Sequence record: NC_047754.1 | Reading direction: 5' to 3' (one strand) | Length of the DNA stretch: 64,000 nucleotides | DNA from: Escherichia phage phiAPCEc03 | In this document: in pieces, positions 1 through 64,000 of the stretch | Numbering within the stretch: the first letter of the stretch is position 1 | Layout: each line of letters begins with the position of its first letter | The notes under the pieces: model-generated | The model's input: only the letters and a program-made list of their open reading frames with translations | What the model was told of the DNA's origin: nothing | The model's database searches: none | Made by a program: the position numbers and the translations under genes

Positions 1-74
1 TAAGCCCTGTGTTTCCTGGAGAGCGCAGGGCTTTTCTGTATAATGTATTTATACAACTAACTAGGGGATCAAAT

Positions 75-593
75 ATGACTGTTGATGAACTAACAGAACA
101 TCTCTTATCTAGAGGGTTTGATACAGATAAATATCATTGCTGGTTAAGCCCGGAAGGATGGCTAACAGTCCCATTGTATGATTTCTCTGGGATGTTGAGA
201 GGTTACCAGACTTATAATCCTTCTGCTCCAAAAGGACATGGTAAATCTCCTTTTGAAGCTAAGTATTTTACTTATTCTACTACACAGTGTGTATGGGGGC
301 TGGAAACTCTCAATGGAGATGAAAAAGTAGTATTGGTTGCTGAATCTGTATTTAAGGCAGTTGCGTTACATAATGCTGGTTATACAGCCCTGGCAATGTT
401 GGGTTCTTCTCCAGGAAAAGCGCTATTAAAGCAATTGAAATTACTACCTTTTAAATTGGTAGCTGTCGGGGATAATGATCCTGCGGGTGAAAAATTTGCT
501 AGAAAATTAAACGGCTTTGTTTCTCCTGTAGACGTAGATGAGATGTCTACCGAAAACTTGAAAAATTTTCTTGCTATGAAGCTAAATTTCTAA
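75..593 (+). CDS. Toprim-domain protein (primase-like fold)
   Basis: ORF with GGGG-type RBS before ATG at 75; conserved Glu in VLVAES and DxD motif in VGDNDPAG typical of Toprim domains; ORF frame is open from 9 but 75 has the better RBS. Confidence 0.45.
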   Translation: MTVDELTEHLLSRGFDTDKYHCWLSPEGWLTVPLYDFSGMLRGYQTYNPSAPKGHGKSPFEAKYFTYSTTQCVWGLETLNGDEKVVLVAESVFKAVALHNAGYTALAMLGSSPGKALLKQLKLLPFKLVAVGDNDPAGEKFARKLNGFVSPVDVDEMSTENLKNFLAMKLNF

Positions 594-613
594 TATAATA
601 TATTTATAAATTC

Positions 614-702
614 GGAAGAATAGCATAACGGTATTGCAGCAGATTGCTAATCTGTCGGTTTGAAATATAGCCTTGTGGGTTCGATTCCCACTTCTTCCGC
701 CA
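614..702 (+). tRNA. tRNA-Ser (anticodon GCU), long variable arm, CCA encoded
   Basis: 7-bp acceptor stem GGAAGAA/TTCTTCC, anticodon loop TTGCTAA, T-loop GGTTCGATTCC, 3-prime GCCA. Confidence 0.8.
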
Positions 703-708
703 AATTCT

Positions 709-786
709 GGTTCTCAAGCTCATATGGTATGAGCACCCGGCTCATAACCGGAAGGTACGTAGGTTCGAATCCTCGGGGAGCCACCA
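709..786 (+). tRNA. tRNA-Met/Ile2-type (anticodon CAU)
   Basis: Acceptor GGTTCTC/GGGAGCC pairs with two G-U; D-arm GCTC-ATATGGTAT-GAGC; anticodon loop CTCATAA; T-stem only 3 bp, so moderate confidence. Confidence 0.55.
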
Positions 787-807
787 TCTTGATTAGAGAG
801 GTTACAA

Positions 808-996
808 GTGGAACTATACCTAGTTTGTGTTGTGTTTATTCCAGATAGGGAATACCCGGATGAATATAAAAAAGGATATAGGTTAGCTAGGGCTATCTCT
901 GAAGCTCAGGCTATGGATAAAGTGGCAGATTATATGATTATGGTAGAAAACGTACACTATATCGACTCCCTTGAAGCCTCAAAAGTAATTGAATAA
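808..996 (+). CDS. hypothetical protein (GTG start)
   Basis: 62-aa ORF with AGAGAGG RBS upstream of GTG. Confidence 0.35.
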   Translation: MELYLVCVVFIPDREYPDEYKKGYRLARAISEAQAMDKVADYMIMVENVHYIDSLEASKVIE

Positions 997-1005
997 GGAA
1001 ACTAT

Positions 1006-1191
1006 ATGTCTAAGTTTCAAGAACTCAAGCAAGAGCTAGAAGAATGTGTCTGTCCTGACTGTCTAGGAGTTGGGGAAGCCTCTGATGCAGAAGCAGGAGA
1101 TACTTTTTGCAATATCTGGGTTTGTCCTACATGCAAAGGCACAGGCATTAATCCTACCTGTGGTATTTCTCTAGATATTGAAAGAGGATAA
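1006..1191 (+). CDS. small zinc-ribbon protein
   Basis: 61-aa ORF with two CxxC pairs (CPDC, CPTC). Confidence 0.5.
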   Translation: MSKFQELKQELEECVCPDCLGVGEASDAEAGDTFCNIWVCPTCKGTGINPTCGISLDIERG

Positions 1192-1291
1192 TACCTGTGA
1201 AACTAAAAGATTATTATATTGGTTGGTTTGTGGGACTAGTAGTAGGATTTTCACTAGGCTATAATATGTATCAACTAATAAACTGATTACA

Positions 1292-1369
1292 TGGGGGTGT
1301 AATCGAATTGGCATACATACCGTCCTTAAAATTCAGGTTTTGAGGGTTCGAATCCCTTGTCACGCACCA
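1292..1369 (+). pseudogene. degenerate tRNA-like element (no pairing acceptor stem)
   Basis: Canonical T-arm GAGGG-TTCGAAT-CCCTT and 3-prime ACCA; D-arm segment AATCGAATTGGC shared with the tRNA at 1482; no complementary 5-prime acceptor strand found. Confidence 0.3.
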
Positions 1370-1379
1370 AATTTGATGG

Positions 1380-1445
1380 TCAGAGTAAACTAAACCTACT
1401 ATCTCGGTTGAGCTGTTTTAATGGGTTCGAATCCCAGCGAGGCGT
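1380..1445 (+). pseudogene. degenerate tRNA-like element
   Basis: T-arm TGGG-TTCGAAT-CCCA present but no acceptor stem and no CCA. Confidence 0.25.
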
Positions 1446-1481
1446 AACTGCCTGGTGTGATAGAGGCATCATCTTATTATT

Positions 1482-1572
1482 GGAAGAGCAAATCGAATTG
1501 GCGACGAAAACCGCTTGGAAAGTGGCTGACTGGTAAAACGGCTTGAGAGTTCAAATCTCTCCTCTTCCGCCA
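1482..1572 (+). tRNA. class II tRNA, probably tRNA-Ser (anticodon GGA)
   Basis: Perfect acceptor GGAAGAG/CTCTTCC, perfect T-arm GAGAG-TTCAAAT-CTCTC, CCA encoded; anticodon loop TTGGAAA; D-arm and variable arm parse imperfectly. Confidence 0.55.
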
Positions 1573-1579
1573 AACAAAT

Positions 1580-1669
1580 GGAAGGTAGGGCGTAGTGGTA
1601 CGCAACTAGTCTTGAAAACTAGCCCGCTGTAGTGATACGGTGATGGTTCGACTCCATTACCTTCCTCCA
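1580..1669 (+). tRNA. tRNA-Ser (anticodon UGA), long variable arm
   Basis: Acceptor GGAAGGT/ACCTTCC, anticodon stem CTAGT/ACTAG with loop CTTGAAA, T-loop GGTTCGACTCC, CCA encoded. Confidence 0.85.
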
Positions 1670-1687
1670 ACTTATAAGGAAAACCTT

Positions 1688-1891
1688 ATGAAACATATTG
1701 TTAAGTATACTGAAAGTGAACGTGGGTGGGGCGGTGAAATCTGGTATCGTGGCTTTGATTCTGAAGAAGAAGCTAGAGCTGAGGTTCATGATACTAATAA
1801 AAATCTGCCAAAAGATCATGTACCAGACTACTATATTCAGGCTAAGTATGACGGTGTTAAAGATAAGGTTCCTGAAGGCTATAAGTTTTAA
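1688..1891 (+). CDS. hypothetical protein
   Basis: ORF starting MKHIVKY with AAGGAAA RBS; the upstream part of the listed ORF overlaps the tRNA. Confidence 0.5.
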   Translation: MKHIVKYTESERGWGGEIWYRGFDSEEEARAEVHDTNKNLPKDHVPDYYIQAKYDGVKDKVPEGYKF

Positions 1892-1899
1892 ATAATTCT

Positions 1900-2030
1900 T
1901 GGAATATGCCGGAATTGGTAGACGGGACTGCCGAATAGGTTTACTAGGAACATCCACTCCTAGAAATATACCTTAAAAGCGGTTGAGTTAAATGGTCTAA
2001 CTCATGAAGGTTCAAGTCCTTCTATTCCTT
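1900..2030 (+). ncRNA. tRNA-like structured element (oversized, about 130 nt)
   Basis: D-loop-like AATTGGTAGA near the 5-prime end, perfect T-arm GAAGG-TTCAAGT-CCTTC near the 3-prime end, acceptor-like pairing GGAATA/TATTCC, but 80 nt of extra sequence with two hairpins in between and no CCA. Confidence 0.3.
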
Positions 2031-2259
2031 GATACATCAATGGCTCAAAGTGTAACGGTGCTATTTGATGCTCTTGGAAAGACTTTCCCGACAGGCGTTC
2101 GGGGGTAAGCTTCTGAGGCTAGAATAGAAGAGTTTCTGAGAGCCGCCACAATTGAAAATTCGTACTCGTCTTGAGCTGCGTGCAATAGGGGATAACTTGA
2201 TTAGTATTCTAGAACATGCTAATTGAGGATGGTTTCGCTAACCCTGCGAGTTTTCAATT

Positions 2260-2336
2260 GTGGCTATATCATAATTGGTTAATGATCCTGATTGTGAATC
2301 AGGCCTATGTGGATTCGAATTCCACTAGCCACCCCA
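2260..2336 (+). tRNA. tRNA-His (anticodon GUG)
   Basis: Acceptor GTGGCTA/TAGCCAC, D-arm TCAT-AATTGGTTA-ATGA, anticodon arm CCTGA-TTGTGAA-TCAGG, T-arm GTGGA-TTCGAAT-TCCAC, CCA encoded. Confidence 0.85.
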
Positions 2337-2361
2337 AATTAATTTAAATAGGAAATAAAAT

Positions 2362-2535
2362 ATGGCTGATTTCTGCAAACAATGCTCCATTGATATGTGG
2401 GGCAGAGATACTGGTGACTTAGCTGGTCTGATTACAGAAGCCGAAGTCAAAGAAGGTTATGGTGCAGTTGTGGTTTGCGAAGGATGCGGAGTCATTCGAG
2501 TAGATCATGAAGGTAAGCGCCTTGAAGAAGGTTAG
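2362..2535 (+). CDS. small zinc-ribbon protein (57 aa)
   Basis: ORF MADFCKQCS...CEGCG with two CxxC pairs; below the 60-aa cutoff of the ORF track. Confidence 0.4.
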   Translation: MADFCKQCSIDMWGRDTGDLAGLITEAEVKEGYGAVVVCEGCGVIRVDHEGKRLEEG

Positions 2536-2601
2536 CCAAGTCGGTTAAGGCTGGGGTCTCTGAAATCCTGATCAGTGGTTCAAATCCACTACCTTCTGCC
2601 A
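2526..2601 (+). tRNA. tRNA-Gln (anticodon CUG)
   Basis: Acceptor AGAAGGT/ACCTTCT, anticodon loop CTCTGAA, T-arm AGTGG-TTCAAAT-CCACT, CCA encoded. Confidence 0.7.
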
Positions 2602-2606
2602 AACAA

Positions 2607-2684
2607 TTGGGATTAGCTTAGCTTGGCCTAAAGCTTCGGCCTTTGAAGTCGAGATCATTGGTTCAAATCCAATATCCCCTGCCA
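2607..2684 (+). tRNA. tRNA-Gln (anticodon UUG), imperfect acceptor stem
   Basis: Anticodon arm TCGGC-CTTTGAA-GTCGA, T-arm ATTGG-TTCAAAT-CCAAT, CCA encoded; only 5 of 7 acceptor pairs form. Confidence 0.5.
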
Positions 2685-2691
2685 AATAATC

Positions 2692-2767
2692 GCGGTTAAG
2701 CACACGGGTTGTGTCGCAGGCCTTCCAAGCCTCGCTGAGTAGGGTTCGATTCCCTCTAGCCGCTCCA
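2692..2767 (+). tRNA. tRNA-Gly (anticodon UCC), tentative
   Basis: Acceptor GCGGTTA/TAGCCGC with one G-U, anticodon loop CTTCCAA, T-loop GGGTTCGATTCCC, CCA encoded. Confidence 0.6.
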
Positions 2768-2783
2768 ACTTTAAGGGAACACT

Positions 2784-3035
2784 ATGCACGTTTTTGAGTT
2801 TCGTAATAAAAGTACTGATAAGCGAGTTATCATTATTGGAGAAACATATCGAGCATATGAACAAACTGACGGCTCTGTTATCTTGAATGATGAGAAAGGA
2901 GGTTTTAGCTTTTATCCAGAAGAACCTTATGAAGAGTTTCGAAAACAATTTAACCTAGACTGGAGAAAGCATTTAAACACTGTTGCTCCATCTGTAGTAT
3001 TGCCAACTACCAGTACTGTACCCTCTAATGGCTGA
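2784..3035 (+). CDS. hypothetical protein
   Basis: 83-aa ORF with GGGAAC RBS-like sequence. Confidence 0.5.
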   Translation: MHVFEFRNKSTDKRVIIIGETYRAYEQTDGSVILNDEKGGFSFYPEEPYEEFRKQFNLDWRKHLNTVAPSVVLPTTSTVPSNG

Positions 3036-3192
3036 CAACCTAAAAGTAAAGATTGATAAACAAAAGAAACGTGTAGAAGTAGAGATTGGCGAAGAACGTG
3101 TTGCCTTTACTTTCGAGTTTCTTCAGCAGTTGGCTATGACAGTTATGACTGATAAGTCTCCTGTTATTGAAAAAGAAATCCCGTTGAAATAA
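3028..3192 (+). CDS. hypothetical small protein (54 aa)
   Basis: ATG overlaps the previous stop; ORF MADNLKVKIDKQ ends immediately before the next tRNA. Confidence 0.35.
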   Translation: MADNLKVKIDKQKKRVEVEIGEERVAFTFEFLQQLAMTVMTDKSPVIEKEIPLK

Positions 3193-3200
3193 CGGGTTCT

Positions 3201-3287
3201 GCTGGGTTGGCAGAATGGTTGAATGCACCTGATTTGTAATCAGGAGGAGTAATCCCGTTGCAGGTTCGAATCCTGTGCCCAGCACCA
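3201..3287 (+). tRNA. tRNA with anticodon UGU (Thr by anticodon) and an atypical long variable region
   Basis: Acceptor GCTGGGT/GCCCAGC, perfect anticodon arm CCTGA-TTTGTAA-TCAGG, T-arm GCAGG-TTCGAAT-CCTGT, CCA encoded; 15-nt variable region is unusual for Thr. Confidence 0.55.
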
Positions 3288-3301
3288 ATTTAAGGACTAT
3301 T

Positions 3302-3469
3302 ATGTTTAAACTGTTAGTAGTTATCTGGTATAGTCAATCAAATAGAGCGAATACCTCCCACGTTATAGACTTTAATACTAAAAATGAAGCTGAAAAAGCA
3401 TATGCTAATTTAATAGAACGCAATAAAGAATCTCGTAGTATAGTTTATGAAGTGACTAAACTTTATTAA
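3302..3469 (+). CDS. hypothetical protein
   Basis: ORF MFKLLVVIWY with AAGGA RBS; upstream part of the listed ORF overlaps the tRNA. Confidence 0.45.
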   Translation: MFKLLVVIWYSQSNRANTSHVIDFNTKNEAEKAYANLIERNKESRSIVYEVTKLY

Positions 3470-3477
3470 AAATTCAT

Positions 3478-3530
3478 TTGCTTTCTCTCTTATATTCTTG
3501 TTATAATATTTATATAAATTAATGAGAGGG
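3478..3530 (+). promoter_or_regulatory. T5-type early sigma70 promoter
   Basis: -35 TTGCTT, 18-bp spacer, -10 TATAAT, then conserved TATAAATTAATGAGAGGG box before the ATG at 3538. Confidence 0.6.
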
Positions 3531-3537
3531 AAACCAA

Positions 3538-3831
3538 ATGAAACGTTATCTTTCTGTTGTGTTCCAAACTGGTGGTCAACGCTATACCTATGAATTTCCT
3601 AGCTCTTGGAAGATCAAAGAAGGTGATCAAGTTGTTGTGTTAACACCGCGTGATGGGTACAAGGTAGTAACGGTTAAGCAAGTCTTCACAAAAGATTATG
3701 AACCGTCTAAGTCTATTAACTATAAGATGATTCATGGTGTAGTTCGTCAAGTACCACGAGCGGAAGTCGAAATCAAAGTAGATAAAGATGGTAAACTTAA
3801 ATATACCTCTTGCTTAGACGAGTTGCTATAA
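3538..3831 (+). CDS. hypothetical protein
   Basis: 97-aa ORF downstream of the promoter. Confidence 0.6.
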   Translation: MKRYLSVVFQTGGQRYTYEFPSSWKIKEGDQVVVLTPRDGYKVVTVKQVFTKDYEPSKSINYKMIHGVVRQVPRAEVEIKVDKDGKLKYTSCLDELL

Positions 3832-4037
3832 TGAGGATTACTTTCACAGAAAAGATCATGAGTAACGGTGTTATGATCATTACCGCATGGGATGGTAATC
3901 AGTGGTGTAGTGTTTCAGGTATTAAGCCTGAAGAACAAACACTAGAAAATATCTCAAAGATTAAGCGAAGAATGGCAGAACGTGCACGACTTCCAGGTGC
4001 ACCTAGAAATGGCAAACGTTCTGCTGTAAAATGTTAA
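3831..4037 (+). CDS. hypothetical protein
   Basis: ORF MRITFTEK; start overlaps the upstream stop (TAATG). Confidence 0.45.
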   Translation: MRITFTEKIMSNGVMIITAWDGNQWCSVSGIKPEEQTLENISKIKRRMAERARLPGAPRNGKRSAVKC

Positions 4038-4038
4038 T

Positions 4039-4115
4039 GCTTCGGTAGCTTAGCGATCTAAAGCACTCGGCTGATAACCGAGAGATCGGGGGTTTAAATC
4101 CCTCCCGGAGTACCA
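4039..4115 (+). tRNA. tRNA-Ile (anticodon GAU)
   Basis: Acceptor GCTTCGG/CCGGAGT with G-U pairs, perfect anticodon arm CTCGG-CTGATAA-CCGAG, T-arm GGGGG-TTTAAAT-CCCTC, CCA encoded. Confidence 0.8.
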
Positions 4116-4211
4116 AATTTAGGAATTAAGACTATGCGTCCAGGAAAGTTTAAAAAAGCTAATTGGTCTAAAGAGTATAAAGAATACTTACTTAGTCTAA
4201 TAAAACATAAT

Positions 4212-4287
4212 AGTTAGTTGGCAGAGTGGTTATGCACCTCCTTCATACGGAGCGACTACAGTGGTTCAAATCCACTACTAACTACCA
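4212..4287 (+). tRNA. tRNA-Met/Ile2-type (anticodon CAU)
   Basis: Acceptor AGTTAGT/ACTAACT, anticodon loop TTCATAC, T-arm AGTGG-TTCAAAT-CCACT, CCA encoded. Confidence 0.7.
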
Positions 4288-4324
4288 TTAAAAGAGCTAG
4301 AGATAGCTAAATATAGGAGCAATT

Positions 4325-4519
4325 ATGTTAACAGTTAAAATAATGTCCACTGATGGTGGTGAGCAGATTCATGTTGGTAAAAGCGTAGGGTTTAATCCCA
4401 GAAATAAAAGCATAGCTATTTCTGGAATAGATCAAGCAATCTTCTTAAAAGAAGATGAAGTAGCATACGTTATGAACCAAACTGGTAAGACAGTTTCTGT
4501 ATATCGTGGTAAACTATAA
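4325..4519 (+). CDS. hypothetical protein
   Basis: 64-aa ORF with GGAG RBS. Confidence 0.5.
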   Translation: MLTVKIMSTDGGEQIHVGKSVGFNPRNKSIAISGIDQAIFLKEDEVAYVMNQTGKTVSVYRGKL

Positions 4520-4561
4520 AGAATAAAGAGCTGAGCCAATTTCTAACATCGTGGAGATCTA

Positions 4562-4930
4562 ATGAAAGCATATCAAAATCTTAAATCTGGCGTAATTAAC
4601 CTTGTTCATGAAAATCAGATTATTCAGCTATACTCCGACAACGGCGAACTTAAGCAGAAAGTTCTAGTTGAAGATCTAGAAGGTATCACACCACAATTCG
4701 ATCCCGAAGCCTTCCGTGAGGTCAAAGTGGAAGTCGCCCCTCAAATCGAAGGTGGTCAACACCTAAACGTCAATGTGTTAAGCCGTGATCAGCTTTTGGA
4801 TGCGCAGAAACATCCTGAAAAATACCCTCAGTTGACCATCCGTGTCTCTGGCTACGCTGTTCGATTTAATGCACTGACTCGTGAACAACAGAACGACGTT
4901 ATTAGTCGTACATTTACTCAGGCGATGTAA
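4562..4930 (+). CDS. hypothetical protein
   Basis: 122-aa ORF with GGAGA RBS. Confidence 0.55.
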
Positions 4931-5011
4931 TGGGGTTTGGATACGATTTCTCCCAGCTACGCAAGGTAGTCGAGCAAACTCCGTTTATCTCCCAAGTTTT
5001 AGGAGAAATGT

Positions 5012-5326
5012 GTGGATCGAGCATTAAGACGTCATCACCGGCAACGTGTGAAGAACAACCGCAAGAAGTACTGGACAGCCTTTCCACATGAAGAAAGCCC
5101 TAAGCGGTTAGGTATTATCACTACTACTCCTTGCATCTGTTCTTGTTGGATGTGTGGTAACCCTCGCAAGTACTATAAGAATAGTAAAGCAGGCATGAAG
5201 ACCTCGGAGATCAGGAAAATGGAAGCGATGATTATGGGCATCTCAAATGATGAATTTGATGGCTTTGTAGGGTTCGGAGAAGGAATCAGCTCAGGCTGTT
5301 TCGAAGATGAACGCCCCGATCTGTAA
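5012..5326 (+). CDS. hypothetical basic protein with Cys cluster (GTG start)
   Basis: AGGAG RBS 6 nt before GTG; arginine-rich N-terminus and CxCxC/CxxC cysteines. Confidence 0.45.
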   Translation: MDRALRRHHRQRVKNNRKKYWTAFPHEESPKRLGIITTTPCICSCWMCGNPRKYYKNSKAGMKTSEIRKMEAMIMGISNDEFDGFVGFGEGISSGCFEDERPDL

Positions 5327-5447
5327 TTAATAACAAACCCCAGCTATTGAATAAGTAGTCTGTGGTTTTTCTGTATACAGGAAAATAGTTTATGTATAAT
5401 AAAATTCATCCACATTAGGTTAATTTAAAAGACTTAATGGAGGTAAT

Positions 5448-5795
5448 ATGAGCCGTACTTATCGTAGACAATCTGGTGATCAGTGGTGGAAGTCTAAAGA
5501 ACAATTCTCTCAAGAATATTCTTTCCTCAAAGAAAATGGCTACTGGATTCGTGTTATTTATGCCAAATCCTGGGACGACATCAAAAAAGAAATGAAGGAA
5601 GCAACCATTCGTAATGAGAAAAAGGATGGTTATAACTGGAATTCCATTAGTAAGAATGTTAAGTGGCACTCTAATAAAATGGTTCGTCAAGGGAATCGTC
5701 AAGAACTTCACCGCGTGATGAAAGATCCAGAAAATTACGACTATAATCGCGATCATGACATGCGTAAGCGTGGGTTATGGTGGTGCTATGACTAA
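5448..5795 (+). CDS. hypothetical protein
   Basis: 115-aa ORF with GGAGG RBS. Confidence 0.6.
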   Translation: MSRTYRRQSGDQWWKSKEQFSQEYSFLKENGYWIRVIYAKSWDDIKKEMKEATIRNEKKDGYNWNSISKNVKWHSNKMVRQGNRQELHRVMKDPENYDYNRDHDMRKRGLWWCYD

Positions 5796-5812
5796 ATTCT
5801 GAAATAATTCAT

Positions 5813-5865
5813 TTGCTAAACCTCTCTTTTCTTGCTATAATATATTTATAAATTGATGAGAGAGG
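5813..5865 (+). promoter_or_regulatory. T5-type early sigma70 promoter
   Basis: -35 TTGCTA, 17-bp spacer, -10 TATAAT, then ATAAATTGATGAGAGAGG box. Confidence 0.6.
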
Positions 5866-5871
5866 TTTGAA

Positions 5872-6153
5872 ATGAAAAATCGCCTAGACTGTGCCATTCA
5901 TGTTCTTGAACATGATGTTGCGGGAACCTGTATGTCTTACCACGAAGCAGGTCGTTTAATTAAAGAACGTGTGGCAGATGTGTGCGGATTGAAGATTACT
6001 GCTGAGGAAGCGGATGATCTTTTAGGTCAAGCACTGGAGAAAACCGAAATGTTCCTCTGCGATTCTTGTTCTTGGTGGTGTGAAGCTCACGAACGTTCTT
6101 TCAACGATTATGATGTATGTCGTGATTGTAGTGGGGAGGATGAAGATGAATAA
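5872..6153 (+). CDS. hypothetical Cys-rich protein
   Basis: 93-aa ORF downstream of the promoter; CDSCSWWC and CRDCS motifs. Confidence 0.55.
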   Translation: MKNRLDCAIHVLEHDVAGTCMSYHEAGRLIKERVADVCGLKITAEEADDLLGQALEKTEMFLCDSCSWWCEAHERSFNDYDVCRDCSGEDEDE

Positions 6154-6442
6154 GTTTATTATTGCACTGATGATCTCCGCAGTTAGTTTCGGTTCTCTGG
6201 CGTCTACCAAAGTTTCTATGAAAAATGGTAATGTTAAAGTCCAACAGAGCGGCATTATTACCGAGTATGGTAAAGTTCGTGATGTTAAAGAACGTAATGG
6301 TAAGGTAGAAATCTATACTAATAAAAACTTCTCTACTCCAGCCGTTACTATTAGCAAACGCGGTGAAATAACCACTCAACGTACTAATAGCTCCAGTTCT
6401 TTTACTTGTCGTTATGATTGCGACTTTGAAGGAGAAGAGTAA
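6146..6442 (+). CDS. secreted protein with signal peptide
   Basis: GGAGGA RBS; N-terminus MNKFIIALMISAVSFGSLAS is signal-peptide-like. Confidence 0.5.
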   Translation: MNKFIIALMISAVSFGSLASTKVSMKNGNVKVQQSGIITEYGKVRDVKERNGKVEIYTNKNFSTPAVTISKRGEITTQRTNSSSSFTCRYDCDFEGEE

Positions 6443-6443
6443 C

Positions 6444-6752
6444 ATGGAAAAGAACGTGAAAAGACTAAACATCAATAGCACGGTGCAGATTCCAGCAACT
6501 AAGGATGTTTTAACATTCCTACGAAGTGAAAACGCTCAGTTTTGGCATGATCATGTTGTAAAGAACGGTAGTATTCCAGATGTAGTTGCCTTTGCCAAAA
6601 AACGTATCGAAGAATATAAAGATCCAGAGATTAAAGATGGGATGATCACTATGCAATTGTGGGTAGCCATGAATACGTTTGGACCTACTATGAGTCTAGG
6701 GGTTACTCCACTATTTACTAATATTCTAATTAATGAAAAGGATCTAAAATGA
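6444..6752 (+). CDS. hypothetical protein
   Basis: ORF MEKNVKRL with GGAGAAG RBS. Confidence 0.5.
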   Translation: MEKNVKRLNINSTVQIPATKDVLTFLRSENAQFWHDHVVKNGSIPDVVAFAKKRIEEYKDPEIKDGMITMQLWVAMNTFGPTMSLGVTPLFTNILINEKDLK

Positions 6753-7033
6753 TTATCTCTCCCTTTGCTCTTTGGTTCGTCATTGGATCTATAGTAGCTA
6801 TTTACAGCTTGGTTGATGATCTGTATATTTCTAAGAATAAAGATGTAATATTATACGTTATACATAAAACTCGACCGTTAGATCTGCCTCCTCTTGATGA
6901 TAAAACATTACTCAGATGTGCTAGATCTATGATATTTATTGTGGATATTCTTCTAGGCCCAACATCTGTGTTTTTCTTTTATAGAAAGACTCGTAATATG
7001 AAAAAATTTAAAGCTGAAATGCAGAATACCTAA
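6749..7033 (+). CDS. membrane protein
   Basis: 94-aa ORF with hydrophobic segments; ATGA overlap with the upstream gene. Confidence 0.5.
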   Translation: MIISPFALWFVIGSIVAIYSLVDDLYISKNKDVILYVIHKTRPLDLPPLDDKTLLRCARSMIFIVDILLGPTSVFFFYRKTRNMKKFKAEMQNT

Positions 7034-7142
7034 AGAACTCGCGTAGGACCGAGTTGCGTCACCTGCAACTGTTACGGATAAGGGAGTCGTGCCCCTTAGT
7101 GCGGTAAGTGGTGAGGTGGCTCTAGCCCTAACTGGAGATAAT

Positions 7143-7487
7143 ATGACTATATTACTAATTCTTGTTACAACTTGGTTTTTAATCGGTGCTGTATATGCGA
7201 TAGCTATTATTAGACATTTGGACGAATACTCTGCTGAATGGTTTGTTAAGTATCTACGTATTGATGATCAAGAACATGAGTTTAAAGATGAAAGACAGAA
7301 AAAAGCAGTAAATAATATGACAGCCAAAGAATGCTTGTTCTACATGCGTATTGTAGGGTTCTTTGGACTATTAGTTGCTGGCCCAATTGGTTCTACCATT
7401 GCTCCATATAAAGAAACAGTTGCTGACATCAAATTGTGGAGAAATGCAGGGGTACTACGCAAAGCTAGAGAAACTAGTATTACATAA
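7143..7487 (+). CDS. membrane protein
   Basis: ORF MTILLILVTTWFLIGAVYAIAII with GGAGA RBS. Confidence 0.5.
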   Translation: MTILLILVTTWFLIGAVYAIAIIRHLDEYSAEWFVKYLRIDDQEHEFKDERQKKAVNNMTAKECLFYMRIVGFFGLLVAGPIGSTIAPYKETVADIKLWRNAGVLRKARETSIT

Positions 7488-7532
7488 GATTGACACTAAG
7501 TCAACTTACTAGCAAAAGCAAATAATGACAAA

Positions 7533-7568
7533 GCCCAGCCTGCACTTTTGCGACTGGGCTATTTTTAT
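7533..7568 (+). terminator. rho-independent terminator
   Basis: GC-rich hairpin GCCCAG...CTGGGC followed by a T-tract. Confidence 0.6.
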
Positions 7569-7581
7569 AATAAAATTTTAG

Positions 7582-7634
7582 TTGCTTAGATGCCCAAACT
7601 TTTATATAATATGTTTATAGATTGAGGCAAGAGG
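7582..7634 (+). promoter_or_regulatory. T5-type early sigma70 promoter
   Basis: -35 TTGCTT, 17-bp spacer, -10 TATAAT, downstream GATTGAGGCAAGAGG. Confidence 0.6.
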
Positions 7635-7641
7635 ATTAAAT

Positions 7642-8322
7642 ATGAGAATCATTTCTAAATTCGCCGATGTGTATGATTTGCAGAACAGTTTGTTCGACCC
7701 TGATCGTGTTTGGGAGCGTAAAACTGAAGAGCTAACAATAAAGGCTCCAGATGATGGCAACTACATGATTATGCAAGAACGTATAATTGCTCGTGTTGGT
7801 GAAAAGAACGGCTACTTTAAAATTCTACCGTTTTTCCTAGCAGGAGAGATTTACTGGATGTACCATATTGATGTATTGGATACTCAAGTAAAAACTTTCA
7901 ACCTAGACAAAGCATTAGAAGTTCTGAAAGAGAATGGATGGTCAACGGGGTTTTCTCTGCTAGATATAAATAGGGGGAAGCCAAAAGAATCTATCCTATC
8001 CTGGAAAGAGGAAGTTACCTCTAAAGCTGAAGAAGCCTTAGCTGAGTTAAGAGTACCCTTAGCGGTTCTAGACTCAGTAGTTCCAAATGATAAAGATAGT
8101 AATAAGTATTTCAAGGCTATAACTAACCCACGCCTACATCTATCAGGTATTCCGTGGCAGGAAGTTGAAAGCAACTTATACCGATTACACCAGAGGGTTG
8201 AGCAGTATATCTGGGGGGTGCTTGGAACTGGAGAACCAGATATTATTACCACTTCTGATAAAGACCGCCTAGCAGCACATGGATTTGATACGGTTACATC
8301 ATTTAGGAATATGAAAAGATGA
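7642..8322 (+). CDS. hypothetical protein
   Basis: 226-aa ORF downstream of the promoter. Confidence 0.6.
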   Translation: MRIISKFADVYDLQNSLFDPDRVWERKTEELTIKAPDDGNYMIMQERIIARVGEKNGYFKILPFFLAGEIYWMYHIDVLDTQVKTFNLDKALEVLKENGWSTGFSLLDINRGKPKESILSWKEEVTSKAEEALAELRVPLAVLDSVVPNDKDSNKYFKAITNPRLHLSGIPWQEVESNLYRLHQRVEQYIWGVLGTGEPDIITTSDKDRLAAHGFDTVTSFRNMKR

Positions 8323-8762
8323 TAAAAAACTTTATTAGTTCTCTATGGCACGGTAAGTGGTATATCCTGGGAGCAGGTCTAGCGATAGGCATCTGGTTCG
8401 GTGCTTATCACTTAGTAGATAAAGTGGAGACTTTAGCAGGAGATCTTGCGGTAGCTACTAAAAAGATTTCTTCTCTAGAGACTTCCCTTAATAAGGTGAA
8501 AGCTGAAAGTGAACTTCGTGAGACTAGAATGAATCAGTATTTCACAATGAATAATATTTCGCAAGCAGATCTAGACAAAAAGATTAAGCAGTTAGATAAA
8601 GCTCTTAGTCGCCAAGATATTATAGCTGCAAAACCTGGATTGGTAACATTAATTGCTAAAAAGCAGAGTAAAGAGTTCGAGGAAAGATTAGCGTGTTTAA
8701 CTGGAAGCTTGGAATACTGCTCGCAGCCGCAATCACAATCACAGGCTGCGCACAAGAAATAA
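8319..8762 (+). CDS. membrane-anchored coiled-coil protein
   Basis: N-terminal transmembrane segment then heptad-like region. Confidence 0.5.
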   Translation: MIKNFISSLWHGKWYILGAGLAIGIWFGAYHLVDKVETLAGDLAVATKKISSLETSLNKVKAESELRETRMNQYFTMNNISQADLDKKIKQLDKALSRQDIIAAKPGLVTLIAKKQSKEFEERLACLTGSLEYCSQPQSQSQAAHKK

Positions 8763-9046
8763 AGCCAGAACCTACACATGAACTACCAACAGCTCATGTG
8801 GACTGGCCTAAAGGACTTCAACCTTGTAGCTTTGACTTTAAGTTTGAAAAGAAATTAGCTACAAATGGAGAAGATGGCGTAGTAGTTGTTGTACCATATA
8901 AAGATTGGAATGCAAAAGCAAAATGTGAGGAAGCAGTTTACTCTTACATTTCACGACTGACTGGTATGGTTTGCTTCTACCGCCAAGATTTACAAGAAAA
9001 ACGTTGCTTAGTTTACTATCCACCAATTAACAATAGGAAAGATTAA
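8693..9046 (+). CDS. lipoprotein
   Basis: Signal peptide with lipobox ITGC. Confidence 0.5.
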   Translation: MFNWKLGILLAAAITITGCAQEIKPEPTHELPTAHVDWPKGLQPCSFDFKFEKKLATNGEDGVVVVVPYKDWNAKAKCEEAVYSYISRLTGMVCFYRQDLQEKRCLVYYPPINNRKD

Positions 9047-9798
9047 TGTCAGTATTAGTAGGTTTACATGGTGAAGCTGGTTCGGGAAAAGATACCGTTG
9101 CAAAATTAATTATCGATTGGTGTAATGACACGTATCCAACGTGTTTATCACGTCGTTATAGTTTTGCTAAGCCCGTTTATGAACTTGCATCCGTAATCCT
9201 CGGTGTAACTCCAGAGTTTCTAGGAGAGCGCAGAGGAAAAGAGATTGACCAATGGTTTACGGTCACACAATCTCAATTGGAGCGAGCCAGAGATGTGTGG
9301 TTTAAGTACGGTATCGATAAGTTTGAAGACTTCTCGTACGTTTGGCCTATTTTTGAGGAAAAATATCTTAATCCTCAACAACTTATCTCAGAGAATAAAG
9401 AAGACGGACTTTATAGTTTATTTATTTCTCCGAGAAAAATGTTACAGCTCGTAGGGACAGAGCTAGGAAGGCAGCTGGTGCATGAACGCATTTGGCTCAT
9501 AATTCTGGAGCAATCCATCGCTAAAGACGACCCAGATGTCGCCGTAATAACAGATGTTAGATTCCCCAATGAAGGAGAGTTACTCAGAGAAACAAACCAT
9601 TTAGATATGGATTCTTTGATAGTAAATGTAGTACCCGCTGAGCAGAAGTTCACTATTAAATCAGATCATCCATCTGAAAGTGGTATTCCTGCAAAATATA
9701 TTACTCACGAATTAGTTAATAAATTCGATGGTATCAATAACCTTAAACTAGAAGTTTATAACTTCTGTGACTTAGAGCTAGAACCACTAGTTGGATAA
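9046..9798 (+). CDS. dnk: deoxynucleoside monophosphate kinase
   Basis: P-loop GEAGSGKDT as in T4-type dNMP kinases; 250 aa matches the size I recall for T5 dNMP kinase. Confidence 0.65.
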   Translation: MSVLVGLHGEAGSGKDTVAKLIIDWCNDTYPTCLSRRYSFAKPVYELASVILGVTPEFLGERRGKEIDQWFTVTQSQLERARDVWFKYGIDKFEDFSYVWPIFEEKYLNPQQLISENKEDGLYSLFISPRKMLQLVGTELGRQLVHERIWLIILEQSIAKDDPDVAVITDVRFPNEGELLRETNHLDMDSLIVNVVPAEQKFTIKSDHPSESGIPAKYITHELVNKFDGINNLKLEVYNFCDLELEPLVG

Positions 9799-9810
9799 TC
9801 AAGGATCGCT

Positions 9811-10392
9811 ATGACTAATAAAAAAGAAGAAAAGACTAACCTGTTTCACTCCATTCGCCAATCTAACGAGTATACCTTTTTCTTTGATGAAGAACTCGGT
9901 CCGCCGGATGAATACCGTGATTTAGCAATGGTACTTATGCAGGCAAATGAGGACGATGAAATTAATCTGATGATTAATGGTCCGGGTGGTTATGTTGATA
10001 CTGCTGCACAGTTATCTAACTTAATTGCTAATTGCCGTGGAACAGTTATAGGGCATCTGATTGGTCCTAGTGCTTCTGCTTACTGCACAATTTTCCTATC
10101 TTGTCATGGATGGGTAGTACATCCACATGCTACGCTAATGGGACACACGTTCTCTGGCGGGTTCTGTGAGAAGGGTCAAGAAATTAAGAAAGCCTATGAA
10201 TCTTACAACAAGTTCGTAGAAGATATGATGCTAGATGTCTACTATCCATTCTTCTCAATAGATGAAATAGACGAGATGGTAAAAGACAACAAAAATATCT
10301 ATCTAGATAGCAAGGAAATCCATAAGCGTATTGAAATCTTGGCAAAATATCGATCTGAGCAATATAATAAAGCCCAGTTACCTCAATTCTAG
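9811..10392 (+). CDS. ClpP-like serine peptidase
   Basis: INGPGG motif, Ser in GPSASAY and His in GHTFSGG spaced as in ClpP. Confidence 0.5.
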   Translation: MTNKKEEKTNLFHSIRQSNEYTFFFDEELGPPDEYRDLAMVLMQANEDDEINLMINGPGGYVDTAAQLSNLIANCRGTVIGHLIGPSASAYCTIFLSCHGWVVHPHATLMGHTFSGGFCEKGQEIKKAYESYNKFVEDMMLDVYYPFFSIDEIDEMVKDNKNIYLDSKEIHKRIEILAKYRSEQYNKAQLPQF

Positions 10393-10419
10393 GAGCACAA
10401 CGAAGAGTAAGTAGTTTTA

Positions 10420-10452
10420 AGCCAGGGTTTAACGACCCTGGCTTTTCTTTTA
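10420..10452 (+). terminator. rho-independent terminator
   Basis: Hairpin AGCCAGGG...CCCTGGCT plus T-tract. Confidence 0.65.
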
Positions 10453-10513
10453 TCTAAAATTCTTCTTGACAACGACAAAATTTTATGCTCCAGAAGTGAT
10501 CTTTAAAAACACA

Positions 10514-10550
10514 TTGTAATTTTCCTCCAAAATTAGTATAATGGTACTGG
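10514..10550 (+). promoter_or_regulatory. sigma70-type promoter
   Basis: -35 TTGTAA, 17-bp spacer, -10 TATAAT; upstream TTGACA also present. Confidence 0.5.
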
Positions 10551-10566
10551 TTAGAGGAGGTTACAA

Positions 10567-11223
10567 TTGGAAAAGTTCTTACAATTATTAACGGTACTGC
10601 TCCAAGAAGCGAAAGATCCAGCATCGCTTCTTAAACGTCTGCTAACTATCTTAGTTGCTGTCATTATTTTCTTATTTGTTAGTAATACTAGCGAGGTGAT
10701 GTCATTCTTAAAGACTTTCTCCACGTCTGCGGTCCTACAGGATGTTCAAACTCAAAGGATAGATAACTTTCCTAATGTAGCTAGAGAAAAGAGCATGGTG
10801 CTTTTCTCCCAAACGGGTGCGGATGCTGTTTTTGTCGTCAAGTATAAACCCGATGCCGTTAATGATTATTCTAACATTATTGCATGGGAAAGCAATGCGC
10901 AATTAGATAGGGCTGACTTGGCTGATAAAGCGGTAAATAAAACGTCTGAGCTATTTAGACGTCACTTAGACGGCTTCAACTACGCATCGGATTTAAGTGT
11001 AAAAGTAAATAAATACATGGGGTTAAATATACCTGCGTTTAAGAACGTTACTTTTAATTACATATACACTTGTCCGTATTTCAATCTAAACAATATCTAT
11101 GCTGGATATATTGGTATTGCTTGGAAAGATAATCCTGTAGATGCAGCCAATTCTGAGAAATTTAACGAGTATTTAACAAAGCTCTGTTCCCCACAACAGA
11201 GATCTTTAGGTAGATCAATATGA
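10567..11223 (+). CDS. putative holin (TTG start)
   Basis: AGGAGG RBS; one hydrophobic transmembrane segment; immediately upstream of and overlapping the endolysin gene. Confidence 0.4.
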   Translation: MEKFLQLLTVLLQEAKDPASLLKRLLTILVAVIIFLFVSNTSEVMSFLKTFSTSAVLQDVQTQRIDNFPNVAREKSMVLFSQTGADAVFVVKYKPDAVNDYSNIIAWESNAQLDRADLADKAVNKTSELFRRHLDGFNYASDLSVKVNKYMGLNIPAFKNVTFNYIYTCPYFNLNNIYAGYIGIAWKDNPVDAANSEKFNEYLTKLCSPQQRSLGRSI

Positions 11224-11633
11224 GTTTTAAATTTGGTAAAAATAGCGAAAAACAATTAGCTACCGTTAAGCCAGAGCTACAAAAAGTAGCTCGTAGAGCT
11301 TTAGAATTATCTCCATATGATTTCACGATCGTACAGGGTATTCGTACAGTAGCACAAAGTGCCCAGAATATTGCTAATGGTACTTCATTTTTAAAAGATC
11401 CTAGTAAAAGCAAGCATATTACTGGGGATGCCCTTGATTTTGCTCCATACATTAATGGCAAAATTGATTGGAATGATTTAGAAGCATTTTGGGCAGTTAA
11501 AAAGGCTTTTGAACAAGCGGGTAAAGAACTAGGCATTAAACTTCGTTTTGGTGCTGATTGGAATGCTTCGGGAGATTATCACGACGAAATAAAACGTGGT
11601 ACCTATGATGGCGGTCATGTCGAACTAGTTTAA
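11220..11633 (+). CDS. lys: endolysin, L-alanyl-D-glutamate peptidase (M15-like)
   Basis: 137 aa; metal-ligand pattern HITGDALDF and GGHVE; matches size and features I recall for T5 endolysin. Confidence 0.7.
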   Translation: MSFKFGKNSEKQLATVKPELQKVARRALELSPYDFTIVQGIRTVAQSAQNIANGTSFLKDPSKSKHITGDALDFAPYINGKIDWNDLEAFWAVKKAFEQAGKELGIKLRFGADWNASGDYHDEIKRGTYDGGHVELV

Positions 11634-11644
11634 TTAATAACTAA

Positions 11645-11667
11645 GGCGGGAATATTCCCGCCTTTTT
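11645..11667 (+). terminator. rho-independent terminator
   Basis: Hairpin GGCGGGAATATTCCCGCC plus TTTTT. Confidence 0.7.
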
Positions 11668-11710
11668 AGGCAAAGGGGGCTTTAATAATTTTTGAAGATA
11701 GGAGAAAGCC

Positions 11711-12127
11711 ATGTTTGCAGAACTATTCACTATGATGCTGCTAGGTATCTGGAAAATAAATCTAGTAGTATTCGTTTTAATGATAGTCTTTACTATCCTT
11801 GCATTAACTACCCGAAATAGCTTATTAATAAAGGTTATTCACGGACTAGAGTATATAATTATGGGTTCATTCGGCGTTTGTAAATGCAATTGCCATAGAG
11901 ATACGAAATATTGTTGGTTATGGATGGAACTAGAGAATCCTATATCCATAGCTTTGGCTGTTTCATTCGGTATGATTCTTATGGCTCTTACTCTAGCATT
12001 AATACCTTTGATGTTAGCTGGGGGAGTTACAGCGTATTTCACCCTTTTCTCCCCGATACTTATGTACTCAATTTACCCAATAACTATGTATCTAGTTAGG
12101 AAAAGATTTATACATGTAGTAGATTAA
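11711..12127 (+). CDS. polytopic membrane protein
   Basis: 138-aa ORF with several hydrophobic segments, GGAGAAAG RBS. Confidence 0.5.
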   Translation: MFAELFTMMLLGIWKINLVVFVLMIVFTILALTTRNSLLIKVIHGLEYIIMGSFGVCKCNCHRDTKYCWLWMELENPISIALAVSFGMILMALTLALIPLMLAGGVTAYFTLFSPILMYSIYPITMYLVRKRFIHVVD

Positions 12128-12140
12128 GATAAAAAAGTAG

Positions 12141-12195
12141 TTGACTTTTAGCCCTAGTTATTATATAATATATACATAAATTAGTTAAGAGAGGT
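12141..12195 (+). promoter_or_regulatory. T5-type early sigma70 promoter
   Basis: -35 TTGACT, 17-bp spacer, -10 TATAAT, downstream CATAAATTAGTTAAGAGAGG. Confidence 0.6.
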
Positions 12196-12202
12196 ATATA
12201 TT

Positions 12203-12634
12203 ATGTCTGATCGTTTCTATACTCAAATGGCGGAACATTTTCGTATACCACATTACGAGCTAAACATTGCACTCCGTGATCATGACTCTCCTGAGTACAA
12301 AAAGCTCGAAAAGAAAGCGGAAAAATCTATTGATACAAAGGTAGGTGCATCTATGTCTAAGGGCAAAAAGTTAACTCGTCTTGATCTTAATAAAATTTTA
12401 ACTGAACTTTTGGGTACTGATATTGAAGGTGCTAAATTACCGCTTCTTGTACTAGAGACTATGATTAAAAAGGTCAAAAATAAAGAGTATAAAAAGGTAG
12501 AAGTCCCAGAAGGCAGATTAAAAGCTCCTTATCAGGAAGCATTAACCGAGTGTTTGGGTGTAAATCTTGATCTGAGCACCGCAACCGTAAAAACTATGAG
12601 AAACTTCTTAGAGGCCATTAATAACTATGAGTAA
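12203..12634 (+). CDS. hypothetical protein
   Basis: 143-aa ORF downstream of the promoter. Confidence 0.6.
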   Translation: MSDRFYTQMAEHFRIPHYELNIALRDHDSPEYKKLEKKAEKSIDTKVGASMSKGKKLTRLDLNKILTELLGTDIEGAKLPLLVLETMIKKVKNKEYKKVEVPEGRLKAPYQEALTECLGVNLDLSTATVKTMRNFLEAINNYE

Positions 12635-12917
12635 ATTAGTATATCTATTGAAAGGTTCCACTTGCAATCCTTGCAAAATGTTTGAGCCAGTATTTGATAA
12701 AGTAGTCAGTGACTATAATTTGGAAATCCATAAAGAGACTGATAATACAGAATTAATGCAGAAATTTGGTGTGCGCCAAGTTCCTGTAGTAGTTCTGGCG
12801 GATCGCTTACCTAATGGTCGAGTAGAAGCCAATCATATTCTGATTGGACGTCAGCTTCGTAAAGAAACTATGCACGAAGCTATTAAAAATTTCCTGGATG
12901 ATAATCCAGAGGACTAA
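12627..12917 (+). CDS. thioredoxin/glutaredoxin-fold protein
   Basis: CNPC active-site-like motif near the N-terminus, 96 aa. Confidence 0.5.
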   Translation: MSKLVYLLKGSTCNPCKMFEPVFDKVVSDYNLEIHKETDNTELMQKFGVRQVPVVVLADRLPNGRVEANHILIGRQLRKETMHEAIKNFLDDNPED

Positions 12918-12924
12918 TAAACAA

Positions 12925-12956
12925 AGCCTGATCTTAGCTGATCAGGCTTTTATTTT
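12925..12956 (+). terminator. rho-independent terminator
   Basis: Hairpin AGCCTGATC...GATCAGGCT plus T-tract. Confidence 0.7.
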
Positions 12957-12958
12957 AC

Positions 12959-13010
12959 TTGCTTTTTGCTAAAAATTTTGGTATAATACTTATATAAATT
13001 GATGAGAGAG
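12959..13010 (+). promoter_or_regulatory. T5-type early sigma70 promoter
   Basis: -35 TTGCTT, 17-bp spacer, -10 TATAAT, downstream TATAAATTGATGAGAGAG. Confidence 0.55.
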
Positions 13011-13098
13011 ACATTAATATGATTATGTCACATATCTTTGTATGGATTTTAGTCATATTAATGGCTTTCTTTGCCCTTCAAGAAACAGGAATATTACG

Positions 13099-13476
13099 AT
13101 GAACTATGCATATCTAATTATTAATAACAATGTAGTTTGTGGTACTCGCGCCGTTGAGATGGGTATTACAGAAGAAAAGTATAAGTCACTGCCAGAAAAG
13201 GAACAACAATATTATGTTGAAGAAGCTGCTTGGGAATATGCTGATGTTTATCCCGAACAACGTGAAGATCGCGTTACTATTGTTGTTTCTTTGGGGCTGG
13301 TTGGCTGTGATACCGAAGTTGATACAGACCTAGAGACTTTAGAAGAGTGGGGAGAATTGGACATTTCAGTTAAAAACTCTTTAATCCGTGAGGCTTTTTG
13401 GGAAGCAGTTGACTGCCATGTTGTCTTTGAGCCTAACGATGAGGAAGCTGAGAAGCATACTAACCACTGGAGATAA
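13099..13476 (+). CDS. hypothetical acidic protein
   Basis: ORF MNYAYLIINN with AGGAA RBS; a 27-codon hydrophobic mini-ORF lies upstream at 13019-13102. Confidence 0.5.
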   Translation: MNYAYLIINNNVVCGTRAVEMGITEEKYKSLPEKEQQYYVEEAAWEYADVYPEQREDRVTIVVSLGLVGCDTEVDTDLETLEEWGELDISVKNSLIREAFWEAVDCHVVFEPNDEEAEKHTNHWR

Positions 13477-13480
13477 TTAA

Positions 13481-13726
13481 ATGTTAGCGGAACAAGCAAA
13501 ACGTTTAGCCAGGATAAATAGAGCTACACTCCTTAAGAGTAGAAAGAAACCATATAAATACGTTAAAAAGAGAATAGTTTCTTCTGTGGAGATTGGGGGT
13601 TCTTTTGTACAGTTTAATCGTAATGAAATTAGTTATGAAGCTATAAAAGCTCTATATAAAGAAGGTTATACTCTCCAACTATCTAATGATTATGGCACAA
13701 CTATTTTAACTGTTATTTGGGAATAA
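13481..13726 (+). CDS. hypothetical protein
   Basis: 81-aa ORF. Confidence 0.45.
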   Translation: MLAEQAKRLARINRATLLKSRKKPYKYVKKRIVSSVEIGGSFVQFNRNEISYEAIKALYKEGYTLQLSNDYGTTILTVIWE

Positions 13727-13728
13727 TT

Positions 13729-14592
13729 ATGAAAAAAGAATTTAATGTACATAAAACTCTAGTAGTGCCAGATGACGCCAACCTGTTTTTCGTTGGTGAT
13801 ATTCATGGATGCAACGATTTACTAGAAGATGCGTTGAAATTAGCTGGGTATAATAGCAAAAAAGATTGTGTAGTATGTGTTGGTGACTTAATTGACCGAG
13901 GCACACAAAACTTACAAGTTTTAGCCAAATTCCTGTATAATCCACGTTTTATTAGTGTCCGTGGTAATCATGACCAATTTATGATTGCAGGAGATTGGGC
14001 TAATTGGATGTATAATGGTGGTATGTGGGCTATGAATGAACTAGATGCAGACACCATTAAAAATATTGCCGAAGATATGGCTGAAAAAATGCCAGTATTC
14101 CTAACTGTTAGACATCGTGGTAAGAAATTTGGTGTTGTTCACGGTGGTGTACCTTTTACGTACAAAGAATGTGGTAATGAAGTAGAAACCCCAGTATGGG
14201 ATAATCTTATTGCACAAATAGAAGCAGCTAAGGAAGACCCACATGATCATCCTGGATACCATGTTGAGCCATATTTATGGGATCGAGATGTAATCCAAGA
14301 AATAGGCTTCTACTTGTCCAAAAATGGTGAGGAACACCCGTATTTCCAGCGTTATGCAGGATTTAAAGAAAAATACATGGTAGAAGTGCCAGAAGTTAAA
14401 GGTGTAGATTTCGTGTTTCACGGACATACTGGGGTTCCTTACCCACTTCTTTATAAAAACCGTGTTTATCTTGATACTGGCGGTGTTTTCAACGGGCAGT
14501 TGACGGTTGCGCAAGTTAACGATGAAACAGGTAAAATCACCACATTTACTACACTCCGGGAAGATAGTTGTGGTGTACAGAGGGTTCTTTAA
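13729..14592 (+). CDS. Ser/Thr protein phosphatase (calcineurin-like)
   Basis: Motifs GDIHG, GDLIDRG and RGNHD. Confidence 0.65.
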   Translation: MKKEFNVHKTLVVPDDANLFFVGDIHGCNDLLEDALKLAGYNSKKDCVVCVGDLIDRGTQNLQVLAKFLYNPRFISVRGNHDQFMIAGDWANWMYNGGMWAMNELDADTIKNIAEDMAEKMPVFLTVRHRGKKFGVVHGGVPFTYKECGNEVETPVWDNLIAQIEAAKEDPHDHPGYHVEPYLWDRDVIQEIGFYLSKNGEEHPYFQRYAGFKEKYMVEVPEVKGVDFVFHGHTGVPYPLLYKNRVYLDTGGVFNGQLTVAQVNDETGKITTFTTLREDSCGVQRVL

Positions 14593-14879
14593 TGAATGAT
14601 TGCACAAAAGATACACAAGAACAGTTAGAATCAATGCATATTGATACCCTTCGTTGGAAGGCGTTAGTCAATGCTTTCAGTAAAGGGGATACTGGGGTAT
14701 GGTACTCTGGGATAACAGTTAACTTTTGTTTTCATTCTCCTGCTGAGATAGAGATAGAAACAAGGCTTACTACCTACCTTAATGAGGTAGACCTTAAGGA
14801 AGGAGAGACTCCCGAAGAGTTTAAAACTAGAGTATTAACTTCTTGGGTTGATAATTTAATACAAAAAAGGAGTAAGTGA
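14592..14879 (+). CDS. hypothetical protein
   Basis: ORF MNDCTKDTQ; start overlaps the previous stop. Confidence 0.45.
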   Translation: MNDCTKDTQEQLESMHIDTLRWKALVNAFSKGDTGVWYSGITVNFCFHSPAEIEIETRLTTYLNEVDLKEGETPEEFKTRVLTSWVDNLIQKRSK

Positions 14880-15469
14880 TGAAGGTTAAATTCTGGTCAG
14901 ACTTGCACCTAGACCACCCTGGAGCACTACGTTTTCGTCCGTGGTTTAAGAACATGAAAGAGCACGATGAATATATTCTAGATACTCTTTCGAAGCATAT
15001 TGGTAAACGAACAAAACTTATTTTGCTAGGAGATATTGCAGTAGGTCGTGAAGGTCTGGCCAAATTAAAGTCGGTTATCCACAATGTTCCTAATCAACTG
15101 ATTATGGGCAATCACGATGCGGAACGTCAAGGACTGAGCATCAGGGACTTAGCGGAAGTTTATGACGATATTCAGGCTCTAGGTAAACAGACTGGAGGTG
15201 GCAAAAAGTTTTGGTTATCTCACTGCCCTTTGCACCCCAATGAACTTCGTGGTAAACTAAATATTCACGGACATGTACATACTATTTCTTTACGTGACCC
15301 ACGTTATATTAATGTCTCATTTGAAATGAGTAAAACTCCAGTTCCACTAGAGGATATTGTGTCTGGTAAGTTTACTAGCTATGATAGAGTAGTTAATTGT
15401 ACTACCGGCGAAGTATTACAAATATGGGAAGATGTAGCTGCTGTATTACGTGGTGATATAAATGTCTGA
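14876..15469 (+). CDS. metallophosphoesterase
   Basis: Motifs SDLHLD, GDIAVG, GNHD and GHVH. Confidence 0.6.
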   Translation: MMKVKFWSDLHLDHPGALRFRPWFKNMKEHDEYILDTLSKHIGKRTKLILLGDIAVGREGLAKLKSVIHNVPNQLIMGNHDAERQGLSIRDLAEVYDDIQALGKQTGGGKKFWLSHCPLHPNELRGKLNIHGHVHTISLRDPRYINVSFEMSKTPVPLEDIVSGKFTSYDRVVNCTTGEVLQIWEDVAAVLRGDINV

Positions 15470-15577
15470 GTATATAGCTGAGGCTATTATTAAACGAATC
15501 ATACAAACAGTAGCAATACTTATAATCATTTGTATTGCTATTGGTACAGGATTGGGCATTTTAATTAAAAGTTTTAT

Positions 15578-15630
15578 TTGCTAAAATGCTTAAGTTTCTG
15601 TATAATTACTTTATAAATTGATGAGAAGGA
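15578..15630 (+). promoter_or_regulatory. T5-type early sigma70 promoter
   Basis: -35 TTGCTA, 17-bp spacer, -10 TATAAT, downstream TTATAAATTGATGAGAAGG. Confidence 0.6.
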
Positions 15631-15636
15631 ATCAAA

Positions 15637-16068
15637 ATGAACAAAGTTGATAAAGCTCTAGTTTTCGCAGCAGCAGATAAGTTTGAACAAGTTAAGGCAA
15701 CTTTCCGAACCTTGTTCCAGTCTTACGTTCAAGATAAGTCTAATCCTATCTCTGAACGTTTGATGGTCTGGGAATGTCATGCTTGCAATGCCCTATTAAT
15801 TGCAGATTATCGTAGCGATATAGATAAAGATCTGTGTGAAATTCTTATCGCTGAGGAGGCAGAACGTTATCAGTTAATCTCTTTCCAAGATTTGGCGGAG
15901 CATATCATTCCTGATGATCTTTGGGATAAATACTATGGCGATCCTGAAGATGAAGGAATGACTCCAGAAGCCTGTATTGAGCTAATCTGCAAAAATCATC
16001 CTGAAATTGCAGAGAAATTTGAAAAAGTTTTTGCTTCTGAGTTCTCCGGCGTTGTTAACGATTGGTAA
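15637..16068 (+). CDS. hypothetical acidic protein
   Basis: 143-aa ORF downstream of the promoter. Confidence 0.6.
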   Translation: MNKVDKALVFAAADKFEQVKATFRTLFQSYVQDKSNPISERLMVWECHACNALLIADYRSDIDKDLCEILIAEEAERYQLISFQDLAEHIIPDDLWDKYYGDPEDEGMTPEACIELICKNHPEIAEKFEKVFASEFSGVVNDW

Positions 16069-16085
16069 GTAATTAAAAAATTCAG

Positions 16086-16140
16086 TTGCTTTAAGCCTTA
16101 AAATTCTGTATAATAAGTTCATAAATTAATGAGAGAGGAA
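16086..16140 (+). promoter_or_regulatory. T5-type early sigma70 promoter
   Basis: -35 TTGCTT, 17-bp spacer, -10 TATAAT, downstream CATAAATTAATGAGAGAGG. Confidence 0.6.
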
Positions 16141-16146
16141 ATTATA

Positions 16147-16422
16147 ATGGAAAACATGACTAAAGACTTCGACGCCTCTAACCTTACCAAGACTGAAATG
16201 GCCAATGTATTAGCAATTCTCCTCGACATGCAAGGATTTGAGGGGCAACTGATGAAAATGTCCATCCCAGCAATGAAAAAGATGTACGATTCTCTTAACA
16301 AGAACGCTATGGCCTTTAACTTAGCAAAACAAGAGGCACGCTTTGCTAAGGAGCATCAAGCAGTGGCAGAACGCCGGGCAGCTAGCTTTGAGCGTGAAGT
16401 TAAGCAATTAAAGAAAAAATGA
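16147..16422 (+). CDS. hypothetical protein
   Basis: ORF MENMTKDF with GAGAGG RBS. Confidence 0.55.
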   Translation: MENMTKDFDASNLTKTEMANVLAILLDMQGFEGQLMKMSIPAMKKMYDSLNKNAMAFNLAKQEARFAKEHQAVAERRAASFEREVKQLKKK

Positions 16423-16955
16423 TAACACAAGAAAGATTAAAAGAATTATTGGAATACCGCCCGGAAACGGGCGAGTTTATTAGATTAGTAAGTATAGGTA
16501 ATCAAAAAGCTGGTAGTATTGCTGGCTGTCTAAGAAAGACTGGGTATATAGAGATAAGAGTAGATAAAGTAGGTTACAAAGCACATCGACTAGCCTTCCT
16601 CTATATGGAAGGTTATATTCCCGAAATAATAGACCACGTAAATCATATACGGAGTGATAATAGGTGGGCTAACCTTAGAGAATCTAACAACCAAGAAAAT
16701 TCTAGAAATAGAACAGCAAGGAGCAAATCAGGGTATTTGGGAATCTTTTGGCATAAACAAAAGCAAAAATGGGAAGTAAGGGTTGTAGATTCATACAAAA
16801 AGTTAGTACATGGTGGGTATTTTGATTTCTTAGATCTAGAATTAGCGGTTCAAAGAGCTAATAAACTTCGTTTAGAGCTACATGGGTCTAACGCTGTTGT
16901 AGAAACTTTTGATCATACAAAACTCTTTCCTACTTTAGAGGAACTAAATAAATGA
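16419..16955 (+). CDS. HNH homing endonuclease with AP2-like DNA-binding domain
   Basis: HNH core IDHVNH...N-RWAN; C-terminal region GYLGIFWHKQKQKWEVRV resembles an AP2 domain; paralogous to the minus-strand ORF at 31964-32461. Confidence 0.6.
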   Translation: MITQERLKELLEYRPETGEFIRLVSIGNQKAGSIAGCLRKTGYIEIRVDKVGYKAHRLAFLYMEGYIPEIIDHVNHIRSDNRWANLRESNNQENSRNRTARSKSGYLGIFWHKQKQKWEVRVVDSYKKLVHGGYFDFLDLELAVQRANKLRLELHGSNAVVETFDHTKLFPTLEELNK

Positions 16956-17233
16956 TTATAGAAATTCTTATTGGGTTACTAATTCTTACTACGCTAGTAG
17001 CGATTGGTGGAGTTATTGGGATTATAAACGCACGAAAAAACATGGAAAGTATGCTTATTACTAATGATGGACTACACCACCGTTTGCTAGAGCAAGAGCA
17101 AGATATTGAATTAGCACAAAGACGCTCGGATATTCTTAAGGAAAAATTAAATAATATAGAAGCAATAGTTGGGAATAATAAATTACCTGCTAAAGTAATG
17201 TGTACACAGATAATCACGGAGATTAAAAAATGA
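16952..17233 (+). CDS. membrane-anchored coiled-coil protein
   Basis: N-terminal transmembrane helix, 93 aa. Confidence 0.45.
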   Translation: MIIEILIGLLILTTLVAIGGVIGIINARKNMESMLITNDGLHHRLLEQEQDIELAQRRSDILKEKLNNIEAIVGNNKLPAKVMCTQIITEIKK

Positions 17234-17475
17234 TGATGTTTATTCTAGCATTTTATCTAATCGTGGTAGGGGTTCTAGTTACTAAGTACCACACATGGGC
17301 ACCAAAGAATGTAGCTAAGGTAGCATTATTTGTTATTCCAGTTCCACTTATTATCTTTTCTATGTTACTGGTGATGTTAATCGGTAAAGTAACAAAGACC
17401 GATGTTAAGCGCATTGCTGACGAATTGCAACAGTCCTGTGATATGATTGAGGATATTCTTAAAGATGAAACTTAA
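17230..17475 (+). CDS. small membrane protein
   Basis: Two hydrophobic segments, 81 aa. Confidence 0.45.
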   Translation: MMMFILAFYLIVVGVLVTKYHTWAPKNVAKVALFVIPVPLIIFSMLLVMLIGKVTKTDVKRIADELQQSCDMIEDILKDET

Positions 17476-17791
17476 TTTTAACGAATTAAATACTTTGCAT
17501 GAGCTGTTACAGTTTGTAAATAATAATATTAGTATTCCAGATGACACACTAGAAGTTCTCATGGTAATCGAGAAAAAGGTAGGAATTGAGATTGAGGACT
17601 CCTGGAAACCGCTTTCTGTATTAACACCTCTTAATATGAAAGTGATAGTTAAAAATATCGATACTGGTGAAGAATGTAAGATGATTCGTAAAGAACTAGC
17701 TGATAGTTATTCACCAAAGTCTGTAGTAATGTACCATGATGACACACCTAAGGTTCTACAGACAGCTAATTATGTATGGCGTCTCCCATGA
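17447..17791 (+). CDS. hypothetical protein
   Basis: 114-aa ORF. Confidence 0.45.
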   Translation: MRIFLKMKLNFNELNTLHELLQFVNNNISIPDDTLEVLMVIEKKVGIEIEDSWKPLSVLTPLNMKVIVKNIDTGEECKMIRKELADSYSPKSVVMYHDDTPKVLQTANYVWRLP

Positions 17792-17890
17792 TTGATTTAG
17801 TACCAATTACTGCGGGGCTAATAGCACTATTAGTGCTCGCAGTTTTCATTATTGTGGAGCAGGCCAAAGTAATAAGGAGACTTAAAAACA

Positions 17891-18091
17891 ATGATAAAAC
17901 GTCTTGTTTACCAGGCACCAAAAATTGTAACTGAGTATTTTGTATTACTACCTCAGATTGTATTTCTAACAGCATTATTTAATATACTTTTTCGACATCT
18001 AGGAATAACGGAAAATATATTCTATACTTCTGGGTTACTTCCTTTTATGTATGAAGGCATTATCATGGCAATTAACGGAGTTCGTAAATGA
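17891..18091 (+). CDS. small membrane protein
   Basis: 66-aa hydrophobic ORF. Confidence 0.4.
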   Translation: MIKRLVYQAPKIVTEYFVLLPQIVFLTALFNILFRHLGITENIFYTSGLLPFMYEGIIMAINGVRK

Positions 18092-18549
18092 CAGCACTAC
18101 AACAACTACAGAATTACTGGTTTGATAACCAATTTAACGATCTTTTCATCCAGTTGTTTGTCGAAACGAACGGACGCTTCAACTACCGATTCTTTAACAA
18201 GTTTCACGAAACAAAATTCTCGCATACAGAAATTAATGCAGCGATCCAAGACCTAACTGGTTCTAAAGTAGTTCAATATCGTGAAGTAGACTTTACACCA
18301 GAGTGTTTTGGGTTTGAATTATTTAAGAAAGCATATAAATTTGGTAAGTTTGAGGATGCTCGTCAATGGGTTCACGATTTTTGGTATAACACCGATATTG
18401 TTCCTAGTCGCGTGCTGATTCTTAACTGGATTGCTAAGCAACATCCACCTAAAACGCAATCATCCTTCTTACCGACTGACACAGGAAACCTCTACCATGA
18501 CAGAAAAGAAAAATCCATTATTGGAGCAGATGAAGGAGTGGGAGAGTAA
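18088..18549 (+). CDS. hypothetical protein
   Basis: 153-aa ORF; ATGA overlap with the upstream gene. Confidence 0.55.
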   Translation: MTALQQLQNYWFDNQFNDLFIQLFVETNGRFNYRFFNKFHETKFSHTEINAAIQDLTGSKVVQYREVDFTPECFGFELFKKAYKFGKFEDARQWVHDFWYNTDIVPSRVLILNWIAKQHPPKTQSSFLPTDTGNLYHDRKEKSIIGADEGVGE

Positions 18550-18868
18550 TATTGAAACTGGTCTAATAGACGGTGAAGATATTGTCAACTCCATACTAGA
18601 AGTAACAGTAGATAATATTAATCCTATTTTGGCTGGAGAAACCTCAGATCTTATAGGACTCTCTAGCACATTTGATTCTTTGGCTAAATTATCTTTAGAC
18701 GATGAAGAGATAACCAAAGAAGATCTCGCTACAGCTATGAATATGGCTATTAATGCTTACATCAGTAAACGTACTGATGAACTTGGTAAACAGATCAATA
18801 AGCGTGATGCTACGCTAGGTCTTATGGAAACGGCCACTATGTTAAGAAGTGGTAAACAACTTCATTAA
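18497..18868 (+). CDS. hypothetical acidic protein
   Basis: ORF MTEKKNPLLEQ; internal start chosen for RBS context. Confidence 0.45.
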   Translation: MTEKKNPLLEQMKEWESNIETGLIDGEDIVNSILEVTVDNINPILAGETSDLIGLSSTFDSLAKLSLDDEEITKEDLATAMNMAINAYISKRTDELGKQINKRDATLGLMETATMLRSGKQLH

Positions 18869-18876
18869 TTTTAGGG

Positions 18877-18910
18877 GGCCAGGACTTAATTGTTCTGGCC
18901 TTTTATGTTT
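18877..18910 (+). terminator. rho-independent terminator
   Basis: Hairpin GGCCAGGAC...GTTCTGGCC plus T-tract. Confidence 0.65.
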
Positions 18911-18924
18911 TCAAGGAACTTCAA

Positions 18925-19128
18925 ATGCAAGTATATGTCCTTACTAGAGATATAAATGAGTATAATCAGGATGGTGAGTATTTTGTAAAAGTATTCGCTG
19001 AAAAGCCAAGTAAACAACAATTATTAGATGTTGGAGTACCGGAAGACCAGGCTAAGTGTATACTACAAGATAAAGAGTTTACTGGAGATGCTTACGAATG
19101 TTTCCACCTTAGCTGTGAGACTATTTAG
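18925..19128 (+). CDS. hypothetical protein
   Basis: 67-aa ORF. Confidence 0.45.
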   Translation: MQVYVLTRDINEYNQDGEYFVKVFAEKPSKQQLLDVGVPEDQAKCILQDKEFTGDAYECFHLSCETI

Positions 19129-19129
19129 T

Positions 19130-19576
19130 ATGAGAGAAAAAGTAAATGAATTATTAATCGAGGAAGCTAACAACTTCCCTATAAATAGATTCGTAAAATC
19201 GGATGGGTCTATTAATAGAACTAAAATTAAGCAACTACATCCCGACTTTCAACAAGAAGCACTAAACCTTATATTTATCAAGAAAGCTATTGCAGCTCAC
19301 GGGGCTTTCTTTGGGTATGAGCGTGTAAATTATAAGACAATGCAACAGCAAGTCGAGATCTACTGTCCAGACCATGATGGTTATTACTGGCAAACTGCTA
19401 GATCTCATTTAGAAGGTCATGGTTGTCGACTGTGTGCACACAAGGTTGTGCAGCGTGTCACTGATTATGGAACTTATACCGTACCAGCATGTTACCATAA
19501 ATTTGTGATTGACGATAATCATATAGTTTGGTATAATAAGTTTTCAAAGCTAAGAATGGAGATAAATAGTGAGTAG
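19130..19576 (+). CDS. hypothetical Cys/His-containing protein
   Basis: ORF MREKVNELL; internal start chosen to avoid overlap with the upstream gene. Confidence 0.45.
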   Translation: MREKVNELLIEEANNFPINRFVKSDGSINRTKIKQLHPDFQQEALNLIFIKKAIAAHGAFFGYERVNYKTMQQQVEIYCPDHDGYYWQTARSHLEGHGCRLCAHKVVQRVTDYGTYTVPACYHKFVIDDNHIVWYNKFSKLRMEINSE

Positions 19577-19859
19577 CTATATTGTATGGTCAAACCCACT
19601 AGCAGCACTTAGTAACAAACTATTTAAAACAACGTGGGGATATAATGAGATAGACTTAGGTAGTCGCCCAATACCAAACAAACACCCATTAGTTCCAGAG
19701 CTGTATAGGGTAGTAATAAATGGCGCAGAGTATTTGGTTGATAAATTTGACAGAAAACGTTTATTAGAGGGTATCTACGATAATTCTACATCAATAAATG
19801 AATTAGTAGAACATGCCCAAATATATGATAAAAGCTGGATGTTAATATGGAGATCATAG
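19569..19859 (+). CDS. hypothetical protein
   Basis: 96-aa ORF. Confidence 0.45.
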   Translation: MSSYIVWSNPLAALSNKLFKTTWGYNEIDLGSRPIPNKHPLVPELYRVVINGAEYLVDKFDRKRLLEGIYDNSTSINELVEHAQIYDKSWMLIWRS

Positions 19860-20080
19860 TAATTATTTTAGCAGTTATGTTATTTATTGTAACATTTGTA
19901 TCATTTGCTATTATGCGCAGAGCTAGAGAACTAGCGGAAGATATAACAAAATTACGTGGTGAGTTGGCTGCTCTTAAATTACAGCGTGAGGCTTTAAAGT
20001 TGTTTGTGATTCAGGGTAGCGTAGAACATACAACAGAAGACTTCATCACGTATCTCAAACGTTACATGGGAATTAAATAA
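19847..20080 (+). CDS. membrane-anchored coiled-coil protein
   Basis: N-terminal transmembrane helix, 77 aa. Confidence 0.45.
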   Translation: MEIIVIILAVMLFIVTFVSFAIMRRARELAEDITKLRGELAALKLQREALKLFVIQGSVEHTTEDFITYLKRYMGIK

Positions 20081-20265
20081 TGGAAACTCTTTTTCTTTTA
20101 ATGCTCGTAGGTTCCCTGCTAGTTATACTAGCACTTCTACTAATCTGTAATATTCTTAATAATAAGAATTTAGAGTTAAAGTGTGAGAACCAAATCCTTA
20201 ACCGTGAACTTAAACAATATAACCTAGCAGCTCATAAGCTGTTAGACAAACTGGAGAATAAATAA
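20080..20265 (+). CDS. small membrane protein
   Basis: 61 aa, hydrophobic N-terminus; ATGG overlap with upstream stop. Confidence 0.4.
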   Translation: METLFLLMLVGSLLVILALLLICNILNNKNLELKCENQILNRELKQYNLAAHKLLDKLENK

Positions 20266-20825
20266 TGACTTTATATGCACAACAATCTATTCAAGTAGTA
20301 CCAGAGCATGAACTGAATACATGGGATTATAGCTTTAAAGATTTAACTGCTACTGTACAATTCAAATCTATGAAGCTAACCTTTGCACACACTAGTATTA
20401 AAGCATGTAAAGATCTTGAAGGTAAGCTCGAAGATGCTCGTAAGATTTTTGGCACGGCTCGCATCCCAGCTGATAATCTAATTAACGCATTAATCGATGC
20501 AGGGTACAAACTTGTGAAGACTGAGGTAAATCGTCCCAGTACCCCAGTGACTATTAGAGATCCCTGGCAATCAGGGACAATCTCAATGCTGAATAACTCC
20601 GATAAAAGATTAATGTCGGATATGCACAATGTTCCTTGTGGGGGTGTGATACGTAGTACGCAGTCATATAAGTTTGGGGAAGATTACGGCCCTTCTGTAC
20701 AGCTGAAACATACTCAAGAAGCTTTTGAATCTGATATGCGAAGCGTAGCACCTGCGGATGCTGGAGCTTTTAATAAGTCTGTTTATACTATTCCTATGAA
20801 CAATCCTGTAAGAGCGGAAGTCTAG
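20265..20825 (+). CDS. hypothetical protein
   Basis: 186-aa ORF. Confidence 0.55.
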   Translation: MTLYAQQSIQVVPEHELNTWDYSFKDLTATVQFKSMKLTFAHTSIKACKDLEGKLEDARKIFGTARIPADNLINALIDAGYKLVKTEVNRPSTPVTIRDPWQSGTISMLNNSDKRLMSDMHNVPCGGVIRSTQSYKFGEDYGPSVQLKHTQEAFESDMRSVAPADAGAFNKSVYTIPMNNPVRAEV

Positions 20826-20960
20826 AAGATGCAATTATGGAAGCACTAGGGGCTGTTATTAACGAAAGTAAAAAGGATTAATAATTCCTAATATATGAGC
20901 CTCTACGGAGGCTATAAAATAAAAAGAAGGTCATCCAGACCTTAAAAATGGGAGATAATA

Positions 20961-21845
20961 ATGTATAACTTTAAAGATAAACTAAGACAAAATGCTGGCA
21001 AAACAAAACCTAAAGAGAACAATAATGTTCCTAATGCCAAAGTATTACCATTTCCAGAACTATCTCAAGAAGAAAAAGATAAGTTAGCATTTATGTTTGA
21101 TGCCCTTCTAGGGCTAAATGGACGTTTATACTCCTCACTCAATATTAATGAGAAACGTCTAGTAGAGATGTTCTGTAAGCGTTATCAAGTTACTTCAAAG
21201 GGTAATTCTTATAAAGAAGGTGAGAAAGCATTTACAGTCTTAAAGATTAGCGCATATGCACATCGTTTCTTAGTTTATGGGTTACAGATGGAATACTTCA
21301 CCATCCCATCATTTAGCTCTTTCCATATCTTTGAAGATGAACGAATGAATATTGATGATCTCTATGGGGATACGTACAAATACTCAGGAAGTCCATTCCA
21401 TGATGCATTAAGGAGCTACCCAACTAACTACTTACCAGTTAGGGCATCACAAGGTAAAGCTAGCATCTTCGCTGTTTACTCAGGATCTAAAGCATCGGAT
21501 CTAGAAACTTATATATTTAAAGAGCGTAAATCTGTACTTCCAGATGAAGCATTGTATAATAATCCATTGCTTCCAGAAAAAGAACCAGAGAAGATTGATG
21601 TAACCCCACCAATCCCATCTGATTCCCAGTATTTAATTTATGAGAAACAAGTTAAGTTATCCCTAGAAATTGGGTTAGTTACACCGCTTGCTGCAGCATT
21701 CATCAATAGGTATCTAGAAATTCCTGACGAGTTCCACACACGTTATAATACGAATATTCAGATAACGGATGAACTAATAGCTATTGCAAAAAGTACGCCT
21801 ACAGATACTGAGGCGTATCAAAAAGCATACCAAGAGTTACTATAA
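20961..21845 (+). CDS. hypothetical protein
   Basis: 294-aa ORF with GGAGA RBS; last gene before the repeat-rich noncoding region. Confidence 0.6.
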   Translation: MYNFKDKLRQNAGKTKPKENNNVPNAKVLPFPELSQEEKDKLAFMFDALLGLNGRLYSSLNINEKRLVEMFCKRYQVTSKGNSYKEGEKAFTVLKISAYAHRFLVYGLQMEYFTIPSFSSFHIFEDERMNIDDLYGDTYKYSGSPFHDALRSYPTNYLPVRASQGKASIFAVYSGSKASDLETYIFKERKSVLPDEALYNNPLLPEKEPEKIDVTPPIPSDSQYLIYEKQVKLSLEIGLVTPLAAAFINRYLEIPDEFHTRYNTNIQITDELIAIAKSTPTDTEAYQKAYQELL

Positions 21846-22382
21846 TATTCTGCAAGTCTCGGTGCACAATACCTGTACCGAGACAATAATACAAACTCTC
21901 GTTGACAGATAGCTAAATGTATGTTATCATAACTCTATGAGTTAATAGAATTAACCATTTAGAGTTGCCACACAGAAGGTGTGGTGGTTCAGTAATTTAA
22001 AATTACTAACTTGTAGCGGAGGATACGGAGCGACAGGACAAGTTAATAAGTAATTTAATATAAATTGCTAGAAACATCACGAGACCTTCTGGCGGGGGCA
22101 AAGCTCTATATGAGAACCCTGGGGGATCTTATATTTAAAATAAAAGTAAAACTTTTGACCACATAATTTACATTCAAGATGATACACCTGTTGCCGCTCA
22201 TCTGCTAGGATGGCACAACACTTTCTTCTAGACTCCTAAGTTTTTATGAAAACTCTAGTCAACTCAGGCGGTTTTCATTGTTCCTAGAAACTCTAGCAAT
22301 AGGCGGTTAATACAGGGCGGTTATAGGGAGGGCGGTTATTTCTAGGAGACATTTTTTGAAAACACATTTCCAGAAATTACTA

Positions 22383-22981
22383 TCGGATTTGCACATTGTG
22401 TTTCTAGAAATTTATGGTCGGATTTGCACAAACGCCTAAGTTTTCAGGAACTCTTACTCTCCTGAAAATGGCAGCATTATTTCGGGCCGAAGGCCCGTGA
22501 TTGCCTGAGTTTTTAGAGTCACAATAATTTTCACTTGTCAAGCTATTTTGCCCCATTTAGCTAATAAAATTTTACTTTATCTGCACTTATCTCAAATTAA
22601 CCCAAATCTTCTCAACTCTTCCCCAAAATCCCCGCAAATCAGGTGCTCCGCACCAAACATGCACCTCTCCCACAGTTCCCCCAAGTTTCTCTCGCTCTCT
22701 CAACTTCTCCCCAAACTCATACAATCACACACCCTCCAATCGAAGTCACAAAAATCTTGTCGGATTCGCACAAATAAACCCCTGTCGGATTTGCACATAT
22801 TCTAGCTAATTCCACAGGATTGATGCGCAGCATCGGATTGCTGTAGTTTTTAGGAAAATTCATTGTCGGATTTGCACACTATAAAAATTTTTCGGGTCGG
22901 ATTTGCACACTACTAAAAATTGTCGGATTCGCACATACACGCCCACGCGTAACACCCGTGGAGCAATGTCGGATTTGCACA
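22383..22981 (+). repeat. iteron-like array: 8 direct copies of 13-bp TCGGATTYGCACA
   Basis: Copies start at 22383, 22428, 22759, 22785, 22866, 22897, 22923 and 22969, all in the same orientation within a noncoding region. Confidence 0.85.
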
Positions 22982-23033
22982 AAAGCGCAGGGCAATTGCC
23001 CTGCCCGCCTGAATGCAAATACAAATGAGAATC

Positions 23034-23165
23034 ATTCGCATTTAAAAAGCGGAATGAGAATGATAATGATTCGCATTTAAAAAGTGAAATGAAAATTATT
23101 CAGGAAGTGAAACGATTCTCATTTAAAAAGTGGAATGCAAATGATAGTGATTCGCATTTAAGAAC
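23034..23165 (+). repeat. 4 direct copies of ATTCGCATTTAAAAAG-containing unit
   Basis: Units at about 23034, 23069, 23115 and 23150, period about 35-45 bp. Confidence 0.75.
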
Positions 23166-23191
23166 GGAAGTGAGAAACACTGTTATTTAAG

Positions 23192-23273
23192 TTATCCACA
23201 GACTTATTAACCGCATAATTTGACTTGACAGAATCCTAGCCATTTTGAGGCGTTATTAACAGACTTATCCACA
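23192..23273 (+). promoter_or_regulatory. DnaA-box-like 9-mers (TTATCCACA), two copies
   Basis: Exact TTATCCACA at 23192-23200 and 23265-23273. Confidence 0.55.
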
Positions 23274-23442
23274 GCTTATCCTACTGTATAAATATACAGT
23301 ATTCCTACGCAGTGAATAATTCTAATATAGTCCTAAAACGTCCTAGATCGCATTCTAACGCGTTTAATTTTGGTGGGGATACTAAAACAAGGGGTTATCC
23401 GGTTGCAGGCGTGAAAAACGGGGATCTGCTCCCCGCTTGTTG

Positions 23443-23637
23443 TCAGTCCGGTAATTGATGCGTGATCTTCTCCTCCTCCCCGTAGGAATCGACCAAATGT
23501 TGATAGTAACCATCGGCATCATAAATAACGCTATCATACTCGCCACGCTCGACCGCTTGCCGGTTTTCCGGCGTATCGGGCACGTAAAAAACATCAACCA
23601 TTGTACTGGTTTTAGTCACAATAATTTTATTGCTCAT
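23443..23637 (-). CDS. hypothetical small protein (pre-early-like block)
   Basis: 64-aa ORF with AGGGG RBS-like sequence. Confidence 0.5.
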   Translation of the reverse strand: MSNKIIVTKTSTMVDVFYVPDTPENRQAVERGEYDSVIYDADGYYQHLVDSYGEEEKITHQLPD

Positions 23638-23662
23638 AATAACCCCTAGTAAATATATAATT

Positions 23663-24007
23663 TCATTGTGCTACCTTTCGAAAAGCTGTTTCAATACTTT
23701 CCGCAGTTGATTGAATATACGCGCCTTTCATGATCAGGCGCTCAGTGCATATCTTACGGAAAATATTAATAAAATCATCTTCATTTTCTGCAATTAATGC
23801 TTCACCCATAACCTGAACGTCGCAAGATGCAAAGGTCAAAAATTGAAACGCTAGTTCACGGGCAACGACCGCATTGATTTTATAATGCGCCTTGCCCTCA
23901 TAAATATTAATAACGCCCTTGTAAGCTGGGGAAAGCTGGTTTAAATAGTTTGCTAGTAATGCCGGACGGCAATTAGCAACAAAGCGGTTGCCCTCATAAA
24001 TAACCAT
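23663..24007 (-). CDS. hypothetical protein
   Basis: ORF with GGGAGG RBS before internal ATG at 24007 (MVIYEGNRF); the listed ORF extends to 24022. Confidence 0.5.
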   Translation of the reverse strand: MVIYEGNRFVANCRPALLANYLNQLSPAYKGVINIYEGKAHYKINAVVARELAFQFLTFASCDVQVMGEALIAENEDDFINIFRKICTERLIMKGAYIQSTAESIETAFRKVAQ

Positions 24008-24130
24008 TTTATAACCTCCCAATCAGGTAACCAGATAAAAGCATAAAAATCCCCAGTAAAAGGGGATCATTCTTAAATAAGGTGGCGGTAAAACCGCCAA
24101 CCATTGCAAGGAGAATAACAATAGCGCTTT

Positions 24131-24343
24131 TCATAGTACCCCACGAAACGCAGCGTAAAAGGTGGCAAAGTGTTTAACTGTTTCAGCGATCACGTTGCCG
24201 CGCTTGTCAAATTTTTTCTCGGTAACACGAAAGGCATTTTTGTTACGTGCTACATATTCGATTTTACAATCTTCCCGCTCGAACGTGTTAACATCCACCA
24301 GCTTAAAGCCTTTCGAACGTGCAAGAGAAACGTTGCGGATCAT
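24131..24343 (-). CDS. hypothetical basic protein
   Basis: 70-aa ORF. Confidence 0.5.
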   Translation of the reverse strand: MIRNVSLARSKGFKLVDVNTFEREDCKIEYVARNKNAFRVTEKKFDKRGNVIAETVKHFATFYAAFRGVL

Positions 24344-24345
24344 TT

Positions 24346-24501
24346 TTATTCTCCTTTACTAGTCATGCAGCCCAGCAGATAAGAAAATACAGCGATACCC
24401 GCGCCAATAATAACCGCGTGAACGCCGAAAGCTATGGCAAAAAGTGATAAAATAGCGCCCAAGATACCTGCCAGAATAGCTCGAAAAATAACCATTTTCA
24501 T
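24346..24501 (-). CDS. small hydrophobic membrane peptide (51 aa)
   Basis: ORF MKMVIFRAILAGILGAILSLFAIAFGVHAVIIGAGIAVF, GGAG RBS; below the ORF-track cutoff. Confidence 0.4.
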   Translation of the reverse strand: MKMVIFRAILAGILGAILSLFAIAFGVHAVIIGAGIAVFSYLLGCMTSKGE

Positions 24502-24541
24502 TCTCCTAGTTAGCGGGGCGAAAATAACGCCCCGTTATTAC

Positions 24542-24772
24542 TTACATTAAAACAATTTTAGCGGCTTGTTTTTTGGTGCAATGTTCCGCCTTCAGGGTAT
24601 CCAGCAAAAAGCCAGCCGTTTGCTGGTCAATCTTATCAGCGTTATACAATTCTTGGATGGTGTTATAAGTTTTAGCAATGCCATATTCTTGCACCATTTC
24701 GTGAATAATAACGCGGTTAGATACCCAGCCTTGAGCGGTGAACAGATGACTAGCAGAAGAATAAGCAACCAT
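24542..24772 (-). CDS. hypothetical protein
   Basis: GGAGG RBS before internal ATG (MVAYSSASH); the listed ORF extends to 24829. Confidence 0.5.
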   Translation of the reverse strand: MVAYSSASHLFTAQGWVSNRVIIHEMVQEYGIAKTYNTIQELYNADKIDQQTAGFLLDTLKAEHCTKKQAAKIVLM

Positions 24773-24889
24773 TTTAAGCCTCCAATTTTTGGGAAAATTT
24801 TCAACCGTCCTCGAACGGTGTAAGGGCATTATAACAAAAAAGGCCGCCGATTATGGCGACCTTTACAAAACTTTACATTAGATTATTTA

Positions 24890-25123
24890 TTACTCGCTTT
24901 CGGTGCTAGTGGTAAAAGTAGAAATATCAATACCTTTCACCATTTCATCAATCATCTCAGCAATGTTAAAAGATTGCACCATTTCTAACATAGCCGCTTC
25001 CATAGCTGCACCTGCTACCGCTTTCGCCTTTTGGTTACTCGGGGCGTACTGGTCAACCGCTACACTCAGCAGGTTAGCGATCACTACCCGACCAATCGGC
25101 GTATCAATATAGCCTTTAATCAT
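24890..25123 (-). CDS. hypothetical protein
   Basis: 77-aa ORF; start overlaps the upstream stop (ATGA), suggesting coupling. Confidence 0.5.
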   Translation of the reverse strand: MIKGYIDTPIGRVVIANLLSVAVDQYAPSNQKAKAVAGAAMEAAMLEMVQSFNIAEMIDEMVKGIDISTFTTSTESE

Positions 25124-25866
25124 GAAGGGCGCTTTTTAGCCGCTACTTTCGTAATTTGAGTCAGTGCAATTTTACCCGCTTCCAGTTTTGCAGCGTTTAC
25201 AACAGCGGATTTATTAGCGGCAACGATGTTAGCAATCTTGGTCATAGTATTTTTTCCTTTATTTTCAGTAGTTTGAGCGTTAGAATTTACAGCATGTTTT
25301 TCCGTGTTGTCAATAGGCTGATCTTCATCTTTCCAGAAAGAAAAACCAGCACTTTCGATGTCGCCATCATATACATATGGGTATAGCTCCCGTGGTAGCA
25401 AAAAATTGCCATCGTCATCAAAAGCCATTACAGCCGCCAGACGATACCCGTCACCAATTGACCGATTCCAGCCAACTGATAAATAACGCCAAAATGAATC
25501 GAGAAAATTTTCAACGTCATAAAGATCATTGGGGTTGGCCCCATAGTTTTCTATTGAAAAAACTTCTAAGCCCGCCCCAGTATCATAGGCTTTTACTATA
25601 CTACCTTTTACAATTATGAAATCGGTATCCGGCCCCCTGCTAGTAAGCAGGTGATTATCTCGATTATATAAAACAAGCGTTGCCCCTTGCTTATACAGTT
25701 GCAAAAAACTACTCATATCATAGGCATCGAAATCATCAAAAAAATTTTGGTGAATATCTTCGGACTTGTTAACAAAGTGTTTAATGCTGGTTGTTCTGCT
25801 ACCATCCAGCAGGTTACGCAGCGCACCTTTTAAGACGGTTGCGTTATCTGGTTTATATAGCCTCAT
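25120..25866 (-). CDS. hypothetical protein with Ala/Lys-rich C-terminal tail
   Basis: 248-aa ORF, first gene of the minus-strand block. Confidence 0.6.
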   Translation of the reverse strand: MRLYKPDNATVLKGALRNLLDGSRTTSIKHFVNKSEDIHQNFFDDFDAYDMSSFLQLYKQGATLVLYNRDNHLLTSRGPDTDFIIVKGSIVKAYDTGAGLEVFSIENYGANPNDLYDVENFLDSFWRYLSVGWNRSIGDGYRLAAVMAFDDDGNFLLPRELYPYVYDGDIESAGFSFWKDEDQPIDNTEKHAVNSNAQTTENKGKNTMTKIANIVAANKSAVVNAAKLEAGKIALTQITKVAAKKRPS

Positions 25867-26158
25867 TTGTTCGGCCCCCTCGTTAATCGGTGAGTGAATG
25901 ATAAGGGTAATTTTCTAGCATAGGCAAAGATTATTTTACTTTTTTATTTTCCTTGCCTAACGCCTATTTTTATGCTAACCGCGCAGCGGTGTACTAAAGA
26001 GCAAAACACGGCGAAGCCACCAGGCCGTCGCATTGAGGCTTTACTTTAATATTACCTTGTAGCGTTCAGCTCGTTAGAAAGCGTTTTAGGCCGCTTAAAA
26101 TTGATTGCAGTCGTTAACACTACCTTTTTACCCTGTGTATTTATACAGTAGAATAACC

Positions 26159-26540
26159 TGTGGATAAGTCTGTGCAAAAGTCCCTATATCGCCGCCTATC
26201 GTGTCAAATTATTTTGTGCTGTGGATAACGTTGTGGATAACTTAAATGATAGTGGTTCTCACTTAGGCCGATAGTTTCTTATAGTTATTATTTCTTATAA
26301 TTATTATTTCTCATTAATTTATAAGTATATTATATATCATGAAATAGTTAGTTGGCTAATGAGATTTTCCGTGATTAATAGTCTGCTAATAATTTAAGCC
26401 GTTACAATCCACCAGCATGATTATCATCCTAGCAATTATTAGTCTGCTATCTTTCCGATGCATACTAACAGATAAAAGTCAATTAATTTATTTTATAAAA
26501 TAAGTAGTTATCCACTGGAAAATAGAAGTCAAGTGGATAA
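26159..26540 (+). promoter_or_regulatory. DnaA-box-like 9-mer cluster, mostly in reverse orientation
   Basis: TGTGGATAA at 26159-26167, 26220-26228 and 26232-26240; TTATCCACT at 26507-26515 and AGTGGATAA at 26531-26539. Confidence 0.55.
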
Positions 26541-26987
26541 CTAGGAAAATTTCATTTTTGCTTCTGGGGATAAGTTATCAACAAGGCTAGAATGCGCCTA
26601 AAACGCCCTAGAACGCGATGAAGTTTTTAGCCATCTCATCATAAAGGGATAAGCCGTTTATCGCTGTCACGAGCTTTTTAGGTTTTGTCAAGTAGGGCAA
26701 AGTAAATATAAATGAAAAAATTACTTGCCTATTTGCTATGTTTTGTGGTATTCGCGCGCCCGTTTCTTTCAATTTTAGGCCGTCGCCGCACGCCGTCCGG
26801 TGGATCGTGTCTTTACGTTTCTTTACAAAAATAAGGTTGCGCCATTTTCGGGAATCCCCTATTATTTATCTCGTAGGGCGGCAATGACGAACTACACGGC
26901 GGGAAGTTTACCACCACGCTCTTTAAAAATTGGGTACATCTTAAAGCCTATCGGCGGTAAACTTATTCATTATAAGGAATCGACGAT

Positions 26988-27191
26988 ATGAAACAAACGC
27001 TTTTGATCACTGGCAAGCCTATTAAGGCACTAGATATCAAAACAAAAAACTTGTTGACAGTAGCACAAAGATCAGTAAAATATAGATTCACGCAGTACAA
27101 GAAAGGTCGCCAGCAAGGTTTAGAAATGATCTGGCGAAATATTATGATTGACTTGAAAGAAAATCATAAAAAACTGCAAAAAACCGCTTGA
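26988..27191 (+). CDS. hypothetical basic protein
   Basis: 67-aa ORF with AAGGA RBS. Confidence 0.4.
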   Translation: MKQTLLITGKPIKALDIKTKNLLTVAQRSVKYRFTQYKKGRQQGLEMIWRNIMIDLKENHKKLQKTA

Positions 27192-27216
27192 CAACCTAGC
27201 CGATAGGTTTTAAGAT
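27188..27216 (+). promoter_or_regulatory. sigma70-like promoter
   Basis: -35 TTGACA, 17-bp spacer, -10 TAAGAT. Confidence 0.4.
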
Positions 27217-27420
27217 GTACCCAGTTCGATAAGAGCGATAACTTGATAAAATTTGACGGTCGGTGCTTACCATAATGCATCCCGCCCCCCTAACTGGGAT
27301 ATAGCGGCCTACGTGGAGTTCTTTAAATCGATTATACTGGCGAGCGGATTGTTACTTATTACCTGCTACTTTCTAGCAGGTAATGCGGAACAATCCACCA
27401 AATAACTCGGAGTTTATATT

Positions 27421-27672
27421 ATGCAAAACGTTATTACCGCGCCTAAAATTGGTCAATCCGTCTTCATTCCTTTCGTTACTAAAACGGATGAATTAACCGG
27501 AAAGGCTGAACGCATTAAAGGTGCGGCGCTTATGCCGTTCGATACAATCGACGCGGTATATGCTGAAAATGAACGTAGTAACAACGGCAAACCTGTTTTT
27601 AACGTTCGCGTTAAATCCGGCGACGTTGTAAAGGTTGTTCAACGTAACGAAAAATGGGAAGCTGTTCTGTAA
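27421..27672 (+). CDS. hypothetical protein
   Basis: 83-aa ORF with GGAG RBS. Confidence 0.6.
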   Translation: MQNVITAPKIGQSVFIPFVTKTDELTGKAERIKGAALMPFDTIDAVYAENERSNNGKPVFNVRVKSGDVVKVVQRNEKWEAVL

Positions 27673-27770
27673 TTTAGTGTTAACTTTATATCCCCCTTAT
27701 TTCAGGGGGATATAACGATTAACATTAAGTTAATCTAATCCCTTAAATTAAACTAATAGGAGTTTATATC

Positions 27771-28178
27771 ATGACTAACGTTAAAACCGCAAAATTCGCA
27801 TGGAATGAAGAAAACACTCAGAAAGCTGTTTCCATGTATCAGCAGTTAATTAATGAAAACGGTTTAGATTTCGCAAATAGAGACGGTTTAAAAGAGATTG
27901 CAAAAGCAGTTGGCGCGGCTTCCCCTGTATCCGTTCGCTCAAAATTGACCAGTGCAAAAGCCTATCAAAAAAGCGATAAGCCGCGTAAAGTTGGTGGCGG
28001 TAGCTCTGTGCGTAAAGCTCACTATGTGCGCGTTATCGCTAAACATGCTATTGATTCCGGCATTATCAAAGACGCCGACGATCTGGCAAGTCTGGAAAGT
28101 GCAAAACTTGAAACGCTGGACGCAGTAGCGCAACTGTTAGGCGTTGCCGATGAAGTAAAACAAGCCGCAGGCGAATAA
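27771..28178 (+). CDS. A2: A2-like pre-early protein (tentative)
   Basis: 135-aa ORF next to the A1-like gene; size matches what I recall for T5 A2; assignment rests on size and synteny only. Confidence 0.4.
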   Translation: MTNVKTAKFAWNEENTQKAVSMYQQLINENGLDFANRDGLKEIAKAVGAASPVSVRSKLTSAKAYQKSDKPRKVGGGSSVRKAHYVRVIAKHAIDSGIIKDADDLASLESAKLETLDAVAQLLGVADEVKQAAGE

Positions 28179-28269
28179 TAGTTATACCTTGCCCCCTTTT
28201 AGTGAGGGGGCAATAATATAACTGTTTAGCGATAGTTATTTTCTTCCCTTAAATCAGGAGTTTTAAAAA

Positions 28270-28467
28270 ATGATTTTCTTTCCTACTGAATCATTAATTC
28301 TAGGCTTGTTTATTATGGCGGCCTCATTATTATTTGCTTATTTTCAAAATGATTTAGATTCATATTATTTTAAACGTAAATCTAAGTTAGCAAAACGTTT
28401 GGGCTTGCTTTGTTTTATCGCTGCCGTTGCTTGTGGTGTTAGTTCTAGCCTAATGCCTTTAAATTAA
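28270..28467 (+). CDS. small membrane protein
   Basis: 65-aa ORF with two hydrophobic segments. Confidence 0.5.
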   Translation: MIFFPTESLILGLFIMAASLLFAYFQNDLDSYYFKRKSKLAKRLGLLCFIAAVACGVSSSLMPLN

Positions 28468-28557
28468 TGTTGCAAATTATAACGCCTATTATTCGAGGCG
28501 TTATATTTGGCAATATTGCCGTTATTAATCTAATCCCTTTAATGGAGTTTTATTACT

Positions 28558-30228
28558 ATGATTATTTCCGCAGAAAAACAAACCGTTATCCTGAAAATGG
28601 CCGCTGACTTTAATTTCTATGGTAAACGTCTGCGCGCTACTAAACTGGAAGTCTGCGACGATATATCAAAAGCGGTCTACGATACAACGAAGCATTCAAC
28701 CGCTATCTGCGACTGGCTGGAAGCAAATAAACCAGCTAAACCGAAAGCGGCAAAAGTAGCAAAAGCCATTAAAAACGATGAGCGCCCAGAAGCGGCGGGG
28801 ATTGTTTCTAGTACGGTTGAGCAATGGGAAGTAAAACAGGGTAAACGCTTTATTATTACGTCGATTCAGAATAATACTTTCCCACATAAAAACTTTTTAG
28901 CAAGTCTGGAAAAATTCGCTGAATATATCGGTGCTGATTTGCTTGTTTCTAAGTATATTTATAATAAAAACGGCTTCCAGAATGGAGAAGGTGCAGACGG
29001 TATCAAATACGATCCCGCATTTGATAAATATATTTGCAGCAAAAACGTGTTTTTAAATAACCGCCGTTTTGCTTTCATGGCTGAAATTAATGTTTTGCCT
29101 ACCGCAGACTATCCGCTTTCAGGATTTGCAGAAACTGCAACGGCTTTAAATATTGAAGGGCTGGCAATTGGTCACGCTAAAATTACCGCTGAAAGCGTGC
29201 CAGCTTTAAAAGGTGAAGTAGTGCGCCGTATGTATTCAACCGGAACGGCAACGCTCAAAAACTACATTCAGCAGAAAGCAGGACAAAAAGCCGAGGCGCT
29301 GCATAACTTCGGTGCGCTTATAGTTGAGTTCGACGACGACGGGGAATTTTTTGTTCGCCAGCTTGAAACAATGGACGAAAGCGGGGTGTTTTATGATCTG
29401 AACGTTTGCGCTACTCCTGCCGGATGCTATGAGACATCGGGGCATGTTTTAGGCTTGCAGTATGGCGATATTCACGCCGAAAAATTAGATGAGGAGTGCG
29501 CCGCCGCATCTTGGGGGCATGGTGATACTTATGGGCTAGTAGATATTCTTAAACCAAAATATCAGTTTGTGCATGACGTTCACGATTTTACATCCCGCAA
29601 TCATCATAACCGCGCATCCGGTGTATTCCTAGCTAAACAATACGCCGCCGGACGTGATAAAGTTCTGGATGATCTTATCGATACGGGGCGCGTGCTGGAA
29701 TCAATGGAACGTGATTTTAGTCAAACAATCATTGTTGAATCTAATCACGATTTGGCGCTATCCCGTTGGCTTGATGATCGTAATGCTAACATCAAAGACG
29801 ATCCAGCAAACGCCGAGTTATATCACCGCCTGAATGCTGCAATTTACGCGGCAATCGGTGAACACGACGAAACGTTTAACGTGCTAGATTATGCGTTGCG
29901 CAAGGTTGCAGGTTGTGAATTTAACGCCATTTTCCTGACCACTGATCAATCTTTCAAGATTGCAGGCATTGAATGCGGCGTACACGGTCACAATGGCATT
30001 AACGGCAGTCGTGGCAATCCTAAACAATTTAAAAAATTGGGCAAGTTAAACACGGGGCATACCCATACCGCCAGCATTTATGGCGGCGTATATACCGCTG
30101 GCGTTGCTGGTAGTCTGGATATGGGTTACAACGTTGGCGCGTCAAGCTGGACGCAAACGCATTTAATTACCTATGCAAATGGTCAACGCACTTTGATTGA
30201 CTTTAAAAACGGTAAATTCTTTGCATAA
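28558..30228 (+). CDS. A1: A1-like pre-early protein, metallophosphoesterase-family nuclease
   Basis: 556 aa; calcineurin-like motifs GDIH, SNHD, GVHGHNG and GHTHT in canonical order; size matches T5 A1. Confidence 0.7.
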   Translation: MIISAEKQTVILKMAADFNFYGKRLRATKLEVCDDISKAVYDTTKHSTAICDWLEANKPAKPKAAKVAKAIKNDERPEAAGIVSSTVEQWEVKQGKRFIITSIQNNTFPHKNFLASLEKFAEYIGADLLVSKYIYNKNGFQNGEGADGIKYDPAFDKYICSKNVFLNNRRFAFMAEINVLPTADYPLSGFAETATALNIEGLAIGHAKITAESVPALKGEVVRRMYSTGTATLKNYIQQKAGQKAEALHNFGALIVEFDDDGEFFVRQLETMDESGVFYDLNVCATPAGCYETSGHVLGLQYGDIHAEKLDEECAAASWGHGDTYGLVDILKPKYQFVHDVHDFTSRNHHNRASGVFLAKQYAAGRDKVLDDLIDTGRVLESMERDFSQTIIVESNHDLALSRWLDDRNANIKDDPANAELYHRLNAAIYAAIGEHDETFNVLDYALRKVAGCEFNAIFLTTDQSFKIAGIECGVHGHNGINGSRGNPKQFKKLGKLNTGHTHTASIYGGVYTAGVAGSLDMGYNVGASSWTQTHLITYANGQRTLIDFKNGKFFA

Positions 30229-30284
30229 TTAAATTATTCCCCTAGCGGCTTGAAATATAGTCGCTATTACAGGAGTCACAAAAA

Positions 30285-30542
30285 ATGAAAGTTACATTAC
30301 CCAAAACATTGGACGAAAAAGTATTCATTTCACCGGATGAAATGGAATCCGATAAAGTTTACAGCTTCGGGCCTATCCTAGCCGCCAAAACTAATACTGA
30401 TGGTATTATTTCCGTCGATTCCCGTGATAATGATGTTGTTCCTTTTGATGACTATGGCGCTTTTTATGAATGGCTAAGTGATAATAATCTACCCGTAAAC
30501 GGTGAATTAACGCCGTACCAAATGCAGATTATTATCAAATAA
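30285..30542 (+). CDS. hypothetical acidic protein
   Basis: 85-aa ORF with AGGAG RBS. Confidence 0.55.
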   Translation: MKVTLPKTLDEKVFISPDEMESDKVYSFGPILAAKTNTDGIISVDSRDNDVVPFDDYGAFYEWLSDNNLPVNGELTPYQMQIIIK

Positions 30543-30580
30543 ATTAAATTCCTTATTAAACTAACTGGAGTTTTATAAAT

Positions 30581-30973
30581 ATGAAAAAGCAAAATATTCC
30601 ATTTGATCGCGCTCAGTCTTCCATTGTTCTGGTTTATTCTAATGGCGAACGTTACCACGTCGAGGCGGGGCACGTTATTGATGATCTATTAGATTTCAAT
30701 GACGCTTTACAGGTTACAACATTCGCATATACGCAGGGCAAACTAACCAGCCATATTAAAGCAAAAGGCGTTTATGTTGATACGGTGAAGCAAGAAACGA
30801 TTATCATCGACGCCGTAAAATCCGGCCTTGCCTTTGCAGTTGTCGCGCCTTGCCCCGCTTGCCTTGATGATCAATTGATTTCTGCAAAAGTATATACTTG
30901 TGCTGGTATTCGTTCCAGCGTATCAGGTGAGGATGTTAGTTTTATTGCCGATGCGTTGGCTTATGGTCTTTAA
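30581..30973 (+). CDS. hypothetical protein
   Basis: 130-aa ORF with GGAG RBS. Confidence 0.6.
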   Translation: MKKQNIPFDRAQSSIVLVYSNGERYHVEAGHVIDDLLDFNDALQVTTFAYTQGKLTSHIKAKGVYVDTVKQETIIIDAVKSGLAFAVVAPCPACLDDQLISAKVYTCAGIRSSVSGEDVSFIADALAYGL

Positions 30974-31053
30974 TAGTTAATTTATTATTACCCGCTTATA
31001 AATAGCGGGTAATGCTGAAATAACTAAATCCCTTTAATGGAGAACGTAACAAA

Positions 31054-31788
31054 ATGAATCAAGTTAAAACGAATATTACCCGTAATTTCCCGCATATTTC
31101 CCGCGTCATGATTTGGGATCTGGACGGCACTATCATTAATTCTTTCCATCGTGTAGCGCTTTGCTTTGATAGTGAGGGCAATTTAGATTTAAATAAGTAT
31201 AAAAATGAAGCCTGCAAACATCATTTAATAATGCAAGATACTTTATTGCCATTAGTTGAATACATGCGCCAGTGCATGAATGACGCAAATACTTTAAACA
31301 TTATTTGCACCGCTCGACTAATGAGCAAGTCGGACTATTATTATTTGCGCAAACAAGGCTTGCGCGGTCGTGGTAATAGTAATATCCGCGTGTTTTCCCG
31401 TGATACACTGCATAAATATTTTGAGGCTGATAAAGTTAGCGAAATATACCACAGCAAGGACGCAGTATATAAATCTTATTATTTTGAATTATTCAAACAA
31501 CTATACCCAAACGCTGATTTTACAATGATTGACGATCATAAAGGCGTACTATCAGCGGCGGCATCATACGGATTTAAAACGCTGGACGCGCAAGCCGTTA
31601 ACGATATTCTATCAATCGGCGTGACATTGATAGGTGAAACCTTTATTGATGAATCCCTCGATGATGATAATGATTATCAATTCCTAGCTGACCGTTTAAA
31701 ATTATGCTGGGAAGGTATGACCGAGGAAGAACGCGCAGAATATAGTTGCAGCCCGCAACAATATATTGAGAAATTAAAAGTTGCGTAA
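31054..31788 (+). CDS. dmp: HAD-family 5-prime-deoxyribonucleotidase
   Basis: 244 aa with HAD motif I (WDLDGTI) near the N-terminus; size and position match T5 dmp. Confidence 0.6.
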   Translation: MNQVKTNITRNFPHISRVMIWDLDGTIINSFHRVALCFDSEGNLDLNKYKNEACKHHLIMQDTLLPLVEYMRQCMNDANTLNIICTARLMSKSDYYYLRKQGLRGRGNSNIRVFSRDTLHKYFEADKVSEIYHSKDAVYKSYYFELFKQLYPNADFTMIDDHKGVLSAAASYGFKTLDAQAVNDILSIGVTLIGETFIDESLDDDNDYQFLADRLKLCWEGMTEEERAEYSCSPQQYIEKLKVA

Positions 31789-31963
31789 TAATTAAAGTTG
31801 AAATAGTTTCATCCTGCAATTAAAATGGTTGCAGGATGAAACAGTTACCCTGCTAATAGTAACGGGGGTGGCGGTTAGCAGACTAAGTATTTCCGCCGGA
31901 GGCAGTGAGCACATCTTCATGTGTAATCTTAGGAAATTTGGCAAAAAGGTTAATTAGCGCTAA

Positions 31964-32461
31964 TTAATTATGGTTTGCAAACTCACCGTGGTAATGCTCC
32001 CTGGCTTTTCTAAGTTCTTTTTCAGCCTGCTCAAGAGTTTTAAAAGTTCCTATGGTAATTCTATTACCATTTACACGTAGTTTTGCTTCGAACTTTCCCT
32101 CCCCGCGTTTATATACTCCCTTAACCCCTGTAGACTCATTCTTCCATCCCGAAGAGTTTTTTCCATTCTCTGCATTTGTTGCTTTACGTAAGTTATTCCA
32201 CCTATTGTTGAAGGGGTCTTGATCTTTGTGATCAATGAGAAATTCACCTGGGTCTTCTCCTGTCATGTATAGATACGCTACCCGATGGGCCTTATATAAC
32301 CCATTATTACCCATTGATAGGGATATTCCTGAACTATTTCTACTACCTGCTGGTTTACCTTTACGACTCCCTGAATTCCAAGTAAATATACCTGCCTCTG
32401 GATCATAGTCATATTTTTTCTTATATTCTTCTAATGATAGAAGAGGTTTATGATTTGCCAT
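31964..32461 (-). CDS. HNH homing endonuclease with AP2-like domain
   Basis: Core AHRVAYLY...IDHKD...NNRWNNL, C-terminal GVYKRGEGKFEAKLRV; paralog of 16419-16955. Confidence 0.6.
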   Translation of the reverse strand: MANHKPLLSLEEYKKKYDYDPEAGIFTWNSGSRKGKPAGSRNSSGISLSMGNNGLYKAHRVAYLYMTGEDPGEFLIDHKDQDPFNNRWNNLRKATNAENGKNSSGWKNESTGVKGVYKRGEGKFEAKLRVNGNRITIGTFKTLEQAEKELRKAREHYHGEFANHN

Positions 32462-32666
32462 TTATCTTGAATCTCCTCCGAGAACTTCTTGAGCCATCAT
32501 TCCACTCCCGCTCAAACTCCGCACGTTTCTCTTCAAACTTCCGCTCCCTTTCCGCAATCTCCCGCGATACTTCCGCAATATATTTACGATGGCTGTCGAT
32601 AGCCGCAGTCATTCCGAAAATTCCCGCAAGTATCCCGATAATAAAAGCAATTATAATACTAAACAT
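32448..32666 (-). CDS. small membrane protein
   Basis: 72 aa, N-terminal transmembrane helix then charged tail. Confidence 0.45.
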   Translation of the reverse strand: MFSIIIAFIIGILAGIFGMTAAIDSHRKYIAEVSREIAERERKFEEKRAEFEREWNDGSRSSRRRFKINGKS

Positions 32667-32853
32667 CTAATTCCCTCTCAATTTGCAGAATACGGGTACT
32701 ATCACAACGTTGCAGTTCTACTAATTTTTCTATAGCAAATTGTTGCTGCTTTACCTGGGCCTCTAGAGTTTTTAGGCGAACATACGCGTTATAAGAAACA
32801 ATGAAAGTTGCCCAGACTAGTATTACTATTAGTGTAGCTACTACTTCCATCAT
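32659..32853 (-). CDS. small membrane protein
   Basis: 64 aa, N-terminal transmembrane helix. Confidence 0.45.
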   Translation of the reverse strand: MMEVVATLIVILVWATFIVSYNAYVRLKTLEAQVKQQQFAIEKLVELQRCDSTRILQIERELDV

Positions 32854-33261
32854 TTACGTTTCTCCAGTAATAAAATTTCAACTCTAGCCAAGTGATTATC
32901 TAAAATACATTGTCCGATAATAACAACCCCTAGTAATGCAATAATTACCCATTCCATTAAATCCACCCCGCCATAGCTGCTAACCAAAAACCTACGAAAA
33001 TAAAGAATAGGATAGTTCCGAACCCAAAACTATTTATCCAACTCTCATACACCTCTCCGCGTCTATTCTTTCTTTTGTTTGACATATCTTTCGTGCTCCC
33101 ATAAATGTGATATTTAAAATATTTTATAGTTTGTGTATAACCGACCGTGCTTGTGAACTCCTAGAAGGACTCCTATTTTTCTTACCTAGTGGTTTCTGCC
33201 AATATACCATCCAAGAAATAAAAAATTTAGTTTACTTGGATGTCTTTTTGTTTTATACTAA

Positions 33262-33528
33262 TTACAGGTAATTAGATTGCTCTAGTTTAAATTTACAATC
33301 ACCATATTTAAGGTCAAACTGACTGAGATCCCACCACCCAAATTTAGTACGGAGCTGTACTACTGGAAAGCGATCTCCCTTAATACGAACTTTTTGAACC
33401 TTGAGACCGTAATGTTCTTCTCCCGCACCACCAAAAGATTTTACAAATCCCGTACAAAATGGTTTGGGAGCAGGTGCACAACCAGATAACATAACTACGG
33501 CAACTAGTGCAATTACAAACTTTTTCAT
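33262..33528 (-). CDS. llp: lipoprotein, Llp-like (receptor-blocking lytic conversion lipoprotein)
   Basis: Signal peptide with lipobox LSGC; divergent from the adjacent receptor-binding protein gene as in T5 llp/oad. Confidence 0.6.
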   Translation of the reverse strand: MKKFVIALVAVVMLSGCAPAPKPFCTGFVKSFGGAGEEHYGLKVQKVRIKGDRFPVVQLRTKFGWWDLSQFDLKYGDCKFKLEQSNYL

Positions 33529-33613
33529 ATTTATCTCTCCATTTCTAATTTATGAATCTATTATAGCAAAATAGAGGGATGAAAGCAAATACATTTTTAT
33601 AATAGGAGATTAT

Positions 33614-35371
33614 ATGGGTTTTTTCGCTGGAAAGTATAGCGATGGTAAGACCGTACTATCTTTAAATACTGAATCTGGGGGTGACATTAATCGTCACTAT
33701 AGTCCAAATAATAATAGTATTTTTCATAGTGATATGCCATTTGTCCTAGTTGATGGTACTTACGAGGCTGGGTTAGGTGATGCCGGAAATGGGTTTTTCG
33801 TATGTCAGATGCCTCCTGATATAGTAAATATTAAATCTAATGATCCTGGTAGAGTTATACTAACTGCTATTGAAATTAACGGCACTCACAGAGCTTTTCT
33901 TAATGGTACTCAGAGTAAGGTTGGTCAAACTATAGTTGCCACTCAAGCTGATCCCTTTAGATCTTTTGCTAGTGTTTCTCAAACTAGTGGATTTGCATTT
34001 GGTAATAGTCTAGCATCTGGAACTTATAATTATAATTCATCGATAGGGCACGAAGAATCTATCTCTAGGAGTGGCACAGGGGGTACTACATTACATAGTA
34101 CCTACCATGGGATAGTTAGGCCCGGTGCGGGAGCTCCTGTAGGTGTTACTGTTGCAGAAGCTTTTGCACAATTAGGGTTTCCTACTAACAGTAGCACAGT
34201 ACCTGTAGATGGGAATAACCCGTACTATTGGGATCCTGGATGGATGTCGCCTCTAGGAGCAGCACATAGAGGGCATGATTGGTTTTATGTTTGCAATTCT
34301 AATATACGTGGGTACGGTGGGGTTAGGCAAGGGCTCCCAGGTAATGTAAATACTATGTACCACGACGGCGGGAACAGATTTGTTTGTAGGGGATCTACTA
34401 CTAATCTAGCTAACCAGTCGGGTGACTCTACAATACTACAGGATTGGTATAATATAACTCCTACTAAGGTTATTTGGTATGTTCTTAACTTAAGGTACTC
34501 AAATGGCGGTATGAGTATTTCCGGCAATCCCTTTACTGGTTCTGATATTCTTATATCTCCTTCTAATTTCATAATTAAAGGGGTAAGTCTCCCGAATACT
34601 GGATATAAATTTATAAATCAGAATGCTTTTGGTAACCTAGGTTACCGTCCTGATATGGAGTATATAGGGAATAACGCAGCGTATACTGGGGTTTTTGGGG
34701 ATACCACGGCAAGGTGTGAACTTGTAGGGTCTAGTAATGGAGGATTATGGTCTCCTGTAGACTATGGTGGAGCTAAATCACAGATTAGCATTTATAGGTT
34801 CGGAGTAGGTAAACAGTGGTATGTAAACTCTAACGATAATACTATTGGTAACGAGCATGGAGTTGTTTGGGGACCATCAGCAGTTCCACTGCGACTTTTT
34901 GGTGGAAATGTAGGTAGTTCTTATATGGGAGATGATATTACTCCTAGCTACCCAGGAACGGGTGATAGATACGTTGGTTTATCAACTATTGGGCTAGGTA
35001 TACCAGGCGGAAATGCTACAGTAATTCTTACTACTGAAGTTATATCAGGTAATCTTAATTGTGCGGGTGTTCCAGCTAATACATGGAATAACGGTGTGTT
35101 TCAAGTGCAAGGAAGAAGAGCATATAGCTATAGCGGCGGGGATGCAATATTCCACCAGATTTTAACGCTACCTGTGGGCTATCTAGTACCTTTTCATACT
35201 ACATCTGCTTTTAGATATACACCTAACAATGCTCTAAGTAGAAACAGTTTTATATATACAGTTAAAAATCTAGGAAATGGAAATGTGGAGTTAGGGGTAG
35301 TTATGCACGTGAGTTTGGGTAGTGCAGTTTTCCTACCTAGATTAAGAGTAACAGTTCAACGCCTTACCTAA
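33614..35371 (+). CDS. receptor-binding tail protein (pb5/Hrs-like)
   Basis: 585-aa Gly/Asn-rich protein adjacent and divergent to llp; call by synteny. Confidence 0.55.
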
Positions 35372-35381
35372 AGGAGGAAAT

Positions 35382-35864
35382 ATGGCAAATGATGTATTAG
35401 TACCAGATCTTATGTCCCCTGAAGGGATGGATGTGATTGAAGCTTATTTACAGTGCGGCAGCGATGTGCCTTCTGCCGCACGTAGTCTTGGAATGTCCGA
35501 AATTGCTTTCCGAGATATTATGAATCGTAGTGAAGTTAAGAACTACTTAAATGATATTTTTATGGAAAGTGGATTCCGTAACAGGGATCGTTTGTTTGGT
35601 GTTCTAGATGAAGTTATTAAACGTAAACTAGAGGAACTGGAAGAAACTGGCATGGGTTCTGACCAGGATATTATGGATATTCTCTGGAAAGCACACAAGA
35701 TGAAGATGGAAGAGATGAAAATGATGGTAGAGTTAGAAAAAGCTAAAGCTGCCGTTCGAGCTCCTGCTAATCAGACCAATATCCAGAATAACATTATTGC
35801 TGGAGCTGGGGATCAAAACTACATGGACTTAATTACTTCCCTGGCTACTGGAGGTAAGAAATAA
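35382..35864 (+). CDS. putative terminase small subunit
   Basis: 160 aa, immediately upstream of and abutting the large terminase gene. Confidence 0.4.
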
Positions 35865-37180
35865 TGGAAGTATCAAGACCCTACGTTAACACAGTAGATG
35901 TTATTGATTTCGGAATAGACAAACGTTTCTTTCGTTTACCTGTTTCAGGAATACTAGCACAAGAAGGTATTACACCTAATGGTCCTCAAATAGCGATTAT
36001 CAATGCGCTAGAAGACCCTAGACATCGTTTTGTAACGGCGTGTGTATCGCGCCGTGTGGGCAAGTCCTTTATAGCATATACACTTGGATTCCTAAAATTG
36101 CTGGAACCCAATGTGAAGGTACTAGTAGTTGCTCCTAACTACTCACTGGCCAACATCGGATGGTCTCAGATTCGTGGTCTTATTAAGAAGTATGGCCTAC
36201 AAACTGAACGTGAGAACGCTAAAGATAAAGAGATTGAGTTAGCTAATGGTTCTCTGTTTAAACTAGCTTCCGCGGCTCAGGCTGACTCCGCAGTTGGACG
36301 TTCATATGATTTTATCATTTTCGATGAGGCGGCAATTTCCGATGTGGGTGGTGATGCCTTTAGGGTTCAGTTACGTCCTACTCTAGATAAACCTAATTCT
36401 AAAGCTCTATTTATTTCCACCCCTCGTGGAGGTAACTGGTTTAAAGAGTTTTACGCCTATGGATTTGATGATACGTTACCTAACTGGGTGTCTATTCATG
36501 GTACATACCGTGATAACCCTCGTGCTGACCTGAATGACATTGAGGAAGCACGTCGTACAGTTAGTAAAAACTACTTCCGCCAGGAATACGAGGCCGACTT
36601 CTCTGTATTCGAAGGCCAGATCTTTGATACCTTTAATGCTATCGATCATGTTAAAGACCTCAAAGGTATGCGTCACTTCTTTAAAGATGATGAAGCATTC
36701 GAAACATTGCTTGGTATTGACGTTGGTTATCGTGATCCTACAGCAGTTCTTACTATTAAGTACCACTATGATACAGATACCTACTATGTATTAGAAGAGT
36801 ACCAGCAGGCAGAGAAAACTACAGCGCAACATGCTGCGTATATTCAGCACTGTATAGATCGTTATAACGTAGATCGTATCTTCGTTGACTCCGCGGCTGC
36901 CCAGTTCCGTCAGGACTTAGCTTATGAACATGAAATTGCATCAGCTCCAGCTAAAAAATCTGTCCTAGACGGTCTAGCATGCTTGCAAGCGCTATTCCAG
37001 CAAGGCAAGATTATTGTAGATGCTTCATGTTCCTCATTAATCCATGCGTTGCAGAACTATAAATGGGACTTCCAAGAAGGTGAAGAAAAATTATCACGTG
37101 AAAAACCACGTCATGATGCTAACTCTCACCTCTGTGATGCGCTGCGCTATGGAATTTACTCTATTTCCCGTGGTAAATAA
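35864..37180 (+). CDS. terminase large subunit
   Basis: 438 aa; Walker A VSRRVGKS and Walker B DFIIFDEAA. Confidence 0.8.
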   Translation: MEVSRPYVNTVDVIDFGIDKRFFRLPVSGILAQEGITPNGPQIAIINALEDPRHRFVTACVSRRVGKSFIAYTLGFLKLLEPNVKVLVVAPNYSLANIGWSQIRGLIKKYGLQTERENAKDKEIELANGSLFKLASAAQADSAVGRSYDFIIFDEAAISDVGGDAFRVQLRPTLDKPNSKALFISTPRGGNWFKEFYAYGFDDTLPNWVSIHGTYRDNPRADLNDIEEARRTVSKNYFRQEYEADFSVFEGQIFDTFNAIDHVKDLKGMRHFFKDDEAFETLLGIDVGYRDPTAVLTIKYHYDTDTYYVLEEYQQAEKTTAQHAAYIQHCIDRYNVDRIFVDSAAAQFRQDLAYEHEIASAPAKKSVLDGLACLQALFQQGKIIVDASCSSLIHALQNYKWDFQEGEEKLSREKPRHDANSHLCDALRYGIYSISRGK

Positions 37181-37294
37181 ATAAATATAGGAAGGGATAC
37201 TACTCAGTTGGTATCCCATTCCTGCATTTTAAAATCCCCTTTACAAATTCGATACGATTATGTATACTATATTCATACAGTTGAGGAGAACACT

Positions 37295-37732
37295 ATGGCA
37301 AGCAATATAAAATATAAACGCGATGCTATATCCCTTATGAGAGACGGAATAAAAAGTCAATATAAAAAAGACTCTCAATGTGCTATCTGCGGTTGTGCTG
37401 AAGAATTAGAGCTTCATCATTACCATACGGTGTCTCTACTAGTTAAAAAATTTGCTAAAGAACTCCAATTGGATTTCACTGACGAAGAAACAGTCCTTTC
37501 AAATAGGACGGCATTCTATGATCGATATAGGCATGAGCTAGTAGAAGACACTGTTACCCTTTGTGTACACCATCACCAATTATTACATAAGGTTTACACA
37601 AAAGAACCTCCTTTATTTTCTGCTAATAAGCAAAAAGTGTGGGTTCAAAAGCAGAAAGACAAATTACAGAATCCTCAAGAAAAGACACAAGTCAAGACTG
37701 AAACAAAATCAGGATTCGCAAGGTTCTTATAA
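37295..37732 (+). CDS. HNH endonuclease (terminase-associated type)
   Basis: CAICGC...HHYH...CVHHHQLLH motifs; GAGGAG RBS before ATG at 37295. Confidence 0.6.
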   Translation: MASNIKYKRDAISLMRDGIKSQYKKDSQCAICGCAEELELHHYHTVSLLVKKFAKELQLDFTDEETVLSNRTAFYDRYRHELVEDTVTLCVHHHQLLHKVYTKEPPLFSANKQKVWVQKQKDKLQNPQEKTQVKTETKSGFARFL

Positions 37733-38949
37733 TGGGTTTTAAAAGCTGGATTACTGAAAAGCTAAATCCGGGTCAACGTATTATAAGAGACATGGAACCA
37801 GTTAGTCATCGCACTAACCGTAAGCCTTTTACCACTGGACAAGCCTACAGTAAAATTGAGATTCTCAATAGAACTGCTAATATGGTTATAGATAGTGCGG
37901 CGGAGTGTTCTTATACTGTCGGAGATAAATATAATATTGTCACGTATGCCAATGGTATCAAGACAAAGACTCTAGACACTCTCTTAAATGTACGACCTAA
38001 TCCATTCATGGATATAAGCACATTCCGTAGACTTGTAGTCACTGACCTACTTTTTGAAGGTTGTGCATACATCTATTGGGATGGCACAGCACTTTACCAT
38101 GTCCCTGCTGCACTAATGCAAGTAGAGGCAGATGCCAATAAGTTTATCAAAAAATTTATATTTAATAATCAGATAGACTATCGCGTAGATGAGATTATCT
38201 TTATAAAGGATAACAGTTACATGCGCGGCACAAATTCTCAAATTTCTGGACAATCTCGTGTTGCTACTGTTATTGATTCTCTTGAGAAGCGTTCTAAGAT
38301 GCTTAACTTTAAAGAGAAATTCCTCGATAACGGAACCGTGATTGGTCTTATTCTTGAGACGGATGAAATCCTGAACAAGAAATTGCGTGAGCGTAAACAA
38401 GAAGAATTACAACTAGATTATAATCCTAGTACTGGTCAGTCCTCTGTCCTGATTCTAGATGGTGGTATGAAAGCTAAACCGTACTCCCAAATATCCTCTT
38501 TTAAAGATCTAGACTTTAAGGAAGACATTGAAGGATTTAATAAATCTATCTGTCTAGCCTTTGGTGTTCCGCAAGTACTGATTGATGGTGGTAATAATGC
38601 GAACATTCGACCAAACATCGAATTGTTCTACTATATGACTATCATCCCTATGCTGAACAAACTGACTAGTTCTCTTACTTTCTTTTTTGGTTATAAGATT
38701 ACTCCTAATACTAAGGAAGTAGCTGCATTAACACCAGATAAAGAATCTGAGGCTAAACATTTAACCTCATTGGTTAATAATGGTATTATAACTGGTAACG
38801 AAGCTCGTTTAGAGCTGAACCTTGAACCTTTAGATGATGAGCAGATGAATAAGATTCGTATTCCTGCTAACGTTGCTGGTTCTGCAACAGGCGTATCTGG
38901 TCAAGAAGGTGGTAGACCTCAAGGTTCCACCGAGGGAGATAAAGAATGA
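37732..38949 (+). CDS. portal protein
   Basis: 405-aa ORF between terminase and protease/capsid genes; call by synteny and size. Confidence 0.7.
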   Translation: MGFKSWITEKLNPGQRIIRDMEPVSHRTNRKPFTTGQAYSKIEILNRTANMVIDSAAECSYTVGDKYNIVTYANGIKTKTLDTLLNVRPNPFMDISTFRRLVVTDLLFEGCAYIYWDGTALYHVPAALMQVEADANKFIKKFIFNNQIDYRVDEIIFIKDNSYMRGTNSQISGQSRVATVIDSLEKRSKMLNFKEKFLDNGTVIGLILETDEILNKKLRERKQEELQLDYNPSTGQSSVLILDGGMKAKPYSQISSFKDLDFKEDIEGFNKSICLAFGVPQVLIDGGNNANIRPNIELFYYMTIIPMLNKLTSSLTFFFGYKITPNTKEVAALTPDKESEAKHLTSLVNNGIITGNEARLELNLEPLDDEQMNKIRIPANVAGSATGVSGQEGGRPQGSTEGDKE

Positions 38950-39431
38950 TTGATTATAGTGGTCTAAAGACCATTTTTGGTGAAAAACTGCCAGAATCTC
39001 ATATCTTCTTTGCTACGGTTGCTGCGCATAAATATGTTCCTAGCTACGCTTTTCTGCGTAGAGAACTAGGACTTTCATCTGCGCATACTAACCGTAAAGT
39101 ATGGAAGAAATTTGTAGAGACCTATGGTAAAGCAGTTCCTCCTGCTCCACCATTAACTCTTTCTAAGGATTTAACTGCTAGCATGTCCGTTGAAGAGGGA
39201 GCAGCGTTAACCCTTTCTGTTACTGCAACCGGTGGTATTGGTCCATATACTTATGCATGGACTAAAGATGGTTCTCCTATTCATGGTGCTTCAGGAGCTA
39301 CCTATACTAAGCCTGCAGCAGCTACAAAGTATTCTGGAGCCTATAAAGTAACTGTAACAGATAGTAAGCAAGTAAGCAAGGACTCTGCTACATGTGCTGT
39401 GACAGTTAATCCTACTGTTCCTGGAGGCTAA
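38946..39431 (+). CDS. Ig-like domain capsid decoration protein (pb10-like)
   Basis: 161 aa; C-terminal Ig-like segment TATGGIGPYTYAWTKDGSPI...TVTD. Confidence 0.55.
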   Translation: MIDYSGLKTIFGEKLPESHIFFATVAAHKYVPSYAFLRRELGLSSAHTNRKVWKKFVETYGKAVPPAPPLTLSKDLTASMSVEEGAALTLSVTATGGIGPYTYAWTKDGSPIHGASGATYTKPAAATKYSGAYKVTVTDSKQVSKDSATCAVTVNPTVPGG

Positions 39432-39434
39432 TAA

Positions 39435-40067
39435 ATGACACAAGCTGCTATTGACTATAACAAGTTAAAATCAGCACACGTTCATTTAGATGCCTATATT
39501 AAATCTATTGATAGCGAATCCAAAGAGGGCGTTGTAAAAATCCGTGGATTCGCTAATACAATTAGTAAAGATCGCGCTGGTGATGTAATTCCTGCTTCTG
39601 CGTGGAAAACATCTAATGCACTTACTAACTATATGAAAAACCCGATTATTCTTTTCGGACACGATCATCGTCGTCCAATCGGTAAGTGTATTGATCTTAA
39701 CCCTACTGAAATGGGTCTCGAAATCGAATGCGAGATCTATGAAAGTTCTGACCCGGCTATCTTTTCACTAATTAAAAACGGTGTACTGAAAACTTTTAGT
39801 ATCGGATTCCGCTGCCTAGATGCAGAGTGGGATGAAGCTACTGATATATTTATTATTAAAGATTTAGAACTATACGAAGTTTCGGTAGTTTCTGTACCTT
39901 GTAATCAGGACTCAACGTTCAATCTCGCTAAGAGCATGAATGGTCATGATTATACTGAATGGCGTAAATCTTTTACTGCAATAAGTTCTAAAGCTGTCCC
40001 AGCTCAAGAACGTAATCTTTCTGAACTAGAAAAACTTGCGATAGCTTTAGGCTACGTTAAAGAATAA
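39435..40067 (+). CDS. prohead protease (HK97-type)
   Basis: 210 aa, immediately upstream of the major capsid gene. Confidence 0.7.
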   Translation: MTQAAIDYNKLKSAHVHLDAYIKSIDSESKEGVVKIRGFANTISKDRAGDVIPASAWKTSNALTNYMKNPIILFGHDHRRPIGKCIDLNPTEMGLEIECEIYESSDPAIFSLIKNGVLKTFSIGFRCLDAEWDEATDIFIIKDLELYEVSVVSVPCNQDSTFNLAKSMNGHDYTEWRKSFTAISSKAVPAQERNLSELEKLAIALGYVKE

Positions 40068-40084
40068 CGGAGAATTATTTAAAA

Positions 40085-41458
40085 ATGACTATTGATATTA
40101 ATAAGCTGAAAGAAGAACTTGGTCTGGGTGATCTGGCTAAATCTCTGGAAGGTCTGACCGCTGCTCAGAAAGCTCAGGAAGCTGAACGTATGCGTAAAGA
40201 GCAGGAAGAAAAAGAACTGGCTCGTATGAATGACCTGGTTTCTAAAGCTGTTGGTGAAGACCGTAAGCGTCTGGAAGAGGCTCTGGATCTGGTTAAGTCT
40301 CTGGATGAGAAATCTAAGAAGAGCGCAGAACTGTTTGCACAAACTGTAGAAAAACAACAGGAAACTATTGTTGGTCTTCAGGACGAAATTAAATCTCTGC
40401 TAACAGCTCGTGAAGGTCGTTCCTTTGTTGGTGATAGTGTTGCTAAAGCACTGTACGGTACTCAGGAAAACTTTGAAGACGAAGTAGAAAAACTGGTTCT
40501 GTTGTCTTATGTAATGGAAAAAGGTGTATTCGAAACCGAACACGGTCAAAAACACCTGAAAGCAGTGAATCAGTCCTATTCTGTAGAAGTTTCTAGTGAA
40601 AGCTATGAAACTATTTTCTCCCAGCGTATTATCCGTGACCTGCAGAAAGAGCTGGTAGTTGGCGCACTGTTCGAAGAACTGCCGATGTCTAGTAAAATTC
40701 TTACTATGTTGGTTGAGCCAGACGCTGGTAAAGCTACTTGGGTTGCTGCTTCTACTTATGGTACTGATGCAACTACTGGTAATGAAGTTAAAGGTGCTCT
40801 TAAAGAAATCCACTTCAGTACTTACAAACTGGCTGCTAAGTCCTTCATTACTGATGAAACTGAAGAAGATGCAATCTTCTCTCTGCTGCCTCTGCTGCGT
40901 AAACGCCTGATTGAAGCACACGCTGTTTCTATCGAAGAAGCGTTTATGACTGGTGATGGTTCTGGTAAGCCGAAAGGCCTGTTGACTCTTGCTAGAGAAG
41001 ATGATGCTAAAGTTGCTACTGAAGCTAAAGCTGATGGTACTGTTCTGGTAACTGCTAAAACTATCTCTAAACTGCGTCGTAAACTGGGTCGTCATGGTCT
41101 GAAACTGAGCAAACTGGTACTTATCGTATCTATGGATGCTTACTACGATCTTCTGGAAGATGAAGAATGGCAGGATGTTGCACAGGTTGGTAACGATGCT
41201 GTTAAACTGCAAGGTCAGGTTGGTCGTATTTACGGTCTGCCGGTTGTAGTTTCTGAGTACTTCCCAGCTAAAGCTGCTTCCGCAGAGTTCGCAGTTATTG
41301 TTTATAAAGATAACTTCGTAATGCCGCGTCAGCGTGCTGTTACTGTTGAGCGTGAGCGCCAAGCTGGTAAACAGCGTGACGCATACTACGTTACCCAGCG
41401 TGTTAACCTGCAACGTTACTTTGCAAATGGCGTTGTATCTGGTACTTACGATGCTTAA
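40085..41458 (+). CDS. major capsid protein precursor with N-terminal scaffold-like delta domain
   Basis: 457 aa; N-terminal about 150 aa is a charged coiled coil; size matches T5 pb8 precursor. Confidence 0.8.
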   Translation: MTIDINKLKEELGLGDLAKSLEGLTAAQKAQEAERMRKEQEEKELARMNDLVSKAVGEDRKRLEEALDLVKSLDEKSKKSAELFAQTVEKQQETIVGLQDEIKSLLTAREGRSFVGDSVAKALYGTQENFEDEVEKLVLLSYVMEKGVFETEHGQKHLKAVNQSYSVEVSSESYETIFSQRIIRDLQKELVVGALFEELPMSSKILTMLVEPDAGKATWVAASTYGTDATTGNEVKGALKEIHFSTYKLAAKSFITDETEEDAIFSLLPLLRKRLIEAHAVSIEEAFMTGDGSGKPKGLLTLAREDDAKVATEAKADGTVLVTAKTISKLRRKLGRHGLKLSKLVLIVSMDAYYDLLEDEEWQDVAQVGNDAVKLQGQVGRIYGLPVVVSEYFPAKAASAEFAVIVYKDNFVMPRQRAVTVERERQAGKQRDAYYVTQRVNLQRYFANGVVSGTYDA

Positions 41459-41477
41459 TACAGGCTTTTCAGCCGAT

Positions 41478-41504
41478 AAGGAGAGCTTCGGCTCTCCTTT
41501 TTTA
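41478..41504 (+). terminator. rho-independent terminator
   Basis: Hairpin GGAGAGC-TTCG-GCTCTCC plus T-tract. Confidence 0.75.
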
Positions 41505-41517
41505 TTGGGAAAAATAA

Positions 41518-42030
41518 ATGCAAATAATCACAGCTGAAGATTATAGATTATATGGCGGGTTAAAACGACCTGAACTAGAATCTGGAGTAGAGATGATGAT
41601 TACTGCTGCCAATGCGCTGATTACTAGCCTTTTAGGTATGGATGATGCTGATGCGGTAGACCAGTTAATCAATACAAAACCTACTCGTAAAAAATACTTT
41701 TTAAGTTCTCCCTCAGCTACTTCAGTAACCAAAATGACTATTAATGATAAGGAGATAGATCCCGAACAGTATAAGTTGTACTCTGATGGGGTTATACTTC
41801 TTAAATTTAATCCTCCGGAAGGTTATATGGATGTAGAGTACACACAAGGTGGATTTAATCCAATACCTGAGGATCTCAAACTTGCAGCATGTATGCTAGT
41901 AGATCATTGGCATAAACAGGATTACCGTCAAGCTAAAACAATTGGTGGAGAAACAGTTACTTTTAATAATACTAAGTCTGGTATTCCAGAGCATATTCGT
42001 ACTATTATTGAAGTTTACAGGAGAGTATAA
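41518..42030 (+). CDS. head completion / connector protein (putative)
   Basis: 170-aa ORF after the capsid gene. Confidence 0.45.
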   Translation: MQIITAEDYRLYGGLKRPELESGVEMMITAANALITSLLGMDDADAVDQLINTKPTRKKYFLSSPSATSVTKMTINDKEIDPEQYKLYSDGVILLKFNPPEGYMDVEYTQGGFNPIPEDLKLAACMLVDHWHKQDYRQAKTIGGETVTFNNTKSGIPEHIRTIIEVYRRV

Positions 42031-42797
42031 TGTCTCTTTCTGATTTAGCTACACAAATTATTAAGGAGCAACTAGATACTGTCGGACGTTCCGAGAACAA
42101 TAAAAATACTGTTGTATACTCTGTTGAAACAGGATTAAAAGATCCTACTAGGGACGGTACTGTTGCTCAAGTATCTTTTAAGTTTTCAAAACCTGTATCA
42201 CAAGATCTTCTTAATATTAGAACCGCTTCTATATTAAAAGCTGTATCCTCTAGTTTAGATCTTTCTGGAGATTTAGGTGCTCTAGAGAACTTAATACAAG
42301 CAACCGCTGGTAAAAAATCCTCAGTAGGTAAAAAACGTTCTACTGGTAGAGTGCAGGTAAATTTTGGGGATCCTAGAGACGTAGAAGATGGATATTCTGG
42401 TGCAGTAACAGGTGCTTCAGGACGTTTTGTATCAAATAGCAATATGAAGGTTATTCTGGAGTTGGTTGCTAAAGAATACTTAATAAAGGATATGAAAAAA
42501 GCAGGAGCGCCATTAAAATTTAGAACTGGTCGCTTTGCAAACTCTTTAAAAATTAAAGATGTTATGCTTAGAGACGCAGAGACTAGTAAAGGTGCCCCAG
42601 AACTAAACGTAACATATAACTATATGACTCGTCCATATTCTGTATTCAACCCCGCAGTATCTACATACAGAAGATTATCTCTACGACCTTATCCTGGCGC
42701 TAGAAACCCACAAAAACTTATTGGTGAGGCTATAGCAAAAGCTGCAAGAGACCTGATTCACTCCAGATATAAAATTAAGGTTAATCAAGGAACCTAA
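42030..42797 (+). CDS. structural protein (putative head-tail joining)
   Basis: 255-aa ORF in the head-tail junction block. Confidence 0.45.
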   Translation: MSLSDLATQIIKEQLDTVGRSENNKNTVVYSVETGLKDPTRDGTVAQVSFKFSKPVSQDLLNIRTASILKAVSSSLDLSGDLGALENLIQATAGKKSSVGKKRSTGRVQVNFGDPRDVEDGYSGAVTGASGRFVSNSNMKVILELVAKEYLIKDMKKAGAPLKFRTGRFANSLKIKDVMLRDAETSKGAPELNVTYNYMTRPYSVFNPAVSTYRRLSLRPYPGARNPQKLIGEAIAKAARDLIHSRYKIKVNQGT

Positions 42798-42800
42798 TAA

Positions 42801-43286
42801 ATGGACCATAGAACAAGTATTGCACAAGCTATGGTTGACCGAATCTCTAAACAAATGGATGGTTCTCAACCTGACGAATATTTTAATAACCTATACGGAA
42901 ACGTTTCTCGTCAAACTTATAAATTTGAGGAAATACGAGAGTTTCCTTATGTGGCAGTTCATATCGGAACTGAAACTGGGCAGTATCTTCCTTCGGGCCA
43001 ACAGTGGATGTTTTTAGAACTTCCAATCCTGGTGTACGATAAAGAGAAAACAGACATTCAAGAGCAACTTGAAAAACTCGTAGCGGATATAAAAACCGTT
43101 ATTGACACAGGTGGAAATTTAGAATATACTGTTAGTAAACCTAATGGATCGACCTTCCCATGTGAGGCAACTGATATGATCATTACATCAGTTAGTACAG
43201 ATGAGGGTCTACTGGCCCCATATGGTTTAGCAGAAATAAATGTAACAGTGAGGTATCAGCCTCCACGTAGGTCACTTCGCAGATAA
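42801..43286 (+). CDS. tail terminator protein (p142-like, putative)
   Basis: 161 aa, immediately upstream of the tail tube gene. Confidence 0.45.
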   Translation: MDHRTSIAQAMVDRISKQMDGSQPDEYFNNLYGNVSRQTYKFEEIREFPYVAVHIGTETGQYLPSGQQWMFLELPILVYDKEKTDIQEQLEKLVADIKTVIDTGGNLEYTVSKPNGSTFPCEATDMIITSVSTDEGLLAPYGLAEINVTVRYQPPRRSLRR

Positions 43287-43312
43287 GTTACAGATTAGGA
43301 GAAAATAATTAA

Positions 43313-44707
43313 ATGTCTTTACAACTATTACGTAATACTCGAATCTTCGTGTCTACGGTTAAGACCGGTCACAATAAGACCAACACGCAAGAGATTCTAG
43401 TTCAGGATGATATTTCTTGGGGTCAGGACAGTAACTCAACAGATATTACTGTTAATGAAGCTGGTCCGCGTCCAACTCGTGGTTCTAAACGTTTTAATGA
43501 CTCTTTAAACGCAGCTGAGTGGAGTTTCTCTACTTATATCCTGCCGTATAAAGATAAAAATACTAACAAACAAATTGTTCCTGACTATATGTTATGGCAT
43601 GCACTTTCTAGTGGTAAAGCCCTTAACCTGGAAGGTGATACAGGGGCACACAATAACGAAGCTAACTTTATGGTTAACTTCAAAGATAACTCCTATCATG
43701 AGTTAGCAATGTTACATATTTATATTCTGACTGATAAAGCATGGAGTTATATCGATTCCTGTCAGATTAATCAGGCAGAAGTTAACGTTGATATCGAAGA
43801 TATTGGCCGTGTAACTTGGTCTGGTAATGGTAATCAGCTTATTCCTCTGGATAAGCAACCATTTGACCCAGATAAATTAGGTATTGATGATGAAACTTAT
43901 ATGACTATCCAGAGTTCTTATATTAAGAACAAACTTACTATCCTGAAAATTAAGGATATGGATTCTGGTAAAGCATATGATATTCCTATTACTGGTGGTA
44001 CTTTCACTATTAATAACAACATCACGTACCTAACCCCGAATATTATGTCCCGTGTAAATATTCCGATCGGTTCATTTACTGGTGCATTTGAACTAACTGG
44101 TTCATTAACTGCTTATCTGAATGATAAATTTCTTGGTTCTATGGAGCTGTACAAAGATCTTATCAAAACTCTGAAGGTAGTTAACCGCTTCGAAATTGCT
44201 CTAGTACTTGGTGGTGAATACAAGGAAGAACGTCCTGCGGCTATTCTGGTAGCTAAACAAGCACACGTTAATATTCCTACTATTGAAACTGATGATGTAC
44301 TTGGTACTTCAGTAGAGTTTAAAGCTATTCCATCTGATCTGGATGCTGGTGATGAAGGTTACTTAGGCTTCTCTAGTAAATATACCAAAACAACTATTAA
44401 TAACTTGATTGTTAATGGTGATGGTGCTACTAATGCTGTAACCGCAATTACTGTTAAATCTGCTGGTGATGCTACTACAGTAAACAACTCGGCTACTCTT
44501 CAAATGAGTGTTGAAGTTACTCCTTCTCCCGCAAAGAATAAGGAAGTTACTTGGGCTATCACTGCCGGTGATGCAGCTACTATCAGTGCAACCGGACTGT
44601 TGACAGCAGATGCTAGTAAAACTGGTGCAGTTACTGTGAAAGCTACTGCTAAAGATGGTTCTGGAGTTAAAGGTACTAAACAGATTACTGTAACAGCAGG
44701 TGGCTAA
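43313..44707 (+). CDS. tail tube protein (pb6-like) with C-terminal Ig-like domain
   Basis: 464 aa, same as T5 pb6; C-terminal Ig-like segment. Confidence 0.75.
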   Translation: MSLQLLRNTRIFVSTVKTGHNKTNTQEILVQDDISWGQDSNSTDITVNEAGPRPTRGSKRFNDSLNAAEWSFSTYILPYKDKNTNKQIVPDYMLWHALSSGKALNLEGDTGAHNNEANFMVNFKDNSYHELAMLHIYILTDKAWSYIDSCQINQAEVNVDIEDIGRVTWSGNGNQLIPLDKQPFDPDKLGIDDETYMTIQSSYIKNKLTILKIKDMDSGKAYDIPITGGTFTINNNITYLTPNIMSRVNIPIGSFTGAFELTGSLTAYLNDKFLGSMELYKDLIKTLKVVNRFEIALVLGGEYKEERPAAILVAKQAHVNIPTIETDDVLGTSVEFKAIPSDLDAGDEGYLGFSSKYTKTTINNLIVNGDGATNAVTAITVKSAGDATTVNNSATLQMSVEVTPSPAKNKEVTWAITAGDAATISATGLLTADASKTGAVTVKATAKDGSGVKGTKQITVTAGG

Positions 44708-44711
44708 TTAA

Positions 44712-45611
44712 ATGTACTACTCTCTAATGAGAGAGTCAAAAGTTATAGTTGAGTATGATGGTAGGGCATTTCATTTTGATGCCCTATCAAACTATGATAT
44801 ACAGACTTCCTACGAGGAATTCAAGACTCTTCGTAGGACTGTTCATCGTAGAACTAACTATGCAGACTCTATTATAAATGCTCAAACTCCCTCTTCTATC
44901 TCTCTAGCAGTAAATTTCAGCAATACTCTTACTGAGGCTAACTTCTTTGAATGGTTAGGTTTTGATAGAAAAGGTAATACTTTCTTACTCCCACTATATA
45001 GTAATAATATTGAACCTATTATGTTCAATATCTATATAGTAAACAAAGATAATAACTGTGTATATTTTGAAAACTGCTATGTATCTACAGTAGATTTTTC
45101 TTTAGATAAGAATATACCAATTCTTAATGTTGGTATTGAGTCTGGGAAATTCTCAGAAGTATCTACCTATAGAGAAGCCGCTTCTATTATACAGGGTGAA
45201 GTAATGTCTTACAGCCCAGTAATAGCTTCTACTAATGGCAGCATCTTACCCGGTCTTATTTCTGCCTCTTTATCTTTCCAACAGCAGTGCTCCTGGAGAG
45301 AGGATAAGAGTGTTTTTGATATAAATAAAATTTATAATAATAAAAGAGCCTATGTAACTGAAATGAATGCTTCGGCAACCCTTTCTCTGTATTACTTAAA
45401 ACGTTTTGCAGGAGATATGGTTTATAATATAGAACCGGAGATAGATGTACCTTTAACGATAAGAAATAATAATATTTCTATAGATTTTCCTTCAGCACGT
45501 ATTACAAAACGCCTAGATTTCTCAGATGTGTATAGAGTTGAGTGGGATATTATACCTACTGCCTCCTCAGACCCAGTGAGAATAGATTTCTTTGGAGAAA
45601 TTAAAAAATGA
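44712..45611 (+). CDS. tail protein (p140-like, putative)
   Basis: 299-aa ORF between tail tube and chaperone genes. Confidence 0.4.
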   Translation: MYYSLMRESKVIVEYDGRAFHFDALSNYDIQTSYEEFKTLRRTVHRRTNYADSIINAQTPSSISLAVNFSNTLTEANFFEWLGFDRKGNTFLLPLYSNNIEPIMFNIYIVNKDNNCVYFENCYVSTVDFSLDKNIPILNVGIESGKFSEVSTYREAASIIQGEVMSYSPVIASTNGSILPGLISASLSFQQQCSWREDKSVFDINKIYNNKRAYVTEMNASATLSLYYLKRFAGDMVYNIEPEIDVPLTIRNNNISIDFPSARITKRLDFSDVYRVEWDIIPTASSDPVRIDFFGEIKK

Positions 45612-46012
45612 TTAATTTAAAAGATATTACTCTTGATACTCGTACTATTACTCTTTCCTACCCAGGTATGCCGAACTTTAAACTAGAACTTAACTATATG
45701 TCTCGTGCTACCTCTAAACGTGTTATTTCTTCTGCTAAACGCGATGAATGGGTTAACGGTACTTTGGTTCAGGTACAGGATGATGATAAGTTCATTGAAG
45801 CCTTCGTTGATGCTGCGATTAAAGGTTGGACTGGTTTGACTGTTGGTGACGTTGAAAAACTGATGCTGATTGAAACAGATGCTGATCCTGAGACTGAAGT
45901 TCCTTTTAGTCGCGATAATGCTGTAATGCTTATGCAGAACTCTTCTGCGTTTGATTCCTGGATCAACCAGACAGTGTTCCACTTAGACACTTTTCGTAGC
46001 TCAAAAGCGTAA
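45608..46012 (+). CDS. tail assembly chaperone (putative)
   Basis: 134-aa acidic protein upstream of the tape measure gene. Confidence 0.45.
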   Translation: MINLKDITLDTRTITLSYPGMPNFKLELNYMSRATSKRVISSAKRDEWVNGTLVQVQDDDKFIEAFVDAAIKGWTGLTVGDVEKLMLIETDADPETEVPFSRDNAVMLMQNSSAFDSWINQTVFHLDTFRSSKA

Positions 46013-46073
46013 AGAGTTACTAGATGCTGTTGCTGATTTTGCAGACAAATGTATTAAAAGCTCAGCATCTAAA

Positions 46074-46442
46074 ATGACTAAACAACAATATTTAATACTT
46101 TGCGAGTCAATGGGTATAGAGCCTGATCCTAAGGCTATGCCCGTTGAACTTGAGGATTTTCCACCTATTGTAGCTATTAGTATGAATATTTATAATAGTC
46201 TAGTTGACTGTTTCATACCTGGTGACTTCCCTATCTTTATAGGTAAAGACAAAGCTGCTTTAGGTGTTTTATTTGATATTTATGGGATTACTGATCCTAT
46301 AGAAAAAGAATTTGTTCTACACATTATCAATATATTTGATGCTAAAGCTGTAGACGCTGCACGTAAACGTGCTGAGAAGCATAAGCCGCAAAACGGTAGA
46401 ATACCTAACGTTAAGCCGCACGCCAGATCTCGAGCACGGTAA
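46074..46442 (+). CDS. tail assembly chaperone second ORF (possible frameshift product)
   Basis: 122-aa ORF with no obvious RBS; its frame is open back to 45987 and overlaps the end of the upstream ORF. Confidence 0.4.
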   Translation: MTKQQYLILCESMGIEPDPKAMPVELEDFPPIVAISMNIYNSLVDCFIPGDFPIFIGKDKAALGVLFDIYGITDPIEKEFVLHIINIFDAKAVDAARKRAEKHKPQNGRIPNVKPHARSRAR

Positions 46443-46477
46443 AAGTTTCCTCCAATGGGCGTTCCACGATGAGGCTT

Positions 46478-46509
46478 GGCTCTGGGTGATTTGCCCAGAG
46501 CCTTTTTTA
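46478..46509 (+). terminator. rho-independent terminator
   Basis: Hairpin GGCTCTGGG...CCCAGAGCC plus TTTTTT. Confidence 0.75.
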
Positions 46510-46525
46510 TTGGGAAAAATAAAAT

Positions 46526-49500
46526 ATGACTGATAAGCTAATACGAGAATTACTAATAGACGTTAAACAGAAGGGGGCAACCCGTACTGCAAAGTCTATT
46601 GAAAACGTATCTGATGCATTAGAAAATGCTGCTGCTGCTTCCGAACTGACAAATGAACAGTTAGGTAAAATGCCCAAAACTCTATATTCCATTGAGAGGG
46701 CAGCAGATAGAGCAGCGAAAAGTCTTACTAAAATGCAAGCTAGCAGAGGTATGCTTAGTATTACTAAATCTATTAATGATATAGGAGCTAAGTTAGATGA
46801 TCTCGCTATTACAATGATTGAAGTAGCAGATAAATTAGAAGTCGGATTTGATGGAGTTTCTAGATCTGTTAAAACAATGGGCAATGATGTTGCAGCTGCA
46901 ACAGAGAAGGTTCAAGATAGGTTATATGATACTAATAGGGCTTTAGGAGGTACGGCTAAAGGCTTTAATGATACTACTGGTGCTGCTGGTAGAGCTTCTA
47001 GAGCTATTGGTAATACTTCTGGTTCAGCACGTGGTGCAACTCGTGATTTTGCAGCAATGGCTAAAATTGGTGGTAGTTTACCTATTATGTACGCAGCTCT
47101 TGCTTCCAATATCTTCGTTCTGCAATCCGCGTTCGAACAACTTAAACTAGGTGATCAGTTAAATCGTCTAGAAAAATTTGGTGTTATAGTAGGTACTCAG
47201 ACTGGTACTCCTGTTCAGTCTCTTGCTAGATCACTACAAGAAGCTGCCGGGTATGCTATCTCCTTTGAAGAAGCAATGAGACAAGCATCCTCAGCGTCCG
47301 CTTATGGCTTTGATGCCGAACAACTTAATAAATTTGGTTTAGTAGCTCGTCGTGCTGCTGCTGTTCTTGGTGTTGATATGACTGATGCACTTAACCGTGT
47401 AATTAGGGGCGTATCTAAACAAGAAATCGAACTTCTGGATGAACTTGGTGTCACCATCCGTCTTAATGACGCATACGCTGATTATGTTAAACAGTTAAAT
47501 GCTGCAAACACAGGTATAACATATAATGTTAATAGTCTTACCACTTTCCAGAAACAACAAGCATACGCTAACGCGGTAATTGCTGAATCTACTAAGCGGT
47601 TTGGCTACCTAGATGAAGTACTACGTGCAACTCCATGGGAGCAATTTGCTGCTAATGCAGATGCTGCACTAAGAAAAATACAACAAGCTGCTGCTAAGTA
47701 TTTAGGGCCAGTAATTGATGCTATCAACACAGTATTTTATACATCTCAGGCTTCTATATCTGCTGAGGCAGCTAGAGCTCAAGAAAAAACTAATAGACAG
47801 ATAGACCCTACCAACGTTGGTGCTGTTGCTTTAAGTTTAGCTGCTTCTGAAGAAGGCTATAATAAAGCTCTAGATATGTATAAGGAATCTCTTGATAAGC
47901 GTAATAAGCTAAAATCTGAGTTCGATAAACGAATGGAACAAGCAGATTTCTATACAAAACTAGCTATACGTCAAGTTGGTGAAGGTATTCCTGTTGGTCT
48001 TGCAGCAGCAGGTGCTTCGGAGGCCAATAAGCAATTTGTAGCAGAAACTGCAGCTATGGGTTTACAAGTAACTAGACTTGGTAAAGAAGTAGAGGATTCT
48101 ACTGAAAACCTCAATGCTTGGAAATCAGCGTATCAAGCTGCTGGAGCTGCTGCTGCAAAAGCTAACCCCGAGTTTCAGAAGCAAATTAATCTACAGAGAG
48201 ATACTACTGATCCTGATGCTGTATACGATTTTAACTCTACTGTATTAAAAGGACTAACTGAGCAGCAGAAAGCGTACAATCAGACTAAGAAAACTGCTAG
48301 TGACTTAGCTAATGATATACAGAACGTTGCTCAGAATACAGATACTGCTGCTAAAACTAGTACTACGTTAGCAGATGCTATAAAAAACATAGAATCTCTA
48401 TCTCTAGGTACGGGTAAAAGTGCAGATGAGTATGTTAAAAATCTTAATTTAGGCTATAATACGTTATCTGAGATGAAAACTGCTTCTCAGGCCTTGTCCG
48501 AGTATGTTAAACTAACTGGTAATGAAACTAAAAATCAGTTAGCAGTTCAACAGAAAATAGCCGATGTGTATAATCAAACTAAGGATAAGGAAAAGGCTCA
48601 GGAAGCTGGTAGACGTTTAGAGTTGCAACAGTTAGAAGAGCAAGAAGCTGCTTTACGCCGTGTTCTTCAAACAAACCAGGGAAATAAAGCTGTTGAGAAA
48701 GAAATTGAAAAAATTCAGCTGGAGAAACTTAAACTTACCAATCAGGGTATGGAGGCCCAGAAGAAGATTAAGGATTATACAGATAAAATCCTGGGTGTAG
48801 ATCGTGAGATAGCTCTTCTGAATGACCGCACTATGACTACTACTCAATATAGATTAGCTCAGCTAAAACTAGAACTAACTATAGAGAAAGAGAAGTACGA
48901 ATGGTATACAAAACAAGCGGACAAACAGAAAGAGGCAGAACAGTCTAGACGTGCTCAAGCACAAATAAGCAGAGAAATATGGGAAGCGGAGAAACAGGCA
49001 ACTGCCTCACATGTATCAGCTCTCATGGATGCGCTAGAGGTCAGCCAAACGCAGAGGAATGTTACTGGTCAATCTCAAATTCTTACTGAAAGATTATCCA
49101 TTCTGCAGCAACAGCTGGAGCTGTCTAAGGGCAATACTGAGGAAGAAATTAAATATCGTAATGAGATTTATAAAACTTCGGCGGCCTTAGAGCAGCTTAG
49201 AAAACAGAGAGATATCCAGATGCAGCAACAGGTGGGATCTTCTGTAGGTGCTGTATATACTCCTACAACTGGACTATCTGGGGAGGATAAAGATTTTGCT
49301 GATATGCAAAATAGAATGGCTTCTTATGATCAGGCAATCTCTAAACTATCTGAATTAAATTCTGAAGCAACCGCTGTGGCTCAAAGTATGGGTAACTTAA
49401 CTAACGCTATGATTCAGTTCTCTCAGGGATCCCTAGATACTACCTCCTTGATTGCTTCTGGCATGCAAACTGTATCTTCTATGATTCAGTATAGTACTAG

Positions 49501-50206
49501 TCAACAGGTTAGTGCAATTGATCAGGCTATTGCAGCAGAACAGAAACGTGATGGTAAATCAGAAGCATCTAAAGCTAAGTTGAAGAAGTTGGAAGCTGAA
49601 AAGCTGAAGATTCAACAAGACGCAGCTAAGAAGCAGATTATCATCCAAACTGCAGTAGCTGTAATGCAAGCGGCAACAGCTGTACCATACCCGTTCTCTA
49701 TTCCTTTAATGGTTGCGGCAGGTTTAGCGGGTGCATTGGCGTTAGCACAAGCATCTTCTGCATCTGGTATGTCAAGTATTGCTGATTCTGGGGCGGATAC
49801 AACTAGTTACTTAACCTTAGGAGAGCGTCAGAAGAATATAGATGTGTCCATGTCTGCTAATGCAGGTGAACTATCTTATATTCGTGGCGATCAAGGTATA
49901 GGTAGTGCCAACTCTTTCGTTCCTCGTGCTGAGGGTGGTAATATGTATCCAGGGGTTAGCTATCAAATGGGTGAGCATGGTACAGAAGTAGTTACCCCTA
50001 TGGTTCCTATGAAAGCTACACCTAATGATGAGCTAAAAACCTCGTCTAACTCAACTTCAGGAAGACCTATCATCCTGAATATTAGTGCTATGGATGCTGC
50101 AAGTTTTAGAGAGTTTGCTTCTAGTAATAGTGGTGCTCTAAGAGACGCGGTAGAATTAGCTCTGAATGAGAACGGTGCTAGTCTGAAAACATTAGGAAAT
50201 TCTTAA
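46526..50206 (+). CDS. tape measure protein (pb2-like)
   Basis: 1226-aa Ala/Gln-rich coiled-coil protein with hydrophobic segment near the C-terminus. Confidence 0.85.
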   Translation: MTDKLIRELLIDVKQKGATRTAKSIENVSDALENAAAASELTNEQLGKMPKTLYSIERAADRAAKSLTKMQASRGMLSITKSINDIGAKLDDLAITMIEVADKLEVGFDGVSRSVKTMGNDVAAATEKVQDRLYDTNRALGGTAKGFNDTTGAAGRASRAIGNTSGSARGATRDFAAMAKIGGSLPIMYAALASNIFVLQSAFEQLKLGDQLNRLEKFGVIVGTQTGTPVQSLARSLQEAAGYAISFEEAMRQASSASAYGFDAEQLNKFGLVARRAAAVLGVDMTDALNRVIRGVSKQEIELLDELGVTIRLNDAYADYVKQLNAANTGITYNVNSLTTFQKQQAYANAVIAESTKRFGYLDEVLRATPWEQFAANADAALRKIQQAAAKYLGPVIDAINTVFYTSQASISAEAARAQEKTNRQIDPTNVGAVALSLAASEEGYNKALDMYKESLDKRNKLKSEFDKRMEQADFYTKLAIRQVGEGIPVGLAAAGASEANKQFVAETAAMGLQVTRLGKEVEDSTENLNAWKSAYQAAGAAAAKANPEFQKQINLQRDTTDPDAVYDFNSTVLKGLTEQQKAYNQTKKTASDLANDIQNVAQNTDTAAKTSTTLADAIKNIESLSLGTGKSADEYVKNLNLGYNTLSEMKTASQALSEYVKLTGNETKNQLAVQQKIADVYNQTKDKEKAQEAGRRLELQQLEEQEAALRRVLQTNQGNKAVEKEIEKIQLEKLKLTNQGMEAQKKIKDYTDKILGVDREIALLNDRTMTTTQYRLAQLKLELTIEKEKYEWYTKQADKQKEAEQSRRAQAQISREIWEAEKQATASHVSALMDALEVSQTQRNVTGQSQILTERLSILQQQLELSKGNTEEEIKYRNEIYKTSAALEQLRKQRDIQMQQQVGSSVGAVYTPTTGLSGEDKDFADMQNRMASYDQAISKLSELNSEATAVAQSMGNLTNAMIQFSQGSLDTTSLIASGMQTVSSMIQYSTSQQVSAIDQAIAAEQKRDGKSEASKAKLKKLEAEKLKIQQDAAKKQIIIQTAVAVMQAATAVPYPFSIPLMVAAGLAGALALAQASSASGMSSIADSGADTTSYLTLGERQKNIDVSMSANAGELSYIRGDQGIGSANSFVPRAEGGNMYPGVSYQMGEHGTEVVTPMVPMKATPNDELKTSSNSTSGRPIILNISAMDAASFREFASSNSGALRDAVELALNENGASLKTLGNS

Positions 50207-50210
50207 AACT

Positions 50211-50240
50211 GGAGGAGGACTTTGAGTCCTCCTTTTCTTT
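50211..50240 (+). terminator. rho-independent terminator
   Basis: Hairpin GGAGGAGGAC...GTCCTCC plus T-tract. Confidence 0.7.
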
Positions 50241-50259
50241 ATGGAAAAATAAAAATTTC

Positions 50260-50300
50260 TTGATAAAATTTTCTAATACTATTATAATAATTGTATCTAA
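50260..50300 (+). promoter_or_regulatory. sigma70-type promoter upstream of distal tail genes
   Basis: -35 TTGATA, 17-bp spacer, -10 TATAAT, followed by strong RBS AAGAGGAGAAATTAACTATG. Confidence 0.5.
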
Positions 50301-50315
50301 GAGGAGAAATTAACT

Positions 50316-50930
50316 ATGAGATTACCAGACCCATACACGAATCCAGAACTTTCAGGATTAGGATTCGAAAGTGTTAACCTGATTGATAATGACCCAGTAA
50401 TTCGTGATGAGTTACCAAATGGTAAAGTTAACGAAGTTAAGGTATCTGCTCAATACTGGGGTATAAATATTTCTTATCCAGAATTATTTCCAGATGAATA
50501 TAATGTTCTAGATGCTTTTATTCTAGAATACAAAAGGACTGGTAGTTATATAGATGTTATATTACCCCAATACGAAGCTTTTAGAGTTAGAGGTAATACT
50601 AACTTAGTAAATATACCAGCAGGACAAAAAGGTTCCAATATTACTATGGATACAAAAGGTGTTCTTACCGGTATCCCTAAACCAGGTGATTTATTTAAAT
50701 TATCCAATCACCCAAAAGTTTATAAAATAACATCATTTAATAGATCTGGTAATTCATGGTCTATTAACGTATACCCTGATTTATTTGTAACGACTACTGG
50801 AGCTGAAAAACCAGTATTTAATGGGATACTGTTTAGAACAAAACTCATGAATGGTGATGCTTTCGGATCTACATTAAATAATAACGGAACGTATTCCGGC
50901 ATCTCATTAAATTTACGGGAAAGTTTATGA
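50316..50930 (+). CDS. distal tail protein (pb9-like)
   Basis: 204 aa, same as T5 pb9; follows the tape measure gene. Confidence 0.7.
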   Translation: MRLPDPYTNPELSGLGFESVNLIDNDPVIRDELPNGKVNEVKVSAQYWGINISYPELFPDEYNVLDAFILEYKRTGSYIDVILPQYEAFRVRGNTNLVNIPAGQKGSNITMDTKGVLTGIPKPGDLFKLSNHPKVYKITSFNRSGNSWSINVYPDLFVTTTGAEKPVFNGILFRTKLMNGDAFGSTLNNNGTYSGISLNLRESL

Positions 50931-53776
50931 AAAAAATACTAGATAGTGCTAGAAACTACTTAAAAAATAATAGCAGAATAAAAACTGCTAGTCTAATTTC
51001 CCTAGAATTACCTGGCTCTACTGGTACTAGTACTGCTTTTATTTATTTAACTGATTATTTTAGAGATGTACTATATAATGGTATTTTGTACCAGGCCGGT
51101 AAGGTTAAGTCCATTAGCACACATAAACAAAATAGAGATTTATCTATTGGCAGTCTATCTTTTACTATTACAGGTACAGCGCAGGATGAAGTACTAAAAC
51201 TAGTGCAAAATGGTGTATCCTTCTTAGATAGAACCGTATCAATTCATCAAGCAATTATTACTGAAGATGGTTCTATTCTACCAGTAGACCCCGATACAAA
51301 TGGTCCTTTACTATATTTTAGAGGGAGGATTACTGGAGGGGGTATTAAAGATAACATTAGTACCTCTGGAGTAGGAACCTCTACAATTACCTGGAATTGT
51401 TCTAACCAATTCTATGACTTTGATAGAGTTAATGGTAGATATACTGATGACGCTTCCCATAGGGGGCTTGAAGTTGTAGCTGGACAGTTAGTACCATCTA
51501 ATGGTGCTAAAAGACCAGAGTATCAAGAAGACTACGGCTTCTTCCACTCTAATAAAAGTATCTCTATCCTAGCAAAATATCAGGTTCAAGAAGAAAGATA
51601 CAAGCTAAAATCAAAGAAAAAATTATTTGGTTTATCTAGAAGCTACAGCCTTAAAAAATACTATGAAACTGTCACTAAGGAAGTGGATATAGATTTTAAC
51701 CTTGCTGCTAAATACATACCGGTGGTTTATGGAGTTCAAAAAATTCCTGGAATACCCATTTTTGCTGATACAGAACTACACAATCCCAACATAGTTTATG
51801 TCGTATACGCCTTTGCTGAGGGGGAGATTGATGGTTTTCTTGATTTCTCCTTTGGTGATAACCCTATGATCTGCGTAGATGCTAATGACAGCTCCGCTAG
51901 AACCTGCTTTGGTACTAAAAAAATAGCAGGAGATACAATGCAGAGGATAGCATCTGGAACCTCTTCTAGTAGTCCATCCGTCCATGGTCAAGAGTATAAG
52001 TATAATGATGGAAATGGTGACATAAGGATTTGGACTTATCACGGAAAATCTGATCAAACAGCCTCTGAAGTACTAGTAGATATAGCTAAAGAACGTGGAT
52101 TCTACCTTCAGAATATGAATGGCAATGGGCCGGAGTACTGGGATGCTAGATATAAGCTACTAGATACTGCATACGCAGTGGTGCGCTTCACTATTAATGA
52201 AAATAGGACTGAGATTCCAGAAGTTAGTGCTGAAATTCAAGGTAAAAAAGTAAAAGTCTATCATTCTGATGGTAGAGTAACTGCTAATAGTACTAGTTTA
52301 AATGGTATTTGGCAAACACTTGATTACTTAACCTCTGATAGATATGGCGCTAATATTACCATTGATCAGTTCCCCCTTCAGCAATTAATACAGGAAGCAT
52401 CTATTTTAGATATTATAGATGAATCCTATCAGGTATCTTGGCAGCCATATTGGAGATACGTTGGGTGGACTGATCCACTAGCAGAAAATAGACAAATAGT
52501 ACAAATGAATACTATTCTGGATACATCTGAATCAGTATTTAAAAATGTGCAAGGTTTGTTAGAGTCCTATGGTGGGGCTATTAACAATTTATCTGGCCAG
52601 TATAGGGTTACTGTAGAAAAATACTCTAATACTCCCTTAGAGATTAATTTTCTAGATACTTACGGTGATTTGGAGCTATCAGATACTACTGGTAGAAATA
52701 AATTCAACTCAGTTCAAGCATCTATCGTAGATCCCGCCCTTAGCTGGAAAACTAATTCTATTACATTCTATAATTCCAAGTATAAGGAACAGGACAAGAA
52801 CCTAGATAAAAAATTACAACTATCTTTTGCTAATATTACTAACTACTATACTGCAAGAAGTTTTGCGGATAGAGAACTTAAGAAATCCAGATACTCAAGA
52901 ACACTTTCTTTCTCATTACCATACCAGTTCATAGGGATTGAACCCAATGATGCTATTGCATTCACGTATGACCGTTACGGGTGGAACAGAAAGTATTTCC
53001 TAGTTGATGAGGTTGAAAACTCTAGAGAGGGTAAGATAAATGTTACCTTACAGGAGTATGGAGAGGATGTATTCATCAACTCTGAGCAGGTTGATAATAG
53101 CGGTAATGATATTCCTGATATTAGTAACAATGTCCTTCCTCCTAGAGACTTTAAATATACTCCTACTCCTGGCGGTTTAGTAGGCTCTATAGGTAAAAAT
53201 GGTGAGTTATCCTGGCTTCCGAGTCTAACCAATAATGTAGTTTACTACTCTATTGTGCACTCAGGCCATGCCGAACCTTACATAATACAACAGTTAGAGA
53301 CCAATCCTAACGAACGTATGATCCAAGAAATAATTGGGGAACCAGCAGGTCTGGCTATATTTGAGATAAGGGCAGTAGATATTAATGGTAGAAGAAGTTC
53401 CCCGGTGACTCTGTCTATAGAACTTAACTCTGCTAAAAACCTTAGTGTAGTATCTAATTTTAGGGTAACTAATACGGCCTCTGGGGATGTAACTGAGTTT
53501 GTCGGCCCAGATGTAAAACTAGCTTGGGATAGGATACCGGAAGAAGATATAATAGAGAGTATATTTTATACCCTTGAAATACACGATTCACAAAATAGGA
53601 TGTTAAGAAGTGTACGTATTGAAAATCAGTATACTTATGACTATTTATTAACGTATAATAAGGCAGATTTTGCTCTCCAGAACAGCGGTGCTCTAGGTAT
53701 AAATAGAAAATTGTATTTTCGTATTAGGGCTGAGGGGAATGATGGAGAACAGTCTGTGGAGTGGGCATCCATTTAA
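50927..53776 (+). CDS. baseplate hub protein (pb3-like)
   Basis: 949 aa, same as T5 pb3. Confidence 0.75.
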   Translation: MKKILDSARNYLKNNSRIKTASLISLELPGSTGTSTAFIYLTDYFRDVLYNGILYQAGKVKSISTHKQNRDLSIGSLSFTITGTAQDEVLKLVQNGVSFLDRTVSIHQAIITEDGSILPVDPDTNGPLLYFRGRITGGGIKDNISTSGVGTSTITWNCSNQFYDFDRVNGRYTDDASHRGLEVVAGQLVPSNGAKRPEYQEDYGFFHSNKSISILAKYQVQEERYKLKSKKKLFGLSRSYSLKKYYETVTKEVDIDFNLAAKYIPVVYGVQKIPGIPIFADTELHNPNIVYVVYAFAEGEIDGFLDFSFGDNPMICVDANDSSARTCFGTKKIAGDTMQRIASGTSSSSPSVHGQEYKYNDGNGDIRIWTYHGKSDQTASEVLVDIAKERGFYLQNMNGNGPEYWDARYKLLDTAYAVVRFTINENRTEIPEVSAEIQGKKVKVYHSDGRVTANSTSLNGIWQTLDYLTSDRYGANITIDQFPLQQLIQEASILDIIDESYQVSWQPYWRYVGWTDPLAENRQIVQMNTILDTSESVFKNVQGLLESYGGAINNLSGQYRVTVEKYSNTPLEINFLDTYGDLELSDTTGRNKFNSVQASIVDPALSWKTNSITFYNSKYKEQDKNLDKKLQLSFANITNYYTARSFADRELKKSRYSRTLSFSLPYQFIGIEPNDAIAFTYDRYGWNRKYFLVDEVENSREGKINVTLQEYGEDVFINSEQVDNSGNDIPDISNNVLPPRDFKYTPTPGGLVGSIGKNGELSWLPSLTNNVVYYSIVHSGHAEPYIIQQLETNPNERMIQEIIGEPAGLAIFEIRAVDINGRRSSPVTLSIELNSAKNLSVVSNFRVTNTASGDVTEFVGPDVKLAWDRIPEEDIIESIFYTLEIHDSQNRMLRSVRIENQYTYDYLLTYNKADFALQNSGALGINRKLYFRIRAEGNDGEQSVEWASI

Positions 53777-55833
53777 TGATTTCAAATAATGCACCAGCCA
53801 AAATGGTCTTAAATAGTATAATGACTGGATATACTTTGGCTTATGTCCAGCACTCCATTTATACTGATTATGATGTTATTGGTAGATCTTTTTGGTTAAA
53901 AATAGGAGAAAGTATAGATAGACGTGATTACACCGGTATAGATACTTTCTTCGTAATGATTAATAATCTAACCCCCTCTACCTCCTATGAGATTCAGGGG
54001 GCTTTCTATGACTCAATTATTGACTCAGAGTTACTGGAAGCTAAGATTGGTATCAACCTCTCTAATGAAACTAATTTTAGAACAAAGGAAAAGCCAATAA
54101 TTGTTGCAGCAAGATCTGAATCAGAACCCGTCGACGTTGGTGTTGGTGCTCCAATAGTTGTTGTAGAGACTGCTGGTGAAGCTAGTTACTGCACTATTGA
54201 ATTAAAAAGTACTGCATCAGAAGACAGTGAATGGGTTAAGTATTATATAGGTGCGCTGGGACCTACTATCAAATTTGGTGGTGTTCCTGTTGGAGACTAT
54301 AAGATCAGAATATCTGGTCAAGTTACGATGCCAGATGGTGTTACAGTTGACTCATCTGGCTATTATGAATATCCTAGCGTTTTCACTGTAGCTTATAATT
54401 TCGTACCACCTACTGCACCTACTAACATTGCCTTTAAAACTGCACGAATCGCAGACGGTAAGGAACGATATGATGTTAGAATAGAATGGGACTGGGAACG
54501 TGGTGCTGGTGCTAATGTCCGTGAATTTCTGGTTACTTATATAAACTCTGAAGAATACGCTAAGACTGGTTGGGCTAAAGCTCAAAAGATAAACGTTGGG
54601 GCTGCTAGAGCTGCAACAATTATATCATTCCCATGGAAAGTTGAGCATACTTTTAAGGTATCATCAATTGCCTGGGGACCAAATAAGCAAGATATAACAG
54701 AATCAGCTCCTGTAACATTTATATTGAATGAAGATACTCCTCTAGACAACAGCTTTGTCAATGAGACGGGTATTGATGTTAATTATGCCTTTATTAAGGG
54801 CAGCATGAAAGATGGAGAAATCTGGAGACAGACATTCTTAATCGATGCAGCTACTGGTGCTATTAACATTGGTCTGCTAGATGAAGAAGGAAAAGCACCT
54901 ATTTCTTTTGACCCTATAAACCGTGTTGTTAACGTTGATGGTAAAGTAATTACTAGAGATATTAATGCTGCGAACTTTATCATGACTAACTTATCTGGTA
55001 AGGATAACCCAGCAATTTACACTCAAGGTAAATCTTGGGGGGATAATAACTCCGGTATTTGGATGGGTATGGATAATACCTCTGCCAAAGCTAAGTTAGA
55101 CATTGGTAATGCCACACAGTGGATTCGTTATGATGGTGATGTGCTACGTATTTCTAGTGGAGTAGTTATTGGAACTCCTAATGGCGATGTAGATCTTGGT
55201 ACTGGTATGCAAGGTAAGCAAACAGTATTTGTTTATAAGTTAGCAACATCTCTACCTGCTAAACCACTAGAACAAGATTATCCGCCTCCTGGTTGGTCAA
55301 AAACTCCACCTAACCGTACAGATATGACACAAAATATCTATGCCACTACAGGTACACTTGATCCCGTTACTAACAAACTTCTTGAAGGTACTAGCTGGTC
55401 TGATGTAGTTCAGTGGAGTGGTACTGAGGGTACTATAGGACATGATGGACAACGTGGTCCTGGGATGTACTCCTTAGGTATTCCTGGTCTTGGAGGCTGG
55501 GATGATGGACAAGCTAATGCCTTCTTCCAGAATAACTTTGGTAGTCCTCCTGTTAGATATGATGTATTAACCGAATTTAATAGTAATGCTCCACAATCAG
55601 CATTTACCAGACAATGGAATGGATCTGGGTGGGTGAACCCTGCAATGGTTCTTCATGGGAACATGATTGTTAATGGAACAGTGACGGCAGATAAAATTGT
55701 AGCAGGAAATGCTTTCTTGTCTCAAATTGGTGTTAATATCATTTATGATAGAAATGCTGCGTTATCCTGGAATCCTGAGGCATACTACAAGATGAAGATA
55801 GACCTAAATAGTGGGTATATCCATATAAGGTAA
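53761..55833 (+). CDS. central tail fiber / baseplate protein (pb4-like)
   Basis: 690 aa, about T5 pb4 size. Confidence 0.7.
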   Translation: MGIHLMISNNAPAKMVLNSIMTGYTLAYVQHSIYTDYDVIGRSFWLKIGESIDRRDYTGIDTFFVMINNLTPSTSYEIQGAFYDSIIDSELLEAKIGINLSNETNFRTKEKPIIVAARSESEPVDVGVGAPIVVVETAGEASYCTIELKSTASEDSEWVKYYIGALGPTIKFGGVPVGDYKIRISGQVTMPDGVTVDSSGYYEYPSVFTVAYNFVPPTAPTNIAFKTARIADGKERYDVRIEWDWERGAGANVREFLVTYINSEEYAKTGWAKAQKINVGAARAATIISFPWKVEHTFKVSSIAWGPNKQDITESAPVTFILNEDTPLDNSFVNETGIDVNYAFIKGSMKDGEIWRQTFLIDAATGAINIGLLDEEGKAPISFDPINRVVNVDGKVITRDINAANFIMTNLSGKDNPAIYTQGKSWGDNNSGIWMGMDNTSAKAKLDIGNATQWIRYDGDVLRISSGVVIGTPNGDVDLGTGMQGKQTVFVYKLATSLPAKPLEQDYPPPGWSKTPPNRTDMTQNIYATTGTLDPVTNKLLEGTSWSDVVQWSGTEGTIGHDGQRGPGMYSLGIPGLGGWDDGQANAFFQNNFGSPPVRYDVLTEFNSNAPQSAFTRQWNGSGWVNPAMVLHGNMIVNGTVTADKIVAGNAFLSQIGVNIIYDRNAALSWNPEAYYKMKIDLNSGYIHIR

Positions 55834-55839
55834 TAAATA

Positions 55840-56262
55840 ATGAGTACTGAAAATAGAGTTATAGACTTAGTAATAGATGAGAAAGTACCTTATGGTCTAA
55901 TGATGCAATTCTTAGATGTTGATGATAGTACTTATCCCCCTACAAACACCCCTGTTAACTTAACAGGGTATTCTCTAAAGGGTACTATAAAGAATAGCCT
56001 TGATGAGAATGCGGAAACTTTGGCATCTTTTACTACTAAAATTATTGATGCTGCTCAAGGTGCTATAGCTATAAGTTTACCTGTAGAGGCGGTAGATAAT
56101 ATTGGTGAAAAAGCCACCAAAGAGAGAGATAAGTATAACCCTCGCCAACGTTTTGCAGGATACTATGATATAATTATGACACGAGATGTCATAGGATCAG
56201 CTATTAGCTCTTTTCGTATAATGGAGGGTAAAGTATTTATCAGTGATGGGGTAACTAGATAA
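55840..56262 (+). CDS. collar protein (p132-like)
   Basis: 140 aa, immediately upstream of the tail fiber genes. Confidence 0.55.
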
Positions 56263-58709
56263 TGGCAATAACTACTAAGATTATTGTACAACAAATATTA
56301 AATATTGATGATACTAAAGCTACTGCTAGTAAATTTCCTAGATACACAGTAACTCTTGGAAACTCTATTAGCTCTATTACTGCTATAGAGTTAGTATCCT
56401 CTATAGAGGCCGCTGCTAAATCTGCTGCGGCTGCAAAAGATTCTGAAATAGCTGCTAAAACCTCAGAACTTAATGCTAAGAACTCTGAACAGGAAGCTGC
56501 TATTTCTGCTGGAGCTTCAGAAGCTTCTGCTAATCAGTCTGCTACCTCTGCTACTCAGTCCGCAGCGTCAGCCAATAAGTCTGCAGAATCCGCTGCCGCA
56601 GCTAAAATATCCGAGACTAATGCGAAGACTAGTGAAACTAATGCGAAGACTAGTGAAACTAACGCGAAGACTAGTGAAACTAATGCTGACGCATCAGCTG
56701 CTGCTGCAAAAATTAGTGAGACTAATGCAAAGGCAAGTGAGACTAATGCAGCTCAATCAGCTGCTGATGCAAAACTTAGCGAGGGTAACGCAAAGGTCAG
56801 TGAGACTAATGCAGCTCAATCAGCAGCTGATTCTAGCGGTTTTAGGAATGAGGCGGAAATATTTTCTGGGCAAGCTGCTGCATCGGCATCTGCGGCAAAA
56901 ATCTCTGAAACCAATGCAAAAACCTCGGAAACAAAAGCTAAGGCTAGTGAAACTAATGCTGCGGGATCTGCAACTTCTGCTAGCCAATCTGTAGCTACTA
57001 TTCAAGGACTTAAATCAGATGTCGAACAGTTAAAATCTGATACCCAGGACATTAAAAATAGTGCTATAACAGAGACAACAGCTTTAAAAGCGGATGTCGA
57101 ACAGTTAAAATCTGATACCCAGGCCATTAAAAATAGCGCTATAACAGAGACAACAGCTTTAAAAGCGGATGTTGAGCAACTAAAAACAGATACACAAGGT
57201 ATTAAGGATAGCGCGGTATCTGAGACAACAACTTTAAAAGATCAAGCTGCTGCTTCTGCTGCACAAGCAGGTAATAGTGCTGTTGAGGCCGGGCAACAAG
57301 CTAGCAATGCTGCTGGTAGTGCAAATAGCTCTAAAGTAGAAGCAGACCGTGCAAAGGCAGAAGCAGACCGTGCGGAAGTTGCAGCTAATAGGGATCCTGA
57401 TCTTCAACCATTCCCTGACGTATGGATTCCATTTAATGACTCGCTTGATATGCTCGCAGGTTATTCACCCGGCTATAAGAAAATAACAGTTGGTGAAGAT
57501 GTTATTACAATGCCTTCTGATAAGGTTGTTAGTTTCACGCGTGCGTCAAATGCAACATACATAAATAAGCATGGTGAATTTTGTATTGCTAATATCGATG
57601 AACCCAGATTTGAAAAGCAAGGACTCTTGATTGAAGGCCAGAGGACAAATCACATTACTTTCAGTAATGACCCCGCTTCACTAAATACAGATAAGCACCG
57701 TAGTGATGTTACTTATAATGTTGATAAGTATGGTTTTGCATATGCAACGGCTACAGCTAACGAAAATTCACATGGTGAGTACCCTTCATTATTTTATTGT
57801 AAAACCGTGAATGCAATCAACTGTCAGCAAAATGAATATGTTTCTTTATCTATACGAGTAAAGGCAAACTCGGATATCTATATCACCCCACAATTTTATT
57901 TAGTAGGTAAGGATGGAGGTCTTATTCTCGGTGCTAGATCTTTCATAAGTTGCGAAACCGGCGAAGTTTCTTCTGTAGTAGAAGGGAGGGGGACTATAGC
58001 ACATAGAATATATAGAGAAGACAACGGATGGTTGAAAGTTGAAGCTATGTGTAAATTTGTAGAACGTGGAGGTAGTTCTATTGGATCTGTAAATTATTGT
58101 CGGAATAATGATCAACCTTCGCAAGTTGGGGATACAATATCATTTTGTACTCCGCAATTTGAAAAGGGTTTTTGTGCATCCTCCTTCATTATTACGGGAA
58201 GCACTCCTGCAACAAGGGCTCTGGATTATGTTACTATACCTGCAAGAAATAATTTCTCAGGGACGAATATTTCATTCCTTGCTGAGGTAAGTATCAACTG
58301 GAATAGCTTTCAATTAGATAATATATACCCAATGATAGTGGATAACAACCACTACTTCGTAAGAGGAAAAGCATTTGTTGCGGAATTTGACAGAACCTCC
58401 GTTACACCTTACACGTATGTGGTAACTGAGGATGGATCAACTATTCTGTCCAGAGGTTATTCATTTGAAAAACAATTTTCTCCACATGTATTTGGTTTTA
58501 TTCTCAGTGGCGATGTAGAGGTCACCTCGTTTGTTAATGGTAATAGTGGTGAGACCTCACACGGTTCTACCTGGAAAGGAACGGACTCGGACGCACTAGT
58601 AGAAATAGGCGGTAGACTTTCAGATTCAACTAAATTGTATGGTCATATTCGTAACCTTAGAATATGGAATAGAGTATTAACAGATAGTCAAATGCGGGAG
58701 AAAGTTTAA
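56262..58709 (+). CDS. L-shaped tail fiber proximal subunit (LtfA-like) with tandem coding repeats
   Basis: 815 aa; Ala-rich SETNAKT-type repeats and three 27-aa repeats (DVEQLKSDTQ.IKNSAITETTALKA). Confidence 0.6.
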   Translation: MAITTKIIVQQILNIDDTKATASKFPRYTVTLGNSISSITAIELVSSIEAAAKSAAAAKDSEIAAKTSELNAKNSEQEAAISAGASEASANQSATSATQSAASANKSAESAAAAKISETNAKTSETNAKTSETNAKTSETNADASAAAAKISETNAKASETNAAQSAADAKLSEGNAKVSETNAAQSAADSSGFRNEAEIFSGQAAASASAAKISETNAKTSETKAKASETNAAGSATSASQSVATIQGLKSDVEQLKSDTQDIKNSAITETTALKADVEQLKSDTQAIKNSAITETTALKADVEQLKTDTQGIKDSAVSETTTLKDQAAASAAQAGNSAVEAGQQASNAAGSANSSKVEADRAKAEADRAEVAANRDPDLQPFPDVWIPFNDSLDMLAGYSPGYKKITVGEDVITMPSDKVVSFTRASNATYINKHGEFCIANIDEPRFEKQGLLIEGQRTNHITFSNDPASLNTDKHRSDVTYNVDKYGFAYATATANENSHGEYPSLFYCKTVNAINCQQNEYVSLSIRVKANSDIYITPQFYLVGKDGGLILGARSFISCETGEVSSVVEGRGTIAHRIYREDNGWLKVEAMCKFVERGGSSIGSVNYCRNNDQPSQVGDTISFCTPQFEKGFCASSFIITGSTPATRALDYVTIPARNNFSGTNISFLAEVSINWNSFQLDNIYPMIVDNNHYFVRGKAFVAEFDRTSVTPYTYVVTEDGSTILSRGYSFEKQFSPHVFGFILSGDVEVTSFVNGNSGETSHGSTWKGTDSDALVEIGGRLSDSTKLYGHIRNLRIWNRVLTDSQMREKV

Positions 58710-58973
58710 GTGAAAGATATTAATTTACAATTCAAGGATGAAAAACATTATCTGGATGTTGTCGTTGATAGTGGGTGGCTTAAGACAAACTACGGTAACG
58801 TGTTTATAGATGAAATTGGTTTTATCCCTGTGGTAGACGACCCTAAAAGTAAAACCCCTGCTATTATTGGTAAAGAAGGTTATTACATAAATATAAGGGT
58901 AGGAGATAATATAGACTTGTCAGACATCGAACAATTCATTATTAAGAATCCCGATGTACGCAAATGGGCATAA
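58710..58973 (+). CDS. hypothetical small protein between tail fiber genes (GTG start)
   Basis: 87-aa ORF starting right after the LtfA stop. Confidence 0.35.
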   Translation: MKDINLQFKDEKHYLDVVVDSGWLKTNYGNVFIDEIGFIPVVDDPKSKTPAIIGKEGYYINIRVGDNIDLSDIEQFIIKNPDVRKWA

Positions 58974-58983
58974 GAGGTGATCA

Positions 58984-60726
58984 ATGACTACTTATACTAA
59001 TATCCCCCAGGATATTACAAAACTTAAAGACGAAAAGATGGATAAAAACAACAATTTATCCGATCTTGCAGACCGTGCAGCAGCATGGTTAAATGTGCGT
59101 CCTATTGGGTCCACCCCTCTTGCGGGGGATCCTGTTGGGGACTATGATGCCGCAACTAAACGTTGGGTAGAGAATAAGATTAACACCGGTACAGTCGGTC
59201 CCACTATGAATGGTGTTATGAATTACGGTGTTGGTGATTTCCACCTTCGAGATAGTCGTGCGTATATCCAGCCGTACGAGGTGGTTTCTGATGGTCAGCT
59301 TCTTAACAGGGCTGACTGGCCGGAGCTTTGGGCATACGCTCAAAGGGTTGGTGTTATAGAGGATTCGGTATGGTTAGCTTATAAATTCCAGCGTGGAAAA
59401 TACTCTAATGGTGACGGAGCAACAACTTTTCGTGTTCCAGATAAGAATGGGGTGCAGGAGGGATCAATACGTGCTCTTTATGGCCGTGGAGATGGCGGGA
59501 ATAGTGGTGCAAATGGGCAACTGTTCGAATCCGCTGCGCCTAATATTACAGGCTTTTTCACCACATATTCCGCTCAAACTTACGGCCAGGTATTAGGTAT
59601 GACAGGTGGTTCTTTTACCACAAGTAATAAAATATTTCCGGAAGGAAAAGGAGACGGTATACCCCCAGGCACAGCGCCGCTCGCTGGGCGTTATAATACC
59701 TGCGACTTCAATGCCTCAATGTCAAGTCCGATTTACGGGGCATCAACTGATGAGATTCTTACACGAAACTTTGTCGGCGTGTGGGTAATACGGGCGTCCG
59801 GTGGTTTCGTTGCGGCAAATACATCATGGAGTGTAATAAACGCTGATGCTGCCAAACCTCCTACTGGTACAGTTGTAAGGGGTGGTAGTGTGAAGTCAGA
59901 ATACAAGATTGGCACAACTACTACGCATCAAGCATATCTGCAATCTTACGGAAAGATTGATGGATTGACGTCTGAACAAGGTGCAGTTATATCAAACGGG
60001 GTTCAAGAGTGGTCATTTAATCAAGCTGGGACTTTGTACTTCCCAAGCGCAGAAACTCAAATTGGCACGCTAAGGTCTGATGGCGCGCTACAGGTTAACG
60101 CATACGTACGAGCAAAAGACTTCGTTGCACAGCCATTAAACTCTGTTGGAGTTGCCGCTATAGAAAGAAACGCCATCAGAATGATTAACTACGCGAATGT
60201 GTCAGAAGGGTATTATGTAAACACTATAAGCGGCGATTGGTACGATGGAAGCTGGATATTTGGTGGTATTCGCTCCGGTAATAGGTTGTTAGATAGGGTA
60301 CAGCTTAATGTCTATAACGGAATCGGAGGAGCTGCATCTTATATTTTTGGGACGGATGGTATAGCAAAAGGTCAAGAATGGAGAAACTTATCCGACAAAC
60401 GCATTAAAAGTAATATTGAGCGTATAAACGATCCACTATCTAAGATGCGAAACATTAAAGGGGTTAAATGGGTACTAGAAACAAACGGCTCAGTTGGGTA
60501 TGGATTTATTGCTCAGGATGTAGAGAAAGACTTTCCTGAAGCAGTATCTGAAACTCAGTCATCACCTGTTACTCTGCGCGACGGTTCGACGTTGGATAAC
60601 ATAAAATCTGTTAATATGCCAGGTGTAGCAGCTGCACTGCACCACGAGGCGATACTTGCTTTGATGGAAAAGGTGGAGAACCTAGAAGCAGAATTAGCTG
60701 CATTAAAAGAAGCGAATGGTTCCTAA
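58984..60726 (+). CDS. tail fiber distal subunit (LtfB-like) with C-terminal intramolecular chaperone domain
   Basis: 580 aa; C-terminal segment SDKRIKSNIERI...GYGFIAQDVEKDFPEAV resembles the autoproteolytic chaperone domain of phage fibers. Confidence 0.6.
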   Translation: MTTYTNIPQDITKLKDEKMDKNNNLSDLADRAAAWLNVRPIGSTPLAGDPVGDYDAATKRWVENKINTGTVGPTMNGVMNYGVGDFHLRDSRAYIQPYEVVSDGQLLNRADWPELWAYAQRVGVIEDSVWLAYKFQRGKYSNGDGATTFRVPDKNGVQEGSIRALYGRGDGGNSGANGQLFESAAPNITGFFTTYSAQTYGQVLGMTGGSFTTSNKIFPEGKGDGIPPGTAPLAGRYNTCDFNASMSSPIYGASTDEILTRNFVGVWVIRASGGFVAANTSWSVINADAAKPPTGTVVRGGSVKSEYKIGTTTTHQAYLQSYGKIDGLTSEQGAVISNGVQEWSFNQAGTLYFPSAETQIGTLRSDGALQVNAYVRAKDFVAQPLNSVGVAAIERNAIRMINYANVSEGYYVNTISGDWYDGSWIFGGIRSGNRLLDRVQLNVYNGIGGAASYIFGTDGIAKGQEWRNLSDKRIKSNIERINDPLSKMRNIKGVKWVLETNGSVGYGFIAQDVEKDFPEAVSETQSSPVTLRDGSTLDNIKSVNMPGVAAALHHEAILALMEKVENLEAELAALKEANGS

Positions 60727-60810
60727 CAAATTTGAGCAAGAATTAATCGAACTGAAAAACTTGTGAACCAGCTCAATAATCCAGATAGATAATTATATAC
60801 GCATAGTAAA

Positions 60811-60846
60811 AAGAAACCCCAGTGGACAAAATCCGCTGGGGTTTTT
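60811..60846. terminator. bidirectional rho-independent terminator
   Basis: Hairpin CCCCAG...CTGGGG flanked by A-run upstream and T-run downstream, between convergent gene blocks. Confidence 0.7.
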
Positions 60847-60849
60847 ATA

Positions 60850-61113
60850 TTACTTGCTTCTACAACCTTCTATAATACCAAGATTATAGATAGTTAATAG
60901 TATTTTTAAATGCTCATTATCAGTATTAGTACAAAATTCTACAAAACCTTCAGGATCCCAGAAAGTAACATTACCTTCTTTATCTGTTTTTAGCACAAAC
61001 GTTTCTGGTTTAGTAGTTTTAATCTGATAAGCTGACATACTAGTATCAATACCTACCATATTAGGATCACTAAAATTATTTGCTTCCTGAGCTTCCAAAC
61101 CCGCCTTCCCCAC
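60850..61113 (-). CDS. hypothetical protein
   Basis: 87-aa ORF. Confidence 0.45.
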   Translation of the reverse strand: MGKAGLEAQEANNFSDPNMVGIDTSMSAYQIKTTKPETFVLKTDKEGNVTFWDPEGFVEFCTNTDNEHLKILLTIYNLGIIEGCRSK

Positions 61114-61522
61114 GATCAGTTTCCCCTAGTTCATCAACAATTTCAAAATTATGTGTTGAGTAGTGTGGTACTACTACCAACTGGCAAAGTCTTTCAAAAT
61201 TTTCCAGAGTTTGAATTTCAGAACCGTAGTTATAAAGGTTCATCTTAATAGTTCCACGATAGTCTGAGTCGATCACTCCTGCGGTATTTGCGATCATCAG
61301 ATGACGCTTACCTAAAGAGCTGCGAGGAACTACCAAACCGAACCAACCTCGCGGAATTTCCACCGCGACACCGGTGTCAATCATTAGGGATTTGCCTGGT
61401 GCAATAGCGCGTAAATCTGCAGCAGGGTTAGTACCAAAGAATGCTCGCAGGTCCATACCTGCGGCATCTTTGGAACCAATCTTAGGCATACAATCTGGAT
61501 GAGTTAATTTAATTTTAATCAT
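61076..61522 (-). CDS. dut: dUTPase
   Basis: 148 aa; dUTPase motifs PRSS and GVIDSDYRG. Confidence 0.85.
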   Translation of the reverse strand: MIKIKLTHPDCMPKIGSKDAAGMDLRAFFGTNPAADLRAIAPGKSLMIDTGVAVEIPRGWFGLVVPRSSLGKRHLMIANTAGVIDSDYRGTIKMNLYNYGSEIQTLENFERLCQLVVVPHYSTHNFEIVDELGETDRGEGGFGSSGSK

Positions 61523-62394
61523 TGTTCTGCAATCTCCAAAATATCTTTTGTAAACTTATCTAATACATCTTGACCTACAGCAGCAATAGCATCCACACAG
61601 TAGGTAGGTAAATCAACCAGAATTAGGTTTCGATAAAGCAATTCTTCCGAAGCGTTTAAATTCTGTATATATTTCTGTTTTCCAGGTAGTGGAAGCTGAT
61701 CAATAATATCCAGAACATTACCAAATTCACGAATAATGTTATATCCTCGTTTCGCTCCAATACCTTCAACGCCACGGATATTATCCCCTAAATCACCCAT
61801 AATTGCTTTCAGAGAGATAAACTGCTCTACATCGTCAACATTATGGTGCTCATACATATCACGAAGATGATATTCACGACGTGTTGTGAAAGAGAAGCGA
61901 GAAACTTTATCAGTTAATAAAGTATCCCAGTCACCGTCAGTAGAAATCAACCAAACGTGGTCATATAGATGCCCGATGAGCTTAACAATATAAGCTGCCA
62001 TATCATCTGCTTCTACACCACGAATAGTGAAAGTTGGAAATGTAGTTTCGCATAACTCGAAAGCATCTCTCAGATATTCGAAGAATTGTTCATCTAATGC
62101 TTTCTCCTCTTCCGTACGCTGTGAGTATTTCTCATCTCGATTCCCTTTATACTCGGGGAGATGCTCTAAGCGGAATGCAGACTTCCCTTTATCTCCTAAA
62201 ACTATTGTAGTTCTAGCGGAATAAGATTTTGCTAGAGACTGAATAGTGGAAACATAACTTGAGGCAAAGGGTTTTTTACTGTTATTATGTTTGAAGCGAA
62301 AGCCTAAGTTAGTTCCATCGACAATCATTAGGTTACGACGGGAAGCCATTTCAGCTTCCTCTTCTTCAATAAATTTTCCCCAGGATTTACTCAT
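61519..62394 (-). CDS. D15: flap endonuclease / 5-prime to 3-prime exonuclease (D15)
   Basis: 291 aa; N-terminus MSKSWGKFIEEEEAEMASRRNLMIVDGTNLGFR and acidic clusters match the T5 D15 exonuclease I recall. Confidence 0.9.
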   Translation of the reverse strand: MSKSWGKFIEEEEAEMASRRNLMIVDGTNLGFRFKHNNSKKPFASSYVSTIQSLAKSYSARTTIVLGDKGKSAFRLEHLPEYKGNRDEKYSQRTEEEKALDEQFFEYLRDAFELCETTFPTFTIRGVEADDMAAYIVKLIGHLYDHVWLISTDGDWDTLLTDKVSRFSFTTRREYHLRDMYEHHNVDDVEQFISLKAIMGDLGDNIRGVEGIGAKRGYNIIREFGNVLDIIDQLPLPGKQKYIQNLNASEELLYRNLILVDLPTYCVDAIAAVGQDVLDKFTKDILEIAEQ

Positions 62395-62876
62395 TATTTA
62401 ATTAAGTCCTCAACAGATGCATGATGTAGCCACGGCTCAAATAAACCAATTACGATTTCCATGTCTTTCTTATTTAACACCATATGGGTACGACTCATTA
62501 AGTTGTCAACCATCGGGTCTGAGCTATCCAAAGCTATTAACCACTGTCCTCTGTCTTTTTTGAATATTAATGCAGGTTTGGAGTTCATCTGCTCACCTTC
62601 ACGTGAGCACTGCTGCCACCACTTCTCTAGAGTGGATTCACCAACATTAAATAAATTACTTGATATATTATCATCTTTATACCACTTAACTTCGAAGCAG
62701 TATTTACTAATGTGTCCGCTTTGTGGTGGAAGGTAGATGTCACCTTTCAGTCCGTGGCTCTGGCCAAAAGCACCAGAGCCAGGAACACGTTCCCACTCAA
62801 GACCTGTACGCTCACGTAGAATATCTCTTACCTGATATTCACCACGTTTACCTTTCTCTCTACTATCTACAGCCAT
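62394..62876 (-). CDS. hypothetical protein (D14 position)
   Basis: 160-aa ORF between SbcC-like and D15 genes. Confidence 0.5.
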   Translation of the reverse strand: MAVDSREKGKRGEYQVRDILRERTGLEWERVPGSGAFGQSHGLKGDIYLPPQSGHISKYCFEVKWYKDDNISSNLFNVGESTLEKWWQQCSREGEQMNSKPALIFKKDRGQWLIALDSSDPMVDNLMSRTHMVLNKKDMEIVIGLFEPWLHHASVEDLIK

Positions 62877-62879
62877 GTT

Positions 62880-64000
62880 TTATTCTAAGTAGGAAAATCC
62901 TTCTGCATCTTTTTTGACAGTAATCTTATGAGCTAATGGATGCGTATGCCCATGAGAAACAATGATAGAATTTAGACTTTCTTCCCCATTTAATAGTTCA
63001 ACGAGAGTATCAAGTCCTTTCGTATCAATAAAGCTAATTACTTCATCAAGGAATAGAAGATTAATATTAACTTTACTAATAGATGTTAACAGCATCCGAA
63101 TAGCTAACAGGGTTGCTAGATTAATTCGACTTTGCTGACCAGTAGAGCAGTTCTCCATACTGGTACGATTTCCATCATTGAAGATTACTACTTGTAATTT
63201 TGTTTCATCAAGTTCAAATCCAAGTGCGAATTTACCTCCAGTCATAATAGAAAGGTATTTATTAATTAATTCTTCGAATACTTTCACACTATGCTCTAGT
63301 TTATATCCTACTAGATTCTTCAATGCAGCAATCAGAATATCGAGATCAGCAACAGCTTCAGATACTCCATCCAGTTTGGAAGTAATCTCAGTCATTTCTG
63401 CTTCTGCTTTCTCAATCTGTTCTAACTTTGCTTTATATTTTGCATTGGCTAATTCGACATTTGCATTATGCTCTTTGGCAATTGCAACCTTAGAGCGGCC
63501 ATCAGCGATTTCCTGTTCTAATTGTCGGATTTGCACCTGTAGGATTTGCACATTGAGTTCTTCAAAAGAAGCATCACTCATTGAATTTTTGAACTCGTCT
63601 CTAGCTACCACTGCTTTATCCAAAGCATCCTTTGCTTTAGTATACGCAACGTACTCAAGTTGTTCTTTCTTCAACTGTTCTAGCTTAGCTTCAAGAGATT
63701 GCTTCTCTTTGAACAGAGGATCATATTCTATTCTAGCCATATCCATTGCTTTTTGAGCAGCAGTTGTATCCAGATGAGTACCACAAGTAGGGCATTCAGT
63801 ATTTGAAGCCTCTTGCTTAAACTTCTGATAACGTTTCTTAACTTCGCTCGCACGTGAGGTCACAATCGTTAGGTCACGCGTAACACTCGAGATCTCTTCA
63901 TTTTGGTCGGTGGGCGCGGGCAGATTTTTGAAAGGTTCGAAAGATTGTTCGGCAACTTGTACAGCTTTGTCCAAATTACGCAACTTAGTAATATTAGCCT
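62880..64000 (-). CDS. SbcC/Rad50-like ATPase, C-terminal part (partial; N-terminus beyond window end)
   Basis: Zinc hook CPTCG, coiled coil, ABC signature STGQQSRINLA, Walker B LLFLDE and H-loop VSHGH; frame stays open to the window edge. Confidence 0.7.
   Translation of the reverse strand, partial: ANITKLRNLDKAVQVAEQSFEPFKNLPAPTDQNEEISSVTRDLTIVTSRASEVKKRYQKFKQEASNTECPTCGTHLDTTAAQKAMDMARIEYDPLFKEKQSLEAKLEQLKKEQLEYVAYTKAKDALDKAVVARDEFKNSMSDASFEELNVQILQVQIRQLEQEIADGRSKVAIAKEHNANVELANAKYKAKLEQIEKAEAEMTEITSKLDGVSEAVADLDILIAALKNLVGYKLEHSVKVFEELINKYLSIMTGGKFALGFELDETKLQVVIFNDGNRTSMENCSTGQQSRINLATLLAIRMLLTSISKVNINLLFLDEVISFIDTKGLDTLVELLNGEESLNSIIVSHGHTHPLAHKITVKKDAEGFSYLE

Follow-up and report, generated by a model that had tools for sequence, protein, structure and literature searches.

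Stable hairpins without U-tracts that lie just past stop codons, inside operons, and permit transcriptional read-through are known as intercistronic stabilisers from E. coli malEFG (the REP/BIME elements) and from the Rhodobacter puf operon. In E. coli, a U-tract is required by the polymerase for intrinsic termination. The T4-type PeSL cassettes, which combine an early promoter with a stem-loop, carry stem-loops that are efficient terminators and mediate modular shuffling, and in phage lambda RNase III cleavage at sib destabilises the upstream message, in a process that depends on antiterminated read-through. The early operon of T7 and T3 (sites R0.3, R0.5, R1, R1.1 and R1.3) resembles the operon described below in its polycistronic early mRNA made by the host polymerase (presumed in our case), in the placement of a stem-loop before the first gene and of others behind most genes, and in the absence of U-tracts from these structures. 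RNase III recognises in vivo a duplex of approx. 24 positions, which is cut in the middle of the stem (PMC6212723).

The window (i.e. the whole 64-kb stretch of DNA that was analyzed) represents a T5-like phage of Tequintavirus with 96% identity to phage BB1. In T5, 8% of the genome enters first and kills the host, and an A1-dependent shut-off follows. The pre-early A2-A1-dmp operon occupies 27.0-31.9 kb of the window on the plus strand, and its genes are homologous to the T5 pre-early genes T5.007, A2, T5.005, A1, T5.002 and dmp (Table 1). It lies behind two sigma-70 promoters: the position of the first maps to promoter features of AY587007/AY543070, and the second leaves a 5′ UTR of approx. 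200 nt. In T5 itself, in vivo work has validated the PH22 promoter (PMC7472727). The left end of T5 DNA maps to approx. 31911, about 69 nt from the last hairpin. The 85-aa ORF g5 (30285-30542) has no match in T5, and the 38-nt spacer behind it contains no hairpin. Between the genes of the operon, the best promoter matches (9-10/12) are at chance level; the −10-like TTTAAT was rejected as an internal promoter, since it adjoins GGAG and a transcript from there would be without a ribosome-binding site. On the minus strand, the second pre-early operon (25866-23440) has canonical terminators and tight gene packing, with neither hairpin punctuation nor the leader motif described below.

Table 1. Features of the pre-early A2-A1-dmp operon (window coordinates)
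Feature	Coordinates	Strand	Pairs	Energy (kcal/mol)	z	Remarks
Sigma-70 promoter	27054..27081	+				TTGACA-16-TAAAAT, 11/12 match; positional equivalent of T5 P-H22 / T5P2
Sigma-70 promoter	27188..27216	+				TTGACA-17-TAAGAT; positional equivalent of T5 P-D/E20 / T5P1
HP0	27346..27396	+	20	−28.1	−7.5	5′-UTR stem-loop; 11-12-bp top (27358-27384), interrupted middle, 7-bp base; 25 nt from its end to the first start codon
g1	27421..27672	+				83 aa; T5.007 homolog
HP1	27670..27732	+	27	−31.4	−8.2	12-bp top (27686-27715); 15-bp base takes in the stop codon
Leader	27738..27748	+				ATCCCTTAAAT; upstream of A2 Shine-Dalgarno GGAG
A2	27771..28178	+				135 aa; T5 A2 homolog
HP2	28177..28226	+	20	−27.8	−5.5	9-10-bp top (core 28189-28213), 2x3 internal loop, 10-bp base
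Leader variant	28244..28254	+				TTCCCTTAAAT; one mismatch; before g3
g3	28270..28467	+				65 aa; membrane protein; T5.005 homolog
HP3	28465..28518	+	21	−23.5	−4.7	10-bp top (28478-28505); two conserved mismatches
Leader	28533..28543	+				ATCCCTTTAAT; adjoins A1 GGAG
A1	28558..30228	+				556 aa; T5 A1 homolog
HP4	30243..30266	+		−13.8	−3.0	8-bp hairpin TAGCGGCT/AGTCGCTA
g5	30285..30542	+				85 aa; variable cassette; many relatives, T5 among them, lack it or have a replacement
Degenerate leader motif	30548-30559	+				ATTCCTTATTAA; g6 leader
g6	30581..30973	+				130 aa; T5.002 homolog
HP6	30974..31026	+	21	−23.4	−7.8	10-11-bp top (core 30987-31013); begins directly 3′ of the stop codon; the T5 equivalent is 'palindrome A'
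Leader	31028..31038	+				ATCCCTTTAAT; adjoins dmp GGAG
dmp	31054..31788	+				244 aa; 5′-deoxyribonucleotidase; T5 dmp homolog
HP7	31806..31842	+	17	−24.8	−6.4	Terminal hairpin; 14-bp perfect stem (17 pairs counting G·U)

Seven hairpins punctuate the operon, one in the 5′ UTR and the others behind g1, A2, g3, A1, g6 and dmp. Five of them had been listed in the sequence-only reading, and all five are present at coordinates that are good to 1 nt; the list was incomplete, since it missed two hairpins (28478-28505 and 30243-30266) and also the longer helices beneath the perfect stems. At six sites these stems are the tops of interrupted helices of 17-27 bp (z from −4.7 to −8.2). The hairpins sit 0-17 nt 3′ of stop codons, and in five of the seven the helix begins at or beside the stop codon itself. 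Between 27217 and 31910 there are six perfect stems of at least 9 bp, against a mean of 0.23 expected from 300 dinucleotide shuffles (in which the maximum was two), and all six lie inside the 779 nt of non-coding sequence. Apart from a partial paralogy of HP0 and HP6, the hairpin sequences are unlike one another, none is repeated elsewhere in the 64-kb window, and an Rfam scan of 26500-32500 at E<=1 returned no match. The intergenic modules look duplicated. The operon differs from REP, a genome-wide repeated family: the T5-type hairpins are unique sequences with much longer helices, present in one phage operon only, and within the window they do not form a dispersed repeat family with a common consensus.

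As G+C-rich stem-loops behind genes (their perfect stems are 9-14 bp long and contain 4-6 G-C pairs), the hairpins resemble intrinsic terminators, and several genome records (T5, BB1, Stitch) annotate them as such; the T5 record labels the equivalent of HP7 'putative rho-independent terminator'. They differ from intrinsic terminators in the lack of a U-tract and in having essential genes downstream. The absence of T-runs reported earlier held for all seven hairpins (0-3 T in the 8 nt 3′ of the stem; medians of 1-4 across 45 phages), where a U-tract would correspond to at least about 5 T, and a terminator scan reported none of them. The genuine terminators of the window are T-rich: its other strong post-stop hairpins have T-rich tails, with 5-7 T per 8 nt in six of them, and the hairpin behind 11220-11633 has the tail TTTAGGCA. 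Two further U-less post-stop hairpins are present in the window outside the operon. Overall, it is unlikely that the hairpins of the operon are terminators.

The same evidence bears on the idea that they are weak or conditional terminators (attenuators), which would produce stepwise falling transcript levels and perhaps become efficient once a phage factor modifies RNA polymerase. Besides the terminator annotations, this idea draws on relatives with 65-67% A1 identity, where some of the hairpins at these positions are followed, as true terminators are, by T-rich tails, on the 5′-UTR hairpin, which is suitably placed for switching off the entire operon, and on the A1 protein, which associates and co-purifies with RNA polymerase and on which pre-early shut-off depends (PMC7472727, PMC10644984). 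It is difficult to reconcile with the T-poor tails, with the location of the essential A2 and A1 downstream of two and four hairpins (the 5′-UTR one counted) in an operon with no convincing internal promoter, and with the long A+U-rich lower stems, which are not typical of terminators. We regard attenuation as unlikely; factor-dependent termination at the hairpins is possible.

The positions of the hairpins are constant across 45 related phages, and compensatory changes, many in number, occur at all of them, with significant covariation. In the HP1 stem, one position appears as C-G, G-C, A-U and U-A among the relatives, and the covariation score (0.109 versus 0.049) was exceeded in 0 of 500 shuffles. 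HP3, which is retained even where A1 identity to a relative is down to 67%, has double changes at seven pairs and 98% of cells paired, and its score was likewise reached by 0 of 500 shuffles. HP0 is kept with compensatory changes across 24 variants, and HP4, which contains one G·U in the window phage, is perfectly paired in relatives. At the HP2 site, T5 and many relatives have an unrelated hairpin (T5 'palindrome B') with compensatory changes of its own; at the HP6 site, compensatory A-U/G-C changes are found and other phages have unrelated hairpins of 24-26 bp with the same geometry. Such non-homologous replacement at the same site was observed behind A2, A1, g6 and dmp. The lower stems are mostly invariant, and covariation support is thinner there than in the tops. 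Distant A1 homologs (37-49% identity) are surrounded by unrelated genes and give no information on the hairpins.

Single-sided changes revealed the strand on which the structures act. They produced G·U in 17 column events and A·C in four (p=0.004, binomial), or 145 versus 7 when counted in cells, whereas the background, taken from third-codon transitions of these genes, is symmetric (305 versus 306). The structures therefore act in the plus-strand mRNA and not in DNA: these intergenic hairpins without U-tracts are real, enriched, and selected for pairing in the sense RNA. This bears directly on the proposal that they are DNA-level elements, either palindromic sites that serve A2 or A1 as operators, or hot spots at which recombination shuffles the gene cassettes. 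Two of them are annotated in T5 simply as palindromes, the neighbouring gene content varies (g5 is present, absent or replaced) and the modules have the duplicated appearance mentioned above. Nevertheless, half-site sequences vary by compensation and replacement, mismatches are, on the sense strand alone, G·T rather than A·C, an asymmetry that would be meaningless for double-stranded DNA or a symmetric protein site, and 5-9 nt loops with conserved internal mismatches are unusual for operators, so that a DNA-level function is extremely unlikely. The T4-type PeSL cassettes are also repeated intergenic stem-loop modules between small early genes with variable neighbours, but the strong early promoter beside the stem-loop was not found in the T5-type modules (9-10/12 only).

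Of the three functions originally offered for the hairpins, DNA operators are thus disfavoured by the RNA-level selection, and RNase III processing appears to fit best. The apical perfect stem measures mostly 10-12 bp across 45 T5-like loci, and the total number of pairs has medians of 21-24 at five of the seven positions, non-homologous replacements included. The general geometry is a perfect top of 10-12 bp, an irregularity and a lower stem of 7-15 bp, with no U-tract. When folded likewise, the RNase III sites of the T7 early operon have tops of 9-13 bp, an internal loop, bases of 5-8 bp and no U-tract. The long helices reach the approx. 20-24 positions, or about two turns, expected of a substrate, and carry their irregularity approx. 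10-12 bp below the apical loop. Neither HP4, with its 8 bp, nor HP2 in its T5-type form (9-12 bp) attains this length. The placement is intercistronic, in a co-oriented operon behind two sigma-70 promoters that presumably give a polycistronic transcript. There are also differences: the T7 sites have a common consensus, to which the T5-type hairpins show no sequence similarity; and in the putative T5-type sites the irregularity is a 1x1 mismatch or a small loop, in place of the larger asymmetric loop of T7, and the lower stems are longer and overlap stop codons.

We therefore favour, at a probability of roughly 40%, the tentative reading that the hairpins serve as intercistronic elements for the processing and stability of one polycistronic pre-early mRNA, which is cleaved by RNase III. 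Host RNA polymerase would start at the strong promoters at 27054 and 27188 and transcribe through all of the hairpins; we infer such read-through because there is no U-tract, the essential A2 and A1 lie downstream and there are no internal promoters. On first-step-transfer DNA, the polymerase would run off the end about 70 nt beyond the last hairpin. The five long hairpins (20-27 pairs) would most likely be substrates of host RNase III, with the cut close to the irregularity, at sites akin to R0.3-R1.3 of the T7 early operon; the polycistron would thereby be divided into gene-sized mRNAs whose 3′ ends retain a protective, stabilising hairpin and whose 5′ ends bear the conserved AUCCCUU(U/A)AAU-GGAG leader. 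The short hairpins (behind A2 in some phages, and behind A1) and the terminal one would be mere 3′ exonuclease barriers. It counts against cleavage that two of the seven hairpins, at 8-12 bp, are not long enough to be RNase III substrates.

The comparison suggests that the hairpins may be a further case of a known type of punctuation; the accessible literature yielded nothing on these elements with respect to T5 hairpins, terminators, RNase III or RNA-seq end maps, nor any transcript-end data for T5 or its relatives. If the proposed processing is correct, the T7 model, in which RNase III processes early polycistrons, would extend to an unrelated phage family. The selected mRNA structures, together with a private leader motif, point to a testable layer of post-transcriptional control across the A2-A1-dmp operon, and the GenBank records that describe these elements as terminators or bare palindromes appear to mis-annotate them. 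Where pre-early genes are deleted or moved by design, the hairpin elements should be retained; they might also find use as portable insulators in E. coli synthetic operons.

It is also conceivable, though rather unlikely, that RNase III is not involved and that the hairpins are solely barriers to 3′-5′ exonucleases, which would keep RNase E or chance breaks from spreading upstream. This explanation is compatible with all of the evidence for RNA-level selection and with the position of the hairpins immediately past stop codons (and of HP7 69 nt from the run-off end), and the short hairpins behind A1 and A2 can work in no other way. However, a G+C-rich stem of 9-12 bp would suffice for this purpose, yet helices of 20-27 bp are maintained at five sites; the A+U-rich lower stems and the conserved mismatches 10-12 bp below the loop are left unexplained, as is the survival of the geometry when a hairpin is replaced by an unrelated one. 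The lambda sib site, which controls int by retroregulation, also consists of a long hairpin downstream of a gene whose fate is tied to RNase III, but nothing in the T5-type operon points to such a switch.

The recurrent leader noted before several start codons proved to be a conserved, operon-specific motif; the shared role in translation initiation that was proposed for it is plausible from its position. The sequence ATCCCTT[TA]AAT occurs exactly at 27738, 28533 and 31028 and with one mismatch at 28244, and there are no exact copies elsewhere in the 64 kb. In the window, the motif is found 2 to 18 nt from the hairpin and 0 to about 10 nt from GGAG.

A hairpin of variable sequence followed by a highly conserved, operon-specific leader could also constitute a module for binding a regulator, be it one that represses or activates translation or an antitermination complex of the nut type; the succession of a variable hairpin and a conserved single-stranded C-CUUUAA is reminiscent of rrn boxB-boxA. 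The spacing between hairpin and motif is variable, the distance from the motif to GGAG is better suited to a translation-initiation element, and the leader matches the boxA core GCUCUUUA at only 6 of 8 positions. G and CUC are invariant in known boxA sequences, and the leader motif has neither, for which reason boxA was rejected; we consider a regulator-binding module highly unlikely. A further, improbable notion is that the hairpin and AUCCCUU modules are the cis targets of A1-dependent pre-early shut-off. A phage factor bound to RNA polymerase (e.g. A1) or to the mRNA would make the U-less hairpins terminate, or, alternatively, would block the conserved leaders, and the shut-off would begin at the 5′-UTR hairpin that guards the entire operon.

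Two further interactions of the leaders were considered and rejected. Pairing of AUCCCUU with a G-rich 3′ arm of the upstream hairpin is possible only for HP1 and HP2 (HP3 and HP6 have no such arm), and the covarying position of the arm is not accompanied by matching changes in the leader. Sequestration of the Shine-Dalgarno sequence by the hairpins is contradicted by the location of GGAG outside the helices, the sole exception being a weak 5-bp AUUCC/GGAGU pairing around HP4.

The 5-kb stretch around the hairpins is matched by 451 phage records, the closest of which, Escherichia phage BB1 (Tequintavirus, Demerecviridae), is 96% identical over that stretch. From the annotations of BB1 and T5 and from tblastn, the plus-strand genes are recognised as the pre-early (first-step-transfer) operon of T5. 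Two near-consensus sigma-70 promoters (27054 and 27188) occupy positions equal to those of P-H22/T5P2 and P-D/E20/T5P1 of T5; PH22 is a pre-early promoter confirmed by experiment (PMC7472727). A 46-aa ORF (28467-28607) that overlaps HP3 and the A1 start, and corresponds to "ORF005" of the T5 record AY587007, looks like an annotation artefact resulting from the split A1 of that record.

Genes and stem-loops (HP) of the pre-early operon
Feature	Coordinates	Strand	T5 homolog	Pairs	kcal/mol	z	Remark
HP0	27346-27396	+		20	-28.1	-7.5	5′ UTR
g1	27421-27672	+	T5.007
HP1	27670-27732	+		27	-31.4	-8.2	stop codon inside
A2	27771-28178	+	A2
HP2	28177-28226	+		20	-27.8	-5.5	2x3 internal loop
g3	28270-28467	+	T5.005
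HP3	28465-28518	+		21	-23.5	-4.7	two conserved mismatches
A1	28558-30228	+	A1
HP4	30243-30266	+		8	-13.8	-3.0	short
g5	30285-30542	+	none found
g6	30581-30973	+	T5.002
HP6	30974-31026	+		21	-23.4	-7.8	begins directly after stop
dmp	31054-31788	+	dmp
HP7	31806-31842	+		17	-24.8	-6.4	DNA end ~69 nt away

The five hairpins described in the sequence-only reading were all found, at most 1 nt from the positions proposed there, along with two that it lacked: 28478-28505 (10 bp, after g3) and 30243-30266 (8 bp including a G·U, after A1). Six perfect stems of at least 9 bp occur in 27217-31910 (mean of 0.23 and maximum of 2 in 300 dinucleotide shuffles), all of them within the 779 non-coding nt of this region. 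For six of the seven genes, a hairpin with a folding energy of -10 kcal/mol or lower begins 10-17 nt past the stop codon, the 38-nt g5-g6 spacer being the only gap in the operon without one.

On folding, the perfect stems turned out to cap longer, interrupted helices that share a plan: (i) a base starting 0-3 nt from the stop codon and continuing as an A+U-rich lower stem of 7-15 bp, (ii) one or two mismatches or a small internal loop, (iii) a perfect stem of 10-12 bp closed by a loop of 5-9 nt, and (iv) downstream, the leader ATCCCTT(T/A)AAT, then GGAG, 8-10 nt and ATG. A second, weaker hairpin (28214-28240; ATAACTGTT-tagc-GATAGTTAT), present only in the A2-g3 spacer of the window type, shares sequence with the 3′ strand of the lower stem of HP2; TATAACT in this region can pair upstream or downstream, and two alternative folds are thus possible.

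A set of 56 IMG/VR loci that encode A1 relatives, together with BB1 and four Epseptimavirus records, yielded 45 T5-like loci, in which hairpins are kept at all seven positions with many compensatory changes. One stem position of HP1 varies between C-G, G-C, A-U and U-A, with 97% of cells paired, and the covariation score of this hairpin (0.109 versus 0.049) was reached in none of 500 shuffles. In HP3, seven pairs, some in the lower stem, show double changes; no shuffle reached its score, and the helix is retained in a relative with 67% A1 identity. HP0, HP6 and HP7 follow the same pattern. In some phages, hairpins of unrelated sequence but the same geometry substitute after A2, A1, g6 and dmp (after g6, for example, a 24-26 bp helix with a 12-bp top). 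Taking every distinct hairpin together, lengths of the perfect apical stem concentrate at 10-12 bp; the median number of pairs is 21-24 at five of the positions and around 10 at those behind A2 and A1.

In the A1-g6 interval (30229-30580, and the matching region of the compared loci L004-L042), some loci have g5, some lack it, and others carry an unrelated ORF that begins with MAIKINLP in its place; the hairpin after A1 is always there, its sequence changing with the cassette. The HP0 (27340-27423) and HP6 (30968-31056) modules share TTATTACC(T/C)GCT...TAGC(A/G)GGTAATGC(G/T)GAA, and the HP1, HP2 and HP3 modules with their leaders (27667-27773, 28174-28272, 28462-28560) can be aligned with one another. 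This partial paralogy suggests that duplication spread the modules.

One-sided stem changes, scored only in columns with a Watson-Crick majority pair, favored G·U over A·C on the plus strand (17 versus 4 column events, 145 versus 7 cells; binomial p=0.004). Third-codon transitions in A1, A2 and dmp of the same phages were symmetric (305 G·U-making versus 306 A·C-making), so the bias is not mutational. Since G·U pairs form only in RNA, and here only on the plus strand, the selected structure is placed, from sequence comparison, in the sense mRNA. The same bias argues against cruciforms, antisense transcripts and operators, the last having been one of the functions originally proposed.

The reported absence of T-runs was borne out (0-3 T in the 8 nt after each stem), and a terminator scan returned none of the seven hairpins. 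The other strong post-stop hairpins of the window have T-rich sequence behind the stem (5-7 T per 8 nt in six, TTTAGGCA in one). Two U-less ones also lie outside the operon, one following the plus-strand ORF 20961-21845, the other the minus-strand ORF 24542-24829. The former (21856-21884; GTCTCGGTGC-acaatacct-GTACCGAGAC) adjoins a repeat region resembling the T5 injection-stop (iss) region; the latter (24535-24513) directly precedes a Shine-Dalgarno sequence on the minus strand. Efficient intrinsic termination was rejected, given the missing U-tract and the read-through of HP0 and HP1 needed for the essential A2, and of HP0-HP3 for A1; no convincing promoter was found in the intergenic regions of the operon. 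Weak or factor-dependent termination, the latter also proposed initially, appears improbable, even though some same-site hairpins in relatives with 65-67% A1 identity carry T-rich tails, and A1, an RNA polymerase-associated protein, is required for pre-early shut-off (PMC7472727, PMC10644984). Nor do the hairpins characterise pre-early DNA as a whole: in the divergent pre-early operon (25866-23440, minus strand) genes overlap or abut, canonical terminators lie at 24864-24839 and about 23443-23415, and the leader does not occur.

In the T7 early operon, the positions attributed to Dunn and Studier for its five RNase III sites agree with the intergenic gaps of the RefSeq record. When folded, these sites have tops of 9-13 bp, an internal loop, lower stems of 5-8 bp and no U-tract. 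The layout is also alike, with a site before the first gene and after most genes of a host-polymerase transcript. In vivo, the duplex recognised by E. coli RNase III spans about 24 positions and is cut mid-stem (PMC6212723). Of the functions first suggested, RNase III cleavage therefore fits the five long T5-type helices in both size and T7 geometry, but not HP4 and T5-type HP2, which are too short. Overall, we rank first (at roughly 40%) the reading that the hairpins may be RNase III processing sites with 3′ protection. That they are pure exonuclease barriers is rather unlikely and ranks behind RNase III processing, because a barrier would require neither the conserved length of 20-27 bp nor the mismatches that are conserved 10-12 bp beneath the loop. 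The hairpins are not a known RNA family, as no match was found in Rfam.

When reverse-complemented, the opening 196 nt of T5 align to 31712-31907, which puts the counterpart of the physical left end of T5 at ~31911; the operon reaches to within ~120 nt of the DNA end. Beyond this point the sequence runs on into the receptor-blocking/receptor-binding gene region, which indicates that the source assembly is circularly permuted, with a collapsed terminal repeat. A terminator at HP7 is unneeded at the first-step-transfer stage, because the DNA stops about 69 nt beyond it; HP7 at this stage likely shields the dmp message at its 3′ end.

The shared leader suspected from the sequence is real: exact copies of ATCCCTT(T/A)AAT lie at 27738, 28533 and 31028, a copy with a single mismatch lies at 28244, and the 64 kb hold no further exact one. 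In relatives, A2, g3, A1, g6 and dmp, and in many phages also g1, are preceded by a CCCTT core that leads into an A/T-rich run and GGAG, the leader being conserved far better than its flanks. Its distance to GGAG in the window is 0 to about 10 nt. It neither pairs with GGAG nor covaries with the upstream hairpin arm, and bears only a weak resemblance to boxA. The simplest reading is that of a putative element for translation initiation or regulator binding, specific to this operon.

In T5, three of these hairpins already carry annotations ("palindrome A", "palindrome B" and, at 69-105, a "putative rho-independent terminator"), and the BB1 and Stitch records label others "terminator". In the accessible literature we found no paper treating them as one system or testing their function, nor any description of the operon-wide pattern, RNA-level selection, conserved two-turn geometry or T7 analogy, which together provide a directly testable hypothesis.

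Outside the operon, 22300-23300 is densely repetitive, with many copies of GTGCAAATCCGAC(A), TTTTTAAATGCGAATC units and the DnaA-box-like TGTGGATAA, and is the counterpart of the non-coding iss region of T5. A distant phage contig (IMGVR_UViG_3300033141_001972), whose A1 homolog is 46% identical, carries after ORFs (about 680-720, 2185-2225 and 4065-4105) three copies of a perfect 16-17 bp palindrome (CATATAAGCATATTAGA-atat-TCTAATATGCTTATATG) followed by CGCCGC, which is a repeated punctuating hairpin of a different kind from those of the operon.

Follow-up and report, generated by a model that had tools for sequence, protein, structure and literature searches.

The host-recognition modules of T5-like phages have been described in several systems. 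The oad (pb5)-llp module of T5, with FhuA as its receptor, is said to go back to Decker in 1994, and the hrs-llp module of BF23 was reportedly described by Mondigler et al. in 2006. Phages DT57C and DT571/2 were shown with btuB mutants to depend on BtuB, and expression of llp from DT57C cut plating by a factor of more than 100 for BF23 and for the DT phages while T5 was unaffected (Golomidova et al. 2016, PMC4728585). The same paper cites an exclusion of more than 10^6-fold for the Llp of BF23, and it names pb4 as the carrier of pb5 (PMC4728585). In BASEL, receptors were established by plating on knockout mutants; three receptor-binding protein (RBP) clusters were predictive of the receptor, BtuB is listed as the receptor of Bas31 (DaisyDussoix), and fepA dependence was found in none of the phages.

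We analyzed a window of 64,000 nucleotides from Escherichia phage phiAPCEc03 (NC_047754.1), which derives from a Tequintavirus (T5-like) genome. The module of interest occupies the right-hand end of the genome's unique region, beside the terminal repeat, whose boundary was mapped via homology to T5 at approximately position 31911. A PHROG search returned a phage protein family match for every ORF of the locus (E from 1e-24 to 1e-274). The features are as follows.

31964-32461, minus strand: HNH homing endonuclease gene, 165 aa (PF13392, phrog_99)
32448-32666, minus strand: orfD, 72 aa, T5.162 homologue (phrog_6447)
32659-32853, minus strand: orfC, 64 aa, T5.161 homologue (phrog_5851)
32850-32957, minus strand: orfB, 35 aa from ATG, T5.160 homologue (phrog_6369)
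32957-33085, minus strand: orfA, 42 aa, T5.159 homologue (phrog_8596)
33262-33528, minus strand: llp, 88-aa precursor (LPAM_1 lipobox, phrog_1119)
33529-33613, no strand assigned: divergent intergenic control region between llp and the RBP gene (sequence reading and promoter conservation)
33614-35371, plus strand: RBP gene, pb5/Hrs homologue, 585 aa (phrog_4815, T5 pb5 in PDB)
35382-35864: terS, directly downstream of the RBP gene
35864-37180: terL, after terS
53761-55833, plus strand: straight central fibre protein, pb4 homologue, listed for context (phrog_3890 'straight fibre tail protein', E=0)

An earlier note on this DNA, made from the sequence alone, had proposed a divergent pair of lipoprotein and RBP genes from a T5-like phage, and homology to the T5, BF23 and DT571/2 modules bears this out. 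All of the ORFs that it named (RBP, lipoprotein and two small ORFs) are present at the coordinates it gave. A third small membrane ORF, translated by hand as 44 codons from about 32951, is also real; however, it runs from 32957 to 33085 with 42 codons plus a stop and does not reach 32951. Two further genes had been missed, namely a fourth small ORF (32850-32957) and the HNH gene (31964-32461). Overall, the locus is an already described BF23/DT57C-type host-recognition module of Tequintavirus, with nothing new in it. We are highly confident in the whole reading, in which a probable BtuB-binding RBP and a receptor-blocking Llp are accompanied by four membrane-protein genes that go with any type of receptor and by an HNH insertion.

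By both homology and gene position, the RBP belongs to the pb5/Hrs family of Markadamsvirinae tail-tip proteins. It matched phrog_4815 across residues 1-585 (E=1.3e-274). Its gene is followed directly by terS/terL, as it is in all relatives, and diverges from llp on the other strand, a layout common to T5, BF23 and DT571/2. The earlier note had given a length of 640 aa for T5 pb5, which is correct, and had proposed a comparison with pb5, Hrs and FepA-binding proteins. That comparison relates the RBP over its whole length to T5 pb5 in PDB entries 8b14/8a8c (E=1e-50) and to Hrs of BF23 (68.2% identity), as against 32.1% identity to the FepA-type RBP of S124 and 33.4% to T5 pb5. The closest relatives were found in VSe12 (99.3%), Cit2 (97.8%) and Bas31 (96.9%), followed by DT571/2 (73.7%). 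Pfam and NCBIfam searches with the RBP and the small ORFs gave no match, the lipobox and HNH domains being the only ones in the locus. An identity matrix was used to place the RBP among receptor types, with S124 representing the FepA type and T5 and S131 the FhuA type; the BtuB cluster is that of BF23, DT57C, SPC35, EPS7, S132, phiR2-01 and BASEL phages Bas26-33. The RBP falls within the BtuB cluster of 585-595-aa proteins, whose members are 56-99% identical to it, and apart from the FhuA and FepA clusters (32-34% identical to T5, S131 and S124). vB_SenS_S124 (OK108607) was considered as the FepA phage S124 and rejected, because this BtuB-type isolate shares no more than the name and is unrelated.

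The divergence from the classical BtuB binders (68-74% identical) is located mostly at residues ~161-280, where identity is 25-52%; at residues 161-200 and 241-280, identity to BF23 drops to 25-45%. Approximately, the divergent segments are residues 107-121, 161-280 and 529-539. At the positions aligning with loops L1, L2 and L4 of T5 pb5 the window allele resembles DT571/2, and its L4-equivalent loop is 6-7 residues shorter than that of BF23.

The lipoprotein was examined in the same manner. Its precursor of 88 aa begins with the signal peptide MKKFVIALVAVVMLSG, which is followed by the lipid-anchor Cys17 of an L-S-G-C lipobox (LPAM_1 in Pfam, E=5.6e-5, above the gathering score), leaving a mature form of 72 aa (Cys17-Leu88). 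Llp is identical to BF23 Llp at 87 of 88 residues, and the sole difference is within the signal peptide. BF23, DT571/2 (DT57C), Bas31, Cit2 and ESCO40 all have the same mature protein as the window, with differences from BF23 and DT571/2 confined to the signal peptide. Judged by its sequence, the Llp of the window is a BF23-type receptor-blocking (superinfection-exclusion) lipoprotein. Because the mature sequence is identical to that of the experimentally demonstrated protein, exclusion of BF23-type phages but not of T5 would be expected of it.

Relationships beyond this group are more distant. Searching a large protein database with Llp yielded 11 clusters, from T5-like phages only, which makes for a shallow alignment. 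Llp matched phrog_1119, 'Cor superinfection exclusion protein', over its full length (E=3.8e-26), as did T5 Llp (E=1.1e-19). The Cor lipoproteins of T1-like and phi80-type phages, which share this PHROG, are likewise small and located in the outer membrane, and they bring about phage exclusion through inactivation of a TonB-dependent transporter, classically FhuA; in contrast to Llp, they belong to other phage families and another genomic context (downstream of gpJ). tblastn with Llp also matched exclusion proteins from small siphoviruses at ~32-33% identity (E ~1e-3 to 1e-2). Like the window Llp, T5 Llp has a lipobox and two further cysteines; however, it is 77 aa long and ~27% identical in a forced alignment, and profile and fold comparisons do not link the two beyond the signal peptide. 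Neither a sequence search with Llp nor a 12-sequence profile search of PDB retrieved T5 Llp, and the hhalign alignment between the Llp profile and T5 Llp was limited to the signal peptide and the first cysteines. Foldseek comparison of an AF2 model of mature Llp (pLDDT 83) against PDB gave no match at E<=0.001; T5 Llp was not among the matches, and the best were Tudor/chromo-like barrels with E>0.4. AF2 has been noted to mispredict free T5 Llp (PMC9586334). Cys1, Cys9 and Cys62 of mature Llp are invariant, and Cys9/Cys62 are comparable with Cys11-Cys58 of T5 Llp, which form a disulphide (PMC9586334).

Among the described systems, BF23 (reference genome OR083247) has the same gene order as the window, namely terL, terS, RBP, divergent llp, four small ORFs and terminal repeat. 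Its llp promoter differs from that of the window at only 3 bases, and its receptor is BtuB. In contrast to the window, its RBP has 595 aa instead of 585 and is 68% identical, the L4-equivalent loop is longer, and there is no HNH cassette after the T5.162 homologue. The closest experimentally characterized RBP outside the window's own allele group is that of DT57C/DT571/2 (586 aa). These phages share with the window similar predicted receptor-contact loops, the identical mature Llp and two lateral tail fibre genes, although their RBP diverges by ~26% in amino acid sequence and the HNH insertion is missing from the site. VSe12, Bas31, Cit2, chee24 and ESCO40 carry the same 585-aa RBP allele with few substitutions (97-99% identical). 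ESCO40 also has the HNH cassette and the rewritten C-terminus of orfD in common with the window, whereas Bas31 has an extra 51-aa ORF between its T5.159 and T5.160 homologues. T5 itself (van den Berg 2022, PMC9586334) has the same architecture, promoter elements and four downstream genes (T5.159-162), yet its RBP, homologous over the full length, is a FhuA binder of 640 aa with 33% identity to that of the window.

Since the RBP falls in the BtuB cluster, the 96.9%-identical RBP of Bas31 has been typed as BtuB-dependent and the mature Llp is identical to a BtuB-blocking Llp, we name BtuB, the vitamin B12 transporter, as the most likely receptor of the window RBP. The earlier note had suggested a receptor other than FhuA, for example BtuB or FepA, on the basis of the length of the protein. 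The BtuB part of this suggestion agrees with the cluster, Bas31 and Llp, whereas the FepA part does not hold, given the 32% identity to the S124 RBP and the unrelated S124 gene at the llp position. The host genotype recorded for JLBYU40, a pst-phoU deletion, is uninformative on the receptor.

Three other readings were weighed against BtuB. For Cit2, the RBP has been said to be 96.9% identical to the T5 RBP and to cluster with T5 (PMC12980165), which would make the RBP a FhuA binder like T5 pb5 and Llp a mismatched, BtuB-type passenger. However, direct BLASTP of the Cit2 RBP against pb5 of NC_005859 (640 aa) gave 30% identity, and this direct comparison contradicts the identity value on which the FhuA assignment published in 2026 for the Cit2 allele rests. 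Moreover, the window RBP is only 33% identical to those of T5 and S131 and has 585 rather than 640 aa, the Llp paired with it is of the BF23 type and not the 77-aa T5 type, and Bas31, with the same RBP allele, was typed as BtuB-dependent. A mismatched Llp would also leave progeny unprotected and hence be selected against, as argued in PMC4728585. We consider FhuA binding extremely improbable. Binding to FepA, as in phages H8 and S124, has in our view the lowest probability of all. The RBP is indeed the shorter one when compared with T5 pb5, and some T5-like phages do use FepA, but the S124 RBP has 637 aa and is 32% identical to that of the window, the product of the S124 gene at the llp position is an unrelated protein of 103 aa that lacks a lipobox (phrog_16810), and fepA-dependent T5-like phages are absent from BASEL.

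The 585-aa allele may also have drifted or recombined, so that it uses another or an additional receptor, or different BtuB contact loops than Hrs of BF23, with Llp still blocking BtuB. The low identity to BF23 at residues 161-200 and 241-280 (25-45%) would fit such a change, as would the variation of the L1/L2/L4-equivalent loops between alleles, the L4 equivalent being 6-7 residues shorter than in BF23, and recombination has been proposed to occur at a point between hrs and llp (PMC4728585). Nevertheless, Bas31, with the same allele, and DT57C, with similar loops, both require BtuB, and we regard this explanation as very unlikely. The contact geometry on BtuB may differ, which would leave the overall BtuB assignment unchanged.

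In the control region between the two genes, the llp promoter is conserved whatever the type of module. On the minus strand upstream of llp, an early sigma-70 promoter was read by eye, with a -35 element TTGCTT (33588-33583), a 17-nt spacer and a TGn-extended -10 element TATAAT (33565-33560), preceded by an A-tract. The -35, the -10 and the A-tract are invariant in BF23, DT571/2, Bas31, SPC35, S132, phiR2-01 and T5, and promoters are annotated at this position in the T5 and BF23 records. A generic promoter/terminator scan missed the llp promoter because TTGCTT fits just 3 of 6 consensus bases, and no convincing terminator emerged from it in the interval from llp to the small ORFs. Shine-Dalgarno sequences were read as GGAGAG for llp and TAGGAG for the RBP gene.

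With BtuB as the receptor, we predict that the RBP, carried by the straight fibre (pb4) at its tip, would bind outer-membrane BtuB irreversibly, which would lead to opening of the tail and ejection of the DNA. BtuB dependence is experimental for Bas31, whose RBP is 97% identical, and for DT57C/DT571/2, whose RBPs are 74% identical; binding by the window RBP is inferred. In the infected cell, llp would be transcribed divergently from the conserved, strong sigma-70 early promoter, and its precursor would undergo export and lipidation at Cys17. Under the +2 sorting rule, the destination of a lipoprotein is directed by its residue +2; in mature Llp this residue is Ala, and the inner leaflet of the outer membrane is therefore the expected location. 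There, Llp would bind BtuB and render it unusable by the RBP, so that superinfection would be prevented and progeny would be kept from being lost on cell debris. By analogy with the T5 Llp-FhuA structure, we infer that Llp would bind at the periplasmic face and close the extracellular loops allosterically.

Downstream of llp and on the same strand there are four small ORFs, not three, in the same order as T5.159-T5.162 and 85-93% identical to the T5 proteins, with PHROG matches of E from ~1e-24 to 1e-42. These genes are annotated in T5 as single-transmembrane proteins, and in many relatives too, including the ORF that was outside the feature list of the earlier note. orfA (phrog_8596, E=4.5e-32) combines a basic N-terminus with a transmembrane segment at its C-terminus; it is 93% identical to T5.159 and the BF23 copy and 65% to that of FepA-type S124, occurs in 446 phage records, and corresponds to 'orf1' of the 1994 T5 llp record X75922. 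orfB (phrog_6369, E=8.6e-24), whose start shares 1 nt with the stop of orfA, has an N-terminal transmembrane segment and is 83-91% identical in T5, BF23, DT571/2, S131 and Bas31. orfC (phrog_5851, E=2.3e-35) and orfD (phrog_6447, E=4.6e-42) each have an N-terminal transmembrane segment and a charged tail, which is helical in orfC. orfC is 86% identical to T5 and 39-42% to Epseptimavirus copies, with a conserved C-terminus (...ERELDV), and the T5 form of orfD has 81 aa. Each small ORF contains one hydrophobic 17-mer with a mean Kyte-Doolittle value of 2.2-2.8. The pN/pS ratios across seven phages were 0.17 for orfA, 0.16 for orfB, 0.28 for orfC and 0.27 for orfD, and these values indicate real genes under purifying selection. 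The four overlapping genes are probably translationally coupled; SD-like sequences and start/stop overlaps of 1, 4, 8 and 14 nt were read from the sequence.

The small ORFs were compared by local tblastn without masking, as masked tblastn of orfD was hampered by its low-complexity transmembrane segment. They were present, at least in part, in 13/13 loci of any receptor type (FhuA, BtuB, FepA). Conservation beside all three types of module shows that they are not receptor-specific, and the earlier proposal that they are further exclusion or lysis-timing factors is unsupported in a receptor-specific form. Their position directly downstream of llp on the same strand, the membrane proteins that they encode, the label 'receptor-blocking protein' given to the T5.159 homologue in some records and a weak match to an Rz-like spanin (E=0.067) could all be taken to favor such a role in the receptor module. 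However, the genes are nearly identical beside FhuA-, BtuB- and FepA-type modules, the spanin match is not significant, and the literature search gave no experimental basis for the labels; a search on T5.159-T5.162 and T5p157/158 found no papers. We therefore consider it unlikely that the small ORFs are additional superinfection-exclusion or lysis-timing factors of the receptor module. T4 Imm and Sp block DNA entry of superinfecting phages. That the four-gene cassette provides a second line of protection that works in the inner membrane or periplasm whatever the receptor (for example a DNA-entry block), or that it controls envelope integrity or lysis timing, is quite unlikely in our estimate. 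Our best guess, with low confidence, is that the small ORFs encode early inner-membrane accessory proteins with a receptor-independent role.

The final feature of the locus is the HNH gene (PF13392 HNH_3 in Pfam, E=1.7e-13; phrog_99, E=4.7e-57), which overlaps the 3' end of the 72-aa orfD. By local blastn, the window and ESCO40 both carry a cassette of ~508 bp (~31961-32468 in the window, between orfD and the boundary of the terminal repeat), which replaces ~40-60 bp of T5, BF23, DT571/2, Bas31 and S131; its absence from the latter is a presence/absence polymorphism among collinear relatives. The last 14 residues of the 81-aa T5.162 form are replaced in orfD by a new ending (…RRRFKINGKS), which is common to ESCO40. 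The T5.162 homologue has thus received an HNH homing endonuclease at its 3' end, and its C-terminus has been rewritten by this insertion. In line with the cassette, many megablast matches began only at query base 203.

In conclusion, the module, its receptor and its exclusion mechanism are already documented in BF23, DT57C and numerous sequenced relatives, with the RBP allele being 99% identical to deposited sequences; the discovery value of the module is small. The T5.159-162 cassette is a conserved, selected gene set that is cheap to test, and a second layer of protection, if true, would give a new function to genes that were annotated in 1994-2005 and have never been studied since. For the common VSe12/Bas31/Cit2-type RBP allele, the receptor prediction should be BtuB. 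Finally, the mature Llp is identical while the RBPs next to it are only 68-74% identical, which illustrates cleanly how recombination can take place within a functional module with receptor specificity kept.

Open reading frames (ORFs) were listed over window positions 31000-37500, and those of the module all matched phage protein families (E values of 1e-24 to 1e-274). Every feature named by the earlier note was present, with small corrections only: a third small membrane ORF that had been translated by hand does exist, but its actual extent is 32957-33085 (42 codons). A fourth small ORF (32850-32957) and an HNH gene (31964-32461) were absent from that note. The module consists of the following.

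33614-35371, +: receptor-binding protein (RBP), 585 aa
33262-33528, -: lipoprotein Llp, 88 aa; N-terminus MKKFVIALVAVVMLSG followed by C, a signal peptide plus lipobox (Pfam LPAM_1)
32957-33085, -: small ORF orfA, 42 codons
32850-32957, -: small ORF orfB, 35 aa from ATG
32659-32853, -: small ORF orfC, 64 aa
32448-32666, -: small ORF orfD, 72 aa
31964-32461, -: HNH endonuclease gene, 165 aa, overlapping the end of the 72-aa ORF

The RBP matched phrog_4815 over its full length (E=1.3e-274) and also the solved T5 pb5 (8b14, 8a8c; E=1e-50). A tblastn search of 50,697 phage records returned three tiers of identity: VSe12, JLBYU40, chee24, Cit2 and Bas31/DaisyDussoix at 95%-99.3%; DT571/2, SPC35, BF23, S132 and phiR2-01 at 55%-74%; and T5, S131 and Klebsiella phages at 27%-31%. 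When 14 RBPs were aligned locally, identity on the BtuB side was 96.9% (Bas31), 73.7% (DT571/2), 72.6% (SPC35), 69.5% (S132), 68.2% (BF23) and 55.9% (phiR2-01), and identities to T5 and the FepA-type S124 were 33.4% and 32.1%. The BASEL study, in which phage receptors were determined experimentally on knockout strains, described exactly three RBP clusters (BtuB, FepA and FhuA) from which the receptor is predictable; Bas31 was typed to BtuB, and no BASEL phage was dependent on fepA. The BtuB requirement of DT57C and DT571/2 has been shown with btuB mutants. Based upon the identity tiers, the BASEL clusters, the typing of Bas31 and these mutants, we assign BtuB as the probable receptor of the window RBP. 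The earlier note had proposed a T5-like receptor/exclusion module with a receptor other than FhuA; the module reading is supported, and the RBP clusters and the Bas31 and DT571/2 comparisons would narrow the receptor to BtuB. Divergence from the BF23 RBP is concentrated at residues 161-200 (25% identity) and 241-280 (45%). Loops L1, L2 and L4 of T5 pb5 insert into FhuA, and at the aligned positions the window RBP is closer to DT571/2 than to BF23; in the L4 equivalent it lacks a 6-7-residue insertion, as does DT571/2, unlike BF23.

A 2026 paper on phage Cit2 (PMC12980165) would favor another receptor. The RBP of this phage (OP745948; comparison locus L011:1294-3051) is 97.8% identical to the window RBP. 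The authors state 96.9% identity between the Cit2 and T5 RBPs, infer FhuA, and read the BtuB-type Llp as decoupling. However, direct BLASTP of the Cit2 RBP against the 640-aa pb5 of NC_005859 gave 30% identity. The FhuA inference for the Cit2-type allele therefore has no basis, and the decoupling of RBP and Llp vanishes with it. The allele common to Cit2 and the window belongs to the BtuB cluster.

The window Llp is 87/88 identical to that of BF23 and 98.9% identical to that of DT571/2, with the sole differences from both at signal-peptide position 11. Local alignments show no difference in the mature 72-aa protein among the window, BF23, DT571/2, Bas31, Cit2 and ESCO40. Golomidova et al. found that even leaky expression of cloned DT57C llp cut plating of BF23 and of their own DT phages >100-fold while T5 plating was unaffected, and they cite >10^6-fold for BF23 llp. 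Since the mature protein is identical, the exclusion function of DT57C/BF23 Llp should transfer directly to the window Llp. Both this protein and T5 Llp are full-length matches to phrog_1119 (Cor/Llp), and its invariant mature cysteines (Cys1, Cys9 and Cys62) parallel the lipid anchor and Cys11-Cys58 disulphide of T5 Llp. No further link between the two proteins emerged from searches of the PDB by sequence and by profile, from hhalign, or from Foldseek with an AF2 model of the window Llp (pLDDT 83). The solved T5 Llp-FhuA structure revealed a periplasmic jamming mechanism, which by analogy would be the best model for Llp-BtuB. Beside its FepA-type RBP, S124 (NC_048013; comparison locus L012:5219-5530) carries a gene annotated 'receptor blocking protein / T5 Llp-like'. 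The encoded 103-aa protein has neither signal peptide nor lipobox and belongs to a different family, phrog_16810. Should it act in exclusion, it would not do so as an Llp/Cor-type lipoprotein.

On the llp strand of the 85 bp that separate the RBP and llp genes, an A-tract is followed by TTGCTT (33588-33583) and, after a spacer of 17 nt, by a TG-extended TATAAT (33565-33560). The elements do not vary among BF23, DT571/2, Bas31, SPC35, S132, phiR2-01 and T5; they lie where promoters are annotated in T5 and BF23, and agree with the early llp expression reported in the literature. From the llp stop to orfA the spacer measures 176 bp (33086-33261, -); it contains promoter-like hexamers and an inverted repeat of 8 bp (CATCCAAG...CTTGGATG) whose loop is long and AT-rich. 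BF23 has an annotated promoter in the corresponding spacer, marked 'absent in T5'. Transcription of the small ORFs could either read through from llp or start at a promoter of their own.

The four small ORFs, orfA to orfD, are homologous to T5.159 (42 aa; 'orf1' of the 1994 T5 llp record X75922), T5.160 (35 aa), T5.161 (64 aa) and T5.162 (81 aa), each annotated in the T5 RefSeq with a single transmembrane domain. All four have a single 17-mer of strong hydrophobicity, and all have an SD-like sequence. Their pN/pS of 0.16-0.28 (pooled Nei-Gojobori) shows that they are genuine genes, and overlaps of 1, 4 and 8 nt between consecutive genes suggest translational coupling. By local tblastn, their order is the same beside FhuA-type (T5, S131), BtuB-type and FepA-type (S124) modules, and orfA is identical between T5 and BF23. 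The earlier note had raised three of them as possible exclusion or lysis-timing factors. All four fail to co-vary with the receptor module, which contradicts a role as receptor-specific exclusion factors; as candidates for extra exclusion or lysis factors they are hypothetical. A literature search found no functional reports on them, and the labels 'receptor-blocking protein', 'tail fiber' and 'tail assembly' that some records give them look like annotation noise. At its proximal end the cassette is variable: Bas31/DaisyDussoix has an extra 51-aa ORF (comparison locus L001:2188-2343) whose N-terminus resembles the T5.160 homologue, and BF23 (comparison locus L003:34033-34224) and JLBYU40 annotate a longer, 63-aa T5.159 homologue.

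An HNH cassette of ~508 bp (31961-32468) separates the T5.162 homologue from the terminal-repeat boundary. It is also found in ESCO40, whereas T5, BF23, DT571/2, Bas31 and S131 have 40-60 bp in its place. Upon its insertion the last 14 residues of orfD gave way to KINGKS, with a 14-nt overlap between the new orfD stop and the HNH start codon. An HNH endonuclease is also annotated under the whole-query megablast matches 8sent1748, 3sent1, VAH1, VEc33 and SSP1. Presence/absence polymorphism of this kind is typical of homing endonucleases in T5-like phages.

Megablast with the region and with the surrounding 24-kb stretch gave matches at 90-96% identity to hundreds of T5-like phages, mostly of the genus Tequintavirus (Demerecviridae, Markadamsvirinae). 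OR846838 (Listeria phage LM 4-11-1) and MG065692 (Campylobacter phage C13) carry the enterobacterial T5-like module at 92-97% identity and are probably contaminant or mislabelled public entries. The wider setting includes the following.

614-4287, +: cluster of eight tRNA genes (Ser x2, His, Gln x2, Thr, Ile, Met)
28558-30228: A1 DNA-transfer gene, upstream side; a terminal-repeat gene in T5 and BF23
31054-31788: deoxynucleotidase gene, upstream side; likewise a terminal-repeat gene in T5 and BF23
35382-35864: terS, downstream of the RBP gene
35864-37180: terL, downstream of terS
37208-37732, +: 174-aa ORF with TTG start and Cys/His motifs, between terL and the portal gene
56262-58709 and 58984-60726, +: two genes for lateral tail fibres (815 and 580 aa; phrog_1419 and phrog_6921)

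Homology to T5 maps the right terminal-repeat boundary to about window position 31911, which places the module at the unique region's right end, reversed relative to the T5 map. The tRNA cluster lies about 27 kb from this boundary, a spacing which implies that the sequence is an assembly in which both terminal repeats have been collapsed or permuted rather than laid out as at the virion ends. The 174-aa ORF, a weak HNH match (phrog_3497, phrog_8048), lies where T5 has its nicking endonuclease genes. The two tail fibre genes form the LtfA/LtfB arrangement known from branched fibres of the DT57C type; T5 and BF23 have a single ltf gene instead.

In conclusion, the window module is very probably the BF23/DT57C-type BtuB recognition and exclusion module of a T5-like phage, a kind of module already known. 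Downstream it has four small membrane-protein genes, as is usual, and a mobile HNH cassette.

Follow-up and report, generated by a model that had tools for sequence, protein, structure and literature searches.

Late Gene Junctions and Promoters of T5-Like Phages

Among tailed phages, compact junctions consisting of a terminator, a Shine-Dalgarno sequence, and a start codon are found after major capsid and tail genes, and partial terminators serve to grade expression along late operons. Sigma-70 promoters may additionally possess an UP element, as described by the Estrem/Gourse consensus. Anti-termination signals such as lambda nut and HK022 put, by contrast with elements located past a terminator, act from upstream.

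The closest described system is phage T5. There, terminators follow genes T5.149 (pb8), T5.142, and T5.140 (pb2), i.e., at the same positions as the three terminators considered here, and with identical or nearly identical hairpins and U-tracts. P-G25 was reportedly described as a T5 late promoter by Gentz and Bujard in 1985. Transcripts from PG25 have been detected late in infection by primer extension (PMC7472727), and alignments of T5 promoters have UP elements marked on them, going by the legend to Fig. S5 of that same publication (PMC7472727). The P-G25 and P-J5 sequences agree with the feature table of T5 record AY543070; a literature search using those sequence strings returned no match. 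The literature searched also supplied no usable Term-seq, in vitro termination, or RNA-seq-based transcription start site data for T5 or T5-like phages. All three terminators as well as P-G25 are already known, that is, as annotated in T5.

A Repeat Found at Three Junctions

The window, meaning the whole 64-kb stretch of DNA that was analysed, comes from a T5-like phage, a Tequintavirus, of which it represents the late structural region. An earlier note on this DNA had described a repeated motif as located immediately after three late-region terminators and immediately before the next start codon or promoter. That repeat is real. The 11-mer GGAAAAATAAA is present in the window as three exact copies versus 0.27 expected, none of 100 shuffles reaching three, with all three copies found at the three junctions, each a few bases 3' of a terminator hairpin. 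The position ascribed to the motif holds as well, with an ATG following at sites 1 and 2 and the P-G25 core following at site 3, and the coordinates originally provided were only a few bases off. A longer 17-mer, TTATTGGGAAAAATAAA, occurs exactly twice, and a repeat search grouped the three sites as a single in-register family, designated D7.

Sites 1 to 3 are the three best-ranked terminator-like sites within 34-54 kb. The motif was not found after the other terminators of the window, and is absent as well from the strong terminator which closes the late operon (60812-60846).

The motif is a composite rather than a single element, and the repeat represents ordinary gene-junction punctuation of a T5-like phage. 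That is, the three sites very probably are internal rho-independent terminators, with the motif consisting of terminator U-tract plus weak ribosome-binding site at sites 1 and 2 or instead of the upstream part of P-G25 at site 3. The features in question are collected in Table 1.

Table 1. Features at and around the three junctions, in window coordinates.
Feature	Position	Strand	Description
Site 1 intrinsic terminator hairpin	41478..41499	+	AAGGAGAGC-TTCG-GCTCTCCTT, 9 bp, UUCG loop
Site 1 terminator U-tract	41498..41506	+	TTTTTTATT; conservation across genera
Site 1 weak Shine-Dalgarno GGGA plus A-rich 7-nt spacer	41507..41517	+	GGGAAAAATAA; SD-antiSD energy
Head-completion gene	41518-42030		ATG 41518
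P-J5, second known late promoter within the block	43102..43130	+	Inside gene 42801-43286; 'promoter P-J 5' in T5
Site 2 intrinsic terminator hairpin	46478..46502	+	GGCTCTGGGT-GATTT-GCCCAGAGCC, 10 bp
Site 2 terminator U-tract	46503..46511	+	TTTTTTATT; conservation across genera
Site 2 weak Shine-Dalgarno GGGA plus A-rich 10-nt spacer	46512..46525	+	GGGAAAAATAAAAT; SD-antiSD energy
Tape-measure gene, pb2	46526-50206		ATG 46526
Site 3 intrinsic terminator	50211..50242	+	Hairpin 50211-50235 plus T-tract TTTTCTTTAT, 3' of pb2
Site 3 motif	50243..50259	+	GGAAAAATAAAAATTTC; UP-like, A/T-rich upstream portion of P-G25, about -52 to -36
P-G25 core promoter	50260..50288	+	TTGATA-17 nt-TATAAT; 11/12 consensus matches
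Strong Shine-Dalgarno plus ATG (50316), distal tail protein gene	50300..50318	+	AGAGGAG; SD-antiSD energy -9.1 kcal/mol; gene served by P-G25

Three Internal Terminators

All three sites display what is expected of rho-independent terminators, i.e., stems of 9-11 bp (dG from -14.7 to -20.3 kcal/mol) that are followed by a U-tract, either TTTTTTATT or TTTTCTTTAT. Their structures, furthermore, are retained in relatives via compensatory changes. The latter were judged by inspection along with folding of each sequence, with the L029 site 2 stem checked by eye.

The site 1 hairpin (about -14.7 kcal/mol upon folding) begins 20 nt past the stop codon of the gene encoding the major head protein (40085-41458), and is a rho-independent terminator in the annotation of both T5 records. 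It is present in all genera checked, though as a different stem in Vibrio phages, and in the relative L017 a G-C pair has become A-U by compensatory change. The site 2 hairpin (about -20 kcal/mol upon folding) follows a tail assembly chaperone-like ORF (46074-46442) and likewise is an annotated terminator in both T5 records. Here the stem GGCTCTGGG/CCCAGAGCC versus GGCCTAGGG/CCCTAGGCC in Sugarlandvirus differs by compensatory changes, further compensated stems found among relatives are GGCTCTGAG/CTCAGAGCC and GCTCTGAGG/CCTCAGAGC, and compensatory stem changes are seen in KKP_3711 and Vibrio phages as well. At site 3, also annotated as a terminator in both records, every genus checked has a hairpin in this location, the sequences differing to the point of there being six unrelated stems. 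Even very distant environmental phages possess a terminator directly 5' of the head-completion/adaptor gene.

Sites 1 and 2: From U-Tract to Start Codon

What follows the first two hairpins has been conserved in different ways, depending on the segment. The U-tract TTTTTTATT differs by no more than one base in enterobacterial genera and in Vibrio phi3; Vibrio phages Cilsick and D124 possess other T-rich tails instead. Across genera there always is, after the U-tract and 5-10 nt before the ATG, a cluster of Gs. In some genera this is GGGA or, at site 1, GGGT, and elsewhere it is AGAGG, GGAG, or GGAGG at site 1 (AGGA in L011 and L024) and GGA, GAGGT, AGGTGA, or AGGAG at site 2. In other Demerecviridae genera, hairpin and U-tract are retained; GGGA is instead exchanged there for canonical Shine-Dalgarno sequences, and at T5 site 2 the motif is missing altogether.

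In the window phage, GGGA is a Shine-Dalgarno sequence, though a weak one, separated from the ATG by 7 nt at site 1 and by 10 nt at site 2. Its energy of pairing with the anti-Shine-Dalgarno sequence is -4.2 kcal/mol at either site, a value toward the weak end among 17 late genes. The gene that begins at 50927 likewise makes use of GGGAA, and an independent record, that of phage Seabear, has TTGGG at site 1 annotated as a ribosome-binding site. Indels of 1-3 nt are tolerated between motif and ATG, with the length of the site 2 spacer shifting by indels within both Tequintavirus and Epseptimavirus. An AU mini-hairpin, UUUAUU-GGGAAA-AAUAAA, by which the Shine-Dalgarno sequence would be presented in a loop, was considered and rejected, as its -1.5 kcal/mol was matched by 18 of 200 shuffles. 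Scanning 41-51 kb against Rfam (E<=1) yielded no match beyond a chance snoRNA. A scan of IMG/VR with a degenerate version of the motif returned more than 120 contigs, mostly unrelated and giant viruses included, and is uninformative because the pattern is of low complexity.

The start codons themselves are secure. ATG 41518 is authentic because a Pfam HCP profile match covers residues 2-170 of the head-completion protein and because the N-terminus of that protein is conserved across genera, down to 31% identity. Substitutions past this ATG look to be mostly synonymous, i.e., on a reading of the alignment and uncounted. ATG 46526, similarly, is the true start codon of pb2.

Phage T5 lacks the GGGAAAAATAAAAT linker because a 750-bp insertion, T5.141, is found directly after the site 2 U-tract. 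The ORF so inserted has replaced the motif segment, carries its own RBS-like AGGAAA, and has a stop codon that overlaps the pb2 ATG. Loss of the motif from T5 site 2, that is, is due to mobile-gene insertion.

As is the case with the tailed-phage junctions described above, hairpin and U-tract are located 20-35 nt past the stop codon of the gene for an abundant structural protein, with no more than about 20 nt between the U-tract and the next start. Distant environmental relatives show this layout as well. Unlike those junctions, the Shine-Dalgarno sequence is unusually weak, and a single genome has the identical linker at two of its junctions.

Site 3: The Upstream Part of P-G25

The site 3 copy of the motif belongs to promoter P-G25, where it makes up the A/T-rich upstream part and not the core. 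It is located inside the feature 'promoter P-G 25' of T5 record AY543070, which begins right after the terminator and includes TATGGAAAAATAAAAATTTC, and inside 'T5P39' of T5 record AY587007. The suggestion of a late promoter made in the earlier note therefore stands for this site, the motif here being part of a known, annotated promoter that is late in vivo. It does not extend to sites 1 and 2, where a start codon abuts the motif and conserved -35 and -10 hexamers are lacking.

The window phage does not belong to the same Tequintavirus species as T5, identity around the site 3 junction being about 81-98%. The T5 ortholog of site 3 nonetheless shares its terminator, its TATGGAAAAATAAAAATTTC-TTGATA-17-TATAAT arrangement, and its ribosome-binding site, AGAGGAGAAATTAACTATG, which commercial T5-promoter expression vectors presumably employ. 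Just a few substitutions are found 3' of the -35. A hexamer scan identified a sigma-70 core scoring 9-11/12 at 47-58 nt past the tape-measure stop in nine of nine genomes, and the tandem of terminator followed by promoter is conserved in all nine. The equivalents of the motif in other genera are A/T-rich, with the exact motif not retained.

Like an UP element, the site 3 motif is rich in A-tracts, covers about -52 to -36, and abuts the -35. Unlike an UP element, its distal half (TTTATGG) fits the consensus poorly, and it overlaps the terminator T-tract. The A-tract may function as an UP element. That site 3 shares the exact 11-mer with sites 1 and 2 is accounted for by composition only.

Alternative Explanations

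The head-completion and tape-measure genes have near-identical initiation regions, which could be viewed instead as a translational operator common to both, and translation of these two low-copy proteins, if so, would be set together. This we consider improbable, though it is the alternative that fares best. The identity between sites 1 and 2 extends over 20-25 nt, positions outside of the Shine-Dalgarno sequence included, which is more than U-tract plus a 4-nt Shine-Dalgarno sequence strictly needs, and the two linkers are alike also within other genomes (L036, Epseptimavirus). This excess identity hints at an additional shared constraint or at gene conversion. There is in addition a 35-nt element (46443-46477), just 5' of terminator 2 and conserved across genera, whose CCUCC-containing UUUCCUCCAA is partly complementary to GGGAAA. 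This UUUCCUCCAA...GGGCGUUCCACG element could be the operator's partner, i.e., as an anti-Shine-Dalgarno sequence in cis or as a 3'UTR-derived RNA, or else the partner could be a RegA-like phage protein. The complementarity is short, however, and any sequence resembling an anti-Shine-Dalgarno has as much with any Shine-Dalgarno sequence. No factor is known to bind such an operator, the linkers at sites 1 and 2 are dissimilar in L029 and Vibrio phi3, and T5 has lost the site 2 copy. Distant environmental relatives have no upstream element at site 2.

Still less probable is that the motif is the UP-like part of a late promoter at each of the three sites, the core at sites 1 and 2 falling among the opening codons of the gene that follows. 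The same idea is found in GenBank, as record AY587007 includes a 'putative late promoter T5P40' spanning site 1, motif included, along with a shortened version of the following ORF. At site 3, too, the same 11-mer is found 6 nt 5' of a real -35, and site 2 possesses, within family D7, a CTGATA at the offset of site 3's TTGATA. T5P40 nevertheless is a computational prediction only; it is missing from AY543070, where no promoter is annotated at site 1, it requires truncation of a conserved ORF, and the hexamers it would use are both poor and unconserved. At sites 1 and 2, sigma-70 matches reach 5-8/12 at best, at positions that differ among genera and with nothing above background in the hexamer scan, in contrast to 9-11/12 at a fixed place for site 3. 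No sigma-70 promoter is apparent in the only 9-20 nt between U-tract and ATG, and, since the motif at sites 1 and 2 runs right up to the start codon, there is no room for a promoter serving that gene. The start of such a promoter would instead lie inside a gene whose N-terminus is both conserved and profile-supported. The candidate -10 at site 1, AATAAT, is simply the codons ATA-ATC, and is AATCAT, a synonymous change, in about half of Tequintavirus genomes. At site 2, TGATAA encodes the conserved T-D-K of pb2. Because those codons explain TGATAA, the similarity between sites 2 and 3 (27/36 identity, TGATAA included) was rejected as indicating either common descent or a hidden -35. Among relatives, the distance between motif and ATG varies by the 1-3 nt indels, T5 lacks the motif at site 2, and P-J5, a known late promoter, does not carry it.

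Least credible of all is an anti-termination or re-initiation element, as the earlier note had also proposed, in the form of a cis signal by which a host or phage factor would allow RNA polymerase to pass, or restart after, late terminators: though genes behind terminators 1 and 2 need read-through, with no promoter before the next known one, though conservation of the motif is strong within Tequintavirus and Epseptimavirus, and though it is unresolved how T5 switches from early to late (PMC7472727), the motif is located at or past the point of RNA release, i.e., 3' of termination, rather than being a structured upstream element of the nut or put type, its structure is insignificant (the mini-hairpin above) and without Rfam match, the segment past the U-tract is not conserved outside of close relatives, ordinary Shine-Dalgarno sequences taking its place in those other genera, and T5 manages without it at site 2.

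Implications for Late Expression in T5-Like Phages

Returning to the reading of internal terminators combined with weak ribosome sites or with P-G25, sites 1 and 2 would consist, in order, of the U-tract TTTTTTATT, the weak Shine-Dalgarno GGGA, and then an A-rich, unstructured spacer leading to the ATG, with roles for the U- and A-rich linker in S1 binding or as an enhancer being possible. Counting against this reading are the weakness of GGGA, the long identity of sites 1 and 2, the exact 11-mer they share with site 3, and the T5P40 annotation. No promoter was found between terminator 1 and P-J5, nor between terminator 2 and P-G25, and the genes following terminators 1 and 2 therefore would be reached only by polymerases that read through. 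A leaky terminator in combination with a weak ribosome-binding site would result in low output of low-copy proteins, proteins which here follow high-copy ones (capsid and tail-tube genes), with terminated transcripts retaining a protective 3' hairpin. At site 3, P-G25 restarts transcription for the distal tail genes. Partial read-through as well as a role in stoichiometry are what we infer from this arrangement, leakiness only from the absence of intervening promoters.

The result clarifies annotation rather than providing a new mechanism. In particular, it speaks against both the 'T5P40' promoter and the truncated ORF137 of GenBank AY587007. The architecture itself, i.e., terminator with weak ribosome-binding site along with terminator with promoter, is conserved across Demerecviridae, from Escherichia phages to Vibrio phages. 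What this provides is a simple model by which T5-like phages, using host RNA polymerase alone, would grade the amounts made of their capsid, connector, tail-tube, and tape-measure proteins.

A motif repeated at three late junctions

Directly 3' of the hairpins of three late-region terminators (41478-41504, 46478-46509 and 50211-50240, i.e., sites 1, 2 and 3) is found a shared motif. That this repetition, seen in the earlier note, is real and non-random is borne out by the 11-mer GGAAAAATAAA, which is present three times in 64 kb, always at sites 1-3, versus 0.27 copies expected, with none of 100 shuffles reaching three. The 17-mer TTATTGGGAAAAATAAA is present exactly twice. A repeat search places the three sites in one in-register family, D7, and these also are the top three terminator-like sites of 34-54 kb. 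The motif was not found after other strong terminators of the window, including that of the late-operon end (60812-60846). Gene order, as tabulated, was taken from annotated relatives.

Coordinates of the three junctions and of neighboring late-region features
Feature	Coordinates	Sequence or context
Terminase, portal, protease, in that order		ahead of major head protein
Major head protein	40085-41458	
Small hairpin	41463-41474	GGCT-TTTC-AGCC, capsid stop to terminator 1, then GATA
Site 1	41478-41520	AAGGAGAGC-TTCG-GCTCTCCTT, then TTTTTTATT-GGGAAAAATAA-ATG
Head-completion protein	41518-42030	
Tail completion, tail terminator, major tail and minor tail proteins, in that order		after head-completion
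P-J5 (T5 late promoter)	43102-43130	
First chaperone-like ORF	45608-46012	
Second chaperone-like ORF	46074-46442	
Non-coding element, ~35 nt	46443-46477	AAGTTTCCTCCAATGGGCGTTCCACGATGAGGCTT; stop of second chaperone-like ORF to terminator 2
Site 2	46478-46528	GGCTCTGGGT-GATTT-GCCCAGAGCC-TTTTTTATT-GGGAAAAATAAAAT-ATG
Tape measure pb2	46526-50206	
Site 3	50211-50288	GGAGGAGGAC-TTTGA-GTCCTCC-TTTTCTTTAT-GGAAAAATAAAAATTTC-TTGATA-17 nt-TATAAT
Mini-ORF in site-3 motif	50241-50252	ATG-GAA-AAA-TAA; lacks its own Shine-Dalgarno sequence
Distal tail protein	50316-50930	pb3 and further genes next
Probable tail fibre gene	56262-58709	tandem repeat families of 21 nt and 75 nt at 56400-57240 (D1, D2, D4)

Sites 1 and 2 among relatives

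At sites 1 and 2 a terminator tail runs directly into a ribosome-binding site. Over 41-47 kb the window matches many Tequintavirus (T5-like) genomes at 94-96% identity, and the three intergenic junctions, when 28 loci of Tequintavirus and Epseptimavirus from IMG/VR are compared, are almost invariant, with flanking codons differing at seemingly mostly synonymous positions. The A-run and bases before the pb2 ATG display indels of 1-3 nt and substitutions (AAAAT, AAAAC, AAATT or missing), AGGA replaces GGGA at site 1 of L011 and L024, and L004 has a 13-T tract. At site 2 of T5 a 750-bp insertion straight after TTTTTTATT has removed GGGAAAAATAAAAT, and T5 thus manages without the motif there; its pb2 ATG, preceded by CAGGAAAACATTAG, overlaps the stop of T5.141, which the insertion encodes.

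T5.141 (15020-15772 in L014 and L087) possesses, by Pfam, a CapR-homology domain and a DUF4379 treble-clef zinc finger. A related ORF (L017 9376-9948; also L019 and L024) is found ahead of terminator 1, downstream of the capsid stop codon, with terminator and linker intact. Going by their protein family, I take such ORFs to be homing-endonuclease-like. In the Tequintavirus contig L013 (15183-15310), a stretch of ~77 nt close to the tape-measure 5' end apparently is duplicated in tandem, as seen from a second BLAST match.

Eight further genomes are more distant: Sugarlandvirus (Klebsiella phage), Enterobacter phage KKP_3711, L029 and L036 (two genera, protein identity 58%), and four Vibrio phages, of which phi3, Cilsick and D124, i.e., all except vspsw1, were read at the junctions. 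The hairpin persists at sites 1 and 2, with compensatory changes in site-2 stems (GGCTCTGGG/CCCAGAGCC, GGCCTAGGG/CCCTAGGCC, GGCTCTGAG/CTCAGAGCC, GCTCTGAGG/CCTCAGAGC) and site-2 folding energies of -16 to -21 kcal/mol. At both sites the tail TTTTTTATT is kept, with at most one base changed, in the enterobacterial genera and Vibrio phi3, with Cilsick and D124 possessing other T-rich tails. Following the tail, a G-cluster always is present 5-10 nt upstream of the ATG, with cluster and spacer reading GGGT-AAAAT, AGAGGT-ATATA, TGGAGT-AAAT, GGGT-ACTAC, GGAGGT-AATAAA, GGGGAATACG or AGGAGGTAAGAA at site 1 and GGAAAAAATC, GGAAAAATT, GAGGTAATAAA, AGGTGAATA, AGGAGAAAACTCATA or GGAGAAAACA at site 2. Such a pattern is the signature of a Shine-Dalgarno (SD) sequence plus spacer, and GGGA, by this comparison, is that rather than a fixed DNA signal. 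In the Vibrio members L033 (15548-16303), L208 (6927-7688) and L209 (6879-7616), terminator 2 is followed by an extra ~250-aa gene before the tape measure is reached, and it is this gene, not the tape measure, which the terminator-plus-SD junction precedes.

The window's GGGA pairs with the anti-SD at -4.2 kcal/mol, weaker than most of 17 late genes scored, with the SDs of terminase, protease and the P-G25-driven gene at -9 to -10.6 kcal/mol. GGGAA also precedes pb3. The Pfam head-completion profile aligns with residues 2-170 of the ORF starting at 41518, the N-terminus of which is conserved down to 31% identity, and the curated Seabear record annotates GGG as the ribosome-binding site of that gene. 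The start codons, judged from sequence, are the true ones.

In Tequintavirus and Epseptimavirus, sites 1 and 2 agree at every base of a 20-25 nt stretch, which is more than a U-tract plus a 4-nt SD requires, and the linkers at the two sites of L036 also resemble each other (TTTATTTGGAG and TTTATTTGAGG). Such likeness could reflect the same selective optimum or, instead, occasional gene conversion; that a regulator is shared by the two sites is highly improbable.

Promoter or RNA signal?

The earlier note suggested as well that the motif could be a late promoter, which holds at site 3, as part of the long-known P-G25, but not at sites 1 and 2. There, scanning -25 to +90 nt around the start codons, the best sigma-70 hexamer matches are 5-8 of 12, at varying positions across nine genomes; following the tape-measure stop, matches are 9-11 of 12 at near-constant offset in all nine. 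The best site-1 candidate, TTTTTA-18-AATAAT, was rejected: about half of Tequintavirus genomes have ATC-ATC in place of its codons ATA-ATC, and AATAAT thus is not under selection as a -10. Rejected too was TGATAA, 3' of the site-2 motif, which resembles the -35 region of site 3 in the D7 alignment but encodes a conserved Thr-Asp-Lys of pb2. The motif is not found upstream of P-J5.

In T5 record AY543070, rho-independent terminators are annotated after T5.149 (pb8), T5.142 and T5.140 (pb2), with 'promoter P-J 5' within T5.146 and 'promoter P-G 25' sharing its first base with the end of the third terminator. This last feature, of 75 nt, reads TATGGAAAAATAAAAATTTCTTGATAAAATTTTCCAATACTATTATAATATTG... 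and includes the motif, and the site-3 copy therefore is the upstream end of P-G25. Orthologs of both promoters are present in the window. Their T5 transcripts are seen from 30 min after infection, making these late promoters, and UP elements are marked in the T5 promoter alignment of the same study (Klimuk et al., PMC7472727). The site-3 motif may be such a UP element. From T-tract to -35 the segment is A/T-rich in every genus, with exact GGAAAAATAAA at site 3 solely in Tequintavirus and Epseptimavirus. Its sharing with sites 1 and 2 is best viewed as low-complexity convergence, i.e., a T-tract then an A-tract with GG between, though common descent is conceivable. The three-codon mini-ORF there probably is due to chance.

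A second T5 record, AY587007, annotates the same three terminators and adds two features named as putative late promoters: T5P39 at site 3, and T5P40 spanning terminator and first codons at site 1. The idea of a site-1 promoter thus predates the earlier note, in the form of an unverified prediction. The next ORF is shortened, with the head-completion gene (L030 13119-13680) cut to 145 aa (ORF137), versus the full 170 aa and no promoter in AY543070 (L087 10001-10513); the longer version is backed by Pfam HCP and by conservation among genera. The terminators and P-G25 were already known from T5 records and are not new.

As to an RNA signal (anti-termination or re-initiation), that suggestion finds no support: the sole structure possible for the motif, a 6-bp AU hairpin with GGGAAA looped, folds at just -1.5 kcal/mol, which 18 of 200 shuffles match, and Rfam has no match in 41-51 kb.

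Neighboring elements

The small hairpin ahead of terminator 1 is kept with altered stems and loops in other genera (GGC-TATACT-GCC, GGCA-CTAAT-TGCC, GGC-TTAAC-GCC, GGCT-AAT-AGCC), and may stabilize mRNA 3' ends or act in processing. The element ahead of terminator 2 is kept across Demerecviridae genera (the Klebsiella and Enterobacter phages, L029, L036, Vibrio phi3 and Cilsick), with D124 retaining only TTTCTCCAAT; its indels are not multiples of three, and it therefore is not coding. It has an anti-SD-like CCUCC, lacks an Rfam match, and is missing in environmental relatives further away. Possible roles are those of a cis anti-SD, a seed for a 3'UTR-derived RNA sharing terminator 2, or a protein-binding site.

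The second chaperone-like ORF lacks an SD (-0.1 kcal/mol), and its frame, free of stops from 45987 on, runs over the final 26 nt of the first ORF in the +1 (or -2) frame, which together suggest a programmed frameshift for this tail assembly chaperone, one of G/GT type though not of the usual -1 kind. In OSYSP (L001, MF402939), the distal tail protein ortholog (15320-15934) is labelled 'DNA polymerase I', seemingly an error of annotation carried over from phiLLS.

Proposed consequences for late gene expression

Late transcripts begun upstream of the head genes (T5 annotation has a promoter upstream of oad) would end mostly at terminator 1, and those from P-J5 mostly at terminator 2, with terminated RNAs keeping a stabilizing 3' hairpin. 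There is no promoter between terminator 1 and P-J5, nor between terminator 2 and P-G25, and head-completion, tail-completion, tail-terminator and pb2 genes therefore need read-through transcripts. On such mRNA the weak SD would lie in unstructured, U/A-rich sequence, 20 nt long and immediately following the hairpin; this linker may have an S1-binding or enhancer role. Terminator 3 would close the pb2 unit, with P-G25 restarting distal tail genes with a strong ribosome-binding site. The placing of a terminator straight ahead of the head-completion or adaptor gene extends to very distant environmental phages. In T5 virions the head-completion, tail-completion, tail-terminator and pb2 proteins are low in copy number versus capsid and tail-tube proteins, and a weak SD, combined with read-through at the levels presumed here, fits those low copy numbers.
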